Source of the DNA: a virus
DNA length: 64,000 nucleotides
Strand: one strand, 5' to 3'
IMG/VR virus record: IMGVR_UViG_3300032334_001923
Coordinates: 1-64,000 of that record
Below the pieces are notes generated by a model. It worked only from the letters and a program-made list of their open reading frames with translations. It was not told the DNA's origin and made no database searches. Positions 1 through 64,000 of the stretch are shown here, piece after piece; within the stretch, counting starts at the first letter, position 1; each line of letters starts with the position of its first letter. The translations under genes and the position numbers were made by a program.

Positions 1-2
1 GA

Positions 3-362
3 GTTAACGGGTCTTCTGGAACATCAGGAAGCTCGGGATCTAGTGGATCTTCAGGAAGCTCTGGATCTTCTGGAACAAGAGGATCTTCTGGAACCTCGGG
101 TAGCTCAGGATCTAGTGGATCTTCAGGAAGCTCTGGATCTGCAGGAACGTCTGGAGTTAACGGGTCTTCTGGAACATCTGGAACTTCAGGATCTAGTGGT
201 TTATCTGGTCTAGATGGAACAGCAGGATCTTCTGGAACTTCAGGCTCTTCAGGAACCTCAGGTAGCAGAGGATCTAGTGGATCTTCAGGAAGCTCAGGAT
301 CTTCTGGAAGCTCAGGATCTTCTGGAACATCAGGATCTGCTGGAACCTCAGGAGCTGGAGGA
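3..362 (+). repeat. Coding 9-nt-period low-complexity repeat encoding (G-S/T/A-S)n
   Basis: Recurrent ggatcttctggaac/tcaggaagctc units with synonymous variation. Confidence 0.95.
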
Positions 363-881
363 TCAGCATATCCATCTTTTCAAGGCACAGTAGATGCTGG
401 AGATTATTATTCTATTGATTTCTTCACGCTCTTTAATGGATTGACTTGGGATACTTGGACGTTCCAAAACTTCTCTGCTGGATTTGTGATAGACTATGCT
501 ATTTCAGCAGGCAACTATTCAGGAGATCCTGGAAATAACTTCTGGAGAATATCTAAAAGAGCTGGTCAAATTCATGGGTATATTGATAATTTTGGTGGAT
601 ATGGAGGCGGAATTGCTCCCATTCCAACTCCTGCCAATTGGACGCCGTATGCTGACCAATACGCAGTCCAATCATATGACGTGAATTCAAGATCTCTCCC
701 ATCAGGACCTCCGCAGTACACTTGGTATGGGGATCAATTCACCGATATATTAAACGATTCTGTTAGACTTTTCTGTACTATCGATATAGCTGTAACTGGA
801 TATCCTACACTTATTATAGAAAATAGATCAACAGCTCAAATTTGGTATAATATTCAGGTTAATAGGTATATAAATCTATAA
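3..881 (+). CDS. 5'-truncated fibre/virion protein with Gly-Ser-Ser/Thr triplet (collagen-like) repeats and an aromatic-rich C-terminal domain
   Basis: Frame 3 is open from base 3 (VNGSSGTSGSSGSSG...) through the called 441..881 ORF with no stop; the start lies upstream of the window. Confidence 0.8.
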   Translation, partial: VNGSSGTSGSSGSSGSSGSSGSSGTRGSSGTSGSSGSSGSSGSSGSAGTSGVNGSSGTSGTSGSSGLSGLDGTAGSSGTSGSSGTSGSRGSSGSSGSSGSSGSSGSSGTSGSAGTSGAGGSAYPSFQGTVDAGDYYSIDFFTLFNGLTWDTWTFQNFSAGFVIDYAISAGNYSGDPGNNFWRISKRAGQIHGYIDNFGGYGGGIAPIPTPANWTPYADQYAVQSYDVNSRSLPSGPPQYTWYGDQFTDILNDSVRLFCTIDIAVTGYPTLIIENRSTAQIWYNIQVNRYINL

Positions 882-894
882 CACTAATTTTTAG

Positions 895-902
895 GATACA
901 TA
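895..902 (+). promoter_or_regulatory. Putative late promoter variant GATACATA
   Basis: One mismatch to GATATATA, 19 nt before ATG 922. Confidence 0.5.
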
Positions 903-921
903 AACTATAAAATAGAAATAA

Positions 922-3054
922 ATGCCAACCCCTTTTTATTCCCAAACCGGACCCACATATAGAGACAGGATGTCGGTAAATCAGTCTCTCAAAGTTAAAG
1001 ACTCCATCTTTTCAGGGGAAGAGATTTTATTGATTGAGGATAACGTTACGACTATTAGAGCCTCTTTTTTTGGAAATCCCCAACAATTTCGTGCGGCATA
1101 TAAGAGAAGCAGAATTAATTGGTATCTAGCCCAGCTCTCTTATAAGGATGTCAGATCCCCAATTTGGTTTAGAGCAATCTCTGTTTTTAGGGGGAATAAT
1201 ACCGCAGCTGGTGATTTTACTACTTACTCTAAAAGACATGTTATATTAGAGAAACCCTTTGCACTTTTTGATTGGACATCTATCGGGGATGCCTTTGCAA
1301 ACTGGAAGTCAACTTTTGATAACGGAGCCGAGAGATTTAGCGAGGCCTCTCTGTATATTCAGCTTTACATTCCATGTAACGGACTCATAGAACCCCCACA
1401 TATTAAAGCACTGGTCAACACATCCTATCAGGATTTAGTTCCAACGTGGGAATCCGAGCCTTCATATCAGACGCATTACACCAGATGGTTTAAGATTGGA
1501 AATCTAACTGGCTGGCCTGGACTAGTGGGAGGATGGGCCAGTTGGATAGCTGATCTTAATAACAACGGCCAAAGCTTAGGAAACGTTATTCTTGACTGTG
1601 TGGGCTCATCAAAGCCATTCGGACTGGATAATAGTTATTACTCTGCACAAAACTGCTGGGAGGATCTCTGGACTGTTATGAGTGATAATTATTCTTCAGA
1701 TATTCAAAATACAGATTGGCAAGATATATTTTTCTATAACATCTATCTCGAGGAGAAGGGCAGGATCTTTAAAAAACCCATTTCACCTATCAGAGGATTC
1801 AAGTACGAGGCCAGACCGGTTCCTCAAAATGGACAGACTGGCTATGTGCCAGGATCTAGTAGATTTATGATCTTTGCATCTTTTAGACCTGCAATAGGAG
1901 GAAGTGACTTCTGTAAGTTTGAGAGAACTTGGACCTATGTATACGATGACACAGGTAGGCCCGTTATTAATACCGGACAAACTATTCCTTACGTCTTCCA
2001 AAAACTCACTTACCGAATGACAGAATCGGATGAGGTGCTTTGTCTTAAACAGAGTTTCCAGAGTTATCTCGGGGGTGAACCCAGATACGCCTGGGATTGG
2101 TTTTCAAGTGAGCAGTATAATACAGAGTATTACAATCCTAAAGACCCTTTTAATACCCAATTCTATTCTGCAGTCTATTCTACCTATGATAGATTTAATT
2201 ATGGAGGAGGTCTTCAGCTAACCCCATATTCAGCAGCTTGCTATGCAGTGAAGTTAGTCCCAGAGGAGCCTGCGGATTGGGGACCTGGTGGTGCTAATTG
2301 GCTGAATGTAATAGCAGACCTAAACACCAGGGCGGAAGAGAAATCCGGGCACGTCCCCCAATATCTACTTGATAACCCAGGAACTGTCGATCCCCGGGTT
2401 GGATTTATTTTAAGTGCCGAGTATTACGATATCCGGGATCTTGTTGACATCTTCAACGGTTATGGTTTAAACAATCAGTATTGCATAACTGTTGGTTATC
2501 AGTTTAGATTTGCTCTTTTTCCGGATAAGGCCACGTCATTGATCTATAATAGACCACAGGAGGCTTCAACTATATCCGGCGGACTAGGTGGAATTATGAC
2601 TTTCAAAGAGGAGAGATTCTCTGTGCCTTTTTGGGTATCCCCTTACACTCCAGCCGATCCTAAAGCACCTCTTGGAACTTCTACTATCCCTGGATTTGTT
2701 AATAGAGGTATGAACTCAGATGAGATAAGACTATATTCCCTTTTTTTGAACACAGGGCCATTCCCAATATTAATAAAGCATAAAAACCACATTATGTCTA
2801 AAATGAGACCAGGGAACGTTGAGATCAGATTCTGTACGTGGAAGAGCTATGATTACACATCAGCCCAGAATGCTAACGGGTGGTCAACTATAGATTATTA
2901 CGATGCCCAACCTAAGGCAGAATTCGGGAGATTTGCCAACAAGAAGCTGATCTTAAAAAAATACGGAAAGAACTTAACCTTTCACTTGGTGTATGAAGGT
3001 AGTTCACCTGATCATTTATTGCCACAGTACATCGAAGTGAACTACCCAGGATAA
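922..3054 (+). CDS. Hypothetical virion protein, paralog A (710 aa)
   Basis: Shares long blocks with 3073..5184 (LYIQLYIPCNGLIEPPHI, YLEEKGRIFKKPISPIRGFKYE, KMRPGNVE). Confidence 0.6.
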   Translation: MPTPFYSQTGPTYRDRMSVNQSLKVKDSIFSGEEILLIEDNVTTIRASFFGNPQQFRAAYKRSRINWYLAQLSYKDVRSPIWFRAISVFRGNNTAAGDFTTYSKRHVILEKPFALFDWTSIGDAFANWKSTFDNGAERFSEASLYIQLYIPCNGLIEPPHIKALVNTSYQDLVPTWESEPSYQTHYTRWFKIGNLTGWPGLVGGWASWIADLNNNGQSLGNVILDCVGSSKPFGLDNSYYSAQNCWEDLWTVMSDNYSSDIQNTDWQDIFFYNIYLEEKGRIFKKPISPIRGFKYEARPVPQNGQTGYVPGSSRFMIFASFRPAIGGSDFCKFERTWTYVYDDTGRPVINTGQTIPYVFQKLTYRMTESDEVLCLKQSFQSYLGGEPRYAWDWFSSEQYNTEYYNPKDPFNTQFYSAVYSTYDRFNYGGGLQLTPYSAACYAVKLVPEEPADWGPGGANWLNVIADLNTRAEEKSGHVPQYLLDNPGTVDPRVGFILSAEYYDIRDLVDIFNGYGLNNQYCITVGYQFRFALFPDKATSLIYNRPQEASTISGGLGGIMTFKEERFSVPFWVSPYTPADPKAPLGTSTIPGFVNRGMNSDEIRLYSLFLNTGPFPILIKHKNHIMSKMRPGNVEIRFCTWKSYDYTSAQNANGWSTIDYYDAQPKAEFGRFANKKLILKKYGKNLTFHLVYEGSSPDHLLPQYIEVNYPG

Positions 3055-3072
3055 CCTTAATAAAAATATACA

Positions 3073-5184
3073 ATGCCAGTCACATTTTCAAGTATAGGAG
3101 TCACATCCAGAGATTATAAATACATTAATAACTCTGTTAAGGTAAAGGATTCAGTTTTCTCAGGAGAGGAGATCCTTCTCTTCGAGGATAATGTTTTCAC
3201 TGGTAGAAGATTTTACCCTTCTGAGCAGGGGTTAAGCTCCCCCAACATCTGGATGACATTTATGAAGAGATCTAGAATTATGTGGTACTATAATACCTAT
3301 AATTCTAATGCCGAATCTCCCATATGGTTTAGAGCTGTTACTGTGATGCAGGGAAACGTTGTACTGGGATATGAAACTTTTAGTAAAAGACATGTTCTCC
3401 TAGAAAGGCCTCTCTCAAGTTTCAATTTTTCTGCCGTTCGTACGGCCTGTGTGGATTGGGTTCAAAACATATTCGACAATGGAGGAAGACGTGATAATAA
3501 CTTTTCGCTCTATATTCAGCTCTATATTCCGTGTAACGGTCTTATTGAACCTCCACATATTGCTTCACTGGTTAACACCTCTTATCAGGATCTCTCCCCA
3601 ACTTGGGAGGCTGTGGTTTCCTATTCTTCCCACTATACCAGATGGTACAATTGGGGTAACTTAACATCATTCAATGGTATATTTTACCATTGGCAACCTA
3701 GGATATCTAGCCTAGGTCCTGCTTCTTTCTTCGGTTCAATTTATAAATACATTGATAGTGATGTTGGTGGTGGGAATGGTCTATTATGGGGAAGGGATTA
3801 CTCTACATATTCACCATTTACACTTTGGATATCATGGTGGCAGTGGTTTAGTAATCTTTTTGAAGAGGTGGATCTTTGGGATTTTTTAGGTGCAAACTTA
3901 TATCTGGAGGAGAAAGGCAGAATTTTTAAAAAACCGATTTCCCCAATTAGAGGATTCAAGTACGAGTATCCAAATAGACGCACCCTTTATGGAGGAGGAC
4001 AGTATCCACAAATATTTGGCAGCGTTACTCTAGTTCATAACAACTGGAATATATTTTCATTGGATTGTCCGCAGCTTGGCAATCCTGCTCTTGGTACTAT
4101 TTGGAATTTCACGCAAGATTCTAAGCAGGGTAGATCTTATAATAATCTAAATTACGAGCCAGTTAGCAACTACCAAAAGCTCACTTATAGAATGACACAG
4201 TCTCCTGATGTCATCACGGTAAAACAGGCAACGACTTCATCGGGAGGCCCAAATTATGCTTGGGAGGTGATTGACAGTCGGGCTAATAAGAATTATCTCC
4301 CCCATGATCCCTTTAATTTAAACGCCAATTACCAAAACGGTTATAGCGCCGACAACCGCTATAGTTATGGAGGAGGTCTAAATCTAACACCATACTCTGC
4401 AGCTTGTTTTATTGTTCAATTATGTGGTGATATAGATATCAATCAGCTTAATACTCTCCTTAATGAATCAGCTGAGGCCTACTCGGGACACTTGCCTCAA
4501 ATAACAAACCTCTCTCCGAGTATTCTATATGGATTTGTGGTTAGTGCGGAGTACTATGATCTAAATAGTCTTCTGGATGTGTTAAACACTATAGTTCTGC
4601 CCAATCTAAACGGAGTAAGAATATGGCAGGGTTACTACTTTAAACTGGCTCTTTTTCCAGACAAAGCCACATCTTTGGTTTACACCCTACCTGCCGAGGT
4701 TTCTAAATCTTTATTGGGTGGAGACCCAGGTGTTAATAGTAGATCACATATTCTCGGAGCTCTCTTAACTTTCAAAGACGAGAGAATGACCGTCCCAATG
4801 TGGACTTATTCAAGATTAGCTTATCCATCTAAAGCTCCGATGCAGAATTTTTCTAATCTGAATTCAGCAGAGATCAGACTAGGTAATCTAGTTGGTGGTT
4901 ATATTGGGTTACCTATAAACGATAAAAGAGGTTTTTTTAACAAAATGAGACCGGGTAATGTTGAGATGCGATTCTGCACTTTTAAGCCCAATTGGTATAC
5001 ATCTTCAACAAATATGAATTCAGAATCTCCCTTTGATCAAAATCGTAATGAATTCGGAAGACTGGCAGATAAAAAACTCATTTTAAAAAGATATGGAAAA
5101 AATCTAACTTTCCATGTGGTTCTTGATAAAAGTCCCTCTGATGTACTTCTACCGCAAAGTGTTGAAGTCTACTATCCTGTATAG
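3073..5184 (+). CDS. Hypothetical virion protein, paralog B (703 aa)
   Basis: Tandem paralog of 922..3054. Confidence 0.6.
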   Translation: MPVTFSSIGVTSRDYKYINNSVKVKDSVFSGEEILLFEDNVFTGRRFYPSEQGLSSPNIWMTFMKRSRIMWYYNTYNSNAESPIWFRAVTVMQGNVVLGYETFSKRHVLLERPLSSFNFSAVRTACVDWVQNIFDNGGRRDNNFSLYIQLYIPCNGLIEPPHIASLVNTSYQDLSPTWEAVVSYSSHYTRWYNWGNLTSFNGIFYHWQPRISSLGPASFFGSIYKYIDSDVGGGNGLLWGRDYSTYSPFTLWISWWQWFSNLFEEVDLWDFLGANLYLEEKGRIFKKPISPIRGFKYEYPNRRTLYGGGQYPQIFGSVTLVHNNWNIFSLDCPQLGNPALGTIWNFTQDSKQGRSYNNLNYEPVSNYQKLTYRMTQSPDVITVKQATTSSGGPNYAWEVIDSRANKNYLPHDPFNLNANYQNGYSADNRYSYGGGLNLTPYSAACFIVQLCGDIDINQLNTLLNESAEAYSGHLPQITNLSPSILYGFVVSAEYYDLNSLLDVLNTIVLPNLNGVRIWQGYYFKLALFPDKATSLVYTLPAEVSKSLLGGDPGVNSRSHILGALLTFKDERMTVPMWTYSRLAYPSKAPMQNFSNLNSAEIRLGNLVGGYIGLPINDKRGFFNKMRPGNVEMRFCTFKPNWYTSSTNMNSESPFDQNRNEFGRLADKKLILKRYGKNLTFHVVLDKSPSDVLLPQSVEVYYPV

Positions 5185-5191
5185 ATATATA
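5184..5191 (+). promoter_or_regulatory. Putative late promoter GATATATA
   Basis: Exact motif, followed by a ~125-nt structured region rather than a long ORF. Confidence 0.55.
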
Positions 5192-5329
5192 GGACAATGC
5201 GCAACTCATCATACATTATATCTATGTGGCGCGGTAAATGAAGCTTCGACCTTCGAAATACAAAGTGGCTTCGATAAACGGGGTTTCGATCTGACTTTAC
5301 AACCAGTCTCCCCGTTATTTTTTTTTTTT
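5192..5329 (+). ncRNA. Candidate structured late small RNA (or 14-aa leader ORF 5197..5241)
   Basis: Lies between two GATATATA motifs; three predicted stems and a terminal T-run. Confidence 0.35.
5277..5329 (+). terminator. Intrinsic terminator-like hairpin
   Basis: AACGGGG...CCCCGTT stem (inner GACT/AGTC) followed by a run of 12 T. Confidence 0.65.
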
Positions 5330-5337
5330 GATATATA
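5330..5337 (+). promoter_or_regulatory. Putative late promoter GATATATA
   Basis: 16 nt before ATG 5354. Confidence 0.7.
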
Positions 5338-5353
5338 GTTAAATTGATATAAA

Positions 5354-5941
5354 ATGCCAACAGACGGTAAAAAAGTAAGAAGACAGGCGGCAAGACACAC
5401 CGGAAGATACGTTGCATACGGAAGTGCAAATGCACTGGGACACTGGCCTGAACCCTCTGATTTCGGAGACAGAATTCTTTTTGTTAACGCAGAAGGTGTT
5501 ATGGGGGGAAATGATGACTACTGGCCGGTTGAGTACGCTAGACAACATCATGAGTGGAAACCGGTTACTGCCGCATATGCTTTTGTGGCTGAGTTTGCAA
5601 ACACTGTATCTGATGCTAAGTTAAAGACTAACATCGTTCCTATTCAGTCAGGCGATGGAGTCATAGATCTTTTAAATCCCGTACATTTCAACTGGAACAG
5701 TGTGTCTAAAAGAGATCAGGATATTCTAGAATCTGGATTTATAGCACAAGAGGTTGAGCAGATTCTTCCCTGTGCTGTTCATGAGATTAATAATCCTCAG
5801 ATTGGAACGAAGACAAAAATATTGGACTACCACAAGATAATACCTCATCTAGTTAAATACACAAAGGATCTCTCTGCAAAAGTTTCAGACCTAGAATCAA
5901 GACTTGCAGCTCTTGAATCCCAAATTTCTAATCCATCTTAA
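5354..5941 (+). CDS. Small tail-fibre-type protein with C-terminal intramolecular chaperone (peptidase S74) domain
   Basis: SDAKLK autocleavage motif, LNPVHFNW, GFIAQEVEQILP, DYHKIIPHLV, C-terminal coiled coil. Confidence 0.88.
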   Translation: MPTDGKKVRRQAARHTGRYVAYGSANALGHWPEPSDFGDRILFVNAEGVMGGNDDYWPVEYARQHHEWKPVTAAYAFVAEFANTVSDAKLKTNIVPIQSGDGVIDLLNPVHFNWNSVSKRDQDILESGFIAQEVEQILPCAVHEINNPQIGTKTKILDYHKIIPHLVKYTKDLSAKVSDLESRLAALESQISNPS

Positions 5942-5946
5942 ACCCC

Positions 5947-5976
5947 GAAATCTTTACGTTTTTTATCTCTATAAAA
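5947..5976 (+). promoter_or_regulatory. Putative middle (phage ECF sigma) promoter
   Basis: GAAAT-N17-CTATAAAA. Confidence 0.65.
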
Positions 5977-5990
5977 GATAAAAGCAAAAG

Positions 5991-6284
5991 ATGGAAAATC
6001 AAGCACCTTTACAGGAAAATCAAATTAAAATGTCAGACGAGCTTATCCTAGAGATCCAAGCTCTTAGAGACGAATTGACCCAAAATGTGGTTAGAATCGG
6101 AAGACTGAATGTTCAGCTTTCTTTTTATCGTAAGGATATGGAGATCATTAATAATGAGCTCAACTCTCTTTATCAGGCTGCAGAATCTATTTCTATTAAA
6201 GAAGACGACATCCAAAGAAAAGTTGTTGAACAGTACGGTGGTGGTAAATTAGATTTTGAAACTGGAATTTTTACTAAAGAGTAA
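5991..6284 (+). CDS. Hypothetical coiled-coil protein
   Basis: 97-aa ORF with heptad pattern, ending YGGGKLDFETGIFTKE. Confidence 0.6.
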   Translation: MENQAPLQENQIKMSDELILEIQALRDELTQNVVRIGRLNVQLSFYRKDMEIINNELNSLYQAAESISIKEDDIQRKVVEQYGGGKLDFETGIFTKE

Positions 6285-6290
6285 TAATCG

Positions 6291-7274
6291 TTGGAGGAGA
6301 TAAAAAACATAGAACAAGATAGTAGTGGTGTGATTGTTTATATCACGCCACATCTTTCTACCGGAGGCCTTCCCCAATATCTCTTAAAGAAAATAGAGAG
6401 GTTCAGCAGATTTTCAACTATATACTGTGTCGAGTATTCGTACTATGGTGCTTCGTATGTCGTTCAGAGAGATAAGATATCTAGATTATTAGGTGATAGA
6501 TTTATATCATTAGGAGAAAAATCCGATTTGATTAAACATCTCAAAGAAATAAATCCGGATATCGTCCACTTCGAGGAGATAGTCGAAACATTTGTTGATG
6601 ATGAGATCCTATCTCAGATTTACAGAGATGATAGAAAATATTACATCTGTGAAACGTGTCATAGCTCAGATATATCCCCATCGATAAAAAGATTTTATCC
6701 CGATAAATTCATTATGGTTTCTCCGTGGATTAAGAATAAATTCGAAGTCCTTAATATTCCGTCTGAGATTCTTGAATATCCCATTGAGAAATTTACTTCA
6801 AGAAGGGACCTGGCTATTAGATCTCTGAGCTTGGACGTAAGAAAGAAACACGTAATCAACGTAGGTTTATTCACTTCGGGTAAAAATCAAAGCGAGCTTA
6901 TCGAATACGCTAGAGCACTAGCTAATCTGCCTATAGAGTTTCATTTTATCGGAAATCAAGCACCAAATTTTTCTGACTACTGGGGTCCTTTAATGAATAA
7001 TCTTCCTCCTAACTGCAGAATATGGGGCGAAAGACCTGATGTTGAATTATTCTATCAGATTGCTGATCTCTTTGTTTTCACCTCTAATTTCGAATTGAAT
7101 CCTTTGTGTGTTAAAGAGTCACTCTCATGGGGAAATAAGATACTATTAAAACCTCTTGAAACTTATATGTCTATCTATGACGATAATCCAAATGTTGGAT
7201 ATCTGACAGATGACAAGAACTTAAACGTGAGCATGATTCTTCAATCATTAGAACTTGTTAAAAAAATAGATTAA
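6291..7274 (+). CDS. GT-B glycosyltransferase (GT4-like)
   Basis: PHLSTGGLPQYL N-terminal motif; ADLFVFTSNFELNPLCVKESLS (E-x7-E signature). Confidence 0.85.
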   Translation: MEEIKNIEQDSSGVIVYITPHLSTGGLPQYLLKKIERFSRFSTIYCVEYSYYGASYVVQRDKISRLLGDRFISLGEKSDLIKHLKEINPDIVHFEEIVETFVDDEILSQIYRDDRKYYICETCHSSDISPSIKRFYPDKFIMVSPWIKNKFEVLNIPSEILEYPIEKFTSRRDLAIRSLSLDVRKKHVINVGLFTSGKNQSELIEYARALANLPIEFHFIGNQAPNFSDYWGPLMNNLPPNCRIWGERPDVELFYQIADLFVFTSNFELNPLCVKESLSWGNKILLKPLETYMSIYDDNPNVGYLTDDKNLNVSMILQSLELVKKID

Positions 7275-7275
7275 G

Positions 7276-8472
7276 ATGTTTGAAATAAACCCTAAGGGAT
7301 TCTCAGTTTACTCAGACCTTTTAAATGGTTCATTAGAGAAGAAAAGCTCTATGCCATCCTTTGTATACTCTTTTAATGGCTGCACCAGAGTTGATGTCAC
7401 TGCATCAGGTTTTAAAAACCTCTCTTTTGTTGCCAATTTTTTTGAAGAGAATAACCATATCTACTCTTGCACACTAGGATCTGGAATGTTTGGAAACATT
7501 TTAAAAGCATGGGTTTCTGATTGGAGAATAGAGATGAAAGACTCGGATGGTAAAATAATTGACACGCATTCTTTCCTAGAAGATTTAAAAAAATCTAAAA
7601 TTCTAATCAGATTTGATAGTAGTTCATTAGGAGACACCATAGCATGGATGGGGTGTGTTAAACCCTTTATGGAGAAATATTCTCCTGGGTTTGTTTACGT
7701 CTCAACTTTCTACAACGATCTTTTTAAATCAGAATATCCTGAAATTGAATTTATAGAACCCAACACAAACTACAGAGATGCAAAGATCATCATTGGATTA
7801 GGTTGGTACACAGAGTCCGATAGAAATGTGCATAAGAGAGATCCAAGAACTATACCTCTTCAATCCGTTGCAGAGGATATACTGGGTCTTTCTTTAGATA
7901 AAGAGCAAAGACCTAGAATTTCTAAAACCTTTAATCCTCCTCCTGTGGAAGGAAGATATGTATGTATTGCAACAGAGTCAACCGCTGGAGCCAAGTATTG
8001 GCATCATCCCGGAGGTTGGCAAAAACTCGTCGATCTCCTAAACACACTAGGTTATTCTGTTGTCGTTATACAAAAACAGTCAACCACTCTTAAAAACGTT
8101 ATAGACAGAACTGGAGATCTGCCTCTAAACGAGAGGATTAGCGATCTTCTTGGTTGCGATTTCTTTATAGGGATAGGCTCTGGACTTTCATGGCTTGCTT
8201 GGGGTTTGGATATTCCTGTTGTTATGATATCTGGATTTAGTCAACCATTTTGTGAATTCTCAGATAAAACTCTTAGAATAATCAACACCAAAGTTTGCCA
8301 CGGATGCTTCAATAATCCGGATCATAAATTTGACAAAGGAGATTGGTGGTGGTGCCCAGAACATAAAAACACATCTAGACACTTCGAATGCACCAAATCT
8401 ATTACTCCTCAGGAGGTTTTAAGACAAATCTTAAATTCAAATATAGCTGAATGGAAACATTCTGCTTCTTAA
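7276..8472 (+). CDS. aah: Aah/TibC-family autotransporter O-heptosyltransferase
   Basis: FDSSSLGDTIAWM, FIGIGSGLSWLAW, ISGFS, and a C-x2-C-x15-C-x11-C iron-finger-like motif at 8296..8391. Confidence 0.8.
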   Translation: MFEINPKGFSVYSDLLNGSLEKKSSMPSFVYSFNGCTRVDVTASGFKNLSFVANFFEENNHIYSCTLGSGMFGNILKAWVSDWRIEMKDSDGKIIDTHSFLEDLKKSKILIRFDSSSLGDTIAWMGCVKPFMEKYSPGFVYVSTFYNDLFKSEYPEIEFIEPNTNYRDAKIIIGLGWYTESDRNVHKRDPRTIPLQSVAEDILGLSLDKEQRPRISKTFNPPPVEGRYVCIATESTAGAKYWHHPGGWQKLVDLLNTLGYSVVVIQKQSTTLKNVIDRTGDLPLNERISDLLGCDFFIGIGSGLSWLAWGLDIPVVMISGFSQPFCEFSDKTLRIINTKVCHGCFNNPDHKFDKGDWWWCPEHKNTSRHFECTKSITPQEVLRQILNSNIAEWKHSAS

Positions 8473-8495
8473 AGAGAATGGCTTTCTCTAGGGAT

Positions 8496-8503
8496 GATAT
8501 ATA
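8496..8503 (+). promoter_or_regulatory. Putative late promoter GATATATA
   Basis: 20 nt before ATG 8524. Confidence 0.7.
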
Positions 8504-8523
8504 AGAGAAAGTACTAGAGGAAG

Positions 8524-11013
8524 ATGAGTTTTTATCCAGAAGATAAATTTCCAAAAGAAGGACAACCCGTTTATAACGGAAACGGAGAACAATATGATCT
8601 CACTGATCAACGATTTTCCTATCAGGATGGTTTAGAAAACACCAAAAAATACAAGGAATCCTCTGTAAATAATCTGTTTTCTACACCAGGGGCTGCTATG
8701 GCCAGAGGTCAGCAGATAGGATGTGGGGGATATCACGAGGTTATAATAGACGGTGCCACTTACTATAAACCCTGTGAATCTGCTAGCTATTACGATCTCA
8801 GAATGGAGCAGCTTGATAGTGCTCTCAATTTCACATATATCGGAAGCCACCGTGTTCTTACCTGGGATAAGCCTTTTGAAAATGTTACAACATTTAATGG
8901 GTGGATTATAGATGCGGCAAATAGCAATAGTAGTGGTCCTATAATAAATGCTGACGACATAGCTATAGATTTCAGATACAGCATAGACGGAAAAACATGG
9001 TCTTTATGGGTAAACGTTGGAACAGCTCTTGGTGGATTAACTAATGAGTTTTCCCAACTTTTCCCAATTTCTCTAGATCCTGAAAATAAATTCTATCCCG
9101 AGTTTAGATTTACCTCAGTTTTAAGAAACGCGGATGGAACGATTATAGTTACCCCGGATGAACCGATAGATCCTAGCGTGGTTATAGTGAGTTTTGAACT
9201 CGACTTAGATTATGCTCCAGTTCCAGAGACCCTGATAACTAGACCTGCTCCAGTTTGCTCAAATGAGATTTCAAATAGGCCTGTAGTTATAAGTGATTGT
9301 AAATTCACATTCAATCCTTATAATGTAAATAAGGCTTTAAATATGTATAAGGATTTAAGTCTAATGATCAACAAAGTATTTGGACTGGACGCTAATTATT
9401 ACTCAATCCAACCCCAGGCAAGAGGAAAGGATGTGGTGCTAAAAGAATACACTTTATTTAACGTTGTTTCTGAGAAGTGTATGAAGATCATGGTTCCTCA
9501 GAATCAATTTCCCGATAATAAGATCAACTTTGATCCGTTCGGTCTACAGTTTGAAGAGCCTTTTGAAATACAGATTGATAAGAGATATTTTGAAAGTATT
9601 TTCGGTAAGGGATCTCAGCCTAGGAAGAGAGACATAATTTATTTTCCTCTAACAAACAGAATTTATGAGATAAACTCAACTTATTTGTTTAGAGATTTTA
9701 TGCAATCCCCAGTTTACTTTAAGATAGAGCTCAGAAAATACAGTCCGAAGAGTAACACTTACTTCCAGGATCCTGCATATAAGGAAGAGCTTGACGGAAT
9801 AACCCTAACAACTTCTGAACTATTTGGAGAGGAGGTTAAATCTGAAGAAATAAAATCTTCTAAGCCACAACAATACGCAACTACTATTACTCAGATGTCT
9901 CAGGATCCGATCAGATCCTATGTTTATAACGAGCTTCCTATTATAGAATATGATCTTAATAACAACTGGACTATAGTATTAAATCACTACTACGATCTTT
10001 CTGAAGCTTTTGCAGATGTTTCAGAATTTGAATCGGATCCTAATAGATATAAAAATGCTGTTAGATATAAGTATCTTCCAAAGCTCCTTGCAAACCAAGA
10101 ACTTGCATTTACATGCTGGTTTAGTCTTAGAAATTTTTACGACAACTCCAAACTTTCTAAAAGAGGATATCCTATATTAAATATGACATTGGAATCATAT
10201 GATGAGGACTATCTAAACTTTAGCACATATCCGAAAAGACATAGACTTGAGAAATGGATTTCTTATGCTTCAAACCCGGAGGGATACGTAGCAATTAAAG
10301 GTGATTCGATTCACTCAGGCGGATATGAGGTTTTAGATGTGATTGATGAATATAGATTTTCTGTTAAAAACAATTCAACAACTTTCTCCGAAGGATCAAT
10401 TTCTTGGAGAATGCAGAAAGCACAGAATAGAAATCTTATAAGTGGACTTTATATAAATGAGTTTGAAGAATTTGAAGGATTCAGGGTGGATCTAATCCAC
10501 TCCGGAGTTATTGACGATCTAACCAATCCTTTCTTAGGTCAGGGTAGTATAGTTATAAGATTGAACGATAGAATCATAAACTCTCCACTTCAATTCGAAC
10601 CTGAATATGGTGAATGGTATGGAGTTGTGGTAAATGTTTCTAACGTATACAAACAGATCTCTACAAATATATGGGCTTTAACATACGATCCTGTAGACCC
10701 TGATCAGCAAAGTAGCAAACTACAAAAAGTTCATGAAGATGCTAGATTCTATAACGACATCATAGTTTTTGCTGCTCCTCCTGATGTCGAAAAGAACACA
10801 GATAGTGCTTTCTATGGAACCGATAACAATTCTTATAAAATATTCACTGGTCCTATTTACCTCAGCAATGTAAGACTGTTTAAGAATATGATAGATATAG
10901 ATACCCAATCAACAGTTCTAAATCAGAATATTGTTAGAGATGCTCAATTAGCACACATTATTGATAACGCAAAACCATTACTAAATATTCCTAAGTTCGC
11001 TAGAAATAGATAA
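8524..11013 (+). CDS. Extended T4 gp14-like neck/head-tail connector protein
   Basis: Central PRKRDIIYFPLTNRIYEI..YFKIELRKY resembles gp14; lies upstream of the terminase genes. Confidence 0.55.
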   Translation: MSFYPEDKFPKEGQPVYNGNGEQYDLTDQRFSYQDGLENTKKYKESSVNNLFSTPGAAMARGQQIGCGGYHEVIIDGATYYKPCESASYYDLRMEQLDSALNFTYIGSHRVLTWDKPFENVTTFNGWIIDAANSNSSGPIINADDIAIDFRYSIDGKTWSLWVNVGTALGGLTNEFSQLFPISLDPENKFYPEFRFTSVLRNADGTIIVTPDEPIDPSVVIVSFELDLDYAPVPETLITRPAPVCSNEISNRPVVISDCKFTFNPYNVNKALNMYKDLSLMINKVFGLDANYYSIQPQARGKDVVLKEYTLFNVVSEKCMKIMVPQNQFPDNKINFDPFGLQFEEPFEIQIDKRYFESIFGKGSQPRKRDIIYFPLTNRIYEINSTYLFRDFMQSPVYFKIELRKYSPKSNTYFQDPAYKEELDGITLTTSELFGEEVKSEEIKSSKPQQYATTITQMSQDPIRSYVYNELPIIEYDLNNNWTIVLNHYYDLSEAFADVSEFESDPNRYKNAVRYKYLPKLLANQELAFTCWFSLRNFYDNSKLSKRGYPILNMTLESYDEDYLNFSTYPKRHRLEKWISYASNPEGYVAIKGDSIHSGGYEVLDVIDEYRFSVKNNSTTFSEGSISWRMQKAQNRNLISGLYINEFEEFEGFRVDLIHSGVIDDLTNPFLGQGSIVIRLNDRIINSPLQFEPEYGEWYGVVVNVSNVYKQISTNIWALTYDPVDPDQQSSKLQKVHEDARFYNDIIVFAAPPDVEKNTDSAFYGTDNNSYKIFTGPIYLSNVRLFKNMIDIDTQSTVLNQNIVRDAQLAHIIDNAKPLLNIPKFARNR

Positions 11014-11016
11014 TAC

Positions 11017-11802
11017 ATGCCTAGAAGAAAACCAAAACCTGAGAAGGTAATAGAAGAAAAAATTAGAGAGAACCTCGATGCCATTATCATGGAGGAGTCT
11101 TTGGATACTATTGTTCCCAACACTGAGGAACTGCCAAGGATGAAGACGACGGATCTCATGAATTTTAAGGATGAAAAAATTTCAGCTTTATCTGAAGCAC
11201 AAGCACTCCTTGATTCGATAGCTAAATTTTATGTCGATCCTAATGTGTACGGATCTGCAGATCACGTTGAACTTAAAAAGAGGATGGATGCAACAAATCT
11301 ATCTGCTATGATGTTTCAACTTAAATCCGCTCAGCATGCAATAACTAAACTGCTAGAAGAGATAGATTTAGGAAACATGCATCCTAGGATTTTTGAAGTC
11401 CTTGCTCAACTCCAATCCCAAATTATGCAAATGCCTAAAGATTATCAGGCTTACATTGAAAAGATGGAGCAAAACTACAAGAAGGCAAAATTGGAGATAG
11501 AGGATAAAAAATCCTCAGGAGGAGTAATAATGGACACTACAGATTCATCCGACGGATCTTATCAGCCTGCTTTTGTACAACAAGGAAGCGGAATAAAAAC
11601 AAGAGGAACTAAGGGACTTATGGAGGGACTCAGAGATATTCTGGGCACTGAAATAGTTGATATTAAGCCAGTAGAAGTCGATCCGAATGCTATCGTTAAC
11701 GCTAGAGAGAAAAAGATTATAGATAGCCAAATGGGTATTTCTGGTGAGGGAGACGAGGACATGGAAGGGATCTACACCATTGAAGACGATATATTAGATT
11801 AA
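11017..11802 (+). CDS. gp16: Terminase small subunit (gp16-like)
   Basis: HPRIFEVLAQL motif resembles gp16 PRxxEVxAxL; immediately upstream of gp17. Confidence 0.6.
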   Translation: MPRRKPKPEKVIEEKIRENLDAIIMEESLDTIVPNTEELPRMKTTDLMNFKDEKISALSEAQALLDSIAKFYVDPNVYGSADHVELKKRMDATNLSAMMFQLKSAQHAITKLLEEIDLGNMHPRIFEVLAQLQSQIMQMPKDYQAYIEKMEQNYKKAKLEIEDKKSSGGVIMDTTDSSDGSYQPAFVQQGSGIKTRGTKGLMEGLRDILGTEIVDIKPVEVDPNAIVNAREKKIIDSQMGISGEGDEDMEGIYTIEDDILD

Positions 11803-11803
11803 T

Positions 11804-13651
11804 ATGCAGGATGAATTATTAAAAGTTTCAGAAACGCAAGAATCTGAAAGTAGTTACTGGTCCACGGATAGAATCAACGAACTTCTAAGGAAGGTTGACG
11901 AGGAAGGACTCGATTATAAAAGTGTTGACAATCCATTCCACGACAACGATCCCGAATTCAAGAGAGCAAACGTTCTTTGGGAATACACACCTGAGGAGAT
12001 CCTGGAGATGAAGAAATGTGCAGAGGACGTAACGTATTTTTCTAAATATTGTCAGGTAATGACCGACGAAGGTCTCAATTACATCAGACTAAGAGATTAC
12101 CAGGAATCTGTTTTAAGAGAATATCAAGCACACAGATTCAATGTTTTTCTTGCACCTAGACAAGTTGGTAAGTCTATTACATCTTCTATAATTTTAGTTT
12201 GGTATCTTCTTTTTAATCACGACAAGAACGCAATGATCTTGGCAAACGTCGGGGACACAGCAGAGGAGCTAATGGATAAAATTAAATCCATCATAAAAGG
12301 TCTTCCTTTTTTCTTAAAGCCTGGAATGTTAGTAAACAACGTGATGTCCATGAGGTTTGACAATAACTGCAGAATTCTAGCTAAGACCACAACTAAAACA
12401 TCCGGTATCGGTTTTACCATCCACTTCTTATACATGGATGAGTTTGCACATATTAATCCAAACTTTATTGAGGCTTTCTTTAGATCAACCTATCCGACGG
12501 TTTCTTCCTCTAAGGTTTCACGCATCATAGTCACCTCGACCCCAAATGGAATGAATAAATTCTACGAGATTTATCAAGGTGCCTTAAAAGGTGAAAATAC
12601 ATTCAATCCTATAAGGGTTGATTGGTGGCAGGTTCCTGGCAGAGACGAGGCATGGAAACAGAAGGAGATAGGAAACCTTGGGAGCGAGGAGCTATTCAAC
12701 CAAGAATATGGAAATCAATTTTTAAGCTCATCGTCGCTTCTTTTAGGCTCTAAAGAGCTCAAGAAGATAAAAGTTAACGAGTCCGAGTACACCTGGCGTG
12801 AAATAGACGCATTGCACAACGAGGACATAAACTATGAGAATCTCTTGTGGCATCCTAAATTCAACCTAGACAACACAGATGTCCCGGGAAAAAAATTCAT
12901 TTTTTCTATTGATATAAGTGGAGGTGTCAAGGGTGATTTTACTGTCATAAACATCTTTAAAGTTACACCCCTACCCAAAGCAATTATAGAAAGAATCGAA
13001 GAATTCGAGGACGAGTCTGACTTTTTTGGGCTTGTTCAGGTTGGTGTTTTTAGAGATAACGAGATAAAACTAGAGGAACTTACAAAGCTCACTAAGATCC
13101 TAGTAAAGAATGTTATAGGTGTAGACCGCTCTAAACTGGTTATAGAAATGAATTTCAAGGGAGAACTTCTTTATGATAAACTATCTTCAGATGATGAGTT
13201 TTATGACGAGGTATTTGTTTTCACAAAACACACAGAAAGTGCTAGGTCACTGAAACCCGGTATAAAATACAACGAGAAAAACAAGATGAAATACTGCGAG
13301 CTTCTTAGAAGCCTGATAAGAGCAGACAGAATTTTGGTAAATGATAAAAAATGGACCATTCCCGAGCTATTCACATTCGGCCTAAATAACAGTGGGACCT
13401 ATTCGAGCCAGACTGGACACGATGACGTTGCCATGACTTTGGTCAATCTACCCTCCTTATTTGACGGCTATGATTTTAACCAAATAGTGGGTGAAGTTTT
13501 TGATGAATTGGATAATTCTTATAAGGATTTAATCGTTAGAAAGCTCGAAGGTCCAGTAAACCGCTCCGCAAGTGAGGATCCTTTTAGTTTAAGAAACAAC
13601 AACTACACAAAAGAGTCTAAAGGATATCAAGATTTTAGCAAATTGATGTAA
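11804..13651 (+). CDS. gp17: Terminase large subunit
   Basis: PRQVGKS Walker A, LYMDEFAH Walker B, TSTPNG, nuclease IDISGG..D and HDDVAM. Confidence 0.97.
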   Translation: MQDELLKVSETQESESSYWSTDRINELLRKVDEEGLDYKSVDNPFHDNDPEFKRANVLWEYTPEEILEMKKCAEDVTYFSKYCQVMTDEGLNYIRLRDYQESVLREYQAHRFNVFLAPRQVGKSITSSIILVWYLLFNHDKNAMILANVGDTAEELMDKIKSIIKGLPFFLKPGMLVNNVMSMRFDNNCRILAKTTTKTSGIGFTIHFLYMDEFAHINPNFIEAFFRSTYPTVSSSKVSRIIVTSTPNGMNKFYEIYQGALKGENTFNPIRVDWWQVPGRDEAWKQKEIGNLGSEELFNQEYGNQFLSSSSLLLGSKELKKIKVNESEYTWREIDALHNEDINYENLLWHPKFNLDNTDVPGKKFIFSIDISGGVKGDFTVINIFKVTPLPKAIIERIEEFEDESDFFGLVQVGVFRDNEIKLEELTKLTKILVKNVIGVDRSKLVIEMNFKGELLYDKLSSDDEFYDEVFVFTKHTESARSLKPGIKYNEKNKMKYCELLRSLIRADRILVNDKKWTIPELFTFGLNNSGTYSSQTGHDDVAMTLVNLPSLFDGYDFNQIVGEVFDELDNSYKDLIVRKLEGPVNRSASEDPFSLRNNNYTKESKGYQDFSKLM

Positions 13652-13690
13652 TTAGGGAAGGTCCTGACCCAATATTTGGCTTTCTGTTTT

Positions 13691-13698
13691 GATATATA
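13691..13698 (+). promoter_or_regulatory. Putative late promoter GATATATA
   Basis: 30 nt before the sheath ATG. Confidence 0.75.
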
Positions 13699-13728
13699 CT
13701 GTAGAAGCAAAAAATATCTAGAAAACTA

Positions 13729-16700
13729 ATGGCAAATAAGGTAAAAATAGATTACTCCCAATTTAAGGCATCTGGTGTTTATACATTGGAATTTGACGCC
13801 TCACAAAACGTAATCCTAACCTCCCAAACGATTAGATTAGTGGTGGGCTTCTCTAATAAAGGCCCCTTTAATACCCCGGTTTATATCCCGGACGCAACCA
13901 CAATGATTTCCGTTTTTGGAGACATCGATAAAACCCTGGAAAATCAAGGATCTTTCTTTCATAGATCGATCCTAACGTGTTTAAACACTGGCCCAGTTTT
14001 TGGTTTAAATCTTTTAAAATTAAACGACGACTTAGCTAGTGCTACCCCCGACGAGGCTCCTTATAGATCATTCTCTATAGACACAGAGGAGTATAACGGT
14101 GTTGTGACTGAGGTTCTTTACTCTTCTTATTATAATAAAGAGAGATTCTGGTTTGCTGATCCGAATTACTTCTTAGCAACTTTAAGCATTCCTGATCAGG
14201 GTAAACTTTTCAACCTTACAAATCTTGGAAAATCTCCAGTAAGTATAATAATCAGAAAGTCAACAGACTCTACTAAGCCACTTAAAGGATTTGATATTTT
14301 TGCTATTGATTGGTATGGTGCTAATAACGTTCCTTCTTTCATGCACCCTTATGACTACATTTCTGATTATTTCGTTGATGTGATTGCGGTGTCTGGAAAC
14401 TGGACAAATTATCAAGCTCTTTCGGTTGATCCTAAATGGTTTTCTTATTTCACTCCTAATGGTTTTATTAAAAGTCGAATTGACAGCTTCTTAAATCAGC
14501 AAGACGTAAATATAGTAGTTTCAGTAACAGGATGTCTTATTCCTGATTTTGTTGACCTTAACGGGGTGAATCAGTACATACAAACATTAATCAACAACCA
14601 GACGCCTTCAACCGGCCTATTCTGTGCTGTTGATGCTGTTGCTTTTGATGACATTTGTAACAATCCTTCTAGAATAGATCTAGTTGGTAATCATCTTATC
14701 GATGAATTCTCTGGAGACAGAGATCTAGCAAATCCTTATATAGATTTCTTAAGCTACGATCAAGCATTAGATACAGATTATCTATACACACAAAATGTAG
14801 TTGGTGTAACAGGATCTACTGGATTTGTGAGTGCAACAGGAGCTACCATTTATACGACAGGTATGAAAGTCGGTACTCTGTTTACTCTAGGAAGCGGAAC
14901 TACTGCAGGTGTTGTTTATCAATCATTCGCTCCTTATAACTCTTCATTATATGATGGAGGACTTCACTACCTTCAAACTCAAGGGACCGGAGGAACTGCT
15001 GGTTACTTCTTAAATGCTGCTCAGAAAGACGAATTAAAATCTTTCTTAACGGTTAATTCTTCGGATGATCAAAAATTCATCTTAGGAGTTGTTAGCGGCA
15101 TATCAGGACAAACCGGAGGAATTGTTAATCAATTCTCTCCTGCTGATCTAGTTAAATTAAAAGTTACTGGAACTAAAGAAGTAAATGGAGAATTAAGAAT
15201 CTTCTGGACTCACCCTCTAGATACTGCTTCTTTCAGATCGCAAAATATAACAGTAGCACCTGTTTACACTATCACATCTTATAACACAGGAGCATCAGGA
15301 AGTAATAAGCCATTCTACACTAATGCTTACCAATTTGGAAATTCCGATTATGTCGATATCGTAAGTGCTGCTAATCCAAACGGTGCAACAGGACCTAACT
15401 CTCTTACCGGGATTTCTAATGTCCTTGTAGGATATAATGCTTCTCCGGTATTCCAGAATGCTAAATATGAGGACATCGCGGACGGTGACGAGATTTGGGT
15501 TAACTCAACAGGAACATCTCTTCAATACTTAACCGTAGAAGCTGGTGTTGATAAAGATCAATTCAACTATGTGAATTTGAGAGCCCACACTAATCCGGCT
15601 CTTTCAAATACCACTATCACCAACATTCTAGGCTTTGGTCTTTCGTACGCTTCAAACAATATAGGAAACTCTGTATCTTCTCAAAAGATAGACGTTGTTT
15701 CTCAAAACGGTACAATTAACGAGTATGTTGACTGTACTAGAATAGACACTACAACATTTAGAGTTACTTCAGACGCTAATGGTACAGTTCCTTTCTCTGT
15801 AGGTGATTTGGTTGTTTCTACTGATCTTGACATATGCGAGCCTTCAACAGGAAATAGACAAAGCAGATTAGGAAAAATCACAAAGGTTTCTAAAACAACA
15901 ACTGCTAATGTTTATGAAGTTGTTTCTGCAAGACCAGTACTTTATTATTCTGGAACAAGCGGAATGAGAGTTCAGAAATTCTATTCAATAGCTCAGTTCA
16001 CAACATCTTTTGATTTTACATATCTTAAAGGATTTACAATGACCGAGGCACACAGACCAAATGGTACGGATGCTAGAATAGAAGAAATCCTAAACGTTAT
16101 GTACGATACTAACATCGCTAAGACATTAGCTTCTAAAGATGTTATTTCTTACAGATACATCATTGATACGTTTAACGGTATCATTGGACCTGAATCTAAA
16201 TATCAGTACAGTAGACTTGCTCAGCTTAGACAGCAAGCTTTAGCTATTATCAATGCGCCTTCAATGGCTCAATTTAAAGCTAGCACTGATCCTAGATTCA
16301 CTAATGAACCTACTGCTTCTAATCCATATCCAAGTTTAAACACTGCTTACATAGCAAGCGGAGGTAACCTATCTCTAAACCCAACTTATACATTCGGCCT
16401 TCCAACCGAAGGTGACGGAGCTAAGTTTGCAGCATTCTATGCACCTTACATCACTCTAAGAGAGAATAATAAGAACATAAACGTTCCACCTGCAGCTTTT
16501 GTTTCTAATAATTTTGTTAGAAAATTTGCTAACGGAGAACCTTATGCTATAGTAGCTGGACAGAAAAGAGGAATCTTAAGTGGCGGTAACATAGTAGGTG
16601 TTGAATATGACTTTACTGATGACGATAGAGCAAATCTTGAGCCATTCGGTATCAACCCTATCATTAAGAGAAGAGGAGTAGGAGTGGTGATCTTCGGTAA

Positions 16701-17070
16701 CCAAACAGCTTATCAGCAAGTCAACTCTGCTTTTAATTTGGTTCACGTAAGAGATCTTCTAATTAGCATAGAAAGTGACGTACAAACAATCCTTTCTAAC
16801 TACCTATTCGATTTCAACGACGATTCTATCAGACTTGAAATTAAGACCTTGGTTGATAACTACTTGGATGGTGTTAGAGCAGGAGGCGGGATTTACGCTT
16901 ATCAAACAATCATGGATGCTTCTAACAATACTCCAGCTATCATCGATATGAATATGGGTATTATAGACGTAATCATAGAACCAGCAAGAGGAATTCAGAA
17001 GTTTATCAACAGAATCACAGTTACGAGAACTGGTGGTATCTCTGCAGGAGGATTCATACAATTCGTTTAA
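13729..17070 (+). CDS. gp18: Contractile tail sheath protein with a large internal insertion (1113 aa)
   Basis: SGVYTLEFD N-terminus, KGPFNTP, INPI, VVIFGNQT, VHVRDLLI, IEPARGIQKF. Confidence 0.95.
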   Translation: MANKVKIDYSQFKASGVYTLEFDASQNVILTSQTIRLVVGFSNKGPFNTPVYIPDATTMISVFGDIDKTLENQGSFFHRSILTCLNTGPVFGLNLLKLNDDLASATPDEAPYRSFSIDTEEYNGVVTEVLYSSYYNKERFWFADPNYFLATLSIPDQGKLFNLTNLGKSPVSIIIRKSTDSTKPLKGFDIFAIDWYGANNVPSFMHPYDYISDYFVDVIAVSGNWTNYQALSVDPKWFSYFTPNGFIKSRIDSFLNQQDVNIVVSVTGCLIPDFVDLNGVNQYIQTLINNQTPSTGLFCAVDAVAFDDICNNPSRIDLVGNHLIDEFSGDRDLANPYIDFLSYDQALDTDYLYTQNVVGVTGSTGFVSATGATIYTTGMKVGTLFTLGSGTTAGVVYQSFAPYNSSLYDGGLHYLQTQGTGGTAGYFLNAAQKDELKSFLTVNSSDDQKFILGVVSGISGQTGGIVNQFSPADLVKLKVTGTKEVNGELRIFWTHPLDTASFRSQNITVAPVYTITSYNTGASGSNKPFYTNAYQFGNSDYVDIVSAANPNGATGPNSLTGISNVLVGYNASPVFQNAKYEDIADGDEIWVNSTGTSLQYLTVEAGVDKDQFNYVNLRAHTNPALSNTTITNILGFGLSYASNNIGNSVSSQKIDVVSQNGTINEYVDCTRIDTTTFRVTSDANGTVPFSVGDLVVSTDLDICEPSTGNRQSRLGKITKVSKTTTANVYEVVSARPVLYYSGTSGMRVQKFYSIAQFTTSFDFTYLKGFTMTEAHRPNGTDARIEEILNVMYDTNIAKTLASKDVISYRYIIDTFNGIIGPESKYQYSRLAQLRQQALAIINAPSMAQFKASTDPRFTNEPTASNPYPSLNTAYIASGGNLSLNPTYTFGLPTEGDGAKFAAFYAPYITLRENNKNINVPPAAFVSNNFVRKFANGEPYAIVAGQKRGILSGGNIVGVEYDFTDDDRANLEPFGINPIIKRRGVGVVIFGNQTAYQQVNSAFNLVHVRDLLISIESDVQTILSNYLFDFNDDSIRLEIKTLVDNYLDGVRAGGGIYAYQTIMDASNNTPAIIDMNMGIIDVIIEPARGIQKFINRITVTRTGGISAGGFIQFV

Positions 17071-17097
17071 TAGAATTTGAGCCTTTTGAGGATTTAA

Positions 17098-17105
17098 GAT
17101 AAATA
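17098..17105 (+). promoter_or_regulatory. Putative late promoter variant GATAAATA
   Basis: 9 nt before the first tube gene ATG; close to T4 TATAAATA. Confidence 0.45.
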
Positions 17106-17114
17106 TAAAAGAAT

Positions 17115-17669
17115 ATGGCAGGACTATCACATTATCAAAATTCAATCTCTGCGATAAACAAATTTGAACCTGTTTATCTCAACCAGTTTGAAGTTACAAT
17201 CCTCCCACCAGCTGCAGTAGCTGGAGGCGAGATTCTACTTCAGCATGTTACAAAAGTTAGTGGACTTTCTTTAAATAAAACACCTAGTGTGGTTTCGCAA
17301 AAGTACAAATTTGCTAAGAGAAACTACGCAGGAGCTAAACCCGATAACACCTTTATGGATGTTAGTTTAAGCTTTAGCGTAAACTTGAATGATGATAATT
17401 CAATGTACGTATTTAAGACTTTAAGACAATGGTCTGATCTTATTTACAATCCTTTAACGGGTGCAATGGGTCTTAAGAATGACTATACAGGAACCATAGT
17501 AATCAATATGTTCAACAAAGCTGGGGACGTATATAGAAGAGTGACTTGCAGAGACGCATTCCCAACTAAACCTTTGAGCCCCATGGCATTAAACTATACC
17601 TCAACCGATATTTACAAGGTTAATGATATGGTTTGGGCGGTGGATTACTGGGAGGACCTATTCTTATAA
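17115..17669 (+). CDS. gp19: Tail tube protein, copy 1
   Basis: Follows the sheath gene; NQFEV, LRQWSDLIYNP..G, terminal DYWE typical of the gp19 fold. Confidence 0.85.
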   Translation: MAGLSHYQNSISAINKFEPVYLNQFEVTILPPAAVAGGEILLQHVTKVSGLSLNKTPSVVSQKYKFAKRNYAGAKPDNTFMDVSLSFSVNLNDDNSMYVFKTLRQWSDLIYNPLTGAMGLKNDYTGTIVINMFNKAGDVYRRVTCRDAFPTKPLSPMALNYTSTDIYKVNDMVWAVDYWEDLFL

Positions 17670-17684
17670 AAATATTATAGATAA

Positions 17685-18260
17685 ATGGCAGGTTTACCAC
17701 ATTTTACTAATTCTAGAGCGGCGATAAACAATTTTGAACCGGTTTATTTAAACCAATTTGAGGTTTTAATAAACCCTCCTGCTGGCATCGTGGATGCAGC
17801 AACAACCTTTAAAGGTGAGGGAATTCTAACGCAACAAGTTAAATCAATTACAGGATTGGCGGTTGATATCTTACCGGCAGCCCCTATTGAGCAAAACTAC
17901 AAGTTTGCTACCAGAAGATATGCAGGAGGAGAGCCTTCACAAAGTGATATGACTCTTTCTATAGAATTTGAGGTGAATCTAAATGACGTTAATTCCATGA
18001 CCGTTTATAAAATACTTAGACAATGGTCAGATCTAATCTATAATCCTCTTACCGGTGCAATGGGTATAAAGAACGACTATGTTGGTTCTATGGTAATCTC
18101 GGTATTTAATAAAAGAGGAGACGTTTTCAGAAGAATAAGAATACCTTCTTGTTTCATTAGCGAAGCTATCAATAATGCTGATCTTGATTACGAAAATGCC
18201 AGCATCTACACAATAACCACTTCTTGGATATGCGATTACTGGGAAGATATCTTCCTATAA
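17685..18260 (+). CDS. gp19: Tail tube protein, copy 2
   Basis: Paralog of copy 1 (FEPVYLNQFEV, LRQWSDLIYNPLTGAMG, DYWED). Confidence 0.85.
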   Translation: MAGLPHFTNSRAAINNFEPVYLNQFEVLINPPAGIVDAATTFKGEGILTQQVKSITGLAVDILPAAPIEQNYKFATRRYAGGEPSQSDMTLSIEFEVNLNDVNSMTVYKILRQWSDLIYNPLTGAMGIKNDYVGSMVISVFNKRGDVFRRIRIPSCFISEAINNADLDYENASIYTITTSWICDYWEDIFL

Positions 18261-18281
18261 TCAGATTAAAATAGTATTTTT

Positions 18282-18305
18282 GAGGCCATTTTGGCCTCTT
18301 TTTTT
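18282..18305 (+). terminator. Intrinsic terminator
   Basis: GAGGCC-ATTTT-GGCCTC followed by T7. Confidence 0.85.
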
Positions 18306-18343
18306 GTTTTCTGTTATATAATGAATAAGTAAACATTTTTAAC

Positions 18344-19429
18344 ATGAATGACAGAGTAAACGTTTCTCCAGAAGAAATACTAAGACAAAAAGAATTAGAC
18401 GGTGGCCTAGTTTATGACGATCCACAAGATCTAATCCAACCAAATCCGATCCAGCAGGAAATCCCACCGGCGGCAAAACCTGTTGAAAGAATACCTGACC
18501 CAGTAATGCCTAGAATCCCACAACAAAATCAACAAGAAGAAGAAGTCCCAACATCTCTTGGCAAGGCTCAATCTTTTGGTTCACCATTAGCGGGTGACAA
18601 TGGATGGAAAAATCTTCCGGTCTCTGTTCTTCCTTCACAGGGTATGTTCTATCCGGAGGGAACAAAAATGGCTATTCGTGCTGCTGAAGTTAAGGAGATT
18701 AGACACTTCTCTACCATCGACGAAGACGATAGATTGGATATAGAAGAAAAGCTCAGCTACGTGCTCGATAGGTGCCTAAGAATTGATTTTCCAGGAGAGG
18801 GTGTAGTTTCTTACAAAGATTTAAAACAGGAAGACCGATTCTTCCTTATTATGGCCATTCGGGATCTAACCTTCGTAAAGGGAGAGAATTCCATAATGCT
18901 AAAACCTAAAAAAACCTGCAAAGAAACCCCAGAGTGTCCTTTTACGAATGGGATAGAGCTTAGAACTGGAGCTTTATCTTCATATTCATTGGAAGACAAA
19001 ATACTTCAATATTACAATAGTAGCACAAGATCTTTTGTTTTTACTATAAAAAAGACCGGGAAATCTATCGAGATGTTTATTCCTAGCATAGGAGTAAGTC
19101 AACAGATAACCTCTTATATAGCTGAAGCAGCAAGGAAGAGCATCAGTATAGACGATGGCTTTCTACAGATATCCCCGTTTCTCTTTGATGACTGGAGATC
19201 TCTAACTTTTGATTCTTTTTTTGCAAAAATGAGAGAGTGTGACTATTGGGCAAAAGAGGAATATAGCATTTATTTTGAACTTTCGGAAAGAATAAAGGTT
19301 GGAACAAAAATGAACGTTAAACAAAAATGCCCAATTTGCGGTGATGAGGAGGTCACCGCTGATATCACATTTCCCTCGGGGATACGATCTCTTTTCCTTA
19401 TTTCAGATATCTTTGGAGAACTTCTTTGA
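18344..19429 (+). CDS. gp26: Baseplate hub assembly protein (T4 gp26-like) with Pro/Gln-rich N-terminus
   Basis: LPSQGMFY, IRAAEVKE, DLKQEDRFFLIMAIR, two Cys pairs (CKETPEC, CPICG). Confidence 0.65.
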   Translation: MNDRVNVSPEEILRQKELDGGLVYDDPQDLIQPNPIQQEIPPAAKPVERIPDPVMPRIPQQNQQEEEVPTSLGKAQSFGSPLAGDNGWKNLPVSVLPSQGMFYPEGTKMAIRAAEVKEIRHFSTIDEDDRLDIEEKLSYVLDRCLRIDFPGEGVVSYKDLKQEDRFFLIMAIRDLTFVKGENSIMLKPKKTCKETPECPFTNGIELRTGALSSYSLEDKILQYYNSSTRSFVFTIKKTGKSIEMFIPSIGVSQQITSYIAEAARKSISIDDGFLQISPFLFDDWRSLTFDSFFAKMRECDYWAKEEYSIYFELSERIKVGTKMNVKQKCPICGDEEVTADITFPSGIRSLFLISDIFGELL

Positions 19430-19610
19430 TATTAAATTTAGACTTTGGGACGAGCATAAACTAAACCCTGAATGGATAGAAAACATCCCCTTCTACGAAT
19501 ATCAGATATGGATAGATAAGATTAACGAAGGTATAGAAAGGAAGAATCAGGAAGCTTTAGAAGAAGATGGTAAAAAACAGGTGTTTAGTTTCACTAAACC
19601 TTCGTCCTAA
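19413..19610 (+). CDS. Small baseplate hub/tail assembly protein (cyanophage gp51-like); TTG start or frameshift-fused to the upstream gene
   Basis: LENFFDIKFRLWDEHKL..IENIPFYEYQIW resembles the cyanophage gp51 pattern; overlaps the gp26 stop in the +1 frame. Confidence 0.55.
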   Translation: MENFFDIKFRLWDEHKLNPEWIENIPFYEYQIWIDKINEGIERKNQEALEEDGKKQVFSFTKPSS

Positions 19611-19631
19611 AAATATATACTATGAATTAAA

Positions 19632-21266
19632 ATGGCAGATAATACAAAACAGCTGATAGATCTTAGCCGAAGCATAGATAAGCTCTCGGTAGAGATAAAA
19701 AAGAACACGGAGGCAACTCTCGGTCTTGAAGAAGCTCAGTCTGATTTGTTAGATAAGGGTTCAGCTTCACCTCTTAGCTCTGGCGATGGTCTGAAAGACC
19801 TTAAAGCTCTCACAGATGAGATTAAAAAAATGAATCTGGGTGATATTGCCAAATCTATAAAGGATCTAAATCCAAAAAACATTTCTGATCTCTTAAAAGG
19901 ACCAATTTCCTCAATAGTGGAAGCTACGAAAACAAAAGGTGCTTCTGGTGTCGTTGAGAAAATAGCTGGCGGGGTTGGAAATAAGGGTAAAGGATTCAAC
20001 GTTGGTAAAATACTGGGTGCATTCCAAGAGGGAGGAATAGCAGATGAGAGCGGAAAATATCTTGTTGGTGAAAATGGACCAGAAATTGTTAAACTCCCCA
20101 AAGGGGCAGGAGTTATACCTATCAATATTAAGGATTTAATAGAGGGCCTGACAAAAGTACCGGAATTATCTGATATTGTAAAAGAAAGCAAAGGTACGGT
20201 CAACTTTTTTGGTAATGAATCAAACCCTAGCGTAATAGACAGTAAGGGAAAATTAATAAATCTTAGCACACTTTCGGATAAGTACCAGGATAAAGCAGGG
20301 GAGACTAAGAATAAATCAAAATTGGACGCTATTGATAAAATATTAGAAAATATAGATGCTTTATCAGGAGCTGGAAGCCAGGGGATAGGAAATGAAATTT
20401 CAAGAATTAATCAGGAGGAAGCTTTACTCAACGGTAAATCTAATCTTAGTGGTGAAGATTTAAGAGGTGTGAATAGAATCTGGAATGATATATTACAGAA
20501 TATACGTAAAGATGGTGAATACTATAATCCTTTATCTATAGCTAAGGCTAAACTATTAGCGACTCAAACCTTTGTTAAAGAAAATAAGAAGGGAGAAGAA
20601 GGATCGGTAAAAACTGAAGGGATTTCAGAAGACATAGTAAAGGAAAGCGAAGCAGAATTAAAAAAACAAACTGAGGATCTAAAGAAAGCTCAGGGAGTTA
20701 TAAGTCCTAAAATAACAGGGGAAGAAAAGGGTGAAAGAAAGGAAGCTGGGGCAGAGACAAAAAAATCAAAATTCAAAGAAAAGATAAAAGATGCTTTCCA
20801 AGGAATAAAAGAGAAGGGAGAGAAGCTTATCAAATCAGGAAAAGAAAAATTAAAAGAAGGAGGTGAGACCCTAAAATCAGAAACCGGGGAGCTTTTAGGA
20901 TCTCCTGCTGAAAGAGGATCTTCTAACTTTAAAACATCTATAACTCCTCTTGGAACTGTCAAACCTAAACCTACTGAAACCAGTGCGACAGAAAAAACTT
21001 CTAAAGAGTCTTCAAAAAAATCAAAAGAAGATCTCGGTGATATCTCTGCACCTGCAAAGGAGACTTCGACTAAAACTGGAAAGGAACAAAAACCTGAACC
21101 CTCTAAATCTGGTACCGGTGAGACCTCCCAGATTTCACCTACTGAGCTATCAAAGGATCTCTCTGAAATTAAAGTTATATTAACGAGAATAGCAGCATCT
21201 CTAGACGGTCCTTTGGAGTTTTCCCAAATAGAAAGCCCGTTTAGACCGAACTCCAGAAAAGTTTAA
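19632..21266 (+). CDS. Tape-measure-related protein
   Basis: FQEGG..LVGENGPE motif typical of tape measure proteins; follows the gp26/gp51-like genes; AATATATA at 19612. Confidence 0.5.
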   Translation: MADNTKQLIDLSRSIDKLSVEIKKNTEATLGLEEAQSDLLDKGSASPLSSGDGLKDLKALTDEIKKMNLGDIAKSIKDLNPKNISDLLKGPISSIVEATKTKGASGVVEKIAGGVGNKGKGFNVGKILGAFQEGGIADESGKYLVGENGPEIVKLPKGAGVIPINIKDLIEGLTKVPELSDIVKESKGTVNFFGNESNPSVIDSKGKLINLSTLSDKYQDKAGETKNKSKLDAIDKILENIDALSGAGSQGIGNEISRINQEEALLNGKSNLSGEDLRGVNRIWNDILQNIRKDGEYYNPLSIAKAKLLATQTFVKENKKGEEGSVKTEGISEDIVKESEAELKKQTEDLKKAQGVISPKITGEEKGERKEAGAETKKSKFKEKIKDAFQGIKEKGEKLIKSGKEKLKEGGETLKSETGELLGSPAERGSSNFKTSITPLGTVKPKPTETSATEKTSKESSKKSKEDLGDISAPAKETSTKTGKEQKPEPSKSGTGETSQISPTELSKDLSEIKVILTRIAASLDGPLEFSQIESPFRPNSRKV

Positions 21267-21290
21267 GAAATAAAAAAAATATTTCTCTGA

Positions 21291-21325
21291 AATTTTTTTT
21301 ATTTCGATATTTTATCTTATATTTG
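21291..21325 (+). promoter_or_regulatory. Putative early promoter (Bacteroidota housekeeping sigma type)
   Basis: AATTTTTTTTATTTCG-N11-TATATTTG (TAnnTTTG -7 element). Confidence 0.75.
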
Positions 21326-21342
21326 CTTCGTAAAATATATTT

Positions 21343-21954
21343 ATGTCCTATAATGCACATCACGGTCGTACCTTATTCGAAAGCTTTTCTGATATAACCA
21401 CACCTGAATTTATTTCCATTCCCAATTGGAAAATCACAAAAATACAAGAGGGAGGTGCTATGGGTATTTGGGATAAATCAGAGGTTCTTTTTTCTGACGC
21501 TCTCTCAATACACGGGGATGCTAAGTCATTAAAAATGGATTTGATATATTTGGAAATGTCAGACGTATGGGGAAAGAATTCTCATTGTAAAAGAATGCAG
21601 GTTGGCTGTTTAATGGTAAAGAATAAATCTATCATATCGGACGGATATAACGGATCTCCCTCTGGGTTTCCTAATGTTTGCGAGGATCGTGATATGATAA
21701 CTCTTCCTTATGTTCTCCACGCAGAGGCAAATGCAATAACAAAACTAGCTAAAAGTACACAAAGTTCAGATGGATCTACTCTATATGTAACTCTATCACC
21801 ATGCTTTGAATGTTCTAAGCTCATAATACAATCTGGAATAAAAAGAGTAGTATTCTCCCAGGTTTATAGAAATCCCGGATCCATTCCATTTTTAGTTGAA
21901 GCAGGAGTTGAGGTTGTTAGAATATCTAATGTGAAAAATATATTCGTAAATTAA
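21343..21954 (+). CDS. dCMP deaminase (ComEB-like) with N-terminal extension
   Basis: CKRMQVGC, GYNGSP, HAEANAI, TLSPCFEC. Confidence 0.93.
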   Translation: MSYNAHHGRTLFESFSDITTPEFISIPNWKITKIQEGGAMGIWDKSEVLFSDALSIHGDAKSLKMDLIYLEMSDVWGKNSHCKRMQVGCLMVKNKSIISDGYNGSPSGFPNVCEDRDMITLPYVLHAEANAITKLAKSTQSSDGSTLYVTLSPCFECSKLIIQSGIKRVVFSQVYRNPGSIPFLVEAGVEVVRISNVKNIFVN

Positions 21955-21971
21955 ATAATTAAATTAAATAT

Positions 21972-22580
21972 ATGCAATCGAAGGAAAAAAATATTCAAAA
22001 ATTAGCTGAGGATTTTATTGTAAATAAAAGTGATAAGTCTTTTAAAGACCTGTTTGAGAGATTAAAACCAGGAGTGTCTAATCATTGTTTTTTAATTTTA
22101 AAGGACATTGAACTTGCTGAAGACGCTTTTCTTAACACGATGTCCAAGATTTGGACCAAAATAGATCAATATGATTTAGAAAGAGGTAATTTTTCTACGT
22201 GGTGTTATAATATAGCTAGAAACGAATCTCTTTTGCTTATGAAGTCAAGAAAGAGATATTTAAGCCATCAGGATAGCGATTTGGAATTTCTTTCCTCCAA
22301 AAATACTATTGGAAGCTTGGGTGGTTTTTATGTTATTGAAGAGGATCCTAGATACGCATTTTATTCAGAGGAAAATAAAACAGACGAAGTTTACGAATCT
22401 GTTTTGGACGAGATTAGAGCTCTTCCCGAACTTTATAGAGATATAATGATAGATCGAGAAATAAACGGAATGAAATACAAGGATATTGCGGAGAAATACG
22501 ATATTAAAAAGAGATCTATTGCCACAAGGATAAGAAGAGCTAGATGTAGAATCAGGAAGGAGATGGACAAGAAACAATAA
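21972..22580 (+). CDS. ECF-type sigma-70 family RNA polymerase sigma factor
   Basis: Region 2 AEDAFLNT..IW..GNFSTWCYNIARN; region 4 ALPELYR..GMKYKDIAEKY..IATRIRRAR. Confidence 0.9.
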   Translation: MQSKEKNIQKLAEDFIVNKSDKSFKDLFERLKPGVSNHCFLILKDIELAEDAFLNTMSKIWTKIDQYDLERGNFSTWCYNIARNESLLLMKSRKRYLSHQDSDLEFLSSKNTIGSLGGFYVIEEDPRYAFYSEENKTDEVYESVLDEIRALPELYRDIMIDREINGMKYKDIAEKYDIKKRSIATRIRRARCRIRKEMDKKQ

Positions 22581-22600
22581 AACTGGTTGGTACTATAAAA
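22571..22600 (+). promoter_or_regulatory. Putative middle promoter
   Basis: GAAAC-N17-CTATAAAA. Confidence 0.65.
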
Positions 22601-22613
22601 TAATAAACCCAAG

Positions 22614-23030
22614 ATGTTAAGACTTTTTAAAGTTATAAAGGAACTAAAAGTGTACCGGGATTACTTAAGAATCATTAAGAAGGAATCTCAGGAATCACCT
22701 CTTTGGTCTAGAAGAAGACTTAGAGTAGATTTTCTTGGCCGGATTTACACTGTTATCAATCTTCCACCTGAGGTTATATTTTCAAATGATCTTCCTAAGG
22801 AAGCTAGGCCCTCATTCGTAATGAATGACGTCAAGCCAATTAACGAATACCTCAAATCCCTTAATCTTGAGGAAGTATTAACTGTCTATGCAGAACCGGT
22901 AAAAGATACAAGGGAGGAATCATATCTGGTTGTTTATCAATATGTTTTTAGATATCTAACATGGCTTTGGCTTCTCAGATTTTTATTAGAGTTGTCTGCT
23001 ATTATTTTCTGCATCGTAAAATTTTTATAA
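22614..23030 (+). CDS. Hypothetical protein with C-terminal transmembrane segment
   Basis: Ends LTWLWLLRFLLELSAIIFCIVKFL. Confidence 0.6.
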   Translation: MLRLFKVIKELKVYRDYLRIIKKESQESPLWSRRRLRVDFLGRIYTVINLPPEVIFSNDLPKEARPSFVMNDVKPINEYLKSLNLEEVLTVYAEPVKDTREESYLVVYQYVFRYLTWLWLLRFLLELSAIIFCIVKFL

Positions 23031-23033
23031 TTA

Positions 23034-23840
23034 ATGGACGTTAGACTCTTAAGTGCAAAGTCTGAGATAGAGAGAAAGCTAGAGATTTTTAATGATCGCA
23101 AGTTCACCTTTGAGGAGGGACCTCATATTTATAAATATGACGGAAAAAAATTTGACTCTGTAACAACATTCCTAAAAAAATTTAAAGTTCCCTTCGACAG
23201 GGAATATTGGTCTAAAAAAAAGGCAGAGGAACGTGGTGTCGATCAAGCTGTTATCTTGGAAGAATGGAACACAAAGTCTGTTAAGTCAATGGATGTTGGA
23301 ACCTCGGTACATAAGTACATAGAGGATTTCTGGAGCCAAAGAAATCCGGAAATTCCAGAGGATGTTGACGTAAGGGAAAGAGTTGAGAAATTCATAGATT
23401 TTTATAACAAAAAACTCCACGTATTCCATCCATTAAAATCGGAGCTTAGAGTTTTTTCTAAGAGATGGAGATTGTCTGGTACTATAGACCAGCCTCTTCT
23501 ATTTTGGGATGATAAGTTAGATAAGCCATTTTTGGTTATAGGTGACTGGAAAACCAATGGTGAATTCAAAGATGATCTACATCCTAAAGGGAAATATAAA
23601 AAGCTTCTAAGACCTTTCTCCCATCTTTGGGAGAATCATCACAACGAATATTCTATCCAAATAAGTCTTTATCGTCTAATTCTCGAAGAAGAGGCTAACA
23701 TAGAAACCCAAAGTGGATTCCTCTGTCATATCGGTCCAGACGGTCCTCCTAAACTATACCCTGCAAAAGATCTCAGAGAACCACTAAAGGCTTATCTGGA
23801 GGATAATAGAGTTGAATTTGATATTTTTGATATCTCATAG
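23034..23840 (+). CDS. PD-(D/E)xK exonuclease (RecB/Cas4-like family)
   Basis: SVTT, GTSVHKYIE, SGTID, GDWKT, YSIQISLY. Confidence 0.85.
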   Translation: MDVRLLSAKSEIERKLEIFNDRKFTFEEGPHIYKYDGKKFDSVTTFLKKFKVPFDREYWSKKKAEERGVDQAVILEEWNTKSVKSMDVGTSVHKYIEDFWSQRNPEIPEDVDVRERVEKFIDFYNKKLHVFHPLKSELRVFSKRWRLSGTIDQPLLFWDDKLDKPFLVIGDWKTNGEFKDDLHPKGKYKKLLRPFSHLWENHHNEYSIQISLYRLILEEEANIETQSGFLCHIGPDGPPKLYPAKDLREPLKAYLEDNRVEFDIFDIS

Positions 23841-23869
23841 AAACAATTTTGAAGAAATAAACTAAAAAT
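23840..23869 (+). promoter_or_regulatory. Putative middle promoter
   Basis: GAAAC-N17-CTAAAAAT. Confidence 0.6.
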
Positions 23870-23885
23870 ATAAAAAGTATAAAAC

Positions 23886-24422
23886 ATGTCTAAGGAAAAA
23901 ACTACAATGGAAGCTCCAGGAGCATCAGAATCAACGGAATTTGCTACACTAGAGGATGTAAACATCCCAGGTCTTGATATTCCTCAATCTTCGATTGATG
24001 AGGGCAAGATCAAACTTTTAGAGGACGCTATTAAATCTAAAAAAGAGGAGATTAAAAATAAGCTCTATGCGGTCAGTATGACGGACGAGAGTTTTAAAAA
24101 GTTTGGGGATTTCATTGAAAACGAAGCTGAATGGACTGGGACTGAATCTCTAGGAATAAAAGAGGTTCACAAACAAATTCAAAAAATCAAGAAAGAAGGT
24201 GGAGTTAAAAACTCTGTTATTTTCTTGGGAGCTTTGCCTCTAGAAGCTAGCCACTACTTTATCTCTAAATCAAAAGGTAAAGGACTTAAACAGGCTGAAG
24301 AATTCCTATCGATCTATAAGCCTTTAGATCAGGCTATTAGCGATGCTAAAAAGGATGCAATGGAGATTAAGGATCTTGATAAACAATTGGCTGCAGCTAT
24401 GCAGGGAATTGAACTAGCATAA
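23886..24422 (+). CDS. Hypothetical protein
   Basis: 178-aa ORF between a promoter and a terminator. Confidence 0.6.
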   Translation: MSKEKTTMEAPGASESTEFATLEDVNIPGLDIPQSSIDEGKIKLLEDAIKSKKEEIKNKLYAVSMTDESFKKFGDFIENEAEWTGTESLGIKEVHKQIQKIKKEGGVKNSVIFLGALPLEASHYFISKSKGKGLKQAEEFLSIYKPLDQAISDAKKDAMEIKDLDKQLAAAMQGIELA

Positions 24423-24443
24423 TCCATACCTATAAAAACACCT

Positions 24444-24474
24444 AAAAGCTGGATATAAATTGTCCGGCTTTTTT
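24444..24474 (+). terminator. Intrinsic terminator
   Basis: AAAAGCTGGA...TCCGGCTTTT stem followed by T. Confidence 0.75.
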
Positions 24475-24490
24475 GTTGCTCTAAAATATA

Positions 24491-24498
24491 GATATATA
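24491..24498 (+). promoter_or_regulatory. Putative late promoter GATATATA
   Basis: 18 nt before ATG 24517. Confidence 0.7.
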
Positions 24499-24516
24499 GT
24501 TAAAATACATAAAATC

Positions 24517-24828
24517 ATGAAAATACTAGAAAAAATCAAGGCTAATTCAGGGATTATAACCCTTGCACTTTGTGCTATTTTATTTCTAAGACAATGCGGT
24601 ATTAGCAGGGATCAATCTAAGATCACTAAATCTATTAAGTCAATCGAGAGTAGATTGGATTCTATTCCAAACTCGGCAGACCTAGACCGAATGATTAAGA
24701 TAGAGGGACTTAAATCATCTAAAAGAGTTCTGTATGATTGGAATTCTGTCGTGAGAACTGCGGTTAGACCTGATGACAGAATGAATGAATATGATAACGA
24801 GATAGATAAACTAGAAAAAAAGAAGTAA
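24517..24828 (+). CDS. Membrane-anchored coiled-coil protein (start revised to 24517)
   Basis: IITLALCAILFL hydrophobic anchor; ATG downstream of the late promoter. Confidence 0.6.
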   Translation: MKILEKIKANSGIITLALCAILFLRQCGISRDQSKITKSIKSIESRLDSIPNSADLDRMIKIEGLKSSKRVLYDWNSVVRTAVRPDDRMNEYDNEIDKLEKKK

Positions 24829-24847
24829 TTCATTAGAACTGAAATAT

Positions 24848-25669
24848 ATGGAAAAGAAAAATAAACTCGTACACTGGTTCATAATATCGACCTTTGTGAG
24901 CTTATATTTGATAGTTTCGATTATCTCGACTATCCACGTTATACAATTCTTCCAGCTTTCAAATCCTTCGTGGCTTGCTATATCGCTGGCTTTAGCTTTT
25001 GAGGTTGGTGCAGCTGCATCACTTTCTTCTATTATAGTGATGGAAAAGATGAATAAGTTCTTAGTTTGGACCCTCTTCATTCTTCTTACTGCAATGCAGG
25101 CTATGGGTAACACTTATTACGCATATACCCACCTTAACGATTTCCAGGGATGGGTTGAACTGTTTGGACTGGTTGACGAGGACTTGCTATATCAGAAAAG
25201 AATTCTTTCTATAATCAGTGGTGCTATATTACCCTTAGTTTCTTTGGGTTTTATTAAATCCCTAGTTGACTACGTTAAGCCTTCGAATGAAACTATAAAC
25301 GATATAGCAGAAAAACAAGATGAAACACCAGACATCCAGAAGATAGATCTCGGAACATCAGAAACTGAGGATGTTAAAATCTCTGATGATAACCAGCAAA
25401 CCCAAGAAGAGATTTTAGAGGTAAATTCTAATTCATCTGAGTTATCTCAGGAAGAAGACGATTCTACCATTAATGGTGAATCTACAGAAAAAGAGGAGAT
25501 TAAAGAGGAGACAAACGAAGGTCCTATCGATGATACGATATTGGAAATAGGATATAAAGTTGGTCCTCCTGATAACGAAATCCAGCCAGCTAATAGCAAC
25601 AGACCAGATTACATAACGGACGATCCTGTATTAAGACACAAGATGAAATTAAAAAGGGATACTCCTTAA
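24848..25669 (+). CDS. Multi-pass membrane protein with acidic C-terminal tail
   Basis: Four hydrophobic segments in the first ~140 aa, then an E/D-rich region. Confidence 0.65.
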   Translation: MEKKNKLVHWFIISTFVSLYLIVSIISTIHVIQFFQLSNPSWLAISLALAFEVGAAASLSSIIVMEKMNKFLVWTLFILLTAMQAMGNTYYAYTHLNDFQGWVELFGLVDEDLLYQKRILSIISGAILPLVSLGFIKSLVDYVKPSNETINDIAEKQDETPDIQKIDLGTSETEDVKISDDNQQTQEEILEVNSNSSELSQEEDDSTINGESTEKEEIKEETNEGPIDDTILEIGYKVGPPDNEIQPANSNRPDYITDDPVLRHKMKLKRDTP

Positions 25670-25686
25670 AAATAAGATTTAATAAA

Positions 25687-26355
25687 TTGGCAGATCAAGA
25701 TCCAGCACAGATACCTAACTTCGACGGAGGAACCTCAGTAGGAACGGGTAATGATTTTACAGGAGGAGATTCCACATATCCTTTTGCCCCCATAGGACAG
25801 ACTGGTGGGGAATTTCTTACCAACTACACAAACGTTGCCAAGACAAAAGCTGACTTTCCGAGGATAAATGCAACATTTAGAGATTTCAACGAGCCAGCCA
25901 AGGTAAGATTTATAGATCAAAGCTTAAAAGTAACACAGCAGGCAGATACCCTGGATTTCTTAAATCTCGTAGAATTCTTCCATCCGCTGCAAAGTTTTTC
26001 TGAATATGAAAAACAAACCTTTGTTATAGCTCCAACAACTTCTGTGAATTTTGACTCTTCCTCTTTTTCCACCACCAATGGCGAGGTCTCTATGATTATA
26101 GCTAGAGCATACTACCTACCAGAGTCCACTCAGAGAAATCTATTCTGGGATTACAAAGGGGCGGAGAGAAATCTTATGGGTCAGTTCATGGTTTTAACTG
26201 GAGCTGTTAAAGAGGGATACCCTTGGAATGGATGGGATTTAGATCCTTTCTCTACCTACGGTCACACTGGGCCTGCTAATATAGCAGAGGGAGGTCTCAC
26301 TTTCACCAATCCAACAGATATGAACGTGAAACTAACAATAATAGTAGCAAGTTAA
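25687..26355 (+). CDS. Hypothetical (probable virion) protein, paralog of the next gene
   Basis: MGQFMVLTGA..GW..GG.TFTNP.DM..KL.I.VA shared with 26358..26843. Confidence 0.55.
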   Translation: MADQDPAQIPNFDGGTSVGTGNDFTGGDSTYPFAPIGQTGGEFLTNYTNVAKTKADFPRINATFRDFNEPAKVRFIDQSLKVTQQADTLDFLNLVEFFHPLQSFSEYEKQTFVIAPTTSVNFDSSSFSTTNGEVSMIIARAYYLPESTQRNLFWDYKGAERNLMGQFMVLTGAVKEGYPWNGWDLDPFSTYGHTGPANIAEGGLTFTNPTDMNVKLTIIVAS

Positions 26356-26357
26356 TA

Positions 26358-26843
26358 ATGGCAACACAACCAATCATATGTCCAGTACCGGAAGTTCCTG
26401 GATTTGAGTTTTTCAGGGGTAATTTAGTTTTAGATGACGGGACCCAATCATTTCCACCAATCTACATGATGCTTAAAGACATGGTGGAGGACGTAAACGC
26501 TTTTTCAAAAAGCAAGGTGACTGTAAAATCGGGTAATTGCTTCCTTTTAAGTCAGACTGACATCGGTGATAACCTAGGTTATGTGTCTTTTATAGCCGTT
26601 AAAGCAACGTACCCTTCTAGCACTTTAGAATCTAAGAAGTATATGACCTGGGAGTATGAGGGTATCACCTACAATATGGGAACCTTAATGGTTCTTTCAG
26701 GGGCCAGAATTTCTGCTGTAAATTCAACTTACGAGGGATGGCTTTTATCAAAACCTGGCACTTATTCACAGGGAGGAGGAATAGTATTTTGCAATCCTCA
26801 CACTGATATGGACATAAAACTTGAAATATTAGTGGCCAGATGA
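26358..26843 (+). CDS. Hypothetical (probable virion) protein
   Basis: MGTLMVLSGA..GW..GGIVFCNPHTDMDIKLEILVA. Confidence 0.55.
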   Translation: MATQPIICPVPEVPGFEFFRGNLVLDDGTQSFPPIYMMLKDMVEDVNAFSKSKVTVKSGNCFLLSQTDIGDNLGYVSFIAVKATYPSSTLESKKYMTWEYEGITYNMGTLMVLSGARISAVNSTYEGWLLSKPGTYSQGGGIVFCNPHTDMDIKLEILVAR

Positions 26844-26895
26844 TAAAAACCCATAGCATTTTAAATATATACTAGAAAGTTTCCGTCCTTACGAG

Positions 26896-26903
26896 GATAT
26901 ATA
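26896..26903 (+). promoter_or_regulatory. Putative late promoter GATATATA
   Basis: 15 nt before ATG 26919. Confidence 0.7.
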
Positions 26904-26918
26904 ATCAGATTAAAAAAA

Positions 26919-29552
26919 ATGAAAACCATGGAATTCATAAACCAAGTTAAAAAACTAAAAGAGCAAACTAAGTCTCCAGCGGTTAGACAGCTTTGCGAAA
27001 GCTATCTTAGTGGTAGCAGTAAGGTTTCAAAAGAAACCATTGCAGAGGCATTAAACGAACACGAGTCACAGAACGAACCTTTTTCTAAGACCCAGAACTA
27101 TAGAGAAGCAATTAAAGCTGAGGAGCTACAAACAGCTAAGAAATTAGCTGATTCACTAATGGAATCTTGGGGAGGACTCGGAGGCTCAAAAGCTTCAACC
27201 AACTCAGGATCTTATCAGGCAAAAGACGAAAAGAAAGAAAACGGATCTCTGATGGAGAGTCTATCGAATCTTTCGGTGAATGATGAAAGCCTTAACTCTT
27301 TCATGGACGCTCAACAACTTAAAAACTTGGGAGTTATGGAGTCTATCGCAAAGATAAAAGGTTCATCTATCTATGAATATCCAGCGGTTAAAGTTATCTG
27401 TGAAAAATATTCTAATTTAATACAAGTAAAAAGAATCCCAGAATTTGCTTTAGCCCACAACTTTATTGCTGAAGCTTCTTCTTTCAATTGGGATAACACT
27501 GTTAAATCTCTTGTAGAATCTCTTCACAAGAAGATACAAGAAAATAGCAGAGAGATTGAAGTTTCTAAAGTTTTAGAATCTATTAAATCTAGCGGAAGCC
27601 ATTCTTTCTATTCAGAATTAAGTGATACATTAAACACTTGGCTAGTTTCAGAAAGCAAATCATCAGGCGTTCTTGCTAAGAGCATCTCTAAATATTCTTT
27701 CAATCCGGTTGTTAGAAATCTAATTAACTTTTTAAATGTCAACGAAGCTAGCGACACAAGAAAACTTGAAATCCCTTTTAAATCTCAGGGAGAGTCTAGC
27801 GTATCTAGAATCTTCTCTCCTGTTTTAGTTGAAGAAGGTAGAACTGTTATTGCTATCGGTAAAGATCTTTTCGAAGCTACTGGTGAGGAGTTTTCGAGAA
27901 TGAGCAAAACTGAAGTTAACGGAGTTTCTCAAGATTTCTTAGCGTTAGTATCTGCTGTTAATTCAAAAGGTGTTAAAGTTAACGAGAATGGAATATTCGT
28001 TCAACTTGGTAAAAAATCTGTTAGACTTATCGAAGAAGGAAATGATATTTCTGTTTATCTGGATAAATCTAAGCTTACGTTCAGAACACTAGGAGAACTT
28101 GCTAAGATGTTAAATCTTGAAGGTGGAGCTTATTTCGGAATGAACGAAAGTCAAGCGATAGGAAATGTTATCACTCTATATAAAGGATACAACGATGTTG
28201 TTGAACTCGATTTTGCTAAATCTATAGTTTCTAACATTTATGAAGGTGCTAGTGTTAACCTTATTAAATGGGGAGGAAAGATCTACCTTCAAAGAATAAA
28301 TGAAGGAATGAGAGAGAATTCAATCTTCAAGGTTAACGGATCTCAAGCTGTTAAAATGGTTAAGGACTTCTTAAGATATGACATATCTGAAGGTCTTACT
28401 GATTTCTTAGACGGTGAGAACAAGGTTAAATCTATTATGATCAACGACAGAACAAAAGTTCTTGAGAATATTACTAGAGTAGAATCTGAGATTTCTAAAG
28501 TAGAGGGCCTAATGGAAAACAACCCTCTATATGCAGAATCAAAGCAAATGAAAGCTGCTCACTCTATTTTAAACAATGAACTTACAGTTCTAAAAGAAAA
28601 ATGGAATCAAATAAATCTAGAACTAGAAAGAATCGAAATCAATACATCTGCTTTGGATTCAGATCTTTTAGAAGATGAAAAATTCAATATAGGATCTTAC
28701 ATAAAAGTTAAAGAATCTGGAGAAACTGGAAAAATAATTTCTATGGACGGATCTTCAGGAAGATATACAGTACTTCTTGACAATGGAAGGGCATCAGAAT
28801 TTCTAGTAAATGAGATTCAAGACATAGAAGAGGCTTTATCCCAAGCAGCTGAAAGAAATGAGGAGTCTTCAGATGAGGATGGTGAAGAGGAAGTAAAAGA
28901 AGCTAACAACTTCAACAAGTCTCAACTTTCAGAAGAGGAGCAAAAGAAAATCTTAAAGACTCTTGCTGATAATCACTCATTTTCTAAAGCACCAAAAGGG
29001 GTTCATGATAAAATAGAAATGGAAATGGATTCAGTTCATGGCTACAATGTATCGATGAACGAGGGATCTAAAAAAGAAGGGGCATTATCTAAAGCACCAG
29101 GAGATAGCAAAATAGGATCGGGAAAGGACGGTAATAAAAATAATTTAGCTAAAGCTCCAGGAAACGATAAAATGCAAAAATCTAAAGTTGAAGGTGAAGA
29201 TTTGTTAGATAACAAAGCACCAGAGACTAAGAAGAAAACTGAATTCGACAGTCAAGATGCAGAAGGAAAAAAATACGATATTGGATATAATTTAAGAGAA
29301 GGTGAAAAAAACACCTTAGCTGACGCTCCAGAAAGTGGAAAACAAGCTCCTGAAACAAAAAGAACAACTGACACAAATTTAGTTGAAGCCCCTGAAAAAG
29401 GAACTAACGCTAAAGAAACTAGTGCTACTGCTACAATCGCCAAAAAACAAAACTTGGCTCAAGCACCTGGTAAAGAAGGAGATATTGGTTACGAAGCAAA
29501 CAAAAAAATCGGATATAATCTTTCTGAGTCTGACGAAGTAAAAAAAAAGTAA
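26919..29552 (+). CDS. Large putative prohead-core/internal head protein with C-terminal LxxAP repeats; possibly extended to 29710 by a -1 frameshift
   Basis: Many L/M-x-E-S motifs, KOW/SH3-like segment FNIGSYIKVKESGETGKII, repeated L(S/A)KAP and GYNLxE. Confidence 0.5.
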   Translation: MKTMEFINQVKKLKEQTKSPAVRQLCESYLSGSSKVSKETIAEALNEHESQNEPFSKTQNYREAIKAEELQTAKKLADSLMESWGGLGGSKASTNSGSYQAKDEKKENGSLMESLSNLSVNDESLNSFMDAQQLKNLGVMESIAKIKGSSIYEYPAVKVICEKYSNLIQVKRIPEFALAHNFIAEASSFNWDNTVKSLVESLHKKIQENSREIEVSKVLESIKSSGSHSFYSELSDTLNTWLVSESKSSGVLAKSISKYSFNPVVRNLINFLNVNEASDTRKLEIPFKSQGESSVSRIFSPVLVEEGRTVIAIGKDLFEATGEEFSRMSKTEVNGVSQDFLALVSAVNSKGVKVNENGIFVQLGKKSVRLIEEGNDISVYLDKSKLTFRTLGELAKMLNLEGGAYFGMNESQAIGNVITLYKGYNDVVELDFAKSIVSNIYEGASVNLIKWGGKIYLQRINEGMRENSIFKVNGSQAVKMVKDFLRYDISEGLTDFLDGENKVKSIMINDRTKVLENITRVESEISKVEGLMENNPLYAESKQMKAAHSILNNELTVLKEKWNQINLELERIEINTSALDSDLLEDEKFNIGSYIKVKESGETGKIISMDGSSGRYTVLLDNGRASEFLVNEIQDIEEALSQAAERNEESSDEDGEEEVKEANNFNKSQLSEEEQKKILKTLADNHSFSKAPKGVHDKIEMEMDSVHGYNVSMNEGSKKEGALSKAPGDSKIGSGKDGNKNNLAKAPGNDKMQKSKVEGEDLLDNKAPETKKKTEFDSQDAEGKKYDIGYNLREGEKNTLADAPESGKQAPETKRTTDTNLVEAPEKGTNAKETSATATIAKKQNLAQAPGKEGDIGYEANKKIGYNLSESDEVKKK

Positions 29553-29647
29553 GTAAAAACTTTTACTTTGCCCCGCAAGCTGAAAATCAGAATGCACAGG
29601 GTAAAAAATTCGTAGATCCTTTAGAGGGAAGACTTAGTAAAGCCCCA
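28974..29647 (+). repeat. Degenerate coding repeats L-x-x-A-P / GYN-L-x-E
   Basis: FSKAP, LSKAP, LAKAP, NKAP, LADAP, LVEAP, LAQAP, plus LSKAP in the -1 frame extension. Confidence 0.7.
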
Positions 29648-29727
29648 ACAGGAGATGGTAAAAAAAGTGCAAACTTAGACTCCGAGGAGCCGGAAGAAGA
29701 CAAAGAATAAAAATAAACTTCTAATAG

Positions 29728-29757
29728 AGAGAATGCGATAGCATTCTCTTTTTTTTT
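29728..29757 (+). terminator. Intrinsic terminator
   Basis: AGAGAATGC-GATA-GCATTCTCT followed by T8. Confidence 0.85.
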
Positions 29758-29787
29758 GAAATATTTCACGTTATTCTGACTAAAATA
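29758..29787 (+). promoter_or_regulatory. Putative middle promoter driving gp55
   Basis: GAAAT-N17-CTAAAATA. Confidence 0.65.
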
Positions 29788-29815
29788 AAGATCATCCAAA
29801 CTAATAAACTATTCA

Positions 29816-30175
29816 ATGGCAAAAGATTATGTAAAAAACAGCGACCTAATGGCGGCTGTAATAGAATCCAAAAAACAAGGAAAATTAACACCGGATACTA
29901 TAGCTATGTTTACCCTTATGATTCAGGGTATCTCAAAGAAAATGGCTTATAAAGATCCGGAGGATAAGGAGGATTGCATGGCTTTTGCAATGGAAGATCT
30001 CTGTAAATACTGGGACAGATTTAATCCCGAAAAATCAAACAATCCCTTTGCTTATTTCACCCAGATTGCAAAGAATGGATTTGCTAAAGGCTGGAAGAAA
30101 TTACATCCACCTAAGAGTCCTAAAACTATACCGTTCAGTTACATCACGGGTGATGATAATTCATATAACGTTTAG
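29816..30175 (+). CDS. gp55: Late transcription sigma factor (T4 gp55-like)
   Basis: YVKNSDL, FNPEKSNNPFAYFTQIAKNGF. Confidence 0.9.
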   Translation: MAKDYVKNSDLMAAVIESKKQGKLTPDTIAMFTLMIQGISKKMAYKDPEDKEDCMAFAMEDLCKYWDRFNPEKSNNPFAYFTQIAKNGFAKGWKKLHPPKSPKTIPFSYITGDDNSYNV

Positions 30176-30182
30176 AAACTAG

Positions 30183-30668
30183 ATGACAGATATAAAAAAA
30201 GTAAAACCTAATGGTGATTATAAGTCCGGGAAATTCGAGCCCTCTAATCCTGATAAGTATATTGGTGATATTCACAATATAATATACAGATCCTCTTGGG
30301 AATATAGATTCTGTGTCTATTGTGATAATAACGAATCCATATTGAAGTGGAGCTCTGAACCAATGGCTATCAAGTACTTTAATCCTCTAGATAAGAAAGA
30401 ACACGATTATAATGTTGATTTCTATATAAAGGTTGTTAAAGAAGACGGAAGTGAGCAAGAATGGATATTGGAAATAAAGCCAGAAAAACAAACCAAGAAG
30501 CCATTATACGAGGGAAACATGACACTTTCTAAGCTTAAATCTTATAACAGAAATATGCAGATTTGGATAACAAACCAGGCTAAGTTTAAATCTGCTAAGG
30601 AGTGGGCTGAAAAGAGAGGATTTAGATTTGGTGTCGTGGATGAGAATTTTTTATTTAAAAGCAAATAA
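30183..30668 (+). CDS. gp4: Head completion nuclease (T4 gp4 / TnsA-like)
   Basis: GKFEPSNPDKYIGD..IIYRSSWE, WSSE, EIKPEKQT, NQAKF. Confidence 0.9.
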   Translation: MTDIKKVKPNGDYKSGKFEPSNPDKYIGDIHNIIYRSSWEYRFCVYCDNNESILKWSSEPMAIKYFNPLDKKEHDYNVDFYIKVVKEDGSEQEWILEIKPEKQTKKPLYEGNMTLSKLKSYNRNMQIWITNQAKFKSAKEWAEKRGFRFGVVDENFLFKSK

Positions 30669-31273
30669 TGAAATACTCAGAATCAGCTTTAAAATATAAA
30701 AAGGAGTTCAAAAGTGTCTCGGATCTAGTTTCGGGAACAGATGAGACGTTTAAGAAAAAATACTTCAGAGGAGGAAAATCTGAAAAGGTATTCTCCTCCC
30801 CCTTTATACCAGGTCAAATATATTCGTTCTATTATAACACAGATTCTGAATTAAGCGAAAAAAGACCTTTCATAAACAGAAATCCTATAGTTTTATGTAC
30901 TGACACGTTCCGTAAGAAGGAATACGGAACAGTTCTTAAAGGAATAGATCTGGTAACAGTCCCTCCTCCTTATAAGATTCAGATTCTTTCTAAAATTTAC
31001 GACAGCTTTTCTAATACTATAGAGAGAAACGAGGAGGCTTCTAAAAACGGAGGAGCTATATCACCCATTCAATTGAAAGATAGTCTTTTAGAGAGAGCAT
31101 TAAATGGAACCGGATATAAAAAATCGGTTTTTGGATTCAAAGCTTCGTTTATGCAGGAGATAAAAATTCTGGACCTGGAGGATTGGTATAAGATCCCGTA
31201 TTTGAGGTACTCAGAGATAGAGGGCTTGGATCTCCAGGGGATATATAGCGAGTATGAATCGAAATTAATTTAA
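30668..31273 (+). CDS. gp2: DNA end protector (T4 gp2-like)
   Basis: FIPGQIYSFYY motif; adjacent to gp4 as in T4-like phages. Confidence 0.55.
   Translation: MKYSESALKYKKEFKSVSDLVSGTDETFKKKYFRGGKSEKVFSSPFIPGQIYSFYYNTDSELSEKRPFINRNPIVLCTDTFRKKEYGTVLKGIDLVTVPPPYKIQILSKIYDSFSNTIERNEEASKNGGAISPIQLKDSLLERALNGTGYKKSVFGFKASFMQEIKILDLEDWYKIPYLRYSEIEGLDLQGIYSEYESKLI
31240..31247 (+). promoter_or_regulatory. Putative late promoter for the portal genes
   Basis: GATATATA inside the 3' end of the upstream gene, 59 nt before ATG 31307. Confidence 0.6.
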
Positions 31274-31306
31274 AAAAAGGACTAAAATAATTCAAAGAGA
31301 AGTTAA

Positions 31307-32920
31307 ATGGCTGGTTTTGTAAATAATAATAACCCCTCAGAATCTCCGGTAATACAGAGAATAAGAGAATCCGTAAAGAGGCTTAGTACCTTTGGGATGA
31401 AGTATGATGACATGGTCATCAGAAACTCCCAGGCGGTTGGGGTTACCGAGGCTGCTTTCCTAAACAAAAATAAGTCAAATGTAGAAGATGAAAGCATGCT
31501 TTGGACATTGGCCAAACAGGATATAACCACAAAGCAATTTGTCTCTTATTTTGATAAAGATTATAAGGGAAAAAGAGATTATCTTAGAAAATTTTCTCTC
31601 AATCCTGAGATAGAGTGGGTGCTTGATACAATCTGTGACGAGTCCGTTTCGTATGACCCAGCAAACTTTTTTGCATACCCTGACTTTCTAGACCTTACTG
31701 ATATAAACGAAAAGATAAAGGACGAGCTTTACGAGACTTATAAGAAAATATACGATTTCTGGGGATTCAATGATGATATCTCTGCATGGCAGTATTTTAG
31801 ACAGTTTCTTGTTGATGGGTTTTTATGCTTTGAGATAATCTATGATAATTCGGGAAAAGAAATAGTCGGATTTAAGGAGCTTGATCCTATAACAATAGTT
31901 CCTAGTGTTGAAAAACAAATAGATGGATCTTTCTTAAATACTTGGACTCAATTTCCACAAGATCCCAGAAAGAGAAGGATACTCTATGATCCTCAGGTGA
32001 TCTATATTTCTTACGCTAAAGGTAATTCAATCTCGAGAATAAGCTACATTGAGAGACTTATTAGACCTTACAATATTCTTAGAATTATAGAATATACCAG
32101 GGTTATATGGTCTGTTATGAATGCTTCTTTTAGACTTAAGATGACAGTTCCTATAGGAACTAAATCACAACAGAAAGGGCTTCAAACTCTGGGCGAGCTT
32201 ATGAGTATCTACAAGGAGGATGTTCAGTTAAATGATGATACCGGAGAACTTCTTATTGACGGAAGACCTAAAATACAGTTCTATAAGAATTATCTGATGC
32301 CTTCTGGCGTTAACGGAACTCCTACTATCGAGCCTTTAAATACCGAAGGACCTAACCTTAATGACAATCAGCCACTAAGTTATTTCTTTGATAAGTTTGT
32401 ACTTGAATCTAAAATACCTGCATCTAGATTTCATCAGCCAGACGGAGGAAACACTTCTGCTTATGCTAATGCTGCTGAGGGTTTAGATAAGGAAGAGATT
32501 AGGTTTTCTAAATTTATTTCCAGACTTAGATCTATATTCCAGGAAATCATGACCAAACCTCTTTGGGTTCAGATGGTTAAAAAACATCCCGAATTAGAAA
32601 AAGACTTTATGTTCAAGAGTCAGTTAGGTCTTGATTATTTTTCTGACAATCCCTTTAAAATAAATCAGGAGATTGACATAATAAATAAAAAGAAAGAGGC
32701 TGTTTCTTCGATGGCGGGATTAATGGGAGACGGAGAAAAAACATATTTCTCTGTTCCTTTCTTAATTGAAACATTCCTTGGATTATCTAAACAGGATATC
32801 AAGGCGAATAAAGAGGCTATAGAGAGAAGAGAAAAAAAGAAAGAAAAAGAGAGTAAAGAAGGCGAGGGAGGAGAAGAAGGTGGCGAAGAAGGAGAAGGAG
32901 GAGAAGCAGTAACATTATAA
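31307..32920 (+). CDS. gp20: Portal protein, copy 1
   Basis: PEIEWVLDTICDE, FRQFLVDG, SYIERLIRPYNILRIIE, YKNYLMP, FDKFVLESKIPASR, FSKFISRLRSIF. Confidence 0.92.
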   Translation: MAGFVNNNNPSESPVIQRIRESVKRLSTFGMKYDDMVIRNSQAVGVTEAAFLNKNKSNVEDESMLWTLAKQDITTKQFVSYFDKDYKGKRDYLRKFSLNPEIEWVLDTICDESVSYDPANFFAYPDFLDLTDINEKIKDELYETYKKIYDFWGFNDDISAWQYFRQFLVDGFLCFEIIYDNSGKEIVGFKELDPITIVPSVEKQIDGSFLNTWTQFPQDPRKRRILYDPQVIYISYAKGNSISRISYIERLIRPYNILRIIEYTRVIWSVMNASFRLKMTVPIGTKSQQKGLQTLGELMSIYKEDVQLNDDTGELLIDGRPKIQFYKNYLMPSGVNGTPTIEPLNTEGPNLNDNQPLSYFFDKFVLESKIPASRFHQPDGGNTSAYANAAEGLDKEEIRFSKFISRLRSIFQEIMTKPLWVQMVKKHPELEKDFMFKSQLGLDYFSDNPFKINQEIDIINKKKEAVSSMAGLMGDGEKTYFSVPFLIETFLGLSKQDIKANKEAIERREKKKEKESKEGEGGEEGGEEGEGGEAVTL

Positions 32921-32930
32921 AAAAATTGAG

Positions 32931-34556
32931 ATGGCAGGATTTTTAGACGCATTTAAACCAAATCAGTCCGCACTAGGAAACATAATTCGAAACCTTGGAA
33001 AAATATCCAAGTTTGGAATGGAGTATGATGATATGGTTGTGAGGAACTCTCAAGCTATTGGTAAAACAGAGTCAGCTTTCTTTAATCAGCAAGGAACCGG
33101 ATTCACGGAAAATGACGCTTTTTACTGGACCCTATCATATCAAGACACTAGAGTTAGAAAATACATAGCTTACTTTGATAAAGATTATATCGAAAAAAGA
33201 AATTTTCTTAGAAAATTTTCTCTTAACGGTGAGATAGAGTTTATCATAGATACTATTACCGACGAATCTATTTCTTATGATGATAGAAATTTTTTCGCCA
33301 GACCTTCTTTTATAAATCTTCAGGATCTCAAAGAAAGAACTAAAGATAAAATAGAGGAGAATTTCAATAGACTCTATAATGTGTTTGGCTTCCAGAATTC
33401 TATATCAGCATGGCAGCTATTCAAGCAATTCTTAGTTGATGGATTTTTAGCATTTGAAATAATCTATGACAATAAAGGCAAGGAAATAATCGGTTTTAAA
33501 GAACTGGATGCAACCTCACTTCAGCCTGCTGTTGAGAAAGTTGGTGAAAATGAATATAAACAGTTTTGGATTCAATATCCAAAAAATCCTCAAATGACTA
33601 GAAAGCTTACCAATGAGCAAGTCATTTATATCTCATATGCTAAGGGTAATTCTGTATCAAGAGTAAGCTATCTGGAGAGATTGGTTAGATCTTATAACAT
33701 TTTAAGAATAATGGAAAACTCAAGAGTTATCTGGAATGTTATGAATGCCTCCTATAGGTTAAAGTTTATAATCCCGACGGGAACCCAATCCCCACAGAAA
33801 GCAATGCAGACTTTGGGCCAGCTTATGTCTCATTATAAAGAGGAAATATCTCTTAATGACACATCGGGGGAATTAACGGTAAACGGTAAGCCTAAGGTTC
33901 AATTTTATAAGAATTATTTATTTCCTGAACAAAATGGACAATCCCCTCAGGTTGAGTCTTTAAATCCAAGTGGTCCGGATTTTAACGTAATGGAGAACGT
34001 TTTATACTTCTTCAATAAACTTAAAATGGACTCTAAAATACCTTATGCTCGATTTGCATCAAGAGGAGCTACTCCTATAAATTATCAGATAAGTATAGAT
34101 GCTCTGGAAAGAGATGAAATTAGATTTGAGAAATTTTTAAGAAGGCTTAGATCTGTTTTCCAGGAGATATTGGTTAAACCTCTATACATTCAGATGTGTT
34201 TAGATTACCCTGAACTTGCTAAAGATAGAAGCTTTAAAGTTAATCTTGGTCTTCAATTCTACAAGGATAGTCAATTCGAAGAAATCGTTGAACTTTCAAA
34301 TTACAAAAAAAGAACTGAGTTTATAGCAGGACTTTTAGAATTAAAAATGAAAGTTGGCGAAGAGGAAAAAACATACTTCGATAATGATTTCTTGATTCAA
34401 AGGTTCTTAGGATTAACCCCTGATCAGTTTAAGCTGAATGAGGAGTATAAAAAAAGAGAAGAGAAAGAAGCAGAAAAAGCATCTAAGGAAGAAGGTGGAG
34501 GAGAAGGTGAAGAGGGAGGCGAAGGTGAAGGAGGCGCAGAGGCAGTAACTTTATAA
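32931..34556 (+). CDS. gp20: Portal protein, copy 2
   Basis: GEIEFIIDTITDE, FKQFLVDG, SYLERLVRSYNILRIME, YKNYLFP, KIPYAR, FEKFLRRLRSVF. Confidence 0.92.
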   Translation: MAGFLDAFKPNQSALGNIIRNLGKISKFGMEYDDMVVRNSQAIGKTESAFFNQQGTGFTENDAFYWTLSYQDTRVRKYIAYFDKDYIEKRNFLRKFSLNGEIEFIIDTITDESISYDDRNFFARPSFINLQDLKERTKDKIEENFNRLYNVFGFQNSISAWQLFKQFLVDGFLAFEIIYDNKGKEIIGFKELDATSLQPAVEKVGENEYKQFWIQYPKNPQMTRKLTNEQVIYISYAKGNSVSRVSYLERLVRSYNILRIMENSRVIWNVMNASYRLKFIIPTGTQSPQKAMQTLGQLMSHYKEEISLNDTSGELTVNGKPKVQFYKNYLFPEQNGQSPQVESLNPSGPDFNVMENVLYFFNKLKMDSKIPYARFASRGATPINYQISIDALERDEIRFEKFLRRLRSVFQEILVKPLYIQMCLDYPELAKDRSFKVNLGLQFYKDSQFEEIVELSNYKKRTEFIAGLLELKMKVGEEEKTYFDNDFLIQRFLGLTPDQFKLNEEYKKREEKEAEKASKEEGGGEGEEGGEGEGGAEAVTL

Positions 34557-34573
34557 CTCTAAATTAAAAAAGT

Positions 34574-35626
34574 TTGGATCCCTTTATTTTTTACAAAGAA
34601 TTTAAAAAAACAAGATCACGTAAAATAGAATCTCTATCTGATCTTAATATACTCGTAGTAGGAGACGTTATGCTAGATCATTATATCTACGGATCAGCAA
34701 CAAGAATTTCTCCAGAAGCACCAGTTCCCGTAGTTTTAAAAAAAGAAGAAAAGTTTTTTCTGGGTGGAGCGGGTAATGTTTTTTCCAATATAATATCACT
34801 GGGAGGCAAATCTGAGATCCTAACTGTTCTTGGGAATGATGAAGGGTCTCAAAAGATCTTATCTATACTAAAAGACCTAACTTGTAAAAACCAGTCTCTT
34901 ATTTTCTATTCTGACGACAGGAAAACAACAGTAAAGTCAAGAGTAATGTCAGGAGGACACCAGATGTTAAGAATAGATGATGAAACGACTAACCCCATAG
35001 ATGTCCAATTGGAGGATTTGATATTAACTGAATTCTCTTTATGTTGCGGAAATTACTCGGGAGTGATACTTCAGGATTATAATAAGGGTGTTCTAACCCC
35101 TAGAGTTATAGAAGGAATAATAGAAAAATGTAAGGAGAAAAAAATTCCAGTTATAGTAGATCCTAAAAAGAATAACATACAATCTTACAGAGGATCCACC
35201 ATTTTTAAACCTAATTTTTCGGAGTTTTGCAATATAGTTGGAAAAGAAATAGACCCTAACGATCAAAGCTCTATTTCTAAATATTCCTCACTTCTAAGAA
35301 AAGAAATGGATGTAGAAAATCTGGTTATAACAATGTCAGATCTTGGTATTTATTTTTCCAGCTCATTTTGCGATTCTTTTAGTCCAGCATACGAAGTTAA
35401 GGTATCAGATGTGTCCGGAGCAGGAGACACTGTTTTGGCTATGCTGTCCCTTTGTTATCTAGCAGGGACAGATCCTAAAAATATGCTATCCCTATGTAAT
35501 CTTGCGGGGTCCATAGCATGTAGTAAAGTCGGTGCAGTATCTGTCAAGTTATCAGAAATAGAAAATCACCCCGAGATGAAAAAGAAGATAAGTGAAGAAA
35601 GAATTTTTATTTTTGATAATAATTAA
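34574..35626 (+). CDS. hldE: D-glycero-beta-D-manno-heptose-7-phosphate kinase (HldE/RfaE domain I, PfkB family)
   Basis: VVGDVMLDHY..RISPEAPVPVV, GGAGNV, QDYNKGVLT, VDPK, DVSGAGDTV. Confidence 0.93.
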   Translation: MDPFIFYKEFKKTRSRKIESLSDLNILVVGDVMLDHYIYGSATRISPEAPVPVVLKKEEKFFLGGAGNVFSNIISLGGKSEILTVLGNDEGSQKILSILKDLTCKNQSLIFYSDDRKTTVKSRVMSGGHQMLRIDDETTNPIDVQLEDLILTEFSLCCGNYSGVILQDYNKGVLTPRVIEGIIEKCKEKKIPVIVDPKKNNIQSYRGSTIFKPNFSEFCNIVGKEIDPNDQSSISKYSSLLRKEMDVENLVITMSDLGIYFSSSFCDSFSPAYEVKVSDVSGAGDTVLAMLSLCYLAGTDPKNMLSLCNLAGSIACSKVGAVSVKLSEIENHPEMKKKISEERIFIFDNN

Positions 35627-35659
35627 TTTTTTTTCATCCGAGATTATTTCTTACATTTG
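35625..35659 (+). promoter_or_regulatory. Putative early promoter (Bacteroidota type)
   Basis: AATTTTTTTTCATCCG-N11-TACATTTG. Confidence 0.75.
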
Positions 35660-35677
35660 CTTTAAATAAAAAAACAA

Positions 35678-37009
35678 ATGATTCAGGAAATAAGAGTATT
35701 AAGAAAAATCGAATCCCTTACAGGCGAAGGATCTCAAAAATCAAAGCAGAATTTAATTAATGAGTCTTTAACCCCAGAGATGGAGTATATCTTAGATGTC
35801 TGTTTTAATCCCTTTGTCACAACTAAACTCCATAAAATATCCTTTCGGGAAACCCCAAAGGAAGGTAATCCTAATCTCTTCAATGATTTTAAAACATTGA
35901 TAGAGGATCTTAAAAAAGCTCCAGCAGCAAACGATCTTTTAAGAGAAAGAGCTCAGACAATTATATCCTATCGTTTATCTGAGGATGATCAAGAGGATAC
36001 AGATCTTAGAAAAAATCTAATGAAGGTTTTGACCAAAAGAATGAATATAGGCATCGGTGCTAAACTTATAAACAAAGCAGTTGGAAAAGAGCTTATCCCT
36101 GATCCATCACTTATGTTGGCAACTGATGATCACCAAACAATAGAGGCTTGGAATAAGATTTACTGTGAAGAAAAATATGACGGGGTCAGAGTAATTGCCC
36201 TTTATAAAAACGGAGAGTTTTCATATTTTACTAGAGCCTTTAATGAGCTTGATTCTTCATGTTTTCCTAAGATTACTTTTGATCTAAAAACATGTATGAT
36301 AAACTCAGGACTAAAGGGTGACTGGTTTTTTGATGGTGAATTAACAGATCTTAATAGAAAATCTGTTAGTGGAAAGGTTACTCAAATACTTAAAGGAACT
36401 GTTGATGAGAAAATAGAGACTGGCATGCTATTTAATGTATTCGACTTTGAAGAAGCAGTAACTTTAGAAAAAGGAAGTGGAGTAATAGAATATAGAACAC
36501 GCAGAAGCACATTAGAAAATGTACTTAAACATCTTGATGAAAATTCCCCTGTTAAATTGGCTCAGATGTGGGAATTGGAAGATTCCACTGCAGTTAGTCT
36601 TGTTTACAAGGAAATAGTAAAAATAGGAGGCGAGGGCGTTATATGTAAAAATGACTCAGTTTATGAATGCAAAAGATCTAAGTCTTGGGTTAAATTCAAA
36701 GAAGTTAACGAGTGCGATCTTGAAGTAACTGGTTGGTATCCAGGAGAGGGCAAAAGAGAAGGAATGATAGGAGGATTTATGATGACAGACTCTTCTAAAA
36801 CTATGACGGTTAGGGTTGGTGCAGGATTCAGCGATTTGGATCTACAGACCCTTAGCAAAGATCCAGATTCTCATATAGGTAAAATTGCTGCTGTTCAATA
36901 CAACGTGACTATCACGGATAAGCACGGGAATAGATCTTTATTTTTACCTCGCTTTGTAGATATAAGAAATGATAAAACTCAAGCAGACGATCTTTCCTCT
37001 CTTTTTTAG
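35678..37009 (+). CDS. gp30: ATP-dependent DNA ligase
   Basis: EEKYDGVR, FDGEL, EGVICK, WVKFK, LFLPRF. Confidence 0.96.
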   Translation: MIQEIRVLRKIESLTGEGSQKSKQNLINESLTPEMEYILDVCFNPFVTTKLHKISFRETPKEGNPNLFNDFKTLIEDLKKAPAANDLLRERAQTIISYRLSEDDQEDTDLRKNLMKVLTKRMNIGIGAKLINKAVGKELIPDPSLMLATDDHQTIEAWNKIYCEEKYDGVRVIALYKNGEFSYFTRAFNELDSSCFPKITFDLKTCMINSGLKGDWFFDGELTDLNRKSVSGKVTQILKGTVDEKIETGMLFNVFDFEEAVTLEKGSGVIEYRTRRSTLENVLKHLDENSPVKLAQMWELEDSTAVSLVYKEIVKIGGEGVICKNDSVYECKRSKSWVKFKEVNECDLEVTGWYPGEGKREGMIGGFMMTDSSKTMTVRVGAGFSDLDLQTLSKDPDSHIGKIAAVQYNVTITDKHGNRSLFLPRFVDIRNDKTQADDLSSLF

Positions 37010-37038
37010 AAACAACCAATAAAATAATCTCTAGAAAT
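37009..37038 (+). promoter_or_regulatory. Putative middle promoter
   Basis: GAAAC-N17-CTAGAAAT. Confidence 0.65.
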
Positions 37039-37042
37039 TAAT

Positions 37043-37987
37043 ATGATACAAGAACTTTTAACCGAAAAACTCAGACCTAAAGAGCTGAGACATATGATAC
37101 TCCCGTCGAGGATATCTAATCTTTTTAGTCAAGGATTAGGACACAATGTTCTTCTAAGCGGACCTCCAGGATGCGGAAAAACAACCCTTGCTAAAATCCT
37201 TGCTGCACCCTTCCCTAGTATATTTATAAACGTTTCTGACGAAAGCTCTGTTGAAACAATCAGGGTTAAGATTAACGATTTCTGTTCCACCATATCTGTT
37301 TTGGATAATAAATCGTCTAAGAAAATAGTTATTTTAGACGAGTTTGACGGGGCTTCGGATCAATTCTATAAAGCACTAAGAGGTACGATAGAAAAGTTCG
37401 CAGGCAACACTAGATTCATTGCTACGTGCAATTATATCAACAAGGTTCCTGATGCAATCCAGAGCAGATTTGAGTTAGTTGATTTTAATCCAGTTAGCTC
37501 GGAAGAGGAAGATTTACTAAAGGACGAATGGAACAGGAGGATAAAACTAATATTAGGAAAACTCAGTATTCAAATAGATGATGATTCCCTTAATGAATTC
37601 CAGAAATCCTACTACCCAGATTTTAGATCAGCTTTAAATAAAGTTCAAAGCTGGATGCTTGAAGGGGTTAAGGAAGTCGATAGCAACAAGATTAAAGAAT
37701 TAGGCTGGTCGTACGAGAACTTATATAATTTGATTATCACATCTAAAGACCCTGTTAAAAACTACGAAGAGATCGTCGGTGAATATCAAGGTAAGGTTGA
37801 TGAGGTTATGTCAGCTTTAGGTGATGAGTTTATAAAATGGATCATTAAAAACAAGCCAGCACTTAAAAAGATAATTCCTGGAGTTATTGTTTTAGTGGCA
37901 GATCACCAATCACAGAGAACACAAGTAATAGATCCTATGGTCTCCCTACTTTCTCTAATATTTCAGATACAAAAACTTGTTGACTAA
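37043..37987 (+). CDS. gp44: Clamp loader AAA+ subunit (gp44/RFC-small)
   Basis: EKLRP, GPPGCGKTT, ILDEFD, FIATCNY, IQSRF. Confidence 0.95.
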   Translation: MIQELLTEKLRPKELRHMILPSRISNLFSQGLGHNVLLSGPPGCGKTTLAKILAAPFPSIFINVSDESSVETIRVKINDFCSTISVLDNKSSKKIVILDEFDGASDQFYKALRGTIEKFAGNTRFIATCNYINKVPDAIQSRFELVDFNPVSSEEEDLLKDEWNRRIKLILGKLSIQIDDDSLNEFQKSYYPDFRSALNKVQSWMLEGVKEVDSNKIKELGWSYENLYNLIITSKDPVKNYEEIVGEYQGKVDEVMSALGDEFIKWIIKNKPALKKIIPGVIVLVADHQSQRTQVIDPMVSLLSLIFQIQKLVD

Positions 37988-37989
37988 GA

Positions 37990-38535
37990 ATGAGCAAATA
38001 TAAAAGAATAATAGTAGCAGGAAAGGGTGGATCAGGAAAAGATTATTTAGTTAAATTACTAAAGGATCGGGGATTTATTTATTCGGTTTCCCACACTTCC
38101 CGGCCGCCCAGAGAGGGCGAGATCGATGGATCTGATTATTATTTCGTTTCTTATGAAGAAGCAAATGAGATGTCTCTAAACGGTAAGTTTTATGAGTGTG
38201 TTATTTTTAACGATTGGTTTTATGGGACTTCTTTAGACGAGTTCTACAGAGCTAATCTTTTTATTATGACACCTTCGGGAATAGGGAAATTAAAACCCGA
38301 AGACAGGGAGCAGTCGCTTGTTGTTTATATAGATATAGATAGGGAAACAAGAAGATCTAGATTGAGCAATAGAAGAGACGCAGATAATGCTGAAAGAAGA
38401 ATAAAAGCAGATGATATAGATTTTTCAGATTTCTGTGATTATGATATAAGAATAGAAGATCCTAACTTCAGTATAGATGAGGTTTTGGAAAAAATAAAAA
38501 ACATCTCACCCAAGATTATCTATAATGAAATATAA
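37990..38535 (+). CDS. gmk: Guanylate kinase
   Basis: GKGGSGKD, SHTSRPPREGEIDGSDYYFV, YGTS. Confidence 0.9.
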   Translation: MSKYKRIIVAGKGGSGKDYLVKLLKDRGFIYSVSHTSRPPREGEIDGSDYYFVSYEEANEMSLNGKFYECVIFNDWFYGTSLDEFYRANLFIMTPSGIGKLKPEDREQSLVVYIDIDRETRRSRLSNRRDADNAERRIKADDIDFSDFCDYDIRIEDPNFSIDEVLEKIKNISPKIIYNEI

Positions 38536-38560
38536 AATTACCATAAAAGATAAAAAATTT

Positions 38561-39700
38561 ATGATAAACGTGTGCATAGATGGAAACTATATTTTCCATA
38601 AAACTTTTGGAATATTTGCAGGCTACGGAACGGTTGATCCCGGGAAAGTCTTAAAAGACAAAGGAGATCAAGCAATGTTCATAAGAAAGATCTCAACGGA
38701 TCTATGTTCTGCTTTAAAGATGCTTCCTTCCGGTGGAAGATTGGTTTTCACCTCCGATAGCAGAAGTTGGAGAAAGGATGTGGAGATCGAAAATGGAGGA
38801 TATAAATCAGGAAGAGTCAAGGATGAAAATGTGGATTGGTCTATATTCTTTGAACTCTTACAATCATTTGGAAAACATCTTGAAAAAATGGGATTTATTT
38901 TTTCTAAAGTTGATGGTGCTGAAGGCGACGATCTTTTGCTTTTTTGGTCTAGAAAATTCAATCAAAGCGGAGAGAGTTGCATAATCATCTCTGGCGACAG
39001 AGATCTTCATCAATTAGCGAGAATAGACAACGGAGTATGGACCGCAGTTTGGAGCAGCAATTCAAAGAAGAACGTTTTAACTGTTCCTGAGAATTGGTCA
39101 GCTGATTGGTTAAATGAAAATAAGGATATTAGCGTGTTTAATATGGGATTTACCATATCCCCGGAAAAAGAAAAGTTAAAAGAGTTTATAAAAAAAGTAG
39201 AGGTCAATAATATAAACAGCAAACCTTTTTTGTTTAACAAGATACTTGTAGGAGATAAGGGAGATTCAGTTCCAAGCGTTTGGGAATATGAAAGTGGCGG
39301 AAAGATCGTTAGATTCACCGACAAGAAGGCAGAAACTGTATATGAGTATTTTATGGAATCCCGATGGAAGGATGTGAATACTGAAGACCTTTTAAAGGAT
39401 GAAGAGTTCCTATCTTGGATAAGTGCGCTAATCATGAAGACCTCTAAAGATGTGGATAGCACAGAAAACAGAATAAAAGCTAAAGATAATTTTCTTAGAA
39501 ATTTTAAATTAATGTGGCTTGATCCTGAGGTGATCCCAAGTTTTGTTTCTGATAATTGTTATTTAGAAACCGAAAGAGGAATTAAATTGGAAAAAAAAGC
39601 TATAACACTGGATAGAATAAAAATATTGGATGGTACTGAGTGGGTAGCAACAGGATATCAACCTAAAGAATTTGATCCTTTTAAAAATCTTTTAGACTAG
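38561..39700 (+). CDS. rnh: 5'-3' exonuclease / T4 RNase H (FEN-like); start revised to 38561
   Basis: IDGNYIFH, AEGDDL, SGDRDLHQL, LVGDKGDSVP. Confidence 0.88.
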   Translation: MINVCIDGNYIFHKTFGIFAGYGTVDPGKVLKDKGDQAMFIRKISTDLCSALKMLPSGGRLVFTSDSRSWRKDVEIENGGYKSGRVKDENVDWSIFFELLQSFGKHLEKMGFIFSKVDGAEGDDLLLFWSRKFNQSGESCIIISGDRDLHQLARIDNGVWTAVWSSNSKKNVLTVPENWSADWLNENKDISVFNMGFTISPEKEKLKEFIKKVEVNNINSKPFLFNKILVGDKGDSVPSVWEYESGGKIVRFTDKKAETVYEYFMESRWKDVNTEDLLKDEEFLSWISALIMKTSKDVDSTENRIKAKDNFLRNFKLMWLDPEVIPSFVSDNCYLETERGIKLEKKAITLDRIKILDGTEWVATGYQPKEFDPFKNLLD

Positions 39701-39701
39701 A

Positions 39702-40121
39702 ATGCAACTTTTCGATATAGTAAAATCAATATTTTCAAAAAAACCAAAAGATTGGGATGCTGTTGGTGCAATAGATAAATCTAGGAATTTCTTTATGATT
39801 AACAGAATCATGAGTATACAATTCCCAATACAAGCTAATCAATTTAACAGATTAAAGGTTATTCCTGCCCCTGTAGTTGACTGGTGGCACGATACCCTTT
39901 CAATAAAGTTTACCAAATCGCCCACGTGGATTTACACTAAGACCAAGAAAAAAGAATCAGAAAAATCAGAATGTATTAAAATTTCTGAGGGTGTAGAGGA
40001 TTTTATTAGAGATAGATATAGGGTATCCAAGAGAGATCTAGAAGACCTTAAAAAATTCTATCCTTCAAAATATGCCTCTTGGGTCAAGGATGTATCGGAA
40101 CAATTAGGACTTCAAAAGTAG
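39702..40121 (+). CDS. Clamp loader small subunit (gp62-like)
   Basis: LFDIVKSI..FFMINRIMS..WIYTKTKK resembles gp62; same operon as gp44. Confidence 0.5.
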   Translation: MQLFDIVKSIFSKKPKDWDAVGAIDKSRNFFMINRIMSIQFPIQANQFNRLKVIPAPVVDWWHDTLSIKFTKSPTWIYTKTKKKESEKSECIKISEGVEDFIRDRYRVSKRDLEDLKKFYPSKYASWVKDVSEQLGLQK

Positions 40122-40135
40122 GAATATATAGAACA

Positions 40136-40693
40136 ATGGAAAAGAAAAATCACAAACTAATAGATAAGGTTATTTCCGGCCTTGACTGGGACTCCATATT
40201 AGAAGTAAATAAATGCTTTAAAATAGGAGTTGGAGAAGGGACTAATGCAATCCCGGGGTTAAAAAGGAAGATCTTTAGCGATGATCTAACCAAATCAGAT
40301 CTAAAGGCTGAGCTTAAAGCTCTTTTAAAGCATGTTTTAGACAATAATTTACCTGAACTATACTATGGTCCTTGGATGATCTATTGGATGGATGCAGAGT
40401 GGGTCTTTGAGGCTCAAGATCAGGATGGCGAAGATGATGACGATCAGGACGGTATGGAAATAAACATCACTTTAGAGATAGATTCTAACCTTGAGGTTAT
40501 CTACTCACCTCAAAGAATATTAGTGTTAGATCCCGTTGAAAAGGAGGGAATTAGAGCTGAAAAAACTGGATCTGAAGTGGATCAGCTTGAGGCTATGTTA
40601 AAAAAAGCCTTAGAATCTGAAAAATATGAGCTGGCTTCTAAAATAAAAGATCTCATAGGACTACAAAAAGGGGACTCCTCTGAAGATAAATAG
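40136..40693 (+). CDS. Hypothetical protein with C-terminal UVR (UvrB/C) motif; start revised to 40136
   Basis: LEAMLKKALESEKYELASKIKDLI; AATATATA at 40123. Confidence 0.6.
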   Translation: MEKKNHKLIDKVISGLDWDSILEVNKCFKIGVGEGTNAIPGLKRKIFSDDLTKSDLKAELKALLKHVLDNNLPELYYGPWMIYWMDAEWVFEAQDQDGEDDDDQDGMEINITLEIDSNLEVIYSPQRILVLDPVEKEGIRAEKTGSEVDQLEAMLKKALESEKYELASKIKDLIGLQKGDSSEDK

Positions 40694-40697
40694 TCTA

Positions 40698-41180
40698 ATG
40701 AAATACATTAAAACCCTAAACGAGTACTTTGACACCGGTGTTTTCGGTGATACCTACGGATACGGCGGAGCTAGTGGTGTTCTTAAAATAAACTATAAGC
40801 CATTCTCCGATCTATCAGTTTCTGTAGGCCAAGACCCAGACGTGGATACAACTGTCAAAGGGTCTGAATACCAGTTAGGTGACGTTGTTATAGCGGAAGC
40901 CCTAAATTCTAAAAAGAAAGTTATAGGCGTAATTGTTAGAGCTTTCAGAAATCCAGATAACAAGCAATACAGATACTTCATACAAGTTTACAATAAAGGA
41001 AAGCAAACCGAAAGAGTCATAGAGGTTAAATCTGATTCCATAAAATTCACCGACGGAGGAGATCATGGAAACATGGAAACCAAATCTCAAGTTAAATTCA
41101 ACGAGGTACCTCAGAAAGGATTCAATTCACCTACGGTTTACAACTCCAGCGATTTAGGTCTAGAAACGGTAGGCGGATAA
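40698..41180 (+). CDS. Putative internal head protein with KOW/SH3-like segment
   Basis: N-terminal MKYIKTLNE; GATAAATA at 40685. Confidence 0.45.
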   Translation: MKYIKTLNEYFDTGVFGDTYGYGGASGVLKINYKPFSDLSVSVGQDPDVDTTVKGSEYQLGDVVIAEALNSKKKVIGVIVRAFRNPDNKQYRYFIQVYNKGKQTERVIEVKSDSIKFTDGGDHGNMETKSQVKFNEVPQKGFNSPTVYNSSDLGLETVGG

Positions 41181-41186
41181 TCATCC

Positions 41187-41216
41187 GGAACCAATCCCCT
41201 TTTCGATAGTAGAATA
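41187..41216 (+). promoter_or_regulatory. Putative middle promoter (variant)
   Basis: GGAAC-N17-GTAGAATA. Confidence 0.5.
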
Positions 41217-41234
41217 TTGAAAGGATAAGTATAG

Positions 41235-42137
41235 ATGCTATTTGGCCAAAATCCACCCGAGATAACATATTTAGGAAAACCAAAAGAATTTGGTGATGAG
41301 AAGGTTGTTTTAAACTCCTATCTTGATCTTATTTCCGCCATTAGAAAATTTTTAGAGTTCAATCTATCTCTTGATATAAAGATAGTTTGTCTTGATGTTT
41401 CTGATTTTTCTTTTTCTCCCGATTTCTTCAACACGCCTATAGAAGAGGAGTCCCCGTTAGTATCAAATGAAATAGATGCAATAAACACGTTAATATCTAA
41501 GAATAATATAAGGATATGTGTTTTTATAGGTAAGGATTATTTTTTGGGCAGTCAGTTGGAAGTTGTTGTAGATTCGACAGTAAGCTTACTAAACAGATTA
41601 TCGGGTATACTTGATGTTATAGGTGTAAACTACCCATCCATAATGATCAGAATAGGTTCTGCCTACGGAAACAGAAAGTTAACTATGGATGAATTTTGCA
41701 ATAGACTTTCTTTATTGGATGATAATACTGTTTCAAAGCTGTGTGTCATGAATGACGATAAGCCAAGCCTATTCTCAATAACAGATCTTTTATCTGGTGT
41801 TTATTATAAATCAGGAATACCTATATGTTTTAGAATACTTCCGCATCAATTTAATGATGGTGGATTAACCATAAGGGAAGCGCTCTTTTTATCGGGCTCA
41901 ACCTGGGATAAAGGATGCAAACCTATCTTTTTCCATTCGGAGTCTTCCGATCTTGATTCGGACGGTATACCGAACACACCTCACACAACGGAATACCTAA
42001 CTAGAAGAATCCCAACATTTGGTTTAGATCTAGACGTTGTCATAGAATCCACAGCAAAGGAGGATTCTTGTCTAAAATACAGAATGGATTATAAATCCCT
42101 ACCTCCGATAGTTATAAATAAAATAAACCGAAAATAA
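41235..42137 (+). CDS. UV-damage endonuclease (UvsE/UvdE) homolog with degenerate metal ligands
   Basis: IGSAYG, NDDKPSLFSITDL, GIPI, GGLTIREAL...TW, FHSES, IESTAKE. Confidence 0.75.
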   Translation: MLFGQNPPEITYLGKPKEFGDEKVVLNSYLDLISAIRKFLEFNLSLDIKIVCLDVSDFSFSPDFFNTPIEEESPLVSNEIDAINTLISKNNIRICVFIGKDYFLGSQLEVVVDSTVSLLNRLSGILDVIGVNYPSIMIRIGSAYGNRKLTMDEFCNRLSLLDDNTVSKLCVMNDDKPSLFSITDLLSGVYYKSGIPICFRILPHQFNDGGLTIREALFLSGSTWDKGCKPIFFHSESSDLDSDGIPNTPHTTEYLTRRIPTFGLDLDVVIESTAKEDSCLKYRMDYKSLPPIVINKINRK

Positions 42138-42169
42138 TTTTTTTATTTCGGGAATACTGTTTACTTTTG
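42136..42169 (+). promoter_or_regulatory. Putative early promoter (Bacteroidota type)
   Basis: AATTTTTTTATTTCG-N11-TACTTTTG. Confidence 0.75.
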
Positions 42170-42183
42170 TAAAAAATAGAAAA

Positions 42184-42885
42184 ATGTTTTTAAAAGAAAA
42201 TATCGATAAGTTTTTATACTTTGACGTTGAAACCGCAGCTTCATATAGGAATCTAGACGAGCTCAAAAATAATAACGAGAGGCTGTATAATCTGTGGAAG
42301 AAAAGAGAGCTTTATTATATTGGGGCATACGAGGAAATGAAAAATGCAACACCAGAGGAGATCTACGAAGCTAAAGCTGGATTAGAACCCGAATTCTCTA
42401 GGGTTGTTTGTGTTTCTTTTGGTTCTTTTACAGATTCGGGAGAAAGAAAGTTTATATCTTTCTACGGGGAGGATGAGGCTGATATACTTAATAAATCGGC
42501 TAAAGTCTTAAACAACGCAGCAGCTAAAAACTGGAAATTATGCGGACATAACATAAAAGGATTTGATGTTCCCTGTCTTGGTAAGAGAATGATCTATAAT
42601 AAAATAAATCCCCCTTCCAATATTAGAATATGGGATAAAAAACCATGGGAGGTTCCTTTTATGGACACTTCTGAGATATTTGCATTTGGAAGCTGGGTAC
42701 AACAGAAATACTTAAGTTTAGATCTTTTAGCTTGTTCAATGGGGATAGAATCTCCAAAAGGAACCATGGATGGATCCAAAGTAAATGATTCATATTGGAA
42801 TAAGAAAGACTATGAATCTATTAAGATCTATTGCGAGCTTGATGTTGACACTGTTATGAGTGTAATGGAATCTCTCTGCTTATAA
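42184..42885 (+). CDS. DEDD 3'-5' exonuclease (PolB-exo-like, stand-alone)
   Basis: FDVET, GHNIKGFDVP, YCELDV. Confidence 0.9.
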   Translation: MFLKENIDKFLYFDVETAASYRNLDELKNNNERLYNLWKKRELYYIGAYEEMKNATPEEIYEAKAGLEPEFSRVVCVSFGSFTDSGERKFISFYGEDEADILNKSAKVLNNAAAKNWKLCGHNIKGFDVPCLGKRMIYNKINPPSNIRIWDKKPWEVPFMDTSEIFAFGSWVQQKYLSLDLLACSMGIESPKGTMDGSKVNDSYWNKKDYESIKIYCELDVDTVMSVMESLCL

Positions 42886-42927
42886 TAAATTATATTCATA
42901 ACGGTTAAACCCTAAAGGGCTTTTTTT

Positions 42928-42935
42928 GATATATA
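42928..42935 (+). promoter_or_regulatory. Putative late promoter GATATATA
   Basis: 18 nt before GTG 42954. Confidence 0.7.
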
Positions 42936-42953
42936 CAAGAAAAGCCTTTTTTA

Positions 42954-43751
42954 GTGGATAAAGTTTTAGATTATTCTAGTTACCTGAACATCTCGGAAAG
43001 AGAGGAATCCCCATTTTATAATGATTCTTTATGTCCCAAATTATGGGTAAAGAATAATCAAGAAGACGGAAACCCCGCTTGGACTTTAGACGGGAGAGCA
43101 TCTAGAAAAATAGAAAAGATTGCAAAAGAATTCTTTTCGCATTTTTCGAGCTTGCTAAAGCAAAAAGACATCTCAGATATTCAAATAACAGGGGATCTTG
43201 CTAATTTCAGTCATACCCCCAATTCTAATCTGGATGTACACGTTCTCGTGGATCTAGATGGTATGGACGATCTGGATGCTCAGGATCTTAAAAACGAGAT
43301 AGCTTTTTTAAAATCAAACTGGGATCTAAAAAATTCCAAAAAGATAAGAGGAAGAGACGTTGATTTCTACATTCAAAATGCGAAAGATCCTCATGATTCA
43401 TCAGGTCTTTATTCTGTTCTAAACGGTGAGTGGATTAAAGCTCCTTCTCTAGAATCTCCTTCTTTTGATGAAAGAGACGTGGCTAAAAAGTATGATGCTA
43501 TTGCTCACGAGATAGACTCTCTAGAAACCCAAATAGAAGTAACCAACTCACCGGATAGAGTTAAATTCCTTAGAGATAGAGCCACTGAACTTAAAATAAA
43601 AATCCAACAAATGAGAAAGGATGCAATAACAAAGAGTGGGCAACCCTCAGTTGGCTCAAGTATATTCAAGATGCTTAGAAAAGAAGGATATATAGAAAAA
43701 TTGATAGATGTTCTATCTAATTCCTACGATAAAATTTATAAAGAAGACTAA
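42954..43751 (+). CDS. Pol-beta-superfamily nucleotidyltransferase-like protein with atypical active site
   Basis: ITGDLANF...SNLDVHVLVD, GRDVDFYIQ, GLYSVLNGEWIKAP, helical C-terminus FKMLRKEGYIEKL. Confidence 0.65.
   Translation: MDKVLDYSSYLNISEREESPFYNDSLCPKLWVKNNQEDGNPAWTLDGRASRKIEKIAKEFFSHFSSLLKQKDISDIQITGDLANFSHTPNSNLDVHVLVDLDGMDDLDAQDLKNEIAFLKSNWDLKNSKKIRGRDVDFYIQNAKDPHDSSGLYSVLNGEWIKAPSLESPSFDERDVAKKYDAIAHEIDSLETQIEVTNSPDRVKFLRDRATELKIKIQQMRKDAITKSGQPSVGSSIFKMLRKEGYIEKLIDVLSNSYDKIYKED
43687..43694 (+). promoter_or_regulatory. Putative late promoter GATATATA (gene-internal)
   Basis: 59 nt before ATG 43754. Confidence 0.55.
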
Positions 43752-43753
43752 AC

Positions 43754-46360
43754 ATGCTAGTAATTTATCCTGCCAATGGCGATTATAAGAAGGGTGGAGA
43801 TTTCCCCATTGTTGCGGTACCTACCGACATGGAGGGGGCAAATCAGATGGAACTTAATGATTTCCAGTGGTGGTCATATTCTGAAGATTTCCAGAAATGG
43901 CTCAAAGAAAACCCGAGAGAATGGACAGCAGAATCTCTAGTTCAAGAGCCTGATGCCGAGGGATGGTTACAGATGCTAAAAGAGAGTCATAACCAAAGAT
44001 TATTAAGTAGCATTTCGGAGGATAAAAAAGTTTCAAGTTTTGGAGAATTCACTGCCATTAACGAAGAGAATGAAAAGGTTGCTTCAAAGGAAGAAGGAAA
44101 GGACGGTGTTAAATTGCACTATGCTTATAACAAGCTACTTACCTCAAATAAGCTAGAGTCAGAATTTAAAGTTAGTGCTGTTAATGAGGAGAAGGGAGTT
44201 TTTCTTTGTTTGGAAGATCCTCAAAGTGGACAAAACATAGAAGAGACCCTTTATGCCTTAAAGATGAGTCCGATCTCAGTTGGCTCTACATCTAAAGTAA
44301 AGATATTCAATGTGGAAGAAACTCTTCCGGGTGGAAAACTTGCAGAGGATGCAAATCCGGATAGCCTAGGAGAATGGGTTATTGATAACGGTAAAAAAGT
44401 GGTTCAGTATGGTATAGCAGGGGCTGCTTTATATGGTGGTCTAAAAGTAGCTGGTGTAGTTGGGGGAGCAATAGGACTTAGAGCTGTAGGTAGAAGCCTT
44501 ACAGGTGGAGCTAGCAAAAAAGCTTTAGGTGAGATACTTAAAAGACTTGGAGGTGAAGCAGCAGCAGAAACGGGAGCAGTCACCCAAACTTCAAGAGGAG
44601 TATTTTCAAGAATAGCATCAGGAACCACCAGTGGTTTTAAAACGTTTTTTGGAACACCCGTTTCCGCAGTTGTTGCAACAGGGGCTGGTCTAAAATCAGC
44701 AGTTCAGGCGGCAAAAGCAGGAACTGGGGTTCTTGCAGGATTTAGCTCTGGAATGAAAACTTCTTTACAGGCAGCATCGCAAGCCGGTAAATTCAATCCT
44801 TGGGTACTTCTAGTTCAAGCAGTTATGGCAGGGCAAAAACTTTGGAACTGGTTTAGTAGCAATCAAGCTCCTAGATATGCACAGGTTGAGGATTTTGCAT
44901 TTGGTAACTTTAAACCTTCTGAGATCAAAATAGGCGTTCCTATCACTATTTGTTGGACGCAAGAAGCAGGAGGGGTATGGGGAGCTTTAAGTTGGATTGG
45001 TTTGGGTAACGATACAAGAACAACAATGGAGATCGTGAAGATCGCAGATGTCGGAGGGAATTCAATTTTCATCTTACTACAGGTTAACTCTAAGAACATG
45101 AGCAAACAGCTTCAAGAGCACGATTTAACCCTAGTATCTTTTGCTGACACAGAAAACTTCGAAAGAGGATATCTTGATAATGATGACTTAGAATTGAAGA
45201 TCAAGACAATAGACGGTCTTTCAAATTTAACTTCTGTTTATAATTTCATGGGCGCTTGCGCATGGAATGAGATAGTTACTACATGGCAGGGATCTTCGAG
45301 CCAGTACATAGAATCCGATGATGCTGCTCCCGATAAATACTCTTTTTATTTTAGTGACTCTGAAGATAATATAATTAACGTGCTAGGGACTAAGGTTACT
45401 AGCGAGGATTTGTCCAAGTTTAACGATAAAGACATGGCTGATCTTTTTCAAATAGATAAGGTTAAAGGTGATATAGGTCCTAAAGACGTGGATAAGAGAG
45501 AGTCAGAGGTAGAGGTTGAAAAAGCCACAGAATCTTTATGGAACTCTCCTGAGAATAAAAAGCTTCTCGAGGGCCAAGTTATAACATCCTTTTCAGACTT
45601 TAATAAGATTACAAGCGGAGGTATATTTGAGGTTGAAGCTGTTAAAGACCCAGGAGAGGGTGAGGAAGCAGCAGATACTAAGAAGGATCAAAAATACATA
45701 GGATTAACCCCTGAAGAAAAAACAGATCCTGCTAAAGTTGCTGTTTATCTTGTAACTGCTAAAGAGTATGCAAACCCTGAGCTTAGAGGAAAATACTCAA
45801 CTGGGAAGTTCACCAACTTCATGATTTCTAAAAAAGATTACGATGCAAAAGACGGGGAACAAATCGATGTTGAACCAAACACAACTGAGCCTATAGACGA
45901 CGCTAAAGCAGGAGTTTATAAGTTCAAAAAGGAAGAAGAAGCCCCAGTAAAAACCCAACCGATTGTTAAAGACGAGGAGGGTGAGAAGGATCAGGAAGAA
46001 GGCACAGAAGGACCTAAGAAAGACGACTATTACATCACGGTGGATCCTAATGATGTTGAGATTAAGAATAAAAAATCTTCATCTGTAATAAGGGATAAAT
46101 CAGTAGAGGGAGGCGTTAATATCTTTGATGAATTCCTTACCGATAATGACAAAGAAATCCTTAAAATTGAAAACTGGAAGACAGTAACTTTTGTTAAAGA
46201 ATTCTACGATAACAGAGGTGACATTATAGAAGTTAAGATAATGAACAGATATGCTCCATGGGGAGATAGAAAGAGAAGATACAAAGCCACAGACGGAGAG
46301 CAGTTTGAATTGGCTAAAAAATTCGCTTCTGAAGTGAAAGATAGGATAAAATACGAGTAA
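43754..46360 (+). CDS. Large hypothetical internal virion protein with Gly/Ala-rich hydrophobic region
   Basis: VVQYGIAGAALYGGLKVAGVVGGAIG...; internal SFGEFTAINEE motif. Confidence 0.5.
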   Translation: MLVIYPANGDYKKGGDFPIVAVPTDMEGANQMELNDFQWWSYSEDFQKWLKENPREWTAESLVQEPDAEGWLQMLKESHNQRLLSSISEDKKVSSFGEFTAINEENEKVASKEEGKDGVKLHYAYNKLLTSNKLESEFKVSAVNEEKGVFLCLEDPQSGQNIEETLYALKMSPISVGSTSKVKIFNVEETLPGGKLAEDANPDSLGEWVIDNGKKVVQYGIAGAALYGGLKVAGVVGGAIGLRAVGRSLTGGASKKALGEILKRLGGEAAAETGAVTQTSRGVFSRIASGTTSGFKTFFGTPVSAVVATGAGLKSAVQAAKAGTGVLAGFSSGMKTSLQAASQAGKFNPWVLLVQAVMAGQKLWNWFSSNQAPRYAQVEDFAFGNFKPSEIKIGVPITICWTQEAGGVWGALSWIGLGNDTRTTMEIVKIADVGGNSIFILLQVNSKNMSKQLQEHDLTLVSFADTENFERGYLDNDDLELKIKTIDGLSNLTSVYNFMGACAWNEIVTTWQGSSSQYIESDDAAPDKYSFYFSDSEDNIINVLGTKVTSEDLSKFNDKDMADLFQIDKVKGDIGPKDVDKRESEVEVEKATESLWNSPENKKLLEGQVITSFSDFNKITSGGIFEVEAVKDPGEGEEAADTKKDQKYIGLTPEEKTDPAKVAVYLVTAKEYANPELRGKYSTGKFTNFMISKKDYDAKDGEQIDVEPNTTEPIDDAKAGVYKFKKEEEAPVKTQPIVKDEEGEKDQEEGTEGPKKDDYYITVDPNDVEIKNKKSSSVIRDKSVEGGVNIFDEFLTDNDKEILKIENWKTVTFVKEFYDNRGDIIEVKIMNRYAPWGDRKRRYKATDGEQFELAKKFASEVKDRIKYE

Positions 46361-46386
46361 AATCCAAAAAAATGAAAAAATCTTTC

Positions 46387-46394
46387 GATATATA
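46387..46394 (+). promoter_or_regulatory. Putative late promoter GATATATA
   Basis: 27 nt before ATG 46422. Confidence 0.75.
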
Positions 46395-46421
46395 AGAAAT
46401 AGATAAAAGTCGTAAAAAAAA

Positions 46422-48422
46422 ATGACAAGAACTCAGACAAATACACTAAACGAACAAATGGTCTTCATCCTGGAAAAACAGGATTATGTCCTTGAGTCTA
46501 AAAAGGGCGAGGGCAATGACTATGTTCTGGAGGGTATAGCAGCGGTATTCGGTCAGGAGAACAACAATCATAGAATCTATGAGGAAAACGAATATCTCCC
46601 GCACCTAGATTACCTTAAGGAGAAGATAGCTCAAAAGAGACTTCTAGGAGAGCTAGATCACCCAGAAAAATTCGATGTTTCTCTTAAGAACATCTCTCAC
46701 ATTATCACATCTCTTGATTACGACAAGTCTTCAAGAACCCTTAAGATTAAGGTTAAGCTTTTAGATACTCCAGCAGGAGATATAGCTAGAAAGCTAGTTG
46801 ATGCGGGAGTTCCTCTTTCGATATCATCTAGAGCAGCAGGATCTGTTGGAAACGATAAGAAGGTTCAGATCAAGAAGATCTTTACTTATGATCTAGTAGC
46901 AGATCCGGGATTTCAGGATGCTCAGCTTAAAAGAGTTTACGAAAGCGCAGGCTACTCTGAAGAGCAATTCGACACCTATAAAAAACAAAGCATAGTAAAT
47001 AGTCTTGAGTGTTTAAACGAATCTTTAGGTATAAAAAATGAATCTACCTTGAAGATATATAAAGTTGAAAACACAGAGGAGTTTAACAGCATTATAAAAC
47101 AAACAGATAAAAATAAGAAAATCCTTATGGAGAATAACGAATTTGTTACTGCAGAAGAACTAAATCAATATTCAGTTTTCCTGAAGAAGGAAATGGATTC
47201 GATGAGATCTACGATAGCAGACATAAAACAACAAAAAACCGCTCTTACAGAGTCTAACGAAGGTGAAGGTTCTACGGAAGAGTTTGAAGCTAGAATCGCT
47301 AAGCTTGAGAAGTATTCAGGATATCTAGCAGAGAATCTAGAAAACGCTATCAAATACGGAGATTATCTAGCAGAAAATCTTGACAAGAGCATCAACTACA
47401 GTAAATACTTAGCTGAGAATCTTGATAAGAATATTTCTTATTCTAAATATATTGCTGAGAACGTAGACAAGTCTATTTCTTACACTGAATATGTTGCTGA
47501 AAGCGTGGATCAGAATATCGAGTATTCTAAATACATCGCAGAAAAACTTGATCAAAATATTCAATATTCAGAGTACCTAGCAGAAAACGTTGATAAAGGA
47601 ATTCAATATTCAGAGTACCTAGCAGAAAACGTTGATAAAAACATTGCTTATTCTGAGTACATCGGAGAAAATCTTGAAAAAGGAATAGCTTATACTGAAT
47701 ACGTTGCTGAAAAACTTAACAATGGAATTGATTACACAGAATACGTTGCTGAGAATCTGAACAAATCTATCGAATATACCGATTACCTAGCAGAAAATCT
47801 AAATAAAGGAATTGATTACACAGAATACGTTGCTGAGAAACTTAACAAAGGTATCGCTTATTCAGAGTATATCGCAGAATCTCTTGCTAGTGGAAAATTA
47901 GCTAAACAAGAGACTTCTTCATTAAGAGAAAGTGCAGAATTTAGCGCTATTTCAGATCTTAACGAATCAGGATTTGCAGGAAACTATGCAGATCTTACAT
48001 CAAAAATCGACTCACTAATAGAATCAGTTAAAACCCAAAAAACTGAGAGTAATATAAACGAGGCAGCTAAGAGATTAGCTCCAGCCGAAACACAAAAGGC
48101 AGAAGTTCTTAACGAATCAGAGAACACTAACAAATCAGGACTTAAATTCATTGATGAAATGCCTGAAGAATACGCTCCGGTTTGGGAGTCTCTAAACGAA
48201 GCACACAAGCAATCAATCATTGCTCAGTCTAACTTCTACAGATTAGAAACCCCTTATCAGATCAAAAACTTCTGGTCAACACGCCAACTTGGAGCTAAAC
48301 CGGTTGGAGTTCAAAAATTAGAAGAGAACGAAAACATCTCAGAAAGCGCTAAAGCTCAAGCTTACTCTAACGAGTATATGCAGCACATCGCTTCTGCACT
48401 GGAAAAGAAATTCCAAAAATAA
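46422..48422 (+). CDS. gp21: Prohead protease (gp21) fused to scaffold/core protein (gp22-like)
   Basis: LEGI, NHRIY, LGELDHP, ISSRAAG, TYDLVADPGF, then a long coiled-coil repeat region. Confidence 0.9.
   Translation: MTRTQTNTLNEQMVFILEKQDYVLESKKGEGNDYVLEGIAAVFGQENNNHRIYEENEYLPHLDYLKEKIAQKRLLGELDHPEKFDVSLKNISHIITSLDYDKSSRTLKIKVKLLDTPAGDIARKLVDAGVPLSISSRAAGSVGNDKKVQIKKIFTYDLVADPGFQDAQLKRVYESAGYSEEQFDTYKKQSIVNSLECLNESLGIKNESTLKIYKVENTEEFNSIIKQTDKNKKILMENNEFVTAEELNQYSVFLKKEMDSMRSTIADIKQQKTALTESNEGEGSTEEFEARIAKLEKYSGYLAENLENAIKYGDYLAENLDKSINYSKYLAENLDKNISYSKYIAENVDKSISYTEYVAESVDQNIEYSKYIAEKLDQNIQYSEYLAENVDKGIQYSEYLAENVDKNIAYSEYIGENLEKGIAYTEYVAEKLNNGIDYTEYVAENLNKSIEYTDYLAENLNKGIDYTEYVAEKLNKGIAYSEYIAESLASGKLAKQETSSLRESAEFSAISDLNESGFAGNYADLTSKIDSLIESVKTQKTESNINEAAKRLAPAETQKAEVLNESENTNKSGLKFIDEMPEEYAPVWESLNEAHKQSIIAQSNFYRLETPYQIKNFWSTRQLGAKPVGVQKLEENENISESAKAQAYSNEYMQHIASALEKKFQK
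47054..47061 (+). promoter_or_regulatory. Putative gene-internal late promoter for a nested scaffold ORF
   Basis: GATATATA 65 nt before the in-frame ATG 47127, which has an A-rich leader. Confidence 0.5.
47127..48422 (+). CDS. Putative nested in-frame scaffold protein (431 aa, MENNEFV...)
   Basis: In-frame ATG just after the protease domain, with its own late promoter motif. Confidence 0.45.
   Translation: MENNEFVTAEELNQYSVFLKKEMDSMRSTIADIKQQKTALTESNEGEGSTEEFEARIAKLEKYSGYLAENLENAIKYGDYLAENLDKSINYSKYLAENLDKNISYSKYIAENVDKSISYTEYVAESVDQNIEYSKYIAEKLDQNIQYSEYLAENVDKGIQYSEYLAENVDKNIAYSEYIGENLEKGIAYTEYVAEKLNNGIDYTEYVAENLNKSIEYTDYLAENLNKGIDYTEYVAEKLNKGIAYSEYIAESLASGKLAKQETSSLRESAEFSAISDLNESGFAGNYADLTSKIDSLIESVKTQKTESNINEAAKRLAPAETQKAEVLNESENTNKSGLKFIDEMPEEYAPVWESLNEAHKQSIIAQSNFYRLETPYQIKNFWSTRQLGAKPVGVQKLEENENISESAKAQAYSNEYMQHIASALEKKFQK
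47313..47885 (+). repeat. 14 tandem 42-nt (14-aa) coding repeats Y(S/T)xY(L/I/V)AExLxKxIx
   Basis: 13 full units plus 1 partial; exact 39-nt duplicate at 47559..47597 and 47601..47639. Confidence 0.95.
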
Positions 48423-48451
48423 CTAAAAACTAAAAAAAATAACGAAAAATC

Positions 48452-50173
48452 ATGAAATTGATTAACGAACAAGAAATCTATAGTACCTGGGCGCCTCTAA
48501 TTGAGAGCAAAGCTGGTATTACAGATGAAAGCAAAAAAGGATGGTTGACTAAATATTGTCACTACCATTCATTAAACGAATCTGCTGGTGCTTATAACAC
48601 TCTAGGTGTTGTAAACGGTATGGGTGCTGTTCAAGCTCCTCTATTCCCTGGTGCTAGCTATCCTGGTGTTGCAACTATCGGAACTGGCGCAAACGCTAAC
48701 TTCTATAACGCTGCTTACCAAGGATCAGGCGATAAATTCCCTTCACTTCTTCCTTTAGCTATTCAAGTAGCTGCGAAGACTGTTGGTTTTGATATCGTTC
48801 CTGTTATCCCTATGTCAGGTCCTACTGGTATCCTTTCTTACCTTGACTATGTTTACGCTGGTGGTAAAATTGCTGGTGCTACTTCAGGTACTTCAGGTGC
48901 TGACTTAGCTGATGCTCCTTCAATGATTAAGTTTGGTGCTTACGGAGCAACCGGTACTACTGGTCTTACAGCTGGTGTACTTGCAGTTGGAACAACTTAC
49001 TACATTGGGACTGCTTCTGCTACTGTAAAGATCACAAGTAAATTTGTTGGACTTTCAAGAATCGATGGTAATCCAATCTTCCAAATCACTGATATTGCTA
49101 ACGGGTATAACGTTGCTGATATCGTAGTTGCTGGTGCTTTTGTTTCTACAGCCACTACACCTATTTCAGCTACCGCTGCAGCTACGGTCAATACTCCTGC
49201 TGCATTGGTAAAAGCTCTTGAAGATCACATCCAAGGTTTCTCTGGTGCTGGTTTCAACAACGACCAAAACTGGCAAGGACCATACGTTGATGGTACTAAA
49301 ACTTACAACCCAATGTTAAGAGGTGTTGCTGAGTCTAGCTACTACAACTCAATGGGTCTTTCTACTTTCACTAAGTTCGTAGAAGCTGAGACTTTCCAAG
49401 TTGCTGCTTCAGTTACAACTGAGCAAATTCAAGACCTTAACAAGCAATTCGGTATCGACGTTATCTCAATGATCGAGAACGCACTTGTTAACGAGGTTTC
49501 ACAAGCTATCAACAAGCACATCTTAGCAAGAGCATTCGCTCTAGGTTGGTCTAACCACGTAACATTCAACAACGTAGAAGGTCAAAACCTAAATCTTAAC
49601 CTTTCAACTAACTCTGCATCTAACACTTCAGCTTATGTTGGTAAAGATGATGTTGGTGTTTCAATGGCTGTACCTGGACAAATTTCTACTCAAACTTTTG
49701 AGAACCAATCAACTCTACAAAGAAGATTATTCTCTAGAATCTTGGCTGCTGCTAACGTAGTTGCTAATAGAGGTAGAAGAGGTCCTGCTAACTTCCTTAT
49801 TACTAATGCTAATATCGCAAGTGCGCTTCAAGACATCTCTCAATTCACTTTCGCTCCGTTCTCTAACACTTTAACTCAAAACAACGGTACACTTTATCCT
49901 GTAGGTTCTCTTGCTGGTATGACAGTATACGTTGACCAAAACATGAGCTACAACGATACAAGAATCTGCGTTGGTAGAAAAGGTGGTGATGACGAACCAG
50001 GACTTAAGTTTATGCCTTACATGATGGCTGAATCAATTCAGACTATCTCTGAAGGTACAATGTCACCAAAAATCGCGGTTAAATCTAGATACGCTCTAGT
50101 AGAAGCTGGTTTCTTACCTGAAACTATGTACTTAACATTCTATGTTAACGTGCCTGCTAGCGGTATCGTTTAA
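48452..50173 (+). CDS. gp23: Major capsid protein
   Basis: PVIPMSGPTG, EAETFQVAASVTTEQIQDL..FGID, NEVSQAIN, GPANFLI, KSRYAL. Confidence 0.93.
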   Translation: MKLINEQEIYSTWAPLIESKAGITDESKKGWLTKYCHYHSLNESAGAYNTLGVVNGMGAVQAPLFPGASYPGVATIGTGANANFYNAAYQGSGDKFPSLLPLAIQVAAKTVGFDIVPVIPMSGPTGILSYLDYVYAGGKIAGATSGTSGADLADAPSMIKFGAYGATGTTGLTAGVLAVGTTYYIGTASATVKITSKFVGLSRIDGNPIFQITDIANGYNVADIVVAGAFVSTATTPISATAAATVNTPAALVKALEDHIQGFSGAGFNNDQNWQGPYVDGTKTYNPMLRGVAESSYYNSMGLSTFTKFVEAETFQVAASVTTEQIQDLNKQFGIDVISMIENALVNEVSQAINKHILARAFALGWSNHVTFNNVEGQNLNLNLSTNSASNTSAYVGKDDVGVSMAVPGQISTQTFENQSTLQRRLFSRILAAANVVANRGRRGPANFLITNANIASALQDISQFTFAPFSNTLTQNNGTLYPVGSLAGMTVYVDQNMSYNDTRICVGRKGGDDEPGLKFMPYMMAESIQTISEGTMSPKIAVKSRYALVEAGFLPETMYLTFYVNVPASGIV

Positions 50174-50194
50174 TCCTAACGATTAACAATATCC

Positions 50195-50226
50195 AAAAAA
50201 CCCTAGGTTTACCTAGGGTTTTTTTT
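50195..50226 (+). terminator. Intrinsic terminator after the capsid gene
   Basis: AAAAAACCCTAGGT-TT-ACCTAGGGTTTTTT. Confidence 0.9.
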
Positions 50227-50258
50227 GTGTCTATGCTAAAGATAAAAATCACAGGATG

Positions 50259-50266
50259 GATATATA
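50259..50266 (+). promoter_or_regulatory. Putative late promoter GATATATA
   Basis: 23 nt before ATG 50290. Confidence 0.7.
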
Positions 50267-50289
50267 CAGAGTAAAATAGAATAGTATTT

Positions 50290-51438
50290 ATGAAAAATTT
50301 ACCCTCTTTTAATGAATTTAAAAAATTCGAGGATTTTCTTGAAACGTCTGATGCAGAACTAATCAGGGAGTTTGAAGAGCTAGAAAAGTCAGAGCCTTTT
50401 CACACCCTAAACGAGGGTGGATTTTTGGACCATATAAAGAATAAGCTTTCTAAGTTTTTCTTGGGCTCTCTTTCCAGAGTTGGTATGCTAGATCAGGCAA
50501 GAAAGGCTTTAGTTGATCTTGAGATAGATGCAATAGAAAAGAAGAGCGAATTCGAGGAGAGCATGGAAAAATTGGATTCCCAGATAGATGCTTTATCTAA
50601 GATAGAAGATAAAGACAGAATAGAAGCTCTTAGAAAGGATAGAGAATCTAAGATAAAAGAACAAGAAGCTTATATAAAATCTCAAAGACTTAAGATTAAA
50701 AAAGCCCACGATTTTGTGGAAAAAGTAATAGACGGCAACACCAGAAGGAGAGAGTATTATGAAGCGGGAAGAGCAGATGATGAAATCGGATTAGCTGAGC
50801 TTAACTATCTTTTGGCAAAGAAAAAATTTGACACCTCGGAGATAGCAAAATATGAGGAAGCTATTAAAAAAGCCAAAGCTAATGCAGAGGCTAAAGCTGA
50901 AAAACTGGAGAACAGATCTGAAGAAAATTCTAAGGACGATGCAGAAAAAATATCAGTTGACACCAAGTTAGATCCAGAAAAAGAGAAGAGGAAACTAACA
51001 ACGAGAAGAGGTAAAGATATCATTTCTAGAAAAAATGAACTAGAGAAAGATATAGTGGATCTTAAATCTGCCTTAGAGAGAAAACTTAAAGGTCTTGAAT
51101 TAAAATCTAAAAAAGGAAAGGAATTTACCACTAAAGAGATAACTAAGATTAGAATAGAACTTTTAGAGATAAGCTCTGCTTTAGACGCTAAAATAAATCT
51201 TCTTAAAGCTTTGAGAGATCTTGGTAAAACTGAAGAAGAGATCAGTAAGAAAATCAAAAAAGAATCTGAGATTACTAAATTAAGTGCTCAAGTTAATAAA
51301 AGCATAGTGGACGGACAAGATGCTAACACAGGAACTAAGAAATTAGTCGCCGATATTTTTTCAACTATATCTAAAGACGGAAGAGGAAAGATCTCATCGG
51401 AGAAGATAAAAAATGCTATTAATAAAATAAATAAGTAA
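50290..51438 (+). CDS. Coiled-coil putative internal head protein
   Basis: MKNLPSFNEF N-terminus, TLNE site; paralogous to the next gene. Confidence 0.5.
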   Translation: MKNLPSFNEFKKFEDFLETSDAELIREFEELEKSEPFHTLNEGGFLDHIKNKLSKFFLGSLSRVGMLDQARKALVDLEIDAIEKKSEFEESMEKLDSQIDALSKIEDKDRIEALRKDRESKIKEQEAYIKSQRLKIKKAHDFVEKVIDGNTRRREYYEAGRADDEIGLAELNYLLAKKKFDTSEIAKYEEAIKKAKANAEAKAEKLENRSEENSKDDAEKISVDTKLDPEKEKRKLTTRRGKDIISRKNELEKDIVDLKSALERKLKGLELKSKKGKEFTTKEITKIRIELLEISSALDAKINLLKALRDLGKTEEEISKKIKKESEITKLSAQVNKSIVDGQDANTGTKKLVADIFSTISKDGRGKISSEKIKNAINKINK

Positions 51439-51440
51439 TC

Positions 51441-52349
51441 ATGAGTTTGATGAGATTTAAAGAATGGGATGCTATAAACGAAGCTAGTCTTTTTGATAAG
51501 ATCAAGAACTGGTTTAGTGGAAATTTTGGCGGATCCGTAGAGAAAATAGATAGTCTATTAAATGAGTACAGAAGAGCTGAACTCAGATTTGTTGACGAGT
51601 GGGAAGAGATAAGAAAAGAAATAGACAAACTTGAACTTCAGAGATCCCAGGTTAAAAACGACCCTGCAGAGATCAAAAAGATCGATAGATTAATTACAAG
51701 AAACCAACAGGTTATTACTTCATCTTCTAAGGTTCATGAAAAGAAAACCGACGAGATATTTTCAAAAGTAAAAGAAGTAGTTAAAGCCAACAGCAGAATC
51801 GAAAGCTACTGGGAGACTAATAAGATAAGAGTTGATGCTGAGATTGCAGAAGAAATGTACAGAAGAGCTAAAAGATTAACAGATCAGAGTATAGCAGATG
51901 AGCTTTATCGAGATTACAAAGCTGCAGTTTTAAAATCAAGAGAGAAGGACCAGGCATTTAAGGACGAATACGGAAACCTAATCGGTTCAGTTATACCAGA
52001 AAGTCCTAAAGAGTATAAAAATGACTATGATGTTAAATCAAAAGGAGCAACAGAAGCAACTTTTGAATTGCTTTCAAGAATGAGCCTATTGGATTTTGAT
52101 CAGGAAGTTAAGACCCTAGCTAAAGAAGATGCTAAAAGACTAGTATCATATCTCACCAAAGAAAGAAATGATAGATATGTTGCTTTAGATATGGAAAGAG
52201 ACGCCTTGAATTCTCAGATAGAGAAAAGTCCAGACGATCACGAGACCAGAGAATTTGCAGCTAAAAAGATAAAAGAACTTAGAGAAAAATACATGAGCGA
52301 AATTAGAGATCTTAGATCTAAAATAACAGTAGCTAAAAGATATGCTTAA
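51441..52349 (+). CDS. Coiled-coil putative internal head protein
   Basis: MSLMRFKEWDAINEA; FDKIKNWFS aligns with FLDHIKNKLS of the upstream gene. Confidence 0.5.
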   Translation: MSLMRFKEWDAINEASLFDKIKNWFSGNFGGSVEKIDSLLNEYRRAELRFVDEWEEIRKEIDKLELQRSQVKNDPAEIKKIDRLITRNQQVITSSSKVHEKKTDEIFSKVKEVVKANSRIESYWETNKIRVDAEIAEEMYRRAKRLTDQSIADELYRDYKAAVLKSREKDQAFKDEYGNLIGSVIPESPKEYKNDYDVKSKGATEATFELLSRMSLLDFDQEVKTLAKEDAKRLVSYLTKERNDRYVALDMERDALNSQIEKSPDDHETREFAAKKIKELREKYMSEIRDLRSKITVAKRYA

Positions 52350-52602
52350 GTTTAAAGATTTTATCTCGGAAGCGGACAGTCAGAAAACAAAGGTCGATGA
52401 GATAAAACTGGAGCTGTCTAAAAATTTTGACGCCATAAAAGAAGCAAAAAAATTAAAGAAAGCAGGAGATGTTAATTCTGAAATAACCAGCATAAATAAA
52501 CAGGCTGAGTTATATTCGGCAATCTCAAATAATCTAAAGGAATTAGCCACAGAAATGAAAGCCAATCCCGGAGGAAAAGAAGCTAAAACAACTATATACT
52601 AA
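52342..52602 (+). CDS. Small putative internal head protein
   Basis: MLKFKDFISEA N-terminus. Confidence 0.55.
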   Translation: MLKFKDFISEADSQKTKVDEIKLELSKNFDAIKEAKKLKKAGDVNSEITSINKQAELYSAISNNLKELATEMKANPGGKEAKTTIY

Positions 52603-52613
52603 AAAACATAGAA

Positions 52614-55100
52614 ATGATGAATAAGAACCCTTATATCTACAACCCGGTTGCTAGAATGATGCTAGAAAGCCTAAGCGATCAGCTTTTCGAAAACGAAAAG
52701 GTAGATTCACTTTTAGGAAAAGCATGCGATAATGCTCTAAATTGCTTTAAGATCCTAACTTTTGATTTAGCACCAAAGAGAGATAGGAATCCAGATGTTC
52801 TCAGAGTTAAAGTCTCTGATATAGCAAATTCTAAAGACACCAAAGAGCTAACTGCAAAGCTTTTAGATTATGCAGATGACAATGAAGTTTCTAATCCTCT
52901 CTTTGCCGAGGTTAAATCCCTCTATATTTCAAGTCTTAAAAAATTCTCCGAGGCATTAATAAGAGCTGCTGAGATAAGTAAAGAGAATAATCAGTTTATC
53001 ATTAAAAAGTTTAAATCAGATTCGGCTAAGCTTCAGGGCAGTGTTGATATCATTGCTAAACAAGCAGAAGAGGAACTCGAAAAAAAGGAGCAGGAAGAGG
53101 CTAGATTAAGCGAATCTTTAGGACCGATCAACGAAAATCTTTTTAGTGGATATAAAGGAAGAGTAGCAGATCTAAGAAAACTTCTTGCAAATCTAATAAG
53201 CTCTGCAGAAGGAAAGGATCAAAAGAACGGTTACGGAAGAGATTGGAAAAGAACATTCATCGAGCTTGATCAGCAAAGAAAAACTCTAGACACTCATAGA
53301 GGTGAGATAGGGGAAAAGAATAAAAAGAATCTTGAGGAACTAGAAAAGAAGGTTGAAAAATTCCAGGATGAATTTAATAACTCCCTTATTACTTCCTCAA
53401 ACAGAGCTCTACAAAATTTAGAGAATGACGAGGAGGTTTATACTTCTTATACTGATGTTACTGAATTGATAAATCAAGCATTGGATTATTTAACTAGAGC
53501 TAAGACACAATATGCTATAGCTATAAAAGAAATAAGCAATAGAAAGATAGTTAAAGATGAGGATATCAGTAAGATGCTATTCCCTATCAAAAAAGGAGAC
53601 AAAGACGTCAACCCTAGATTTAAGGGAAGTAAACTTATATTCAATATCCAAACAGCTTTATGTAATTCTTTACCTGCTGCAAAAAAAGCTATTACCGCTA
53701 ACGGTGGTCCTGCTGGAAACTTTGGATCTGCAACTAAATCAGTAATTGCAACTTTACAGAAAATCGCTGGTAATAAAAACGTTAACGGAGAAATCGACAA
53801 AACCCTTTTATCTAACATCTTAGATTCGGATTGGGTTTCTATGGAAGATAAGAAAGCAATTCAAAAATCTATAGAAAAAATAAAGGAAAAATCTAAGGTT
53901 AATGAATCTGTAGATTCTTATGAAATCCTCCAACTAAACGAGGAAAAAATTGTTATCAACCAATCTGAATTTGAAAAGGAATTAAAAACTCAATATAAAG
54001 AGATAACAGGTAAACCCAATTTTACTAAGCTTTCTAAAGGTGGAGAATCTGGAGGTGAAAAATCTTCTAGCGTTTCTGCTCTTGCTAAAAAGTTAAGAAG
54101 TGAATATAGCATAAAGATTGAATCTGATGATTTTGTAAAAGCAGACGGCACACTTAAATATTCATACTCTCCTGAGTTTATAGCTTCTTGGAATAAAGCT
54201 ATAGATTTAGCAAAGCCTTCTAAAGATTTCTCCTACTTCTTTACAAGAGACGGGATTTATAACATAAACATTCCTAGCTCTTCATTAAAAACTCCTTGCA
54301 ACTGGATCAAATGGGCAAACATTAGACAGATAAAAACACTAGGAAATGAAGATGCGACATCCTTTGTTGAAAACTATTTAAAGGGATGGTCAACTTTTGG
54401 ATTAATCAGACCACAATGGAGATATGAAGGAATCAGAGAACTCTTAAGAAAAAATTCAGAGCAGGGAGATGACGATTTAGCAGGTGCATACGAAATGATG
54501 GAATCTTGCATAAAGAACGGACCAGTACCTTTCGTCGATTATGACAATCTAAAGAACGAAATCGCAGATGCTTTTAGAATAGTGCTTCAGACTAAAGAAA
54601 AATCTCCAGTCCTTGGAGCTAGCGATTTTATTTCTTTGAATAACTTCTTAGTGATGATTGCCAACTGTATAAGTTTCGACGGAAGTAAATTTATCAGCTG
54701 TATAAAGTGGATCCATGATAATATCCTAGGTGAATCAACAGCTAATAGAATAACCAAAGATTCTATTGGATTTTTGGGTACTACTGTAAATGCTAAAGAT
54801 CCTTTCTTAGGGTATCAAAGCAGCAGAATTATAGTTTCAAAAACAGAAGAACTAGAGGAAGTAAGAAACAAACCAGTATCGAAAGATCCTTCCAGATCAC
54901 TATCTGGATTCCAGCCTCTAATTAAGATGGGTGAAAAAGAGGGTAAGGGAATTAGAGGATCTCTTGGAAAAAATATCTTCTACATTTCTGCTGACATTTA
55001 TCCAAGTATATCAGCACACGTAAAAAGAATGAACGCTACAAGTTTTGACGATATTCCTCAAACTGCACCTTTCAAATGTGTAAATGCAGATTCTAAATAA
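52614..55100 (+). CDS. Large hypothetical protein with putative peptidoglycan-binding domain
   Basis: IKKGD..IFNIQTAL..GPAGNFGSATKSVIATLQK..NGEID. Confidence 0.5.
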   Translation: MMNKNPYIYNPVARMMLESLSDQLFENEKVDSLLGKACDNALNCFKILTFDLAPKRDRNPDVLRVKVSDIANSKDTKELTAKLLDYADDNEVSNPLFAEVKSLYISSLKKFSEALIRAAEISKENNQFIIKKFKSDSAKLQGSVDIIAKQAEEELEKKEQEEARLSESLGPINENLFSGYKGRVADLRKLLANLISSAEGKDQKNGYGRDWKRTFIELDQQRKTLDTHRGEIGEKNKKNLEELEKKVEKFQDEFNNSLITSSNRALQNLENDEEVYTSYTDVTELINQALDYLTRAKTQYAIAIKEISNRKIVKDEDISKMLFPIKKGDKDVNPRFKGSKLIFNIQTALCNSLPAAKKAITANGGPAGNFGSATKSVIATLQKIAGNKNVNGEIDKTLLSNILDSDWVSMEDKKAIQKSIEKIKEKSKVNESVDSYEILQLNEEKIVINQSEFEKELKTQYKEITGKPNFTKLSKGGESGGEKSSSVSALAKKLRSEYSIKIESDDFVKADGTLKYSYSPEFIASWNKAIDLAKPSKDFSYFFTRDGIYNINIPSSSLKTPCNWIKWANIRQIKTLGNEDATSFVENYLKGWSTFGLIRPQWRYEGIRELLRKNSEQGDDDLAGAYEMMESCIKNGPVPFVDYDNLKNEIADAFRIVLQTKEKSPVLGASDFISLNNFLVMIANCISFDGSKFISCIKWIHDNILGESTANRITKDSIGFLGTTVNAKDPFLGYQSSRIIVSKTEELEEVRNKPVSKDPSRSLSGFQPLIKMGEKEGKGIRGSLGKNIFYISADIYPSISAHVKRMNATSFDDIPQTAPFKCVNADSK

Positions 55101-55117
55101 TCGTTAAAAATTTACAT

Positions 55118-55150
55118 AAAAGGAGAAATCTAACAGGTTTCTCCTTTTTT
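55118..55150 (+). terminator. Intrinsic terminator
   Basis: AAAAGGAGAAATC...GGTTTCTCCTTTT followed by T. Confidence 0.85.
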
Positions 55151-55157
55151 ATTGCCT

Positions 55158-55187
55158 GAAATCTTTTACTTTTGGAGTAGTATAAAA
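55158..55187 (+). promoter_or_regulatory. Putative middle promoter
   Basis: GAAAT-N17-GTATAAAA. Confidence 0.6.
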
Positions 55188-55199
55188 CTAAAAGACATC

Positions 55200-55751
55200 A
55201 TGATTTACGTTTTTGAAGGCCCAAGGAATTCGGGCAAAACATTTCTTTCTGACATTATCTCAAGCTCAATGGGAATTCCTAGATTTCAATTTGATTTTAG
55301 CGGATCTTTTAAGATGTTAAATCTCGACAGTAAAAGCAGGGAGGCACATTCTTTTGCCATGGGCAAAGAACTTATGATTATGCAGCTAGCAAAAGACCTA
55401 GACAAATCTATGCCTAGCTTTATACATGATAGGGGAATATTAAGTGTTTTGACCTGGGGAATACTTGAAAACAGAATAAGCAAATCCCAAGCTATAAGTC
55501 AATTAGAATATGTCTCTAAGTCAGGTTTACTTGAAAGAATACGAATCATTTATATAGACGGAAAAAATCCTCAGAAAAGAGTTATGAAAAAAGATGATTG
55601 GGATTTTGCAGAAAAGTCGTCTAGGGAGGAGGATATCTACAAATTCCTTATATCTCAATTATCTCAAAAAAATATATCTGTTTTCAAGAACTCTTTTGAT
55701 GCTAAATCAGTAGAAGATATCAAAACACTTTTCTCTAAAAATTTACTATAA
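55200..55751 (+). CDS. P-loop dNMP/thymidylate-kinase-like protein; start revised to 55200
   Basis: IYVFEGPRNSGKT, FIHDRG. Confidence 0.7.
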   Translation: MIYVFEGPRNSGKTFLSDIISSSMGIPRFQFDFSGSFKMLNLDSKSREAHSFAMGKELMIMQLAKDLDKSMPSFIHDRGILSVLTWGILENRISKSQAISQLEYVSKSGLLERIRIIYIDGKNPQKRVMKKDDWDFAEKSSREEDIYKFLISQLSQKNISVFKNSFDAKSVEDIKTLFSKNLL

Positions 55752-57160
55752 TGTGCGGAATACTATTAACTACCAGAGCTGAGGGATCACCTCATATCCT
55801 TGAAACTATTAATCACAGGGGCATAGAAATGTCTAGTGTGGATTTAGACGGGGTAACATTATGCCACCACCGTCTCCCGATTCAAACTCTGGATGGTGAC
55901 GAGTGGGCTCAACCAATAGAGATTTCTAGTGGGGTTTATTTGATGTTTAACGGGGAGATTTTTAATTACGATCAGGAGAAGTATTCTTCTGACACCGAAT
56001 ATCTTTGCAATCTATTTTCTAATTACCAAGGGGGCAGCTTGGAATTCTTTGCAGCCATGTATACCCCACACATTCAAACGTGGGATGGTTTTTGGGCAGT
56101 TGTAATTTACGACTCCAAAACTGGTAATGTTATAGCTTTTACCGACCCTCTGGGTAAGAAGTGTCTCTATAAAAACGAGCTGGGTGAGATCTGCTCTGAA
56201 ATAAAGGGTCTTATATCGGGTGAGAGTGAGATAGATGCCTCGTATATAAGTTCCATTAGAAAATGGGGATATAACACGGATAACCGAACCCCATATGTTA
56301 ACATCCAAAGACTTTTACCAAACAACATATATTCTTACAACATCGGATCCCCGTTATTCAACAACGTCTTTCCTAAATACTACCGCACATGGGAATCCCC
56401 CATTAGAGAGCTAATAGGAGCCGATTACGAGACGCATATGAATTGGCTATGGGATAAACTGTTTGAGAGCGTAAAACGTCGCTTAGTGTCCAAGAACTAT
56501 CCTATTTCGCTTTTAATATCGGGGGGTTTGGATTCTTCCATCATAGCGGGTATATTGAAGCAAATGGAATCTGATGTTACCTGGTTTAGTATTGAAAACG
56601 GAGAGGCCGAGTATGTTAAACTTTTAGGACAGCACCTGGGTGTACCTGTAAATTTCCTAGACTACAATATGGACCCTGATAAGGTGGCCCAAATTTATGC
56701 AGACTGGAACGAGAGTCCAGTAGATCTCGGATCTGTTATTCCCCAATATCATCTTTTTGAAGCGGTTAAGAAATATTCAGGATATCGAATAGTTCTTAGC
56801 GGAGACGGATCTGATGAGCTTTTCGGAGGATATTCTAGAATTCATGAGTATGACTCCCAGCAATCTGATGTCTTTGATGAGCTCACTTTCTACCATCTTC
56901 CTAGATTGGATAAGATGTCAATGGCTCACACTCTGGAGCTTAGAAATCCTTTTTTAAATTTAGATATCGTTAGATTTGCCTTACATCTTCCCCTAGAATG
57001 GAGAACTGACAAGAAAATCCTTAAGGACACTTTTGCCCCTTTGCTACCTGGAGAGATCGTAAATCGCAAAAAAGAGGCCCTTAAAAATCCAGAAATCAAG
57101 GAAGATAAGCTAAAATACAGACAGAAGGCGGTGGATCTTTTTTTGGATGCTATTAGATAA
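55751..57160 (+). CDS. asnB: Asparagine-synthetase-B-like glutamine amidotransferase
   Basis: MCGI, FNGEIFNY, SDTE, ISGGLDSS, SGDGSDELFGGY, DKMSMAHTLELRNPFL. Confidence 0.92.
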   Translation: MCGILLTTRAEGSPHILETINHRGIEMSSVDLDGVTLCHHRLPIQTLDGDEWAQPIEISSGVYLMFNGEIFNYDQEKYSSDTEYLCNLFSNYQGGSLEFFAAMYTPHIQTWDGFWAVVIYDSKTGNVIAFTDPLGKKCLYKNELGEICSEIKGLISGESEIDASYISSIRKWGYNTDNRTPYVNIQRLLPNNIYSYNIGSPLFNNVFPKYYRTWESPIRELIGADYETHMNWLWDKLFESVKRRLVSKNYPISLLISGGLDSSIIAGILKQMESDVTWFSIENGEAEYVKLLGQHLGVPVNFLDYNMDPDKVAQIYADWNESPVDLGSVIPQYHLFEAVKKYSGYRIVLSGDGSDELFGGYSRIHEYDSQQSDVFDELTFYHLPRLDKMSMAHTLELRNPFLNLDIVRFALHLPLEWRTDKKILKDTFAPLLPGEIVNRKKEALKNPEIKEDKLKYRQKAVDLFLDAIR

Positions 57161-57178
57161 ATTTTGTTATTTCTCTTA

Positions 57179-57186
57179 GATATATA
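57179..57186 (+). promoter_or_regulatory. Putative late promoter GATATATA
   Basis: 19 nt before ATG 57206. Confidence 0.7.
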
Positions 57187-57205
57187 GAGAAAATAGTTTT
57201 AACTA

Positions 57206-57844
57206 ATGTCCAGAATAAAAAGTTTTGAAGATTTTTCTCTAAATGAAGATTTCAGTTTACAGGGTTTGCTTTCATCTGTTCTTCCAGCTCTAGGCGGTGG
57301 ATTTATGAAAGAGGTTAAGCAAAAAATAGCTGCTAGCCTTTTAGAAAGACTCGGAATCGACGAAGGATCTGAGCTTTCAGTTCTTGTCCAAGAATTCGTA
57401 GATTCTATTCCAGTTTCAGATATACCAGGGATCGCAACAGGTGAAAATATAAACGCCAAATACTTTGCCCCTAAATTTGCTCAATTTTTACAGGAGTATG
57501 TTCAAAGAAGAGGCTTGGATAACATTGCCGCTAAATTTGGTGTTAATCCTAATGGGTGGATATACGGAATACTAAGAGAAACCCTCCAAACACAGCTGGG
57601 GAAAGAGAAGCTAACAAACTTCTTCCTTAGCGCATTCGGAGCTGGACCTAACATAGGACACGAAGCACTTAAAAATTTAAGTCCAGAGGAGAAGGATAAA
57701 TTTTCAGATGCTTTAAATAAGAGAATTTCCCAAGGCTATCAAATAGGAGGGACATCAACAAACACTGCACAAACAGCAGACAAAAAAGACGGAGGCGGAT
57801 TTTTTAGCAGTCTTTTAAAGGGCGCAGAGGAGGCACAATCTTAA
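57206..57844 (+). CDS. Putative internal head protein
   Basis: MSRIKSFEDFSLNED N-terminus. Confidence 0.5.
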   Translation: MSRIKSFEDFSLNEDFSLQGLLSSVLPALGGGFMKEVKQKIAASLLERLGIDEGSELSVLVQEFVDSIPVSDIPGIATGENINAKYFAPKFAQFLQEYVQRRGLDNIAAKFGVNPNGWIYGILRETLQTQLGKEKLTNFFLSAFGAGPNIGHEALKNLSPEEKDKFSDALNKRISQGYQIGGTSTNTAQTADKKDGGGFFSSLLKGAEEAQS

Positions 57845-57864
57845 TAACATAAAATATCCAACAT

Positions 57865-58203
57865 ATGAATTTACAAAATATAGCACAAAGAGAAGTTTTA
57901 GATTTTGGACAATTTCTAAAAAAAGTCCATGATTATAACTATAAACCACTTGCACCTTCTACTCAATCTGAGGGAGGTCTTGAAAAATCTGGTCTTTCCA
58001 AAATAAAAAGAGAACCTGCTTATGATCACGTAGGATATGCAGATTCTGTATTTGCTGGACAATCTAAGATCGACGTTCCTGGGGTTAGAATTAATACTGG
58101 GGGTCAGGGTGAAATGGTAGATGCAGCTGGATATGGAACAGCTACATTATTTAACACCAGTGAGTCTCTTCAGGTCTCAATTAAAAGACTTTCTGATTTC
58201 TAA
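57865..58203 (+). CDS. Hypothetical protein
   Basis: VLDFGQFLK near the N-terminus, IKRLSDF at the C-terminus. Confidence 0.5.
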   Translation: MNLQNIAQREVLDFGQFLKKVHDYNYKPLAPSTQSEGGLEKSGLSKIKREPAYDHVGYADSVFAGQSKIDVPGVRINTGGQGEMVDAAGYGTATLFNTSESLQVSIKRLSDF

Positions 58204-58221
58204 TCTAACCTAGATATAAAG

Positions 58222-58249
58222 AAAAAGGTCCAATTTATTGGACCTTTTT
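58222..58249. terminator. Bidirectional terminator between convergent genes
   Basis: AAAAAGGTCCAA-TTTA-TTGGACCTTTTT. Confidence 0.85.
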
Positions 58250-58981
58250 TTATTGCTCATCTTTGGAGATCACCCCTATAAATTTTTCCTTTGCAATTTT
58301 GTATATTTCCGAATCCTCCTCGAAGTTTTCGTATATCTCGATTACATAGAGAGAAGGTAAAATCCCATTATCTAAATTAAAATCGTTTAATATCTCGTGA
58401 TAGATGTATTCGTAATTTAAGGAGAAGAATGGATTTTTAATATGGATCTTTTTTAGAATGTATATCTCTTTGTCACCATCCTCCGTTTTCATAGTTACCT
58501 GAGATTTAAAGTAGTAGTTTATGAGCTTGTCGGTAACCATGTTTCTGATGATCACTATCCCCGATTTATTTTCCTCTCCTTGCTCAAACTTGGATTGAAT
58601 TCTAAAGATCTTGATCTTAGATTCCTCTCCCTTAAGTATCTCCAGGCATATCTCAGAATACCCATATAAAGTTTCAAGAGATTTTTCTACTATTTCTTCT
58701 ATTGAAGAAGACTCTTCTTTAGTCAGCTCCTTTTTCAGTAGCTTTTCTGTAAAATCAAGATCCTCCTTTTTCAAGAATTTCTTTATCGAATCTATTTTAC
58801 CGCTTTCTTTATATTCATTTAGGGTCTTAACGATCCTTGATACCTCCCTTATTACAGAATAGCAATTTTCCTCGTTTAGATCTTTACTTACGGATTTTAG
58901 ATAATCTAATAAAACATATTCCTTGTGCTCTGGGTCCAAAGGTTCTTTTAAAAACCAAATAGGACTTAATTTCTTCTTCAT
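58250..58981 (-). CDS. Hypothetical protein, the only credible minus-strand gene; start revised to 58981 (MKKKLSPIWF)
   Basis: Occupies a + strand gap, ends at the bidirectional terminator, AATATATA on the minus strand at 59003..59010. Confidence 0.7.
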   Translation of the reverse strand: MKKKLSPIWFLKEPLDPEHKEYVLLDYLKSVSKDLNEENCYSVIREVSRIVKTLNEYKESGKIDSIKKFLKKEDLDFTEKLLKKELTKEESSSIEEIVEKSLETLYGYSEICLEILKGEESKIKIFRIQSKFEQGEENKSGIVIIRNMVTDKLINYYFKSQVTMKTEDGDKEIYILKKIHIKNPFFSLNYEYIYHEILNDFNLDNGILPSLYVIEIYENFEEDSEIYKIAKEKFIGVISKDEQ

Positions 58982-59034
58982 CCGGTGATTTTTTGTATAT
59001 TCTATATATTTCACCGTATAAAAATAAAGGATGG

Positions 59035-59042
59035 GATATATA
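59035..59042 (+). promoter_or_regulatory. Putative late promoter GATATATA
   Basis: 17 nt before ATG 59060. Confidence 0.7.
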
Positions 59043-59059
59043 CAATAAAAGACCAAATA

Positions 59060-59497
59060 ATGGGCAGGGTTTACGATTATAATCAATTTTCATTCTCTAA
59101 AACAGGGGCAAATAGAGGGGACTACTCATTTGGCCATGAGTTAAAGTATATAGATATCGACATTCACAACAGGCCGGAGGAATATGAGAATATAACCGAT
59201 TCCAAGGCATTTATTAACTACTCTGTTAGCTTGGAGGTTAGGAAAATCGGAATAGAATCTATTTTTTTTAATGTTGATTCCGTTGAGCTTGAGTTTTCTG
59301 TTGATGATTATCCAAATCCAGGAAAGGATTTTGATATTGATCTAATACCAGGAAAAACGATAGACATTGGCCAGATTATAGACGAAGTCGAATCTTGTTC
59401 AATACCAACATATCCTACAGGTTTATCGGTAAACATGAACGGATCAACGGACCCTAAGAAATTTAACGTAACCGTCAAATTCGGTACATCATCATAA
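59060..59497 (+). CDS. Hypothetical protein; start revised to 59060
   Basis: MGRVYDYNQF N-terminus after the late promoter. Confidence 0.55.
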   Translation: MGRVYDYNQFSFSKTGANRGDYSFGHELKYIDIDIHNRPEEYENITDSKAFINYSVSLEVRKIGIESIFFNVDSVELEFSVDDYPNPGKDFDIDLIPGKTIDIGQIIDEVESCSIPTYPTGLSVNMNGSTDPKKFNVTVKFGTSS

Positions 59498-59514
59498 TAA
59501 AAGCCGAAAGAAAC

Positions 59515-60459
59515 ATGACAGTTAAGAGTTTTTCAGAATTCATCGTACTTAAAGAATCCCAAACTTATAATATCCCAGGAATAAAGGATATTAGAGGCGG
59601 GGGACTTGAGATAGATGTACACGATGTATCCGATGAAGGATCAGAGCCAGAACATGATAGAATTATTATAACTAAAAAGAACGGAACATCGGTTTGTATT
59701 TCTTACATCAACGACGAAGGAAAGGAAATGGAATCCCTCTGGATTCCACTGAGTGGACTGGATGCGGTAAAAGATGCTGCTGGAAAAATTTCCAAGCTGA
59801 TTCTAGATCCATATAAAAAATGGATAGCTTCAAGCGATAACTTTTCCAAAGTTGATGACTTTATAGAAAACTTTACTGAATATCTAGAGGGTGGAAGAAA
59901 TTCAGATTTCTCTACTCTTGAGAATTCAGCAAAAGACGATGTTGAAATAATTATAGATGTTCTAGGAATACCTAACGGGATCAGAGAGTTTAAAAAAGGA
60001 AATGGTGAATATTGCTGGGAAGCTATTCTTGATAATGGATCATTAGTTGAAATAGTCAAAAGATCGAAAGACGATTTAATGGGATCTTTCAGCTTTTATA
60101 AAAATGAGAGTGATCACATGCCTTCTCTCTGTATTAAAAATTCAGGGACAAATAAAACATCTCTTTTTACTCTTCCTGATAATTTAAAAATAGAAGAAGA
60201 GGTGGGAGTTTCAGATCTTAAAAAATCAGATCCCTATTACTCTTACCTTCTTAAAAAATCATTAGGACTTGAATCTAAACCTGATGAGGACAAGTTAATA
60301 GAATATTTTAGAGATCTAGTTAGCAAAGGTTACCACAAGCCGGATGAATCTTTGGACCCCGAGAAAAACTCAGAAAAACAAGAGAGATCCAAGAAGATAG
60401 TAAAAATTCTTCGAACATTCCTTCCAGCTACAGAGGTTGAAAATCTCTGCATAGCATAA
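59515..60459 (+). CDS. Putative internal head protein
   Basis: MTVKSFSEFIVLKES N-terminus. Confidence 0.5.
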   Translation: MTVKSFSEFIVLKESQTYNIPGIKDIRGGGLEIDVHDVSDEGSEPEHDRIIITKKNGTSVCISYINDEGKEMESLWIPLSGLDAVKDAAGKISKLILDPYKKWIASSDNFSKVDDFIENFTEYLEGGRNSDFSTLENSAKDDVEIIIDVLGIPNGIREFKKGNGEYCWEAILDNGSLVEIVKRSKDDLMGSFSFYKNESDHMPSLCIKNSGTNKTSLFTLPDNLKIEEEVGVSDLKKSDPYYSYLLKKSLGLESKPDEDKLIEYFRDLVSKGYHKPDESLDPEKNSEKQERSKKIVKILRTFLPATEVENLCIA

Positions 60460-60466
60460 CATCAAC

Positions 60467-60496
60467 GAAACATTTCATCTTTCCTCTCCTAGAATT
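60467..60496 (+). promoter_or_regulatory. Putative middle promoter
   Basis: GAAAC-N17-CTAGAATT. Confidence 0.65.
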
Positions 60497-60500
60497 TAGA

Positions 60501-60764
60501 ATGGAGTTAAAGGAGGATTTCCACTTAGATTACGGTCAGACCACAGTTCTTAAAAATTTTAAGGATCCTAAGATAGTGGAGTTTTCTAGATATCAGGATA
60601 AAGAGATTCTGACAAAATCCTACAACTCAATAAAGAAAACAAGCTCGGAAACGCCAAGTATTATTTTAAATGCTCCGTTTAATTTCACGGGCATACATTT
60701 AAAAAATATCGAATATGAACTTGAGATAAAAGGAACAAAAGAGACGAAAAAGAGTAAAAAATAA
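60501..60764 (+). CDS. Hypothetical protein
   Basis: 87-aa ORF directly after the middle promoter. Confidence 0.55.
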   Translation: MELKEDFHLDYGQTTVLKNFKDPKIVEFSRYQDKEILTKSYNSIKKTSSETPSIILNAPFNFTGIHLKNIEYELEIKGTKETKKSKK

Positions 60765-60768
60765 TAAA

Positions 60769-61443
60769 ATGGGGAGTTTTTTAAGGTCCCTATTTGGGAC
60801 AAATAAAAATAGAAAAAAAATGGACAATTCCGAACAATTAGTACAAGAGACCATCGAAAGATATTCTGGTCTGGATTTTCAATGGGTTAAGGGAGATAGA
60901 TTATCTTCGGTTGAAAAATACAAGAGCGTATATTCTAATGGAGAATTTGTTTTTATAGAGTTTCAAAGCGGGGAAAAAATAAATGCGGATTTAGTAAATG
61001 AATACATGGTAACTTTCCCAGCTTCAAACATAGATTTTACATCAAATCAGGCACCAAATCCTGATCCAAAGCCCAAACAAGTTCCAGCTCCTAAGCAATC
61101 TTCAGTAACGTCTATAGTTTATGAAAATGATGACTCTAAGCAGCATCAAGTAGACTCTCCGATATATAAGCTACTTAAAAAGCAAAAGAAAAACATGGTA
61201 GAGGTTTCAATTAAGATAAAATTGAATCTTCCGCCTAAAGATCTTTATACTGTTTTATTAGGTTCTTTCGATGAGGCAGAAAAAGAGATAATAGATTTCG
61301 TACTTGATGGGGTTGACATAGAAAACATTAAAACTGCTCTAGCTGAGTCTATTAAAAGAAGCTACTATTCACAGAATAAGATAGATTCGGAAAAGACCCC
61401 AGGTAAAAAATCTCAGGATAAATTAACAACAGAAAAAGAATAA
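60769..61443 (+). CDS. Hypothetical protein
   Basis: 224-aa ORF in operon. Confidence 0.55.
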   Translation: MGSFLRSLFGTNKNRKKMDNSEQLVQETIERYSGLDFQWVKGDRLSSVEKYKSVYSNGEFVFIEFQSGEKINADLVNEYMVTFPASNIDFTSNQAPNPDPKPKQVPAPKQSSVTSIVYENDDSKQHQVDSPIYKLLKKQKKNMVEVSIKIKLNLPPKDLYTVLLGSFDEAEKEIIDFVLDGVDIENIKTALAESIKRSYYSQNKIDSEKTPGKKSQDKLTTEKE

Positions 61444-61444
61444 A

Positions 61445-62035
61445 ATGAATTCGAAAATAGAAGAAAAAGTAATCTCGTCAACCCCATGGTTTGATGTGAT
61501 AGAAAGAGAAGGAAATTTTGGTGTTAAAACCACTGCTGAATCCGTTATAATACTGCCTTTTATTTCTGACGATCAGGGATTACCTCTAATGATAGGAGTA
61601 CTAAAAGAAAGGAATCATTTCAGAGAAGGTGGTTATTCATTAAGTCTTGTCTCTGGTAAATGTGAAGACGAGGATCCAAATTTTTTAGAGACTGCTAAAA
61701 GAGAGTTGAAAGAAGAGTCCGGATTTAATGTTGACGATAACGATAAATGGTTTTTTCTAGGAACAGTAACAGCTTCTAAATTCGTAGATTCTGAGCATCC
61801 TTGTTTTGCTGTCGATGTAACTGGTTTATCTAAAGGAGAGGCAAAAACAGACGGATCTGAAAATGAAAAGCTCTCAACATTTTCTTTCATTCCAGCAAAC
61901 GATGTCGTTAAAACTAAGGACGTTTTTATCCCTGCACTTTTCTTAAAACTTTTCAAATACGTTGTTGGAATGGATCTATATAAGAGAGATGATTCAGTTT
62001 TCGGTAACCCTAAAGGATTCACAGCAGAAATTTAA
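61445..62035 (+). CDS. Nudix hydrolase (NDP-sugar pyrophosphatase-like)
   Basis: GKCEDEDPNFLETAKRELKEESGF Nudix box. Confidence 0.85.
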   Translation: MNSKIEEKVISSTPWFDVIEREGNFGVKTTAESVIILPFISDDQGLPLMIGVLKERNHFREGGYSLSLVSGKCEDEDPNFLETAKRELKEESGFNVDDNDKWFFLGTVTASKFVDSEHPCFAVDVTGLSKGEAKTDGSENEKLSTFSFIPANDVVKTKDVFIPALFLKLFKYVVGMDLYKRDDSVFGNPKGFTAEI

Positions 62036-62041
62036 AAAAAC

Positions 62042-62332
62042 ATGGCAAACACTAGTAACCGCAAAGAACAAAGAAAGCTTATTAAGCAATTGGGTCTTAA
62101 TAAATCCAATGGTGGGATTAATGATTTTTCTCTAAATATAGAGATAGGAAAGGAAAAGCACCGTAGACACGTACAGGAAATGAAAAACAGAGAGATAATG
62201 GAAAAGGTCTATACTAATCCTAGCTCAGTAGAATCACAGGATCTTTTTTTTTACAGGGGTCAAGATGGACCTGAATATTCCAATCTTCAGGATCTTTTAG
62301 TTAATAGAAAATGGGACGAAACAGAGGATTAA
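62042..62332 (+). CDS. Hypothetical protein
   Basis: 96-aa ORF, NRKEQRKLIKQLG. Confidence 0.5.
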   Translation: MANTSNRKEQRKLIKQLGLNKSNGGINDFSLNIEIGKEKHRRHVQEMKNREIMEKVYTNPSSVESQDLFFYRGQDGPEYSNLQDLLVNRKWDETED

Positions 62333-62339
62333 TAAGTAA

Positions 62340-62669
62340 ATGACTAAAAAAATCAGCATAAACCTATACGTATCAAAATATTCACCCAAGGAGGCTCGAA
62401 AAAGATCCTGCTTGGACTGTGATTTTTATATAGTAGACATCTCCAAAATAATAAGGGATTTAGGATACGAAACCAGCGAACTGACCAGTGAATCTGAATT
62501 TATCCTAAATTACACCATTCGCAAGAAAATTATTCAGGGAATATATAGTACGAAGTGTGATAGCATACTCGTTTGCTATAAAAGCGTAACCCCTGAATTC
62601 TTAGAAAATCTAGAGAATTTTCTAGAGGAGCTTACAGATTCAATCGAGTACACTATCCACAGTTTGTAA
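62340..62669 (+). CDS. Hypothetical protein
   Basis: 109-aa ORF in operon. Confidence 0.5.
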   Translation: MTKKISINLYVSKYSPKEARKRSCLDCDFYIVDISKIIRDLGYETSELTSESEFILNYTIRKKIIQGIYSTKCDSILVCYKSVTPEFLENLENFLEELTDSIEYTIHSL

Positions 62670-62687
62670 AAAAATTGGATAGTTTTA

Positions 62688-64000
62688 ATGCCCAACGGAA
62701 ATCAAGGTTATAACAGATCCTCCTTCGGTCTAATTGACGAGGCTTTATATAATAGTAACGCCAACGCCATTGTATCGAGGTATAGTAACTTGGGAACCAA
62801 TAATCCCAACAAAGGACCTACTGCACGTTCACTCTTTTATGAGGCGGGAAAAAGATATCCAGGTAAATATGGACAATTTTTGCTATATTCTCTGGGAAAC
62901 TTTTCTAATGATTTTATAAATGCCTATTATAGATCGGAATCATCTGAATATAATAGCAGCATCTCTTCAGTTGAGTCAAAAAATCCAACTGCTGGATTTC
63001 TAGTTAGACAAACAGGACAGAATGAACAAATACTTCTTCAAAACAGAGGAATTCTTAGTGGAGTAGTTTCTGCTAATGCCTATAACGGAGCTATCGTTGG
63101 CGGGCTTGCCGCACCGTATTATTGGAAGGATTTTCTTTATTGCAAATACTATGGTGCAATTCCTAACAATTACATGATTACCTTAAGAAGGTTTCCTCAC
63201 CCTATTCTGGATAACTTCAGTATTCCTGATGCCGTTAAAAACGGATCTGCATTTTCGGAAGAAGGATCTGGAAGACCGGTAGCCCAAGCAGTTACTTGGT
63301 TTGGAGGAAACACTGGAAACAGTCTTAACTCATTAATTCAATTCTCAACGGGTATATCTTGGAAAGATGCCAGCCAGGATATAACTAAAACCCAAGAGGC
63401 CTTTTCTAAAGGACTCTGGTTTGATGGGCCTGCCAATTTAGTTGGAAAAGTAACGGACGCACTAGGGACTAAAGGGCTCACCGATGTGGCTAAATCTTTT
63501 ATTGATGGAGCTATAGCTGCTTCAGATCCATCTCAAACAATTACCAATGCAATCAGAGTAAAAGGTCTTAGAGATAGAGCTAAAGAGCAAGGCGGACTTA
63601 TGAGTGAATACATCTGGGTTCCTGTTGACGTTGTTAAGGGAGGACAAGTTAGAGATGTCGGATTACCTTTTACTTGGGGTGAGTTTAAAGTTACATTTGA
63701 GTATGATCTTACTTCAGTTGGAGAGGTAAACTCTAAAGCTGCCTTATTGGATATAATGGGGAATCTTTTATCAATTGGTACTAACTACGGTAACTTCTTA
63801 ACACCAGATATAAGATACAATAGTAATTTCCCAGTGGTTGGATTTCCTGGTGGGAATAAAGGTCTTGAACTCTATTACAAAGATCCGATATCCTGGTTTG
63901 TTAAATACGGAAAGGAGATAGCATCAATAGCTAATCCTGGAGGATCCAACGAGAACGGCGAGGGCGGTGAAGAGACCGGGCCTAGCAAATTAGAAGAGAT
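62688..64000 (+). CDS. 3'-truncated conserved-looking hypothetical protein (possible baseplate/tube-initiator), missing from the ORF track
   Basis: ATG 62688 (MPNGNQGYNR...) is open to the window end; includes WKDFLYCKYYGAIPNNYMITLRRFP. Confidence 0.7.
   Translation, partial: MPNGNQGYNRSSFGLIDEALYNSNANAIVSRYSNLGTNNPNKGPTARSLFYEAGKRYPGKYGQFLLYSLGNFSNDFINAYYRSESSEYNSSISSVESKNPTAGFLVRQTGQNEQILLQNRGILSGVVSANAYNGAIVGGLAAPYYWKDFLYCKYYGAIPNNYMITLRRFPHPILDNFSIPDAVKNGSAFSEEGSGRPVAQAVTWFGGNTGNSLNSLIQFSTGISWKDASQDITKTQEAFSKGLWFDGPANLVGKVTDALGTKGLTDVAKSFIDGAIAASDPSQTITNAIRVKGLRDRAKEQGGLMSEYIWVPVDVVKGGQVRDVGLPFTWGEFKVTFEYDLTSVGEVNSKAALLDIMGNLLSIGTNYGNFLTPDIRYNSNFPVVGFPGGNKGLELYYKDPISWFVKYGKEIASIANPGGSNENGEGGEETGPSKLEE

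What the first reader, a model, noticed from the sequence alone, without database searches (positions are those of the whole stretch)
5947..8472. Candidate phage-encoded protein O-heptosylation (virion glycosylation) system
Seen: one operon with a GT4 glycosyltransferase and an Aah/TibC-like enzyme (SLGDTIAWM and a four-Cys C-x2-C-x15-C-x11-C motif), immediately downstream of fibre genes. An HldE heptose-7-P kinase lies at 34574, and a Gly-Ser-Ser repeat fibre at 3..881. Known: Aah/TibC transfer heptose from ADP-heptose to Ser residues of the autotransporters AIDA-I and TibA and carry an iron-finger; HldE makes the precursor. Inference: the phage heptosylates its own Ser/Thr-rich virion proteins, giving a glycan coat that could affect adsorption, protease resistance or host recognition.
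Basis: partly seen in the sequence, partly recalled or inferred. Interest (0 to 1): 0.88.

Follow-up and report, generated by a model that had tools for sequence, protein, structure and literature searches.

The report
Phage TibC-like heptosyltransferase for serine-collagen fibres
A large uncultured freshwater phage carries a true relative of the bacterial enzyme that sugar-coats adhesins (TibC/Aah), a partner sugar transferase and a heptose-pathway kinase. Comparison with many phages and bacteria suggests it coats the phage's own proline-free Gly-Ser/Thr-Ser fibres with heptose, but no experiment has tested this.

Summary
ORF 7276-8472 matches TIGR04414 (Aah/TibC protein O-heptosyltransferases, BAHT) at 273.9 bits, above the cut-off of 200. 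It keeps the catalytic Asp, the sugar-binding residues and the C-x2-C-x15-C-x11-C iron finger. TibC is its best match by sequence and by fold, far ahead of WaaC/WaaF. ORF 6291-7274 is a GT4-type glycosyltransferase, 34574-35626 is an HldA/HldE-type heptose-7-phosphate kinase, and 3-881 is a Gly-[Ser/Thr]-Ser collagen-like fibre.

The new evidence is comparative:
- The phage enzyme lies in a BAHT branch separate from all autotransporter-linked members.
- In bacteria, 21 of 22 loci of that branch have a secreted Ser/Thr Gly-X-Y repeat gene next door, against 2 of 37 in the autotransporter branch.
- In phages the enzyme travels with GT4, and in some genomes is fused to it and to a methyltransferase. 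Serine-collagen fibres are often nearby.
- Heptose-pathway genes lie next to the enzyme in other phages. Among complete relatives they occur only in genomes that have the enzyme.

This phage's own gmhA is a truncated remnant, and the enzyme lacks most of the thumb that builds TibC's dodecamer. The best reading is cytoplasmic O-heptosylation of the phage's own fibres, at about 0.6. This scan has already noted the same enzyme-fibre pairing on other DNA, in at least 71 genomes.

The parts
7276..8472 (+). BAHT-family (TibC/Aah-like) protein O-heptosyltransferase, 398 aa. Residues: D120 catalytic base; T236, K240, R287, W306 sugar binding; C341/C344/C360/C372 iron finger; shortened thumb.
   Evidence: TIGR04414 at 273.9 bits, cut-off 200. 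TibC 4rap E 4e-52, with residue-by-residue alignment. AF2 model pLDDT 75, Foldseek best match TibC at E 1.5e-29. Residue conservation across 103 sequences.
6291..7274 (+). GT4-type (GT-B, Glycos_transf_1) glycosyltransferase, 327 aa, TTG start. It is the constant partner of the phage BAHT.
   Evidence: Pfam PF00534 at 31.6 bits, cut-off 26.4. AF2 pLDDT 89, with best folds BshA, HepE, PglA and PimA. Co-occurs with BAHT in at least 14 of 22 IMG/VR loci and in 33 of 34 BAHT-positive lineage loci. Fused to BAHT and an FkbM methyltransferase in one 959-aa protein in a complete relative.
5991..6284 (+). 97-aa coiled-coil-like protein just upstream of GT4. It is a conserved backbone gene of the lineage, not specific to the glycosylation cassette.
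   Evidence: No Pfam or PHROG match. Homologue present in 34/34 BAHT-positive and 14/16 BAHT-negative lineage loci.
3..881 (+). C-terminal part of a collagen-like fibre, cut by the contig start. It has 40 Gly-[Ser/Thr]-Ser triplets without Pro, then a 170-aa non-repeat domain. It is the most likely acceptor.
   Evidence: Pfam Collagen at 62.9 bits. PHROG tail-fibre families, E 1e-18. Triplet composition. A second fibre of the same kind fills the contig's other end, at genome 125272-127287 (L192:473-2488), with Collagen at 217.6 bits.
5354..5941 (+). 195-aa protein with the intramolecular chaperone domain of endosialidase and tail fibres (Peptidase_S74), but no fibre shaft of its own.
   Evidence: PF13884 at 50.1 bits. 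PHROG tail-fibre C-termini. In relatives L005 and L026 the same domain ends a collagen-like fibre upstream of the GT cluster.
922..5184 (+). Two paralogous 710- and 703-aa proteins (922-3054 and 3073-5184) of unknown nature. They are not shown to be fibres and have no homologues in relatives' loci.
   Evidence: No Pfam, NCBIfam or PHROG match. No hit in loci L003-L024. Atlas gives nothing usable, and its own model has pLDDT 0.28.
34574..35626 (+). [quoted passage not shown] It stands alone, with no adenylyltransferase domain.
   Evidence: TIGR02198 at 311.3 bits (cut-off 345), next family about 60 bits. HldA 4e84 at E 1.3e-47. Orthologues score 295-324 bits in 10 relatives (an 11th is split); 11 of the 12 lineage contigs with a kinase, the window's included, also have BAHT.

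Best explanation
The GT4 gene and the TibC-like gene form a two-enzyme cassette that O-glycosylates the phage's own proline-free Gly-[Ser/Thr]-Ser collagen-like fibre proteins in the host cytoplasm, before the fibres join the virion.

The TibC-like enzyme would transfer heptose from ADP-heptose to Ser/Thr hydroxyls, with D120 as the general base. The GT4 enzyme would then add a further sugar, or act on the same chains in parallel. The phage kinase would raise the supply of heptose-1,7-bisphosphate, and the host would provide the remaining steps.

Shown here: family membership, catalytic residues, gene linkage and phylogenetic distribution. Inferred: the acceptor, the sugar, the order of the two transferases, and the biological effect (stabilising or shielding a Pro-free triple helix or brush-like fibre).
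For: 1. It is a true BAHT. TIGR04414 scores above its cut-off. TibC is the best match by sequence and fold. The catalytic Asp, the Lys, the Trp and all four Cys are invariant in 103 of 103 family members examined.
2. A tree of 103 BAHTs splits with support 100. One branch holds every AIDA-like-autotransporter-linked gene, including E. coli Aah. The other holds every viral gene plus bacterial genes that are never autotransporter-linked.
3. In that second branch, 21 of 22 bacterial or MAG loci carry Ser/Thr-rich Gly-X-Y ORFs within about 1-2 kb of the BAHT, against 2 of 37 in the first branch (Fisher p 1e-12). Most of these ORFs in the 14 loci examined in detail start with a signal peptide or lipobox, so they are real genes. 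One lies in a complete Methylobacter chromosome among housekeeping genes and matches Pfam Collagen.
4. Ser/Thr collagen-like ORFs lie within 10 kb of the BAHT in the window's contig and in L005, L006, L010, L019 and L024. The same holds for about 20 of 39 BAHT-positive loci of the window's own lineage. Many contigs, this one included, break inside such repeats at their ends.
5. GT4 and BAHT are fused with an FkbM methyltransferase into one 959-aa protein in complete relatives. Other relatives add GT2s, sulfotransferases and an APS kinase at the same site. This is the make-up of a glycan-building island beside structural genes.
6. Evidence for heptose. In L020 the BAHT is followed directly by an HldC-like adenylyltransferase and an HldA-like kinase; in L021 it is followed by an HldC-like gene. 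Among 100%-complete relatives, kinase, gmhA or HldC-like genes occur in 3 of 3 BAHT-positive genomes (the hit in G006 is a weak 54-bit HldC-like match) and 0 of 2 BAHT-negative genomes.
Against: - There is no biochemical or proteomic evidence for any member of this branch.
- Within the window's lineage, the link between BAHT and a nearby Ser/Thr collagen gene is weak (20/39 against 5/18, p 0.15). BAHT-positive complete genome G007 shows no such repeat by pattern search, although its contig ends about 3 kb beyond the cassette.
- The kinase is not universal: G006 and the 95%-complete G003 have BAHT without any clear heptose gene. Kinase against BAHT over 26 contigs gives p 0.07.
- This phage's gmhA is truncated to 87 of about 200 residues. 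No adenylyltransferase, GmhB or HldD was found in the contig.
- Known BAHT acceptors are beta-helices, not Gly-X-Y repeats.
- The Arg equivalent to TibC R286 is lost in 21 of 65 members of the phage branch, though it is kept here. The donor may therefore differ across the branch.
Confidence: 0.6

Rival explanations
1. The cassette glycosylates other phage proteins rather than the Gly-Ser/Thr-Ser fibres. Candidates are the 1613-aa protein with a pure Thr/Ser tract, the sheath or neck proteins next door, or the two orphan 700-aa proteins.
For: The cassette sits directly before the neck, terminase and sheath genes in the whole lineage. Genome ORF 77447-82288 holds a 30-residue stretch made only of Thr and Ser. 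The link with a nearby Ser/Thr collagen gene within the lineage is not significant.
Against: The neck, sheath and terminase genes are equally present in BAHT-negative relatives. The orphan proteins are absent from relatives that keep the cassette. Only Gly-X-Y Ser/Thr repeats follow the enzyme across phages and bacteria.
Confidence: 0.15
2. The enzymes act on host molecules during infection. Targets could be host Gly-Ser/Thr-Ser lipoproteins, adhesins or envelope glycans, with the effect of blocking superinfection or remodelling the cell surface.
For: Bacterial members of the same branch sit beside small secreted lipoproteins with such repeats, so a host could offer similar acceptors. Phages are known to carry envelope-modifying glycosyltransferases (review text).
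Against: The phage encodes its own abundant acceptors of this kind, with at least 196 triplets in this contig. The cassette lies among late structural genes, not early or lysogeny genes. Relatives fuse or cluster it with fibre genes. The host is unknown.
Confidence: 0.12
3. The two transferases glycosylate phage DNA (a sugar on hydroxymethylated pyrimidine). Heptosylated 5hmC made by other phage GT-B enzymes has been reported.
For: A preprint reports phage gene clusters that add mono- and di-heptose to 5hmC using a GT-B enzyme plus a cytidylyltransferase and a kinase-like enzyme.
Against: Those enzymes resemble T4 beta-glucosyltransferase, not BAHT. No thymidylate-synthase-like gene is in the contig. 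In complete relatives a ThyA-family gene is present whether or not BAHT is, and no Tet/JBP gene was found, although that search rang in no control genome. The cassette is not next to any base-modification gene. The N-terminal barrel and iron finger, the latter a protein-binding element in TibC, are kept.
Confidence: 0.03
4. The TibC-like protein transfers a sugar other than heptose, or has a mainly structural or chaperone role for fibre assembly. The kinase would then serve an unrelated purpose.
For: Several BAHT-positive phages have no heptose-pathway gene. The Arg that binds the sugar nucleotide in TibC is replaced in a third of the branch. The residue that sets heptose stereoselectivity in TibC (Pro-300) is Gly here. 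The thumb needed for TibC's active dodecamer is missing.
Against: The catalytic Asp, Lys-230 and Trp-305 equivalents are invariant in all 103 sequences. The window's enzyme keeps all five TibC ligand or catalytic residues. HldA/HldC genes abut the enzyme in L020 and L021. Hosts with LPS heptose would supply ADP-heptose without phage genes.
Confidence: 0.1

Closest known systems
TibC-TibA and Aah-AIDA-I of E. coli (bacterial autotransporter heptosyltransferases, BAHT; TIGR04414; PDB 4rap, 4rb4)
   Same: Same protein family, above the equivalog cut-off. It shares the N-terminal beta-barrel, the GT9-like GT-B core, the catalytic Asp, the Thr/Lys/Arg/Trp ligand residues and the Cys4 iron finger with identical spacing. 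Like them it is a cytoplasmic enzyme encoded next to a repetitive Ser/Thr-bearing surface protein.
   Different: It lies in a separate, well-supported branch in which no member is linked to an autotransporter. Its neighbours are Gly-[Ser/Thr]-Ser repeat proteins, not beta-helical passengers. Gly replaces TibC Pro-300 / Aah Ser-294. It is paired with, and in relatives fused to, a GT4 enzyme. It is encoded by a phage.
Mycobacteriophage virion glycosylation (Freeman et al. 2023, as cited in PMC12619734)
   Same: Phage-encoded glycosyltransferases beside structural genes that O-glycosylate the phage's own virion proteins (summary read).
   Different: There the glycans sit on the C-termini of capsid and tail-tube subunits, and the system infects actinobacteria. 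Here the enzyme is a BAHT, the likely sugar is heptose, and the likely acceptors are collagen-like fibres. That paper itself was not read here.
BclA, the glycosylated collagen-like exosporium protein of Bacillus anthracis (from my own knowledge, not tested here)
   Same: A Gly-X-Thr collagen-like filament densely O-glycosylated on its repeat hydroxyls, ending in a globular domain and forming a hair-like nap on a particle surface.
   Different: BclA repeats are rich in Pro, its sugars are rhamnose-based, and its transferases are unrelated to BAHT.
LPS heptosyltransferases WaaC/WaaF (GT9)
   Same: Same GT-B/GT9 superfamily, with ADP-heptose as donor. There is a weak Pfam PF01075 match.
   Different: These are far weaker matches (Foldseek E 6e-8 to 2e-6, TM 0.34-0.45, against 1.5e-29 and 0.69 for TibC). 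By TibC's published description, its N-terminal barrel and iron finger are extra modules on a WaaC-like core. Their acceptor is lipid A-Kdo, not protein.

Membership tests
BAHT (TIGR04414, Aah/TibC protein O-heptosyltransferases) | Score above the curated equivalog cut-off over nearly the full model | tested here: met
   273.9 bits against 200, model positions 11-371 of 374. Confirmed on the genome.
BAHT (TIGR04414, Aah/TibC protein O-heptosyltransferases) | Catalytic base Asp-110 and ligand residues Thr-226, Lys-230, Arg-286, Trp-305 (TibC numbering) | tested here: met
   D120, T236, K240, R287 and W306 align with them.
BAHT (TIGR04414, Aah/TibC protein O-heptosyltransferases) | Cys4 iron finger, C-x2-C-x15-C-x11-C | tested here: met
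   C341, C344, C360 and C372 align with TibC C339/342/358/370 and are invariant in 103/103 sequences. Iron binding itself is not testable here.
BAHT (TIGR04414, Aah/TibC protein O-heptosyltransferases) | N-terminal flattened beta-barrel plus GT-B catalytic core | tested here: met
   The AF2 model has seven strands in residues 28-99, followed by a Rossmann-like core. Foldseek aligns 380-401 columns to TibC at TM 0.69-0.72.
BAHT (TIGR04414, Aah/TibC protein O-heptosyltransferases) | Beta-hairpin thumb that joins dimers into the dodecamer ring | tested here: not met
   The thumb region is 15 residues here and in 29 of 36 GT4-linked viral enzymes, against 24 in all 38 autotransporter-branch enzymes. 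The tip residues Phe-265/Val-266 have no counterpart.
BAHT (TIGR04414, Aah/TibC protein O-heptosyltransferases) | Encoded next to its autotransporter substrate | tested here: not met
   No AIDA-like gene is in the window's contig or in any viral or second-branch locus. AIDA-like genes lie next to 20 of 38 first-branch genes.
BAHT (TIGR04414, Aah/TibC protein O-heptosyltransferases) | Transfers heptose from ADP-heptose to Ser/Thr of a protein | not testable with these tools
   Only indirect evidence exists: HldA/HldC neighbours in L020/L021 and co-occurrence of heptose genes with BAHT in relatives.
HldA / HldE domain I (TIGR02198, heptose-7-phosphate kinase) | Score above the curated cut-off; closest characterised relative is a heptose kinase | tested here: inconclusive
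   311.3 bits is under the 345 cut-off, but the next family scores about 60 bits. The best solved relative is HldA 4e84, E 1.3e-47, followed by pseudouridine kinase at 4e-6.
GT4 (Pfam Glycos_transf_1, retaining GT-B transferases) | Pfam match above gathering score and a GT-B fold closest to GT4 enzymes | tested here: met
   31.6 bits against 26.4. AF2 pLDDT 89. The best folds are BshA, HepE, PglA, PimA, MshA and WaaG, at E 2e-12 to 5e-9. No PDB match by sequence.
Collagen-like (Gly-X-Y) fibre proteins | Long uninterrupted Gly-X-Y run; Pro or charged pairs that stabilise the triple helix | tested here: inconclusive
   There are 40, 41 and 115 uninterrupted triplets, and Pfam Collagen scores 62.9 and 217.6 bits. 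However, X/Y are almost only Ser/Thr with hardly any Pro (4 residues in 196 triplets), so triple-helix formation is not assured.

The most novel reading that the evidence does not exclude
A distinct branch of the TibC/Aah family has Pro-free Gly-[Ser/Thr]-Ser repeat proteins as its natural substrate class, not autotransporters. Bacteria would use it on small secreted lipoproteins, and large phages on virion fibres. The phages elaborate it with GT4, methyl- and sulfotransferases and their own ADP-heptose pathway genes. The result would be heptose-based glycan-coated fibres, a previously unrecognised kind of bacterial and viral glycoprotein.
Probability: 0.4. Interest if true: 0.8.

Novelty: new variant of a known kind. 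Interest (0 to 1): 0.66.

Why it matters
BAHT enzymes are known only as virulence-linked modifiers of autotransporter adhesins. A second branch acting on serine-collagen repeats, widespread in environmental phages and bacteria, would widen the family's substrate range and add a second kind of phage virion glycosylation beside the mycobacteriophage case.

It would also explain how Pro-free Gly-Ser-Ser 'collagens' might be stabilised or shielded. The system has few parts (enzyme, fibre fragment, E. coli's own ADP-heptose), so it can be tested directly.

Phage genes for ADP-heptose intermediates are of further interest because these metabolites are potent signals in other settings.

Tried and rejected
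- Megablast of the region against cultured phages found no match. tblastn found only Microcystis phage Mel-JY01 and three huge uncultured phages.
- PHROGs has no family for the enzyme.
- Identity of the two 700-aa proteins: nothing from Pfam, NCBIfam, PHROGs or the Atlas.
- Circularity of the contig: both ends lie in Gly-Ser-Ser repeats, but there is no exact overlap, only repeat-level similarity of 91% or less. This cannot be decided.
- Within-lineage association of BAHT with nearby Ser/Thr collagen is in the expected direction but not significant.
- Sigma-70 promoter and terminator scans of 5100-8700 did not exceed shuffled controls in a useful way.
- Literature searches found no paper linking TibC/Aah-type enzymes to phages or to collagen-like proteins.
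- Sequencing runs: no RNA holder is listed. DNA holders are metagenomes, several of them labelled freshwater.
- The DNA-glycosylation reading was considered and rejected.
- The GT4 enzyme has no PDB match by sequence, nor does ORF 42954-43751.
Full report
**Setting.** The window is the first 64 kb of a 127,287-bp IMG/VR viral contig that CheckV rates 46% complete. It is a T4-like myovirus genome. It has a T4-type large terminase, a neck protein, a sheath, two tandem gp20-type portal genes, a ligase and a clamp loader, nearly all on the + strand. Its terminase is only 31-38% identical to those of huge uncultured phages, Sphingomonas phage PAU and Tenacibaculum phages. A search with its neck protein found 153 related viral contigs, 80 of which were fetched. 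They include complete genomes of 319-434 kb, so this is a fragment of a jumbo phage. Parts of the region occur in metagenome runs, several labelled freshwater.

**The observation.** ORF 7276-8472 matches TIGR04414, the equivalog model for Aah/TibC autotransporter O-heptosyltransferases, at 273.9 bits (cut-off 200) over almost the whole model. Against solved structures only TibC matches (E 4e-52); no LPS heptosyltransferase reaches E 0.01.

The alignment places D120 on TibC Asp-110. This is the residue changed to Ala in entry 4rb4 and named as the catalytic base in the TibC paper. T236, K240, R287 and W306 fall on the four ligand residues. C341/344/360/372 fall on the four iron-binding cysteines, with identical spacing. 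An AF2 model (pLDDT 75) has TibC as its best fold match (E 1.5e-29, TM about 0.7), against WaaF and WaaC at 6e-8 and weaker.

The other elements also hold:
- ORF 6291-7274 is a GT4-type transferase by Pfam and by fold.
- ORF 34574-35626 is an HldA-type heptose-7-phosphate kinase. It scores 311 bits, under the 345 cut-off, but has no rival family. HldA 4e84 matches at E 1.3e-47.
- ORF 3-881 is the end of a collagen-like fibre with 40 Gly-[Ser/Thr]-Ser triplets and no Pro in the repeat.
- The 700-aa paralogues at 922-5184 remain unidentified.

**How the enzyme differs from TibC.** This region is 15 residues here against 24 in every autotransporter-branch enzyme. TibC Pro-300 fixes selectivity for ADP-D,D-heptose, and the equivalent position is Ser in the more tolerant Aah. 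Here it is Gly.

**Family tree and neighbours.** I collected BAHT genes from 22 viral loci, 80 loci of the window's lineage, 80 bacterial or MAG loci and E. coli Aah beside AIDA-I. A tree of 103 sequences splits with support 100 into two branches.
- One branch holds every gene with an AIDA-like neighbour, plus a Burkholderia group.
- The other holds every viral gene plus bacterial genes from Arenicellales, Methylococcales, Polaromonas and others, none of them autotransporter-linked.

In that second branch, 21 of 22 bacterial loci carry Ser/Thr-rich Gly-X-Y ORFs right beside the BAHT gene, against 2 of 37 in the first branch. Most of these ORFs in the 14 loci examined in detail begin with a signal peptide or lipobox, and many end in acidic tails, so they are real secreted proteins. 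One pair lies in a complete Methylobacter chromosome among DnaK-like, glycolate-oxidase-like and MiaB-like genes, and its repeat protein matches Pfam Collagen.

The branch split is a single evolutionary event. The pairing nevertheless persists across sub-branches only 34-45% identical, and across both viruses and bacteria, which argues for a functional tie. I found no paper reporting it.

**The phage side.** GT4 and BAHT form a cassette. Both occur together in at least 14 of 22 unrelated viral loci and in 33 of 34 BAHT-positive loci of the window's lineage. There they sit between a small conserved gene and the neck gene. In 16 lineage loci the cassette is missing, and replication genes lie upstream of the same small gene and neck gene. 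The small gene 5991-6284 is present either way, so it is backbone rather than cassette.

Relatives enlarge the island in several ways:
- Two GT2 enzymes and a DUF6445 protein.
- A 2OG-Fe(II) oxygenase, a GT2-methyltransferase and a second GT4.
- Two sulfotransferases, an APS kinase and an FkbM methyltransferase behind a collagen-plus-S74-chaperone fibre.

In complete genomes G008 and G015, GT4, BAHT and FkbM are one 959-966-aa protein. A second form of 773-783 aa (open frames of 776-784 aa) joins a different GT4-like N-terminus to a barrel-less BAHT.

Ser/Thr collagen-like ORFs lie within 10 kb of the enzyme in many viral loci. The window's contig both begins and ends inside such genes. The last ORF (L192:473-2488, 3' open) has 41 and 115 triplets around a roughly 150-aa globular domain. 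Within the lineage the local association is only a trend (20/39 against 5/18). This is partly because assemblies break in these repeats. The two complete BAHT-negative genomes carry only a short Gly-X-Thr stretch, whereas G006, G008, G014 and G015 carry many repeats. G007 shows none, but its contig ends about 3 kb beyond its cassette.

**Which sugar.** Three lines point to heptose.
1. The ligand residues of the ADP-heptose pocket are kept.
2. In another viral sub-branch the BAHT gene is followed directly by an HldC-like adenylyltransferase and an HldA-like kinase (L020), or by an HldC-like gene (L021). A MAG contig has GT4, BAHT and a kinase-like gene in a row.
3. Heptose-pathway genes track BAHT among 100%-complete relatives:

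| Genome | BAHT | Kinase | gmhA | HldC-like |
|---|---|---|---|---|
| G007 | yes | yes | yes, full length | no |
| G008 | yes | yes | yes | yes |
| G006 | yes | no | no | weak only |
| G009 | no | no | no | no |
| G010 | no | no | no | no |

Over 26 contigs the kinase is found in 12 of 19 BAHT-positive and 1 of 7 BAHT-negative contigs, and the exception is a 24% fragment.

This phage is not self-sufficient. Its gmhA, in the same place as in relatives, stops after 87 of about 200 residues. No adenylyltransferase, GmhB or HldD is in the contig, though half of the genome is missing.

**Rivals.**
- DNA glycosylation with heptose exists in other phages, but it uses T4-beta-glucosyltransferase-like enzymes in base-modification clusters. 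Here no such cluster is nearby. A ThyA-family gene is present in relatives regardless of BAHT, and no Tet/JBP gene was found, though that search had no positive control.
- Action on other virion proteins, or on host envelope proteins, cannot be excluded. A Thr/Ser tract in genome ORF 77447-82288 is one alternative acceptor.
- A different donor sugar remains possible for parts of the branch that have lost the Arg.

This is a new variant of a known kind, a BAHT-family protein glycosylation system with a new substrate class, a new partner enzyme and a viral setting. Earlier notes of this scan describe the same enzyme-fibre pairing in at least 71 other genomes. I re-derived the pairing independently here. 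This window adds the heptose-pathway evidence, the decayed gmhA and the thumb deletion.

Noticed in passing
window 31307-32920 and 32931-34556: Two full-length tandem portal genes (537 and 541 aa). Both match Portal_T4 strongly, at 197 and 229 bits.
   Followed up: partly
genome 114482-114745 (L002:1396-1659), outside the window: gmhA remnant. Only the first 87 residues remain, 69% identical to the 199-aa GmhA of relative G008 and in the same position before the gp32-like gene. The rest of the gene is deleted.
   Followed up: yes
genome 125272-127287 (L192:473-2488) and window 3-881: The contig starts and ends inside Gly-Ser/Thr-Ser collagen-like genes without an exact overlap. The assembly probably broke in these repeats. 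The last ORF has two repeat blocks (41 and 115 triplets) around a roughly 150-aa globular domain of unknown fold.
   Followed up: partly
genome 77447-82288, outside the window: A 1613-aa protein with a 30-residue stretch made only of Thr and Ser near residue 1413. It looks like a mucin-type linker and is another possible glycan acceptor.
   Followed up: no
window 42954-43751: A 265-aa protein with no Pfam or PDB match. The Atlas places it with viral clusters partly annotated NTP_transf_2 (score 0.97). Its homologues lie beside the GT4-BAHT pair in L017, L022, L024 and L124, and near the BAHT gene in L131.
   Followed up: partly
L026:3323-6731 (327,907-bp relative, GCA_013572995.1): Two sulfotransferases, an FkbM-type methyltransferase and an APS kinase lie between a collagen-plus-S74 fibre and the GT4-BAHT pair. 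This suggests sulfated and methylated glycans in that relative.
   Followed up: no
L199:301-3180; L202:1480-3831: Fused forms occur in complete relatives. One is GT4-BAHT-FkbM in a single 959-aa protein. A second type, 783 aa, joins a GT4-like N-terminus to a BAHT core that lacks the N-terminal barrel. The FkbM fusion would explain why the Mel-JY01 homologue is annotated 'methyltransferase FkbM'.
   Followed up: partly
L112 (contig CALAZP010000278.1): A contig of the same phage lineage (neck 59%, terminase 69% identical, with GT4-BAHT) is binned in a Saprospirales MAG. This is a weak hint at a Bacteroidota host.
   Followed up: no
window 5354-5941: The S74 intramolecular-chaperone domain stands alone in a 195-aa protein. 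In relatives it is the C-terminus of a collagen-like fibre. It may be a remnant or a trans-acting chaperone.
   Followed up: no
window 922-3054 and 3073-5184: Two paralogous proteins of about 700 aa, rich in aromatic residues, with conserved N- and C-termini. They have no detectable relatives in the related loci or in family libraries.
   Followed up: partly

Follow-up and report, generated by a model that had tools for sequence, protein, structure and literature searches.

The left part of the genome of a huge T4-like phage, whose host belongs to the Bacteroidota, carries three clearly different types of predicted promoter, in an arrangement that on comparison with related genomes is real and conserved. 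The most economical reading, and one that we favour with modest confidence, is a relay in which transcription would pass from the host sigma factor to a phage ECF-type sigma and then to a homologue of T4 gp55. It is built on direct observations, namely the motifs, their statistics and conservation, the identities of the genes, the succession in which the sigma genes follow the promoter classes, and a lack of MotA, AsiA and gp33; from these we infer which sigma reads which class and when.

The window analysed comprises 64,000 nucleotides of a 127 kb record from an uncultured phage, which is 46% complete; complete relatives have genomes of 270-434 kb. In IMG/VR, 213 relatives were detected and the phage sigma is conserved in all 213, but all of them were collected via the sigma gene, so that sigma and motif co-occur among them by construction. 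One relative, G003 (estimated to be 99% complete), is collinear with the window and encodes only the ECF and gp55-like sigmas, and all three motif classes are present in it. The initial annotation had envisaged a tidy scheme of three tiers, and three promoter classes are indeed found, although a third sigma of about 300 aa, resembling RpoD/RpoS, is encoded by four of five complete relatives. One of the promoter classes could be read by that protein; the present record covers less than half of the phage genome.

Predicted early, middle and late promoter classes

The early (E) class, represented by 20 sites in the record and G003, has ATTTTTTT-n4-CCG-n12-TAnnTTTG in common. In the element that precedes the sigma operon, TATATTTG corresponds to the Bacteroidota -7 box TAnnTTTG, and TANNTTTG is the -7 box of Bacteroidetes sigmaA (PMC6847099). 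Since this is the box of the housekeeping sigma, the class should be readable by host RNA polymerase without a phage protein. The element is kept 5' of the orthologous sigma operon in 25 distinct relatives, in agreement with the earlier proposal that the ECF sigma operon lies behind a host-type promoter. No autoregulatory site was found upstream of this operon.

The 202-aa product of the second gene in the operon contains Sigma70_r2 (residues 27-95) and Sigma70_r4_2 (residues 142-191), scores 65 bits against TIGR02937 (cut-off 42.9) and has Sig70_bacteroi1 as its best subfamily, its closest families being those of Bacteroidota; the best PDB match is SigW (5wuq, 1.5e-11). Judged by its domains and homologues, it is a true ECF-type sigma. 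The conserved membrane protein gene directly after it occupies the position expected for an ECF anti-sigma gene. Family and fold searches with this 138-aa protein (AF2 model, pLDDT 85) returned zero matches, and an anti-sigma domain could not be recognised.

The middle (M) class is defined by the pattern G(A/G)AA(C/T)-N17-(C/G)TAnAA, whose -10 box may have T, A or G at its third position. The window contains 12 matches, where 2.82 are expected (sd 1.5), a number reached by none of 100 dinucleotide shuffles. Over the whole record the pattern occurs 15 times in forward and 3 times in reverse orientation, the reversed-pattern control giving 3 and 2, and when the spacing was varied from N10 to N25 the forward count peaked at N17 with these 15, all other spacings giving 1-7. 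Eight of the 15 end in non-coding DNA, which makes up 3.8% of the record (0.6 expected). The 80-nt windows upstream of genes held the pattern in 8 cases in the record, compared with 0.16 after their dinucleotides had been shuffled, and in 10 cases in G003 (0.40 shuffled). De novo enumeration of dyads placed GAAAC-N18-TAnAA first of 68,324 in the record, and in G003 the same dyad led those outside the early class (8 observed, 0.61 expected). In another relative, G001, the degenerate pattern counted over the whole genome hardly exceeds the control (29 and 22), and only the intergenic subset of such counts is informative.

The M sites lie in coding-strand orientation just 5' of start codons, and the genes that follow have functions in replication, nucleotide metabolism and glycosyl transfer or encode nucleases. 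Some M-type sites precede virion-related genes, namely the portal paralogues and a head-closure gene in the gp55 operon. Three sites, at the sigma stop codon, before the gene at 23886 and before the gp55-like gene, were compared in 31-51 distinct relatives: the boxes are at least 90% conserved, the spacer 30-60%. Of 31 distinct relatives, 26 have the gp55-preceding site, which is missing or displaced in five divergent ones. The CTAnAA -10 box is rich in A/T, whereas the ECF sigmas that have been studied best use a -10 of the CGT type.

Most of what the initial annotation had said of this motif is confirmed. All eight of its sites match the pattern on the + strand, the 17-nt spacing is real, enrichment upstream of genes is seen both in the record and in G003, and the neighbouring genes (ECF-type sigma, gp55-like, clamp loader, nucleases, kinase/AsnB and glycosyltransferases) were correctly identified. 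The description of all eight as intergenic needs correction, as the -35 box at 22571 falls within the final codons of the sigma gene, the sites at 23840 and 37009 each take their G from the end of a TAG stop codon, and the site at 55158 is intergenic only with the gene start at ATG 55200, a start backed by the G003 orthologue. The list also omitted a copy with N16 spacing at 31261-31287 and the site at 60732-60759, for which G003 has a conserved counterpart.

The late (L) class (n=67) consists of a single box, GATATATA, upstream of which information is absent, and it precedes head, neck, tail and fibre genes. The tandem pair of L boxes before the 877-aa gene is conserved in 34 distinct relatives. 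The gp55-like protein has T4 gp55 as its best PDB match (7d7c_F, 1e-4) and contains sigma region 2 only, without the C-terminal part of T4 gp55. As had been proposed, its gene is preceded by an M site, and the hairpin and T-run of the terminator before it occur in nearly all relatives.

Table 1. Predicted promoter elements, terminator and sigma-related genes in the window
Feature	Position	Strand	Remarks
M site	5947..5974	+	Precedes 97-aa gene and two glycosyltransferases; G003 orthologous site 6241
E element	21293..21325	+	T-run, TTCG, then TATATTTG; 17 nt upstream of dCMP deaminase start
dCMP deaminase	21343..21954	+	First gene of sigma operon; Pfam PF00383 8.9e-24; phrog_174 2e-50
ECF-type (group 4) sigma, 202 aa	21972..22580	+	Sigma70_r2 and Sigma70_r4_2
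M site 1	22571..22598	+	GAAAC-N17-CTATAA; overlaps sigma stop codon; 15 nt 5' of next gene
Tail-anchored membrane protein, 138 aa	22614..23030	+	Conserved; directly after sigma gene
PD-(D/E)XK exonuclease	23034..23840	+	phrog_298 5.6e-32
M site 2	23840..23867	+	GAAAC-N17-CTAAAA; precedes five-gene run 23886-26843, no assigned function
Two tandem L boxes	26864..26903	+	AATATATA and GATATATA; precede 877-aa gene
Intrinsic terminator	29726..29757	+	11-bp stem, then T-run; directly 5' of M site 3
M site 3	29758..29785	+	GAAAT-N17-CTAAAA; 30 nt 5' of gp55-like gene
gp55-like late sigma, 119 aa	29816..30175	+	phrog_234 1.3e-16; PF04542 26.6 bits
M-like site, N16 spacing	31261..31287	+	Just past L box at 31240; precedes two portal paralogues
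E element	35627..35659	+	Precedes DNA ligase gene
M site	37009..37036	+	6 nt 5' of clamp-loader start; G003 36589
M site	41187..41214	+	GGAAC-N17-GTAGAA; precedes endonuclease gene
E element	42138..42169	+	Precedes 3'-5' exonuclease gene
M site	55158..55185	+	Directly 3' of terminator 55122-55150; precedes kinase-like gene (ATG 55200) and AsnB; G003 54674
M site	60467..60494	+	6 nt 5' of 87-aa gene; G003 60040
M site	60732..60759	+	9 nt 5' of 224-aa gene, then NUDIX gene; G003 60110

Candidate readers of the middle sites

In the relay that we propose, host RNA polymerase would read the E elements, one of which would drive the operon of dCMP deaminase and ECF sigma. The two-box M sites would then most likely be read by the host core enzyme together with the phage ECF sigma, which possesses both DNA-reading domains, sigma2 and sigma4, required at such a promoter. 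AAC is common to the -35 boxes of published ECF promoters, and the sequence recognised by SigW is tGAAACnTTTt, its spacers measuring 14-17 (PMC5758882). Among the genes switched on in this way would be that of the gp55 homologue, from the M site directly behind the terminator, and the gp55 homologue would in turn read the single box GATATATA before the virion genes. This last assignment fits because a single box without conserved upstream sequence suits a protein with sigma2 only. That a phage sigma can drive middle and late genes is known from phiEco32 gp36 (PMC12276001). For the ECF sigma as middle factor, as first suggested, the enrichment, the footprint, the operon layout and the lack of motA/asiA all hold, while the link from sigma to motif and the order of events are inferred.

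It is possible, though we consider it unlikely, that GAAAC-N17-TAnAA is read by an ECF or alternative sigma of the host, or by sigmaA re-targeted by an unrecognised phage protein. Bacteroidota have many ECF sigmas and theirs are the families closest to the phage sigma, so that a similar -35 preference may exist among host sigmas; the -35 box, moreover, is the same in all relatives and offers no co-change by which sigma and motif might be linked. The re-targeting of sigmaA would recall sigma appropriation in T4, with the phage ECF sigma otherwise employed, for example in redirecting host genes. However, CTAnAA is unlike the host -7 box TAnnTTTG, which makes region 2 of sigmaA an improbable reader (PMC6847099), and host ECF sigmas are normally kept inactive by anti-sigmas. 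MotA and AsiA were not detectable in the record or in five complete relatives by searches with a positive T4 control, as had been predicted. The phage sigma is present in every one of the relatives, with a motif site at its own stop codon.

A second alternative, which seems quite improbable, is that the ECF sigma acts at late promoters, replacing either gp33/gp45 activation or gp55 itself, and that the two-box motif is read otherwise. A search for gp33 gave no homologue (phrog_254 absent, with T4 as control at 1.6e-33), a search for the gp45 C-terminal domain gave zero matches with a positive T4 control, and the gp55 homologue is short and truncated relative to that of T4; such a role has already been proposed in print for the RpoE-type sigma of PhiM9 and P10VF (PMC4621102). 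Some M -10 boxes, such as TATAAAAT at 22590, also resemble the T4 late box TATAAATA. Yet the third position of the M -10 box is free and that of the T4 late box is not, the GATATATA class has no conserved -35 although ECF sigmas depend on one (PMC5758882), and the two-box motif stands mostly before non-virion genes, with GATATATA before those of the virion.

Very improbable, in our view, is that the M motif is read by the RpoD/RpoS-like sigma of the relatives, encoded here in the missing half of the genome. The incompleteness of the record and the presence of the gene in most complete relatives, in G001 behind an early-type element, leave room for this, but G003 is without that sigma and nevertheless retains M sites, and a primary-type sigma would more naturally suit the TAnnTTTG class. 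There is scarcely any likelihood that the motif is a conserved regulator-binding site or an RNA-level signal at gene starts: the evidence comes from sequence, and the sites at 37009 and 60467 would yield nearly leaderless mRNAs, but a pair of short boxes kept exactly 17 nt apart by a spacer of variable sequence, a -35 like that of ECF promoters, strict gene orientation and placement right after terminators (29726, 55122) are the marks of a promoter.

Comparison with known systems

The novelty of the proposed relay is moderate, since sigma cascades have been described in phages (SPO1, phiEco32), as has the pairing of gp55 with an RpoE-type sigma in a T4-like phage (PhiM9); the initial annotation overstated it, in view of phiEco32 with its own sigma for middle and late genes (PMC12276001) and of PhiM9, P10VF and Atu_ph04 (PMC4621102, PMC6630229). 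The M sites share with SigW-type promoters of B. subtilis the -35 box GAAAC, which T-rich spacer bases often follow, and a spacing near the top of the 14-17 nt ECF range (PMC5758882). They differ in the -10, which is CTAnAA in the phage and CGTA in SigW-type promoters, and neither an autoregulatory site upstream of the phage sigma operon nor a recognisable anti-sigma domain was found. With T4 (early sigma70; middle MotA/AsiA; late gp55/gp33/gp45) the phage has in common the general type of its virion and replication gene sets, a homologue of gp55, predicted late promoters that consist of one A/T-rich box, and a late sigma gene that would be under pre-late control. Unlike in T4, MotA, AsiA, gp33 and the gp45 C-terminal domain were not found (T4 controls positive), GATATATA takes the place of TATAAATA as the late box and the gp55 homologue has 119 aa rather than 185 aa.

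The T4-superfamily rhizophages PhiM9, P10VF and Atu_ph04 likewise combine gp55-type and RpoE/ECF-type sigmas without gp33 (PMC4621102, PMC6630229). Their hosts are Alphaproteobacteria, however, and their sigma resembles alphaproteobacterial RpoE; neither promoter classes nor a cascade had been mapped in them, and the authors proposed a late rather than a middle role. In phiEco32, gp36 (with gp79) is also a small two-domain sigma, made early, that guides the host core enzyme to both middle and late promoters (PMC12276001), but one sigma serves both classes, the promoter is AATGTA at -11.5, the cofactor gp79 is needed, and the phage is a podovirus of E. coli without gp55. SPO1 (host sigmaA, then gp28, then gp33/gp34) differs in its sigmas and virion type, the proposed factors here being a canonical ECF-type middle sigma and a late T4 gp55 homologue. 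As in SPO1, the host polymerase would be retained and handed along a chain of sigmas (PMC13401047, PMC9429907), each sigma gene standing behind a promoter of the preceding class.

Genome context and host-type early elements

The record, whose first 64 kb form the window, comprises 127,287 bases, is estimated to be 46% complete, and carries almost all of its genes on the plus strand. The window holds the gene set of a distant T4-like phage, including a major head protein, a prohead protease, two portal-like genes, neck proteins, a clamp loader, a ligase, exonucleases and tail fibres. No similarity to the window was found among deposited phages at the DNA level, and at the protein level the 202-aa ECF sigma factor has only distant matches among them (28–33% identity), in the Lak phages and the uncultured huge phage LR756500. 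IMG/VR holds 213 relatives of the sigma gene, many of them on complete genomes of 270–434 kb; all were collected via this gene, and co-occurrence of sigma factor and promoter motif among them therefore proves nothing. The complete genome G003 (270,629 bases, estimated 99% complete), which is collinear with the window, was used in full as an independent but related test. A-rich stretches, rather than Shine-Dalgarno sequences, precede the start codons of all genes in the window, which is consistent with a Bacteroidota host (PMC6847099). The long coding-like gaps left by a simple ORF caller, in the window and elsewhere in the record, probably hold genes with unusual starts or overlooked small genes. 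The coordinates of these and other features are collected in the table.

Features of the record and of its complete relatives
Feature	Position	Strand	Remark
Early element	21293-21325	+	before the dCMP deaminase and sigma operon; conserved in 25 distinct relatives
Early element	35627-35659	+	before the ligase gene
Early element	42138-42169	+	before the 3'-5' exonuclease gene
ECF sigma gene	21972-22580	+	202 aa
138-aa protein gene	22614-23030		directly 3' of the sigma gene
gp55-like gene	29816-30175	+	119 aa
Middle-like site	31261	+	N16 copy with a shorter spacer
Middle site	60732	+	pattern match beyond the eight sites of the initial annotation
Paired late boxes	26864-26903		32 nt apart, with conserved AAAGTTTC between them; before an 877-aa gene in nearly all relatives
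Portal family gene	31307-32920		full-length match to phrog_213 (5e-56)
Portal family gene	32931-34556		full-length match to phrog_213 (1e-64); neighbour of the preceding gene
Coding-like gaps, window	19430-19631, 39701-40078, 59087-59307
Coding-like gaps, rest of record	71228-71687, 72093-72420, 113535-113748
Third sigma gene	G004:6573-7490		complete relative
Third sigma gene	G001:311094-311990		complete relative
Third sigma gene	G005 near 70444		complete relative
Third sigma gene	G002 near 204914		complete relative

Twenty early-class sites from the record and G003 share the consensus ATTTTTTT, 4 nt, CCG, 12 nt, TAnnTTTG. All 20 carry this final box, which in Bacteroidetes sigmaA promoters is the -7 element and hardly varies (PMC6847099). 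The -33 region departs from that of the host phylum, for which the published box is TTTG (PMC6847099), whereas the phage sites have a T-run and CCG. This upstream half is strikingly rigid in the three window sites and in about 17 from G003 (7–8 T, 4 nt, CCG(A/G), about 12 nt, TAnnTTTG), and from its sequence it could be a phage-specific variant of a strong promoter. In G003 most copies fall at 130–265 kb, in a region that the record lacks. Canonical sigma70 promoters showed no enrichment (38 found versus 33 expected).

The middle class and the ECF sigma factor

The initial annotation had proposed the pattern G(A/G)AA(C/T)-N17-(C/G)TAnAA from eight sites, each of which we found to fit it as described, and had predicted its enrichment upstream of genes. 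That prediction was borne out in both the record and G003: in 80-nt upstream windows the pattern occurs 8 times in the record versus 0.16 in dinucleotide shuffles of the same windows, and 10 times versus 0.40 in G003. There are 12 matches in the window (2.8 expected), while the record as a whole has 15 on the forward strand and 3 on the reverse, and 8 of the 15 forward matches end in non-coding DNA, which makes up 3.8% of the record. When the spacer was varied from N10 to N25, the 15 forward matches at N17 compared with 1–7 at every other length. Because the pattern had been chosen after the data were seen, we also enumerated dyads without a prior (5-mer, N8–24, gapped 5-mer). GAAAC-N18-TA.AA, which is the middle motif counted from the C, ranks first among 68,324 dyads in the record, and in G003 it is the first dyad outside the early class (8 observed versus 0.61 expected). 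Across the whole genomes of the five complete relatives the degenerate pattern shows a strand bias but a weak excess over the reversed control, and for this pattern it is the intergenic and upstream counts alone that are informative. A position weight matrix trained on the relatives was set aside as evidence, having been selected with a loose regular expression and being circular at the core positions. Several GAAAC-N17/18-TAnAA copies stand near gene starts in a 40-kb stretch of LR756500 around its sigma homologue; at 22% GC the pattern is too frequent there to be informative, and these copies were left out of account. GAAAC-N17-TAnAA very probably represents a promoter class.

To assess conservation, the 110 nt in front of the orthologues of four genes were taken from as many as 80 related loci. 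Both GAAAC/T and TAnAA are retained, with 17 freely varying nt between them, at three places: the sigma stop codon, the start of the gene at 23886 and that of the gp55-like gene. Unbiased alignment with MAFFT gave identities of at least 90% for the columns of the boxes and of 30–60% for those of the spacer. Kept boxes with a drifting spacer are the footprint that a two-box promoter would be expected to leave in an alignment. Upstream of the gp55-like gene, 26 of 31 distinct sequences have a hairpin, a T-run and GAAAT-N17-CTAnAA in succession; the other five, from the most divergent relatives, depart from this arrangement, two of them having a copy further upstream. The -35 box is invariant in all relatives compared, and hence there is no co-change with the sigma4 helix to be read. 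The middle sites precede replication, nuclease, kinase/AsnB and glycosyltransferase genes. The site at 55158 is indeed intergenic, as initially annotated, given a gene start at ATG 55200, and is preceded by a terminator. Only 6 nt separate TAnAA from the ATG at 37009-37045 and 60467-60503 (5 nt in G003, at 36589), so that transcripts from the 37009 and 60467 sites would be leaderless or nearly so.

The ECF sigma factor is a small protein containing Pfam domains Sigma70_r2 (residues 27–95) and Sigma70_r4_2 (residues 142–191), with no region 3; group 4 sigma factors are small and have regions 2 and 4 only, lacking regions 1.1 and 3. It passes the model of the ECF superfamily, scores 65.2 bits against TIGR02937 (cut-off 42.9), and its nearest named families are the Bacteroidota ECF sigmas and SigW. 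ECF promoters share AAC in the -35 box, and SigW reads tGAAACnTTTt (PMC5758882). A short spacer of fixed length likewise belongs to ECF target promoters. An AAC-type class, GAAAC-N17-CTAnAA, exists in these phages and is conserved, and it is more likely than not read by the 202-aa sigma. The genes of the T4 middle mode are not found, in keeping with the absence anticipated by the initial annotation: MotA (PF09114) and AsiA (PF09010) gave no match in the record or the five complete relatives, with T4 controls at 3e-63 and 2e-43. Four of the five complete relatives encode a further, third sigma, an RpoD/RpoS-type protein of about 300 aa, whose gene in G001 has an early-type element (T-run, CCG, TAccTTTG) in front of it. 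This sigma was found neither in G003 nor in the 127 kb of the record; since G003 nevertheless has all three promoter classes, we argue that the third sigma is not needed for the middle class.

Directly 3' of the sigma gene is the gene for a conserved, tail-anchored membrane protein of 138 aa, whose C-terminal transmembrane tail is present in 47 of 47 distinct orthologues. Its AF2 model is confident (pLDDT 85), and Pfam, PHROG, NCBIfam, Atlas and PDB fold searches returned no match and no anti-sigma domain. A co-encoded anti-sigma factor is usual, though not universal, for ECF sigmas. The gene stands where such an anti-sigma gene would, and a middle-type site precedes it; that its product acts as an anti-sigma factor is a guess.

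The late box and the gp55-like protein

The late box GATATATA occurs 30 times in the record versus twice on the opposite strand. The copies ending in non-coding DNA number 22 (1.1 expected), and several of those scored as internal stand before the coding-like gaps of the ORF caller. In upstream windows it was counted 18 times in the record versus 1.4 in shuffles, and 41 times versus 3.9 in G003. When 67 late sites from the record and G003 were aligned on the box, no information was seen upstream of it; a single box at -10 without a -35 element is the T4-type late arrangement, although the box itself differs from the TATAAATA of T4. Late boxes precede fibre, neck, protease, head and baseplate-region genes.

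A gp55 homologue, as in T4-type late transcription, is encoded at 29816. This 119-aa protein matches the late-sigma family phrog_234 (1.3e-16), has T4 gp55 (7d7c_F, 1e-4) as its sole PDB match, and contains a region-2-like domain only. It is likely that GATATATA is read by this protein. It ends at residue 119 and aligns to residues 9–120 of T4 gp55 only, leaving the C-terminal third of T4 gp55 without a counterpart; the open frames of the relatives are 121–166 aa. The pairing of a gp45 clamp with a clamp-binding tail on gp55 was not found, and the gp45 C-terminal domain (PF09116) gave no match in the record, G003 or G001 (T4 control 4e-53). A divergent clamp may still exist, because the clamp loader is present. 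A search for gp33 (phrog_254) likewise found nothing in the record or in G001 and G004, and in G003 it reached no better than 0.015 (T4 control 1.6e-33), though gp33 is small and fast-evolving and a missed match does not prove its absence. An ECF sigma in a phage that gives no gp33 match is reminiscent of phage PhiM9, whose authors suggested a late role for its RpoE-type sigma (PMC4621102), and the ECF sigma described here could have such a late role instead of a middle one.

A possible sigma relay and its relation to known systems

In the simplest reading, with the ECF sigma as the middle factor, the host holoenzyme would read the class that bears the host's own -7 box, the two-domain ECF sigma would read the class of two boxes with an AAC-type -35, and the region-2-only gp55 homologue would read the one-box class, as in T4. 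Each class is assigned to its factor because the domain make-up of that factor fits. The sigma genes would then act in series: an early element stands ahead of the gene for the ECF sigma, and a terminator with a middle site ahead of gp55. At the motif level this wiring, as drawn in the initial annotation, stands: the sigma operon is preceded by the early element, gp55 by the middle site at 29758, and both are conserved in relatives. The factor reading each class and the time at which it does so are what we infer from that anatomy, and we lean slightly towards the whole chain from host sigma through ECF sigma to gp55 as a prediction from sequence. A wider reading is doubtful. On it, a captured ECF sigma in control of gp55 would have taken the place of the T4 middle mode throughout the clade, which spans the world and numbers hundreds of huge T4-like Bacteroidota phages; the conserved membrane-anchored neighbour would be a middle-expressed, delayed anti-sigma factor ending the middle phase; and late transcription would use a minimal gp55 that needs neither gp33 nor coupling to a clamp.

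The hosts of these huge, abundant and uncultured phages belong to the Bacteroidota, whose transcription signals are unusual. For this clade a complete regulatory map can be drawn up from sequence, with promoters in three sharply defined classes and with two sigmas of the phage. Should the assignments prove right, promoter class could be used to predict when the many unknown genes of these phages are expressed, and the 28-nt middle promoter with the 202-aa sigma would make a compact orthogonal expression switch for Bacteroidota. To our knowledge, little is understood of how T4-like phages other than the T-even group time their middle genes, since MotA and AsiA are missing from most of them.

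Phage sigma cascades have been known since SPO1 and their principle is classical, so that what is gained here is a variant, and a key of use in annotation, but no mechanism of a new kind. The novelty claimed in the initial annotation must be given up to that extent, since in phiEco32 a small sigma of the phage's own serves both middle and late genes (PMC12276001), and the T4-like phages PhiM9, P10VF and Atu_ph04 carry gp55 together with an RpoE-type sigma (PMC4621102, PMC6630229). What is new is the combination of a mapped promoter class as the candidate target of the ECF sigma, the same class before gp55, and its retention in a large clade of huge, uncultured Bacteroidota phages. With the SPO1-type cascade, which is defined by function, by transcription in sequence under successive sigmas, this clade shares, at the level of motifs, a middle sigma gene behind a host-type promoter and a late sigma gene behind a middle-type one.

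Follow-up and report, generated by a model that had tools for sequence, protein, structure and literature searches.

A conserved tandem pair of T4-type portal genes suggests a DNA-entry ring of two subunit kinds in uncultured freshwater huge phages

Among the machines of tailed phages and herpesviruses, the portal is the best conserved; to our knowledge, every description of it has twelve identical protein subunits set in a five-fold vertex. Current ideas on packaging, DNA gating and neck attachment rest on this identity of the subunits and on the symmetry mismatches that result from it. The window analysed here, a stretch of 64,000 nucleotides from a virus (IMG/VR record IMGVR_UViG_3300032334_001923), harbors two portal genes in tandem, which raises the question of whether both are genuine portals, how long they have been kept together, and what a phage would do with two of them.

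Two full-length portal genes in tandem

An earlier note on this DNA had described two intact and collinear portal ORFs of 537 and 541 aa, and both were recovered as such (Table 1). Paralog A matched the Pfam family Portal_T4 (PF07230) over profile positions 7-432 of 433 (E = 4.5e-58) and paralog B over positions 6-432 of 433 (E = 9.3e-68), while PHROG 213 (portal) was matched with E values of 4.9e-56 and 1.1e-64, respectively. A and B align collinearly over 505 aa with 6 gaps, at 51% identity and 72% similarity, and the nucleotide identity of their genes varies from 0.46 to 0.72 along the gene length, so that a duplicate created in assembly is excluded, as the earlier note had also argued from the divergence. 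The AF2 models (pLDDT 73 for A and 76 for B) display a clip, stem, wing and crown, with the same order of elements in both proteins and a disordered tunnel loop (residues 379-389 in A, 378-386 in B). The top Foldseek matches were T4 gp20 structures in both cases (entries 9mkb, 6uzc and 3ja7 for A, best E 1.5e-19; best E 3.1e-20 for B), with a probability of 1.00 and TM values of 0.5-0.7. A conserved N-terminal segment, MAGF...FGMxYDDMV, is also kept in both copies. A and B are two full-length, apparently functional T4-type portal genes.

Table 1. Features of the portal region, in positions of the window
Feature	Position	Strand	Evidence or remark
gp55-like late sigma factor	29816..30175	+	PHROG 234, E 1.3e-16; Pfam Sigma70_r2
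gp4-like head completion / head closure protein	30183..30668	+	PHROG 218, E 2.7e-47; Pfam TnsA-like endonuclease N-terminal
gp2-like DNA end protector	30668..31273	+	PHROG 429, weak, E 4.7e-4; promoter-like motif in 3' end
GATATATA late-promoter-like motif	31240..31247	+	sole copy upstream of the portal pair; 60 nt before A
Portal paralog A (537 aa)	31307..32920	+	Pfam Portal_T4, AF2/Foldseek, A-type clade, dN/dS
Acidic Gly/Glu tail of A, end EAVTL	32819..32917	+	translation; pLDDT <50 at residues 521-537
Spacer, A stop to B start	32921..32930	+	10 nt; without terminator or promoter motif
Portal paralog B (541 aa)	32931..34556	+	Pfam Portal_T4, AF2/Foldseek, B-type clade, dN/dS
Acidic Gly/Glu tail of B, end EAVTL	34455..34553	+	translation; pLDDT <50 at residues 523-541

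The portal of T4, gp20 (PF07230; PDB 3JA7, 6UZC, 9MKB, 9LU6/9LU7), resembles A and B in that the family model is matched end to end, that it is their best predicted-fold match with the same order of clip, stem, wing and crown, that its tunnel loop and N-terminus are disordered, and that it carries an acidic C-terminal tail with a hydrophobic end. It differs in being a homododecamer encoded by one gene, whereas here two genes are retained, at about 20% identity to T4.

Distribution, origin and gene context of the pair

Among 155 related IMG/VR loci, the A-then-B tandem was found in 151, the remaining four being interrupted by contig ends, and no loss of A or B was seen in any of the 155. Seventy-two distinct complete A/B pairs were recovered from many metagenomes, which excludes the chimeric assembly that the earlier note had weighed as a possible source of the pair; in all 72, the gap between the two genes measures 1-23 nt. 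Five complete relatives (290-435 kb) contain exactly two portal genes each, together with one large-terminase gene, one full-length capsid gene and one short gp24-like gene each. In these genomes gp14-like matches were single, and gp13-like matches were weak and present in 2 of the 5. A co-duplication of portal partners was considered and rejected, as the terminase, the major capsid protein and the gp13-like and gp14-like proteins were not doubled where they were detected in these complete relatives. Each of the 2109 phage records in GenBank that have a gp20 homologue contains one full-length copy, and a megablast comparison of the region with GenBank phages gave no match. The Logan contigs of the region, drawn from four DNA runs, are fragmented; one of them, from another sample, spans the A/B junction. 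A further short Logan contig fuses A to B (31434 to 33077), the two being separated by 21 foreign letters, and was taken as an assembly-graph artefact between paralogs.

In phylogenetic trees, the A-type proteins form one clade (support 99-100) and the B-type proteins another (support 100), with a similar internal branching; a deeper member (P0005, on contig L173) is likewise followed by the start of a B-type gene. Sister lineages sharing the gene order have one portal, and no independent portal duplication was found in the huge-phage lineages P0004, P0007, P0009, P0010, P0014 and LR756500/1/2. Judged from the sequences, the pair goes back to a single, old tandem duplication that took place at the root of a large clade of huge, uncultured phages from fresh water. 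The nearest relatives (30-49% identity) are single-portal huge phages, namely LR756500 (462 kb), LR756501/LR756502 (735 and 642 kb), the Lak megaphages and Tenacibaculum phage PTm1, along with the metagenomic sisters P0004, P0009, P0010 and P0014. They share with this clade the gp4 - gp2 - portal order, the MAGF N-terminus and a low-complexity tail with a mostly hydrophobic last residue, and differ from it in having one portal gene each; on the sister contig L175, the portal is directly followed by the gp44 clamp loader gene.

Purifying selection on both copies is strong (dN/dS ~0.02 for A and ~0.02 for B), and the constraint is equal along their whole length, including the tunnel loop, clip and wing. 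The comparison of dN/dS and phylogeny that the earlier note had proposed thus finds both copies equally constrained and both old, with no sign of the relaxed selection that it had envisaged for one of them. Gene conversion along the gene body was rejected, since A/B nucleotide identity within genomes differs from that between genomes by at most 0.02 in every 30-codon window.

The pair belongs to a conserved block (gp55 - gp4 - gp2 - portal, the gp55-like gene being first), an order also present on the sister contigs L175, L173 and L174; the gene at the gp2-like position in relatives matches PF26869 (Phage_T4_gp2), and the prohead protease/scaffold (46422-48422) and major capsid (48452-50173) genes lie 12-14 kb downstream of the portal pair. 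An 877-aa protein is encoded at 26919-29552. The motif GATATATA occurs 15 times in the window, always on the + strand, against 4.2 copies expected, and none of 100 shuffles reached 15. No copy lies between A and B; 71 of 73 genomes have the motif in the 120 nt that precede A, and none has it ahead of B. It may act as a late promoter, a role proposed because the block contains a gp55-like sigma gene. Scans for sigma-70 promoters and terminators yielded nothing beyond chance, with no terminator between A and B. What holds of the "one late promoter" of the earlier note is therefore a single promoter-like site, upstream of A only, whose late-promoter function is putative, and the gene layout points to co-expression of A and B.

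Divergence between the copies and their common tail

Across the clade, 25 sites are conserved only in A and 29 only in B, while 26 sites are conserved within each copy and differ between the two. Twenty of these 26 fixed differences fall in the stem, clip and tunnel loop, as mapped by alignment to the T4 domain boundaries at about 20% identity, that is, 20/146 columns in these regions versus 6/383 elsewhere (Fisher p = 1e-7, kinship ignored). The enrichment persists when restricted to columns conserved in both copies (odds ratio 5.5, p = 2e-4, kinship ignored). Most of the replacements are conservative (V/I, E/D, K/R, F/Y). Compared with 17 single-copy relatives, A carries the derived state at 12 of the fixed sites and B at 11, with 3 unclear. 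Residues that are near-invariant in single-copy portals have been replaced in A (G336N, D350N, S254P) as well as in B (L351F, L357V, A390I), some of them at adjacent positions. By this comparison the divergence is reciprocal, neither copy being the unchanged ancestral portal, and the loss of near-invariant residues from each argues that neither is self-sufficient.

In T4, the portal clip makes an inter-subunit beta-sheet (PMC4493910), and the arm of gp13 enters between clip helices of neighbouring portal subunits (PMC12929587). The neck arms of T4 thus contact the region in which A and B differ most.

As to the C-terminal end, the translations bear out the acidic Gly/Glu tail terminating in EAVTL that the earlier note had read in both proteins, and which it had taken for a selected docking peptide. 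An acidic or Gly-rich tail with a hydrophobic last residue is found in T4 gp20 (...QEQEDF) and in most single-copy relatives; this tail type is general in the portal family and is therefore not a product of the duplication, EAVTL being a local form of a family-wide acidic tail with a hydrophobic end. Within the 73 genomes, the [V/F/I]-T-[L/I] end is carried by both copies in 39, by B only in 26, by A only in 7 and by neither in 1. Mapped on the trees, the state of this end has changed in A on 3 or more occasions and in B on as many as 5, and which of the two copies lost the motif differs between lineages. Under independence, about 3 genomes would be expected to lack it in both copies, versus the 1 observed; therefore the pattern of "at least one tail" per genome is statistically not strong. 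Tail residues -8 to -4 of A and B are 69% identical within a genome versus 43% in shuffled genomes, a value that 0 of 5000 shuffles reached, and this within-genome co-variation is limited to the last few codons, the excess over the remaining gene being at most 0.02. The docking-peptide proposal thus needs revision, given that the tail is family-wide and that both copies carry the motif in 39/73 genomes only. The tail would then be an inherited docking-type tail inside the capsid, which either subunit, A or B, could supply.

One mixed ring or separate rings

The earlier note had offered a hetero-oligomeric portal, two specialised vertices or alternative particle types, and among these the sequence evidence leans to a mixed ring. 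Our leading reading, to which we give a probability of roughly 0.45, is that A and B are made together and co-assemble in one mixed dodecameric portal, in the simplest case with six subunits of each in alternation. The stricter version, in which the portal is an obligate hetero-dodecamer of the paralogs, most simply six A alternating with six B, we put forward slightly more tentatively still. Such a ring would keep the capsid-facing N-terminal segment and the wing alike in A and B. The two subunit types would have specialised in the stem, clip and tunnel loop, the regions responsible for the DNA channel, for the beta-sheet between subunits and for binding of the terminase first and the neck later. 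The ring's inter-clip grooves would thereby be of two chemically distinct types and its tunnel loops of two kinds, giving it an inherent six-fold pattern for docking of neck or motor and for DNA gating that would replace the conformational non-equivalence of a one-gene portal.

Three properties bear on this reading: (i) both genes are always retained and equally constrained, with 155 loci without loss, a gap of at most 23 nt and a dN/dS of ~0.02 each, (ii) their divergence is reciprocal and complementary, as would be expected of paralogs sharing a ring, and (iii) the rule of one portal gene per genome holds neither here nor in the five complete relatives. Fungal V-ATPase proteolipid rings, the proteasome and CCT rings are cases in which duplicated subunits became obligate hetero-oligomers. 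They resemble A/B in the duplication of a ring subunit, in the reciprocal loss of ancestral residues and in the indefinite retention of both copies, but are built of unrelated proteins whose co-assembly has been demonstrated, whereas co-assembly of A and B is a hypothesis. A precedent from T4 is the pair gp23/gp24 (major capsid protein and vertex paralog), in which a duplicated structural gene fills non-equivalent positions; as these are shell proteins in hexamer versus pentamer positions and not members of one ring, the comparison goes no further than analogy. The poxvirus "portal" heterododecamer differs from A/B in being made of unrelated proteins. We know of no hetero-oligomeric portal in tailed phages or herpesviruses, and our literature search turned up neither a phage with two portal paralogs nor a phage portal that is hetero-oligomeric.

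In the T4 neck, a gp13 dodecamer is followed by a gp14 hexamer, a 12-to-6 symmetry step beside the portal (PMC12929587, PMC12929629) that is made by identical gp13 subunits in two environments. The clade described here, in which neck homologues are only weakly detectable, might encode this step in the portal itself.

The sequence evidence is also compatible with two separate homo-oligomeric rings in a common capsid environment. A and B would in that case form two homo-dodecamers with different jobs. One would serve as the portal for packaging and the tail; the other, also portal-like, could be stacked on the first within the head, occupy another vertex or belong to a different type of particle. 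All portal domains and the order of secondary structure are kept in both copies, and a similar wing and N-terminus with a different clip, stem and tunnel loop would suit similar capsid sites with different outside partners. Yet in the complete genomes the terminase and the major capsid protein are each encoded once and the neck genes are single-copy, so that a second set of partners is lacking. The loss of the tail from A or from B according to lineage is unexpected if the fixed role of each ring needs it, neither protein resembles an unchanged ancestral portal, and the tight bicistronic order has been retained in 72/72 pairs; we regard two rings as rather unlikely.

Less probable again is that one paralog is the virion portal and the other a non-virion helper, for instance one that initiates or chaperones assembly, acts as a decoy, or regulates packaging through portal-like rings or capping. 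T4 portal assembly requires accessory factors (gp40, membrane insertion), so that a duplicated portal could have adopted a role of this kind, and purifying selection would still be expected on both proteins. Against this stands the equal constraint over the full length, including the tunnel loop, clip and wing, which a non-virion helper could dispense with, as well as the N-terminal segment kept in both and the nearly even split of derived states.

We consider it still more doubtful that the two are redundant or alternative portals, either of which alone would give a working homododecamer, the second serving other hosts, other conditions or escape from defence. Portal proteins do trigger some bacterial defence sensors (Avs-type), and the tail function is apparently supplied by either copy. 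Redundancy should, however, often have led to loss or decay, whereas 0 losses were seen in 155 loci with both genes at the same low dN/dS; near-invariant single-copy residues have been lost in each copy; and a sensor that reads the portal fold would still detect the first portal in the presence of a second. Finally, an assembly artefact or a very recent duplicate without biological meaning, to which the fragmented Logan contigs and the short A-to-B fusion might have pointed, is already refuted by the census, with A and B at 51% protein and 46-72% DNA identity, 72 distinct pairs in many independent metagenomes, the same pair in five complete genomes, and a junction bridged by a contig from another sample.

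Overall, a clade that has needed two portal genes throughout its whole radiation is a natural experiment, which could reveal which tasks of the portal (head nucleation, terminase docking, DNA holding, neck binding) divide between subunits. If the rings are separate, these phages would contain a second portal-like structure that has not been described. Should the ring prove mixed, a textbook machine would have a new architecture, and the passage from homo-oligomer to hetero-oligomer a clean example; as an obligate hetero-dodecamer, the ring would be without precedent among the portals of tailed phages and herpesviruses, with six-fold symmetry genetically encoded at the interface where the head meets the tail and the motor docks.

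Tandem portal genes and their surroundings

The 127-kb IMG/VR record whose first 64 kb form the window is 46% complete according to CheckV, which puts the phage at roughly 275 kb. The earlier note had claimed two full-length portal paralogs in tandem, and the ORFs for A and B match its positions exactly. Pfam Portal_T4 (PF07230) covers both proteins over nearly the whole model (E = 4.5e-58 for A and 9.3e-68 for B), and both match PHROG 213 (portal). The two proteins align collinearly over 505 residues (51% identity, 72% similarity, 6 gaps), and the identity of their DNA is only 46-72% along the gene; this rules out an assembly duplicate, as the note had held, and an artefact was excluded as the source of the pair. 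AlphaFold2 models built from 70-sequence alignments (pLDDT 73 for A, 76 for B) have the same helix/strand order, and both show disorder in the tunnel loop (residues 379-389 of A, 378-386 of B) as well as at the N-terminus and in the C-terminal tail. The top structural matches of both models were the T4 gp20 entries 9MKB, 6UZC, 9LU7 and 3JA7 (best E 1.5e-19 for A and 3.1e-20 for B; probability 1.00), and sequence searches of the PDB with A and B returned T4-type portals only, in the same entries. An MAGF N-terminus (at times MSGF or MAGY) is found in A, B and most single-copy relatives among the representative huge-phage portals P0003-P0061, whereas T4 gp20 begins with MKFNV; so conserved an extreme N-terminus suggests a putative processed or docking end. 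Separately, a 569-nt Logan contig (depth 5.9) from DNA sequencing run X5 passes from A-type sequence (31434) through 21 letters of other sequence into B-type sequence (33077). Either the assembly graph crossed over between the paralogs here, as an artefact, or some relative has a rare A/B hybrid gene.

Features of the portal region and of other head genes in the window
Feature	Position	Strand	Remarks
877-aa protein	26919-29552		just 5' of the gp55-like gene
gp55-like late sigma factor	29816-30175		upstream of portal pair
gp4-like head completion protein	30183-30668		upstream of portal pair
gp2-like DNA end protector	30668-31273		upstream of portal pair
Portal paralog A	31307-32920	+	ORF, 537 aa
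Conserved N-terminal codons of A	31307-31318	+	MAGF-type start
Portal paralog B	32931-34556	+	ORF, 541 aa
Conserved N-terminal codons of B	32931-32942	+	MAGF-type start
PfkB-family kinase (350 aa, TTG start) and ATP-dependent DNA ligase	34574-37009		between portal pair and gp44 clamp loader
Apparent prohead protease/scaffold fusion	46422-48422		farther downstream of portals
gp23-type capsid gene	48452-50173		single; downstream of portals

The window has 15 copies of the promoter-like motif GATATATA, all of them on the + strand, against 4.2 expected by chance; 0 of 100 shuffles of the window reached 15. One copy, at 31240, lies 60 nt 5' of the A start; none occurs between A and B, and a terminator scan found nothing in the 10-nt spacer that separates them. 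Another, at 26896, stands 23 nt ahead of the gene for the 877-aa protein, which matched no Pfam or PHROG family and is likely a late structural protein. The gp4-like protein also matches a TnsA-like endonuclease N-terminal domain (Pfam PF08722, E 2.1e-18). On the 3' side, the pair is followed by genes for the PfkB-family kinase, the DNA ligase, a gp44-like clamp loader, a guanylate kinase, an RNase H-like exonuclease and a gp62-like protein. By contrast, gp44 comes directly after the portal in L175, a sister contig with one portal, so that the kinase/ligase stretch represents variable cargo. Farther downstream, a Peptidase_S77 prohead protease domain (E 1.6e-10) lies inside a 666-aa protein that appears to join protease and scaffold, a fusion also annotated in Tenacibaculum phage PTm1.

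Distribution and origin of the pair

No GenBank phage matched the window at the DNA level. By protein, the closest records belonged to huge metagenomic phages, namely LR756500 (462 kb; 45% identity) and LR756501-4, followed by Lak megaphages and Tenacibaculum phage PTm1, and none of 2109 GenBank records with a gp20 homologue held two full-length ones. In IMG/VR, A has 291 related stretches and B has 172; A is followed by B in 151 of the 155 loci fetched, the remaining 4 ending at a contig edge. The 72 distinct complete pairs all have an intergenic gap of 1-23 nt, and the 120 nt ahead of A contain GATATATA in 71/73 genomes, those ahead of B in 0/73. Each of five complete relatives from this clade (290-435 kb; 3 with terminal repeats) has exactly two adjacent portal genes, one large-terminase gene, and one full-length capsid gene with one short gp24-like paralog. 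Weak gp13-like matches (2/5 genomes) and single gp14-like matches were not doubled where found, so the portal alone is doubled. The sole match to the T4 gp14 family in these genomes (G001-G005) is a stretch of about 130 residues within an 830-aa protein (e.g. G002:C1:250735-251070); judged by such matches, the neck seems to be constructed unlike that of T4.

In maximum-likelihood trees, A-type (support 99-100) and B-type (100) proteins are each monophyletic and, together with representative P0005, form one clade (99) nested among single-copy portals. The contig with P0005 runs on into a B-type start (MAGFLD...FGMEYDD), which places the A/B pair deeper than the IMG/VR set. The sister lineages P0004, P0007, P0009, P0010, P0014, LR756500, LR756501 and LR756502 have one portal each, and that of P0004 shares the gp55-gp4-gp2-portal order of the window with gp44 straight after the portal. 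This topology points to a single old tandem duplication as the probable origin, and neither later loss of a copy nor independent portal duplication was found among the loci and sister lineages sampled. Beside its one full-length portal, LR756501 (735 kb; contig L007, LR756501.1) has, at 15166-15351 on the minus strand, a 101-aa ORF matching only the last 58 positions of Portal_T4 (E 1.8e-5). This could be a fragment of a portal, or a crown-like domain at another place in the genome.

Divergence between the copies

Relaxed selection in one copy, which the earlier note had named as evidence against its claim, was seen in neither gene: median Nei-Gojobori dN/dS, taken over orthologue pairs with unsaturated dS only, is 0.015-0.026 for A and B alike, and 25 sites in A and 29 in B are conserved in that copy only. 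To locate differences, 73 A and 73 B proteins were aligned with T4 gp20, with T4 domain limits from PMC4493910, and a difference was called fixed where a column reaches 90% conservation or more in A and in B taken separately but differs between them. Mapped through this distant alignment, and with sequences treated as unrelated in the tests, fixed differences occupy 20/146 columns in stem alpha5, clip, stem alpha7 and tunnel loop (T4 residues 255-398) and 6/383 elsewhere (odds ratio 10, Fisher p = 1e-7; 5.5, p = 2e-4, when restricted to columns conserved in both copies), with none in the N-terminal segment and 4 in the wing. Most are conservative changes. Relative to 17 single-copy relatives, A is derived at 12 sites and B at 11, with 3 unclear; residues near-invariant in single-copy portals have been replaced in A (G336N, D350N, S254P, K77Q) and in B (L351F, L357V, A390I), several at neighbouring sites (e.g. 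350/351, 356/357). The stem/clip/tunnel-loop region of the T4 portal binds the terminase. It also provides the only main-chain inter-subunit sheet of that portal (PMC4493910), the gp13 C-terminal arm inserts between clip helices of adjacent subunits (PMC12929587), and the last packaged DNA is held through the tunnel loops (PMC12929629).

The earlier note had proposed the EAVTL end shared by A and B as a selected docking peptide. That end is indeed common to both, but portals of this family generally have a disordered, acidic or Gly-rich tail with a hydrophobic final residue (F, L, Y or W in most single-copy representatives; ...QEQEDF in T4 gp20, ...SEFEF in LR756502), so EAVTL is a local form of an inherited feature and not a product of the duplication. 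The clade form, [V/F/I]-T-[L/I], closes both proteins in 39 of 73 genomes, B alone in 26 and A alone in 7; a single genome lacks it in both, yet its two tails still end in Ile. Along the tree, the motif shifted state three or more times among the A copies and as many as five times among the B copies. On this distribution, the tail is apparently one that either subunit can carry. In genomes with the motif in both copies, A and B of one genome share 69% of the five residues just before it, and 43% after shuffling genomes (0/5000 shuffles reach 69%); the corresponding nucleotide values are 74% and 60%. The rest of the gene has no within-genome excess (difference at most 0.02 in every window). The two tails thus evolve in concert, which could reflect local gene conversion or a shared partner.

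Interpretation of the pair

With a probability of about 0.45, we infer that A and B would co-assemble into one mixed dodecamer. This arrangement is favoured by (i) the presence of a single terminase, a single capsid gene and a single set of neck genes, (ii) the invariant bicistronic order, (iii) reciprocal divergence, with part of the ancestral state lost from each copy, (iv) differences concentrated at the inter-subunit/partner-binding core with alike capsid-facing parts, and (v) a tail interchangeable between A and B. The formation of two separate rings by A and B is the next most likely reading; that one paralog is a non-virion helper is considerably less probable, and slightly less probable again is that A and B are alternative portals. 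Full-text literature searches turned up neither a phage with two portal paralogs nor a phage portal described as hetero-oligomeric. On comparative grounds, it is firmly shown that these phages carry two portal paralogs, both predicted to be functional, which stem from one ancient duplication and always occur together in a predicted late-operon layout.
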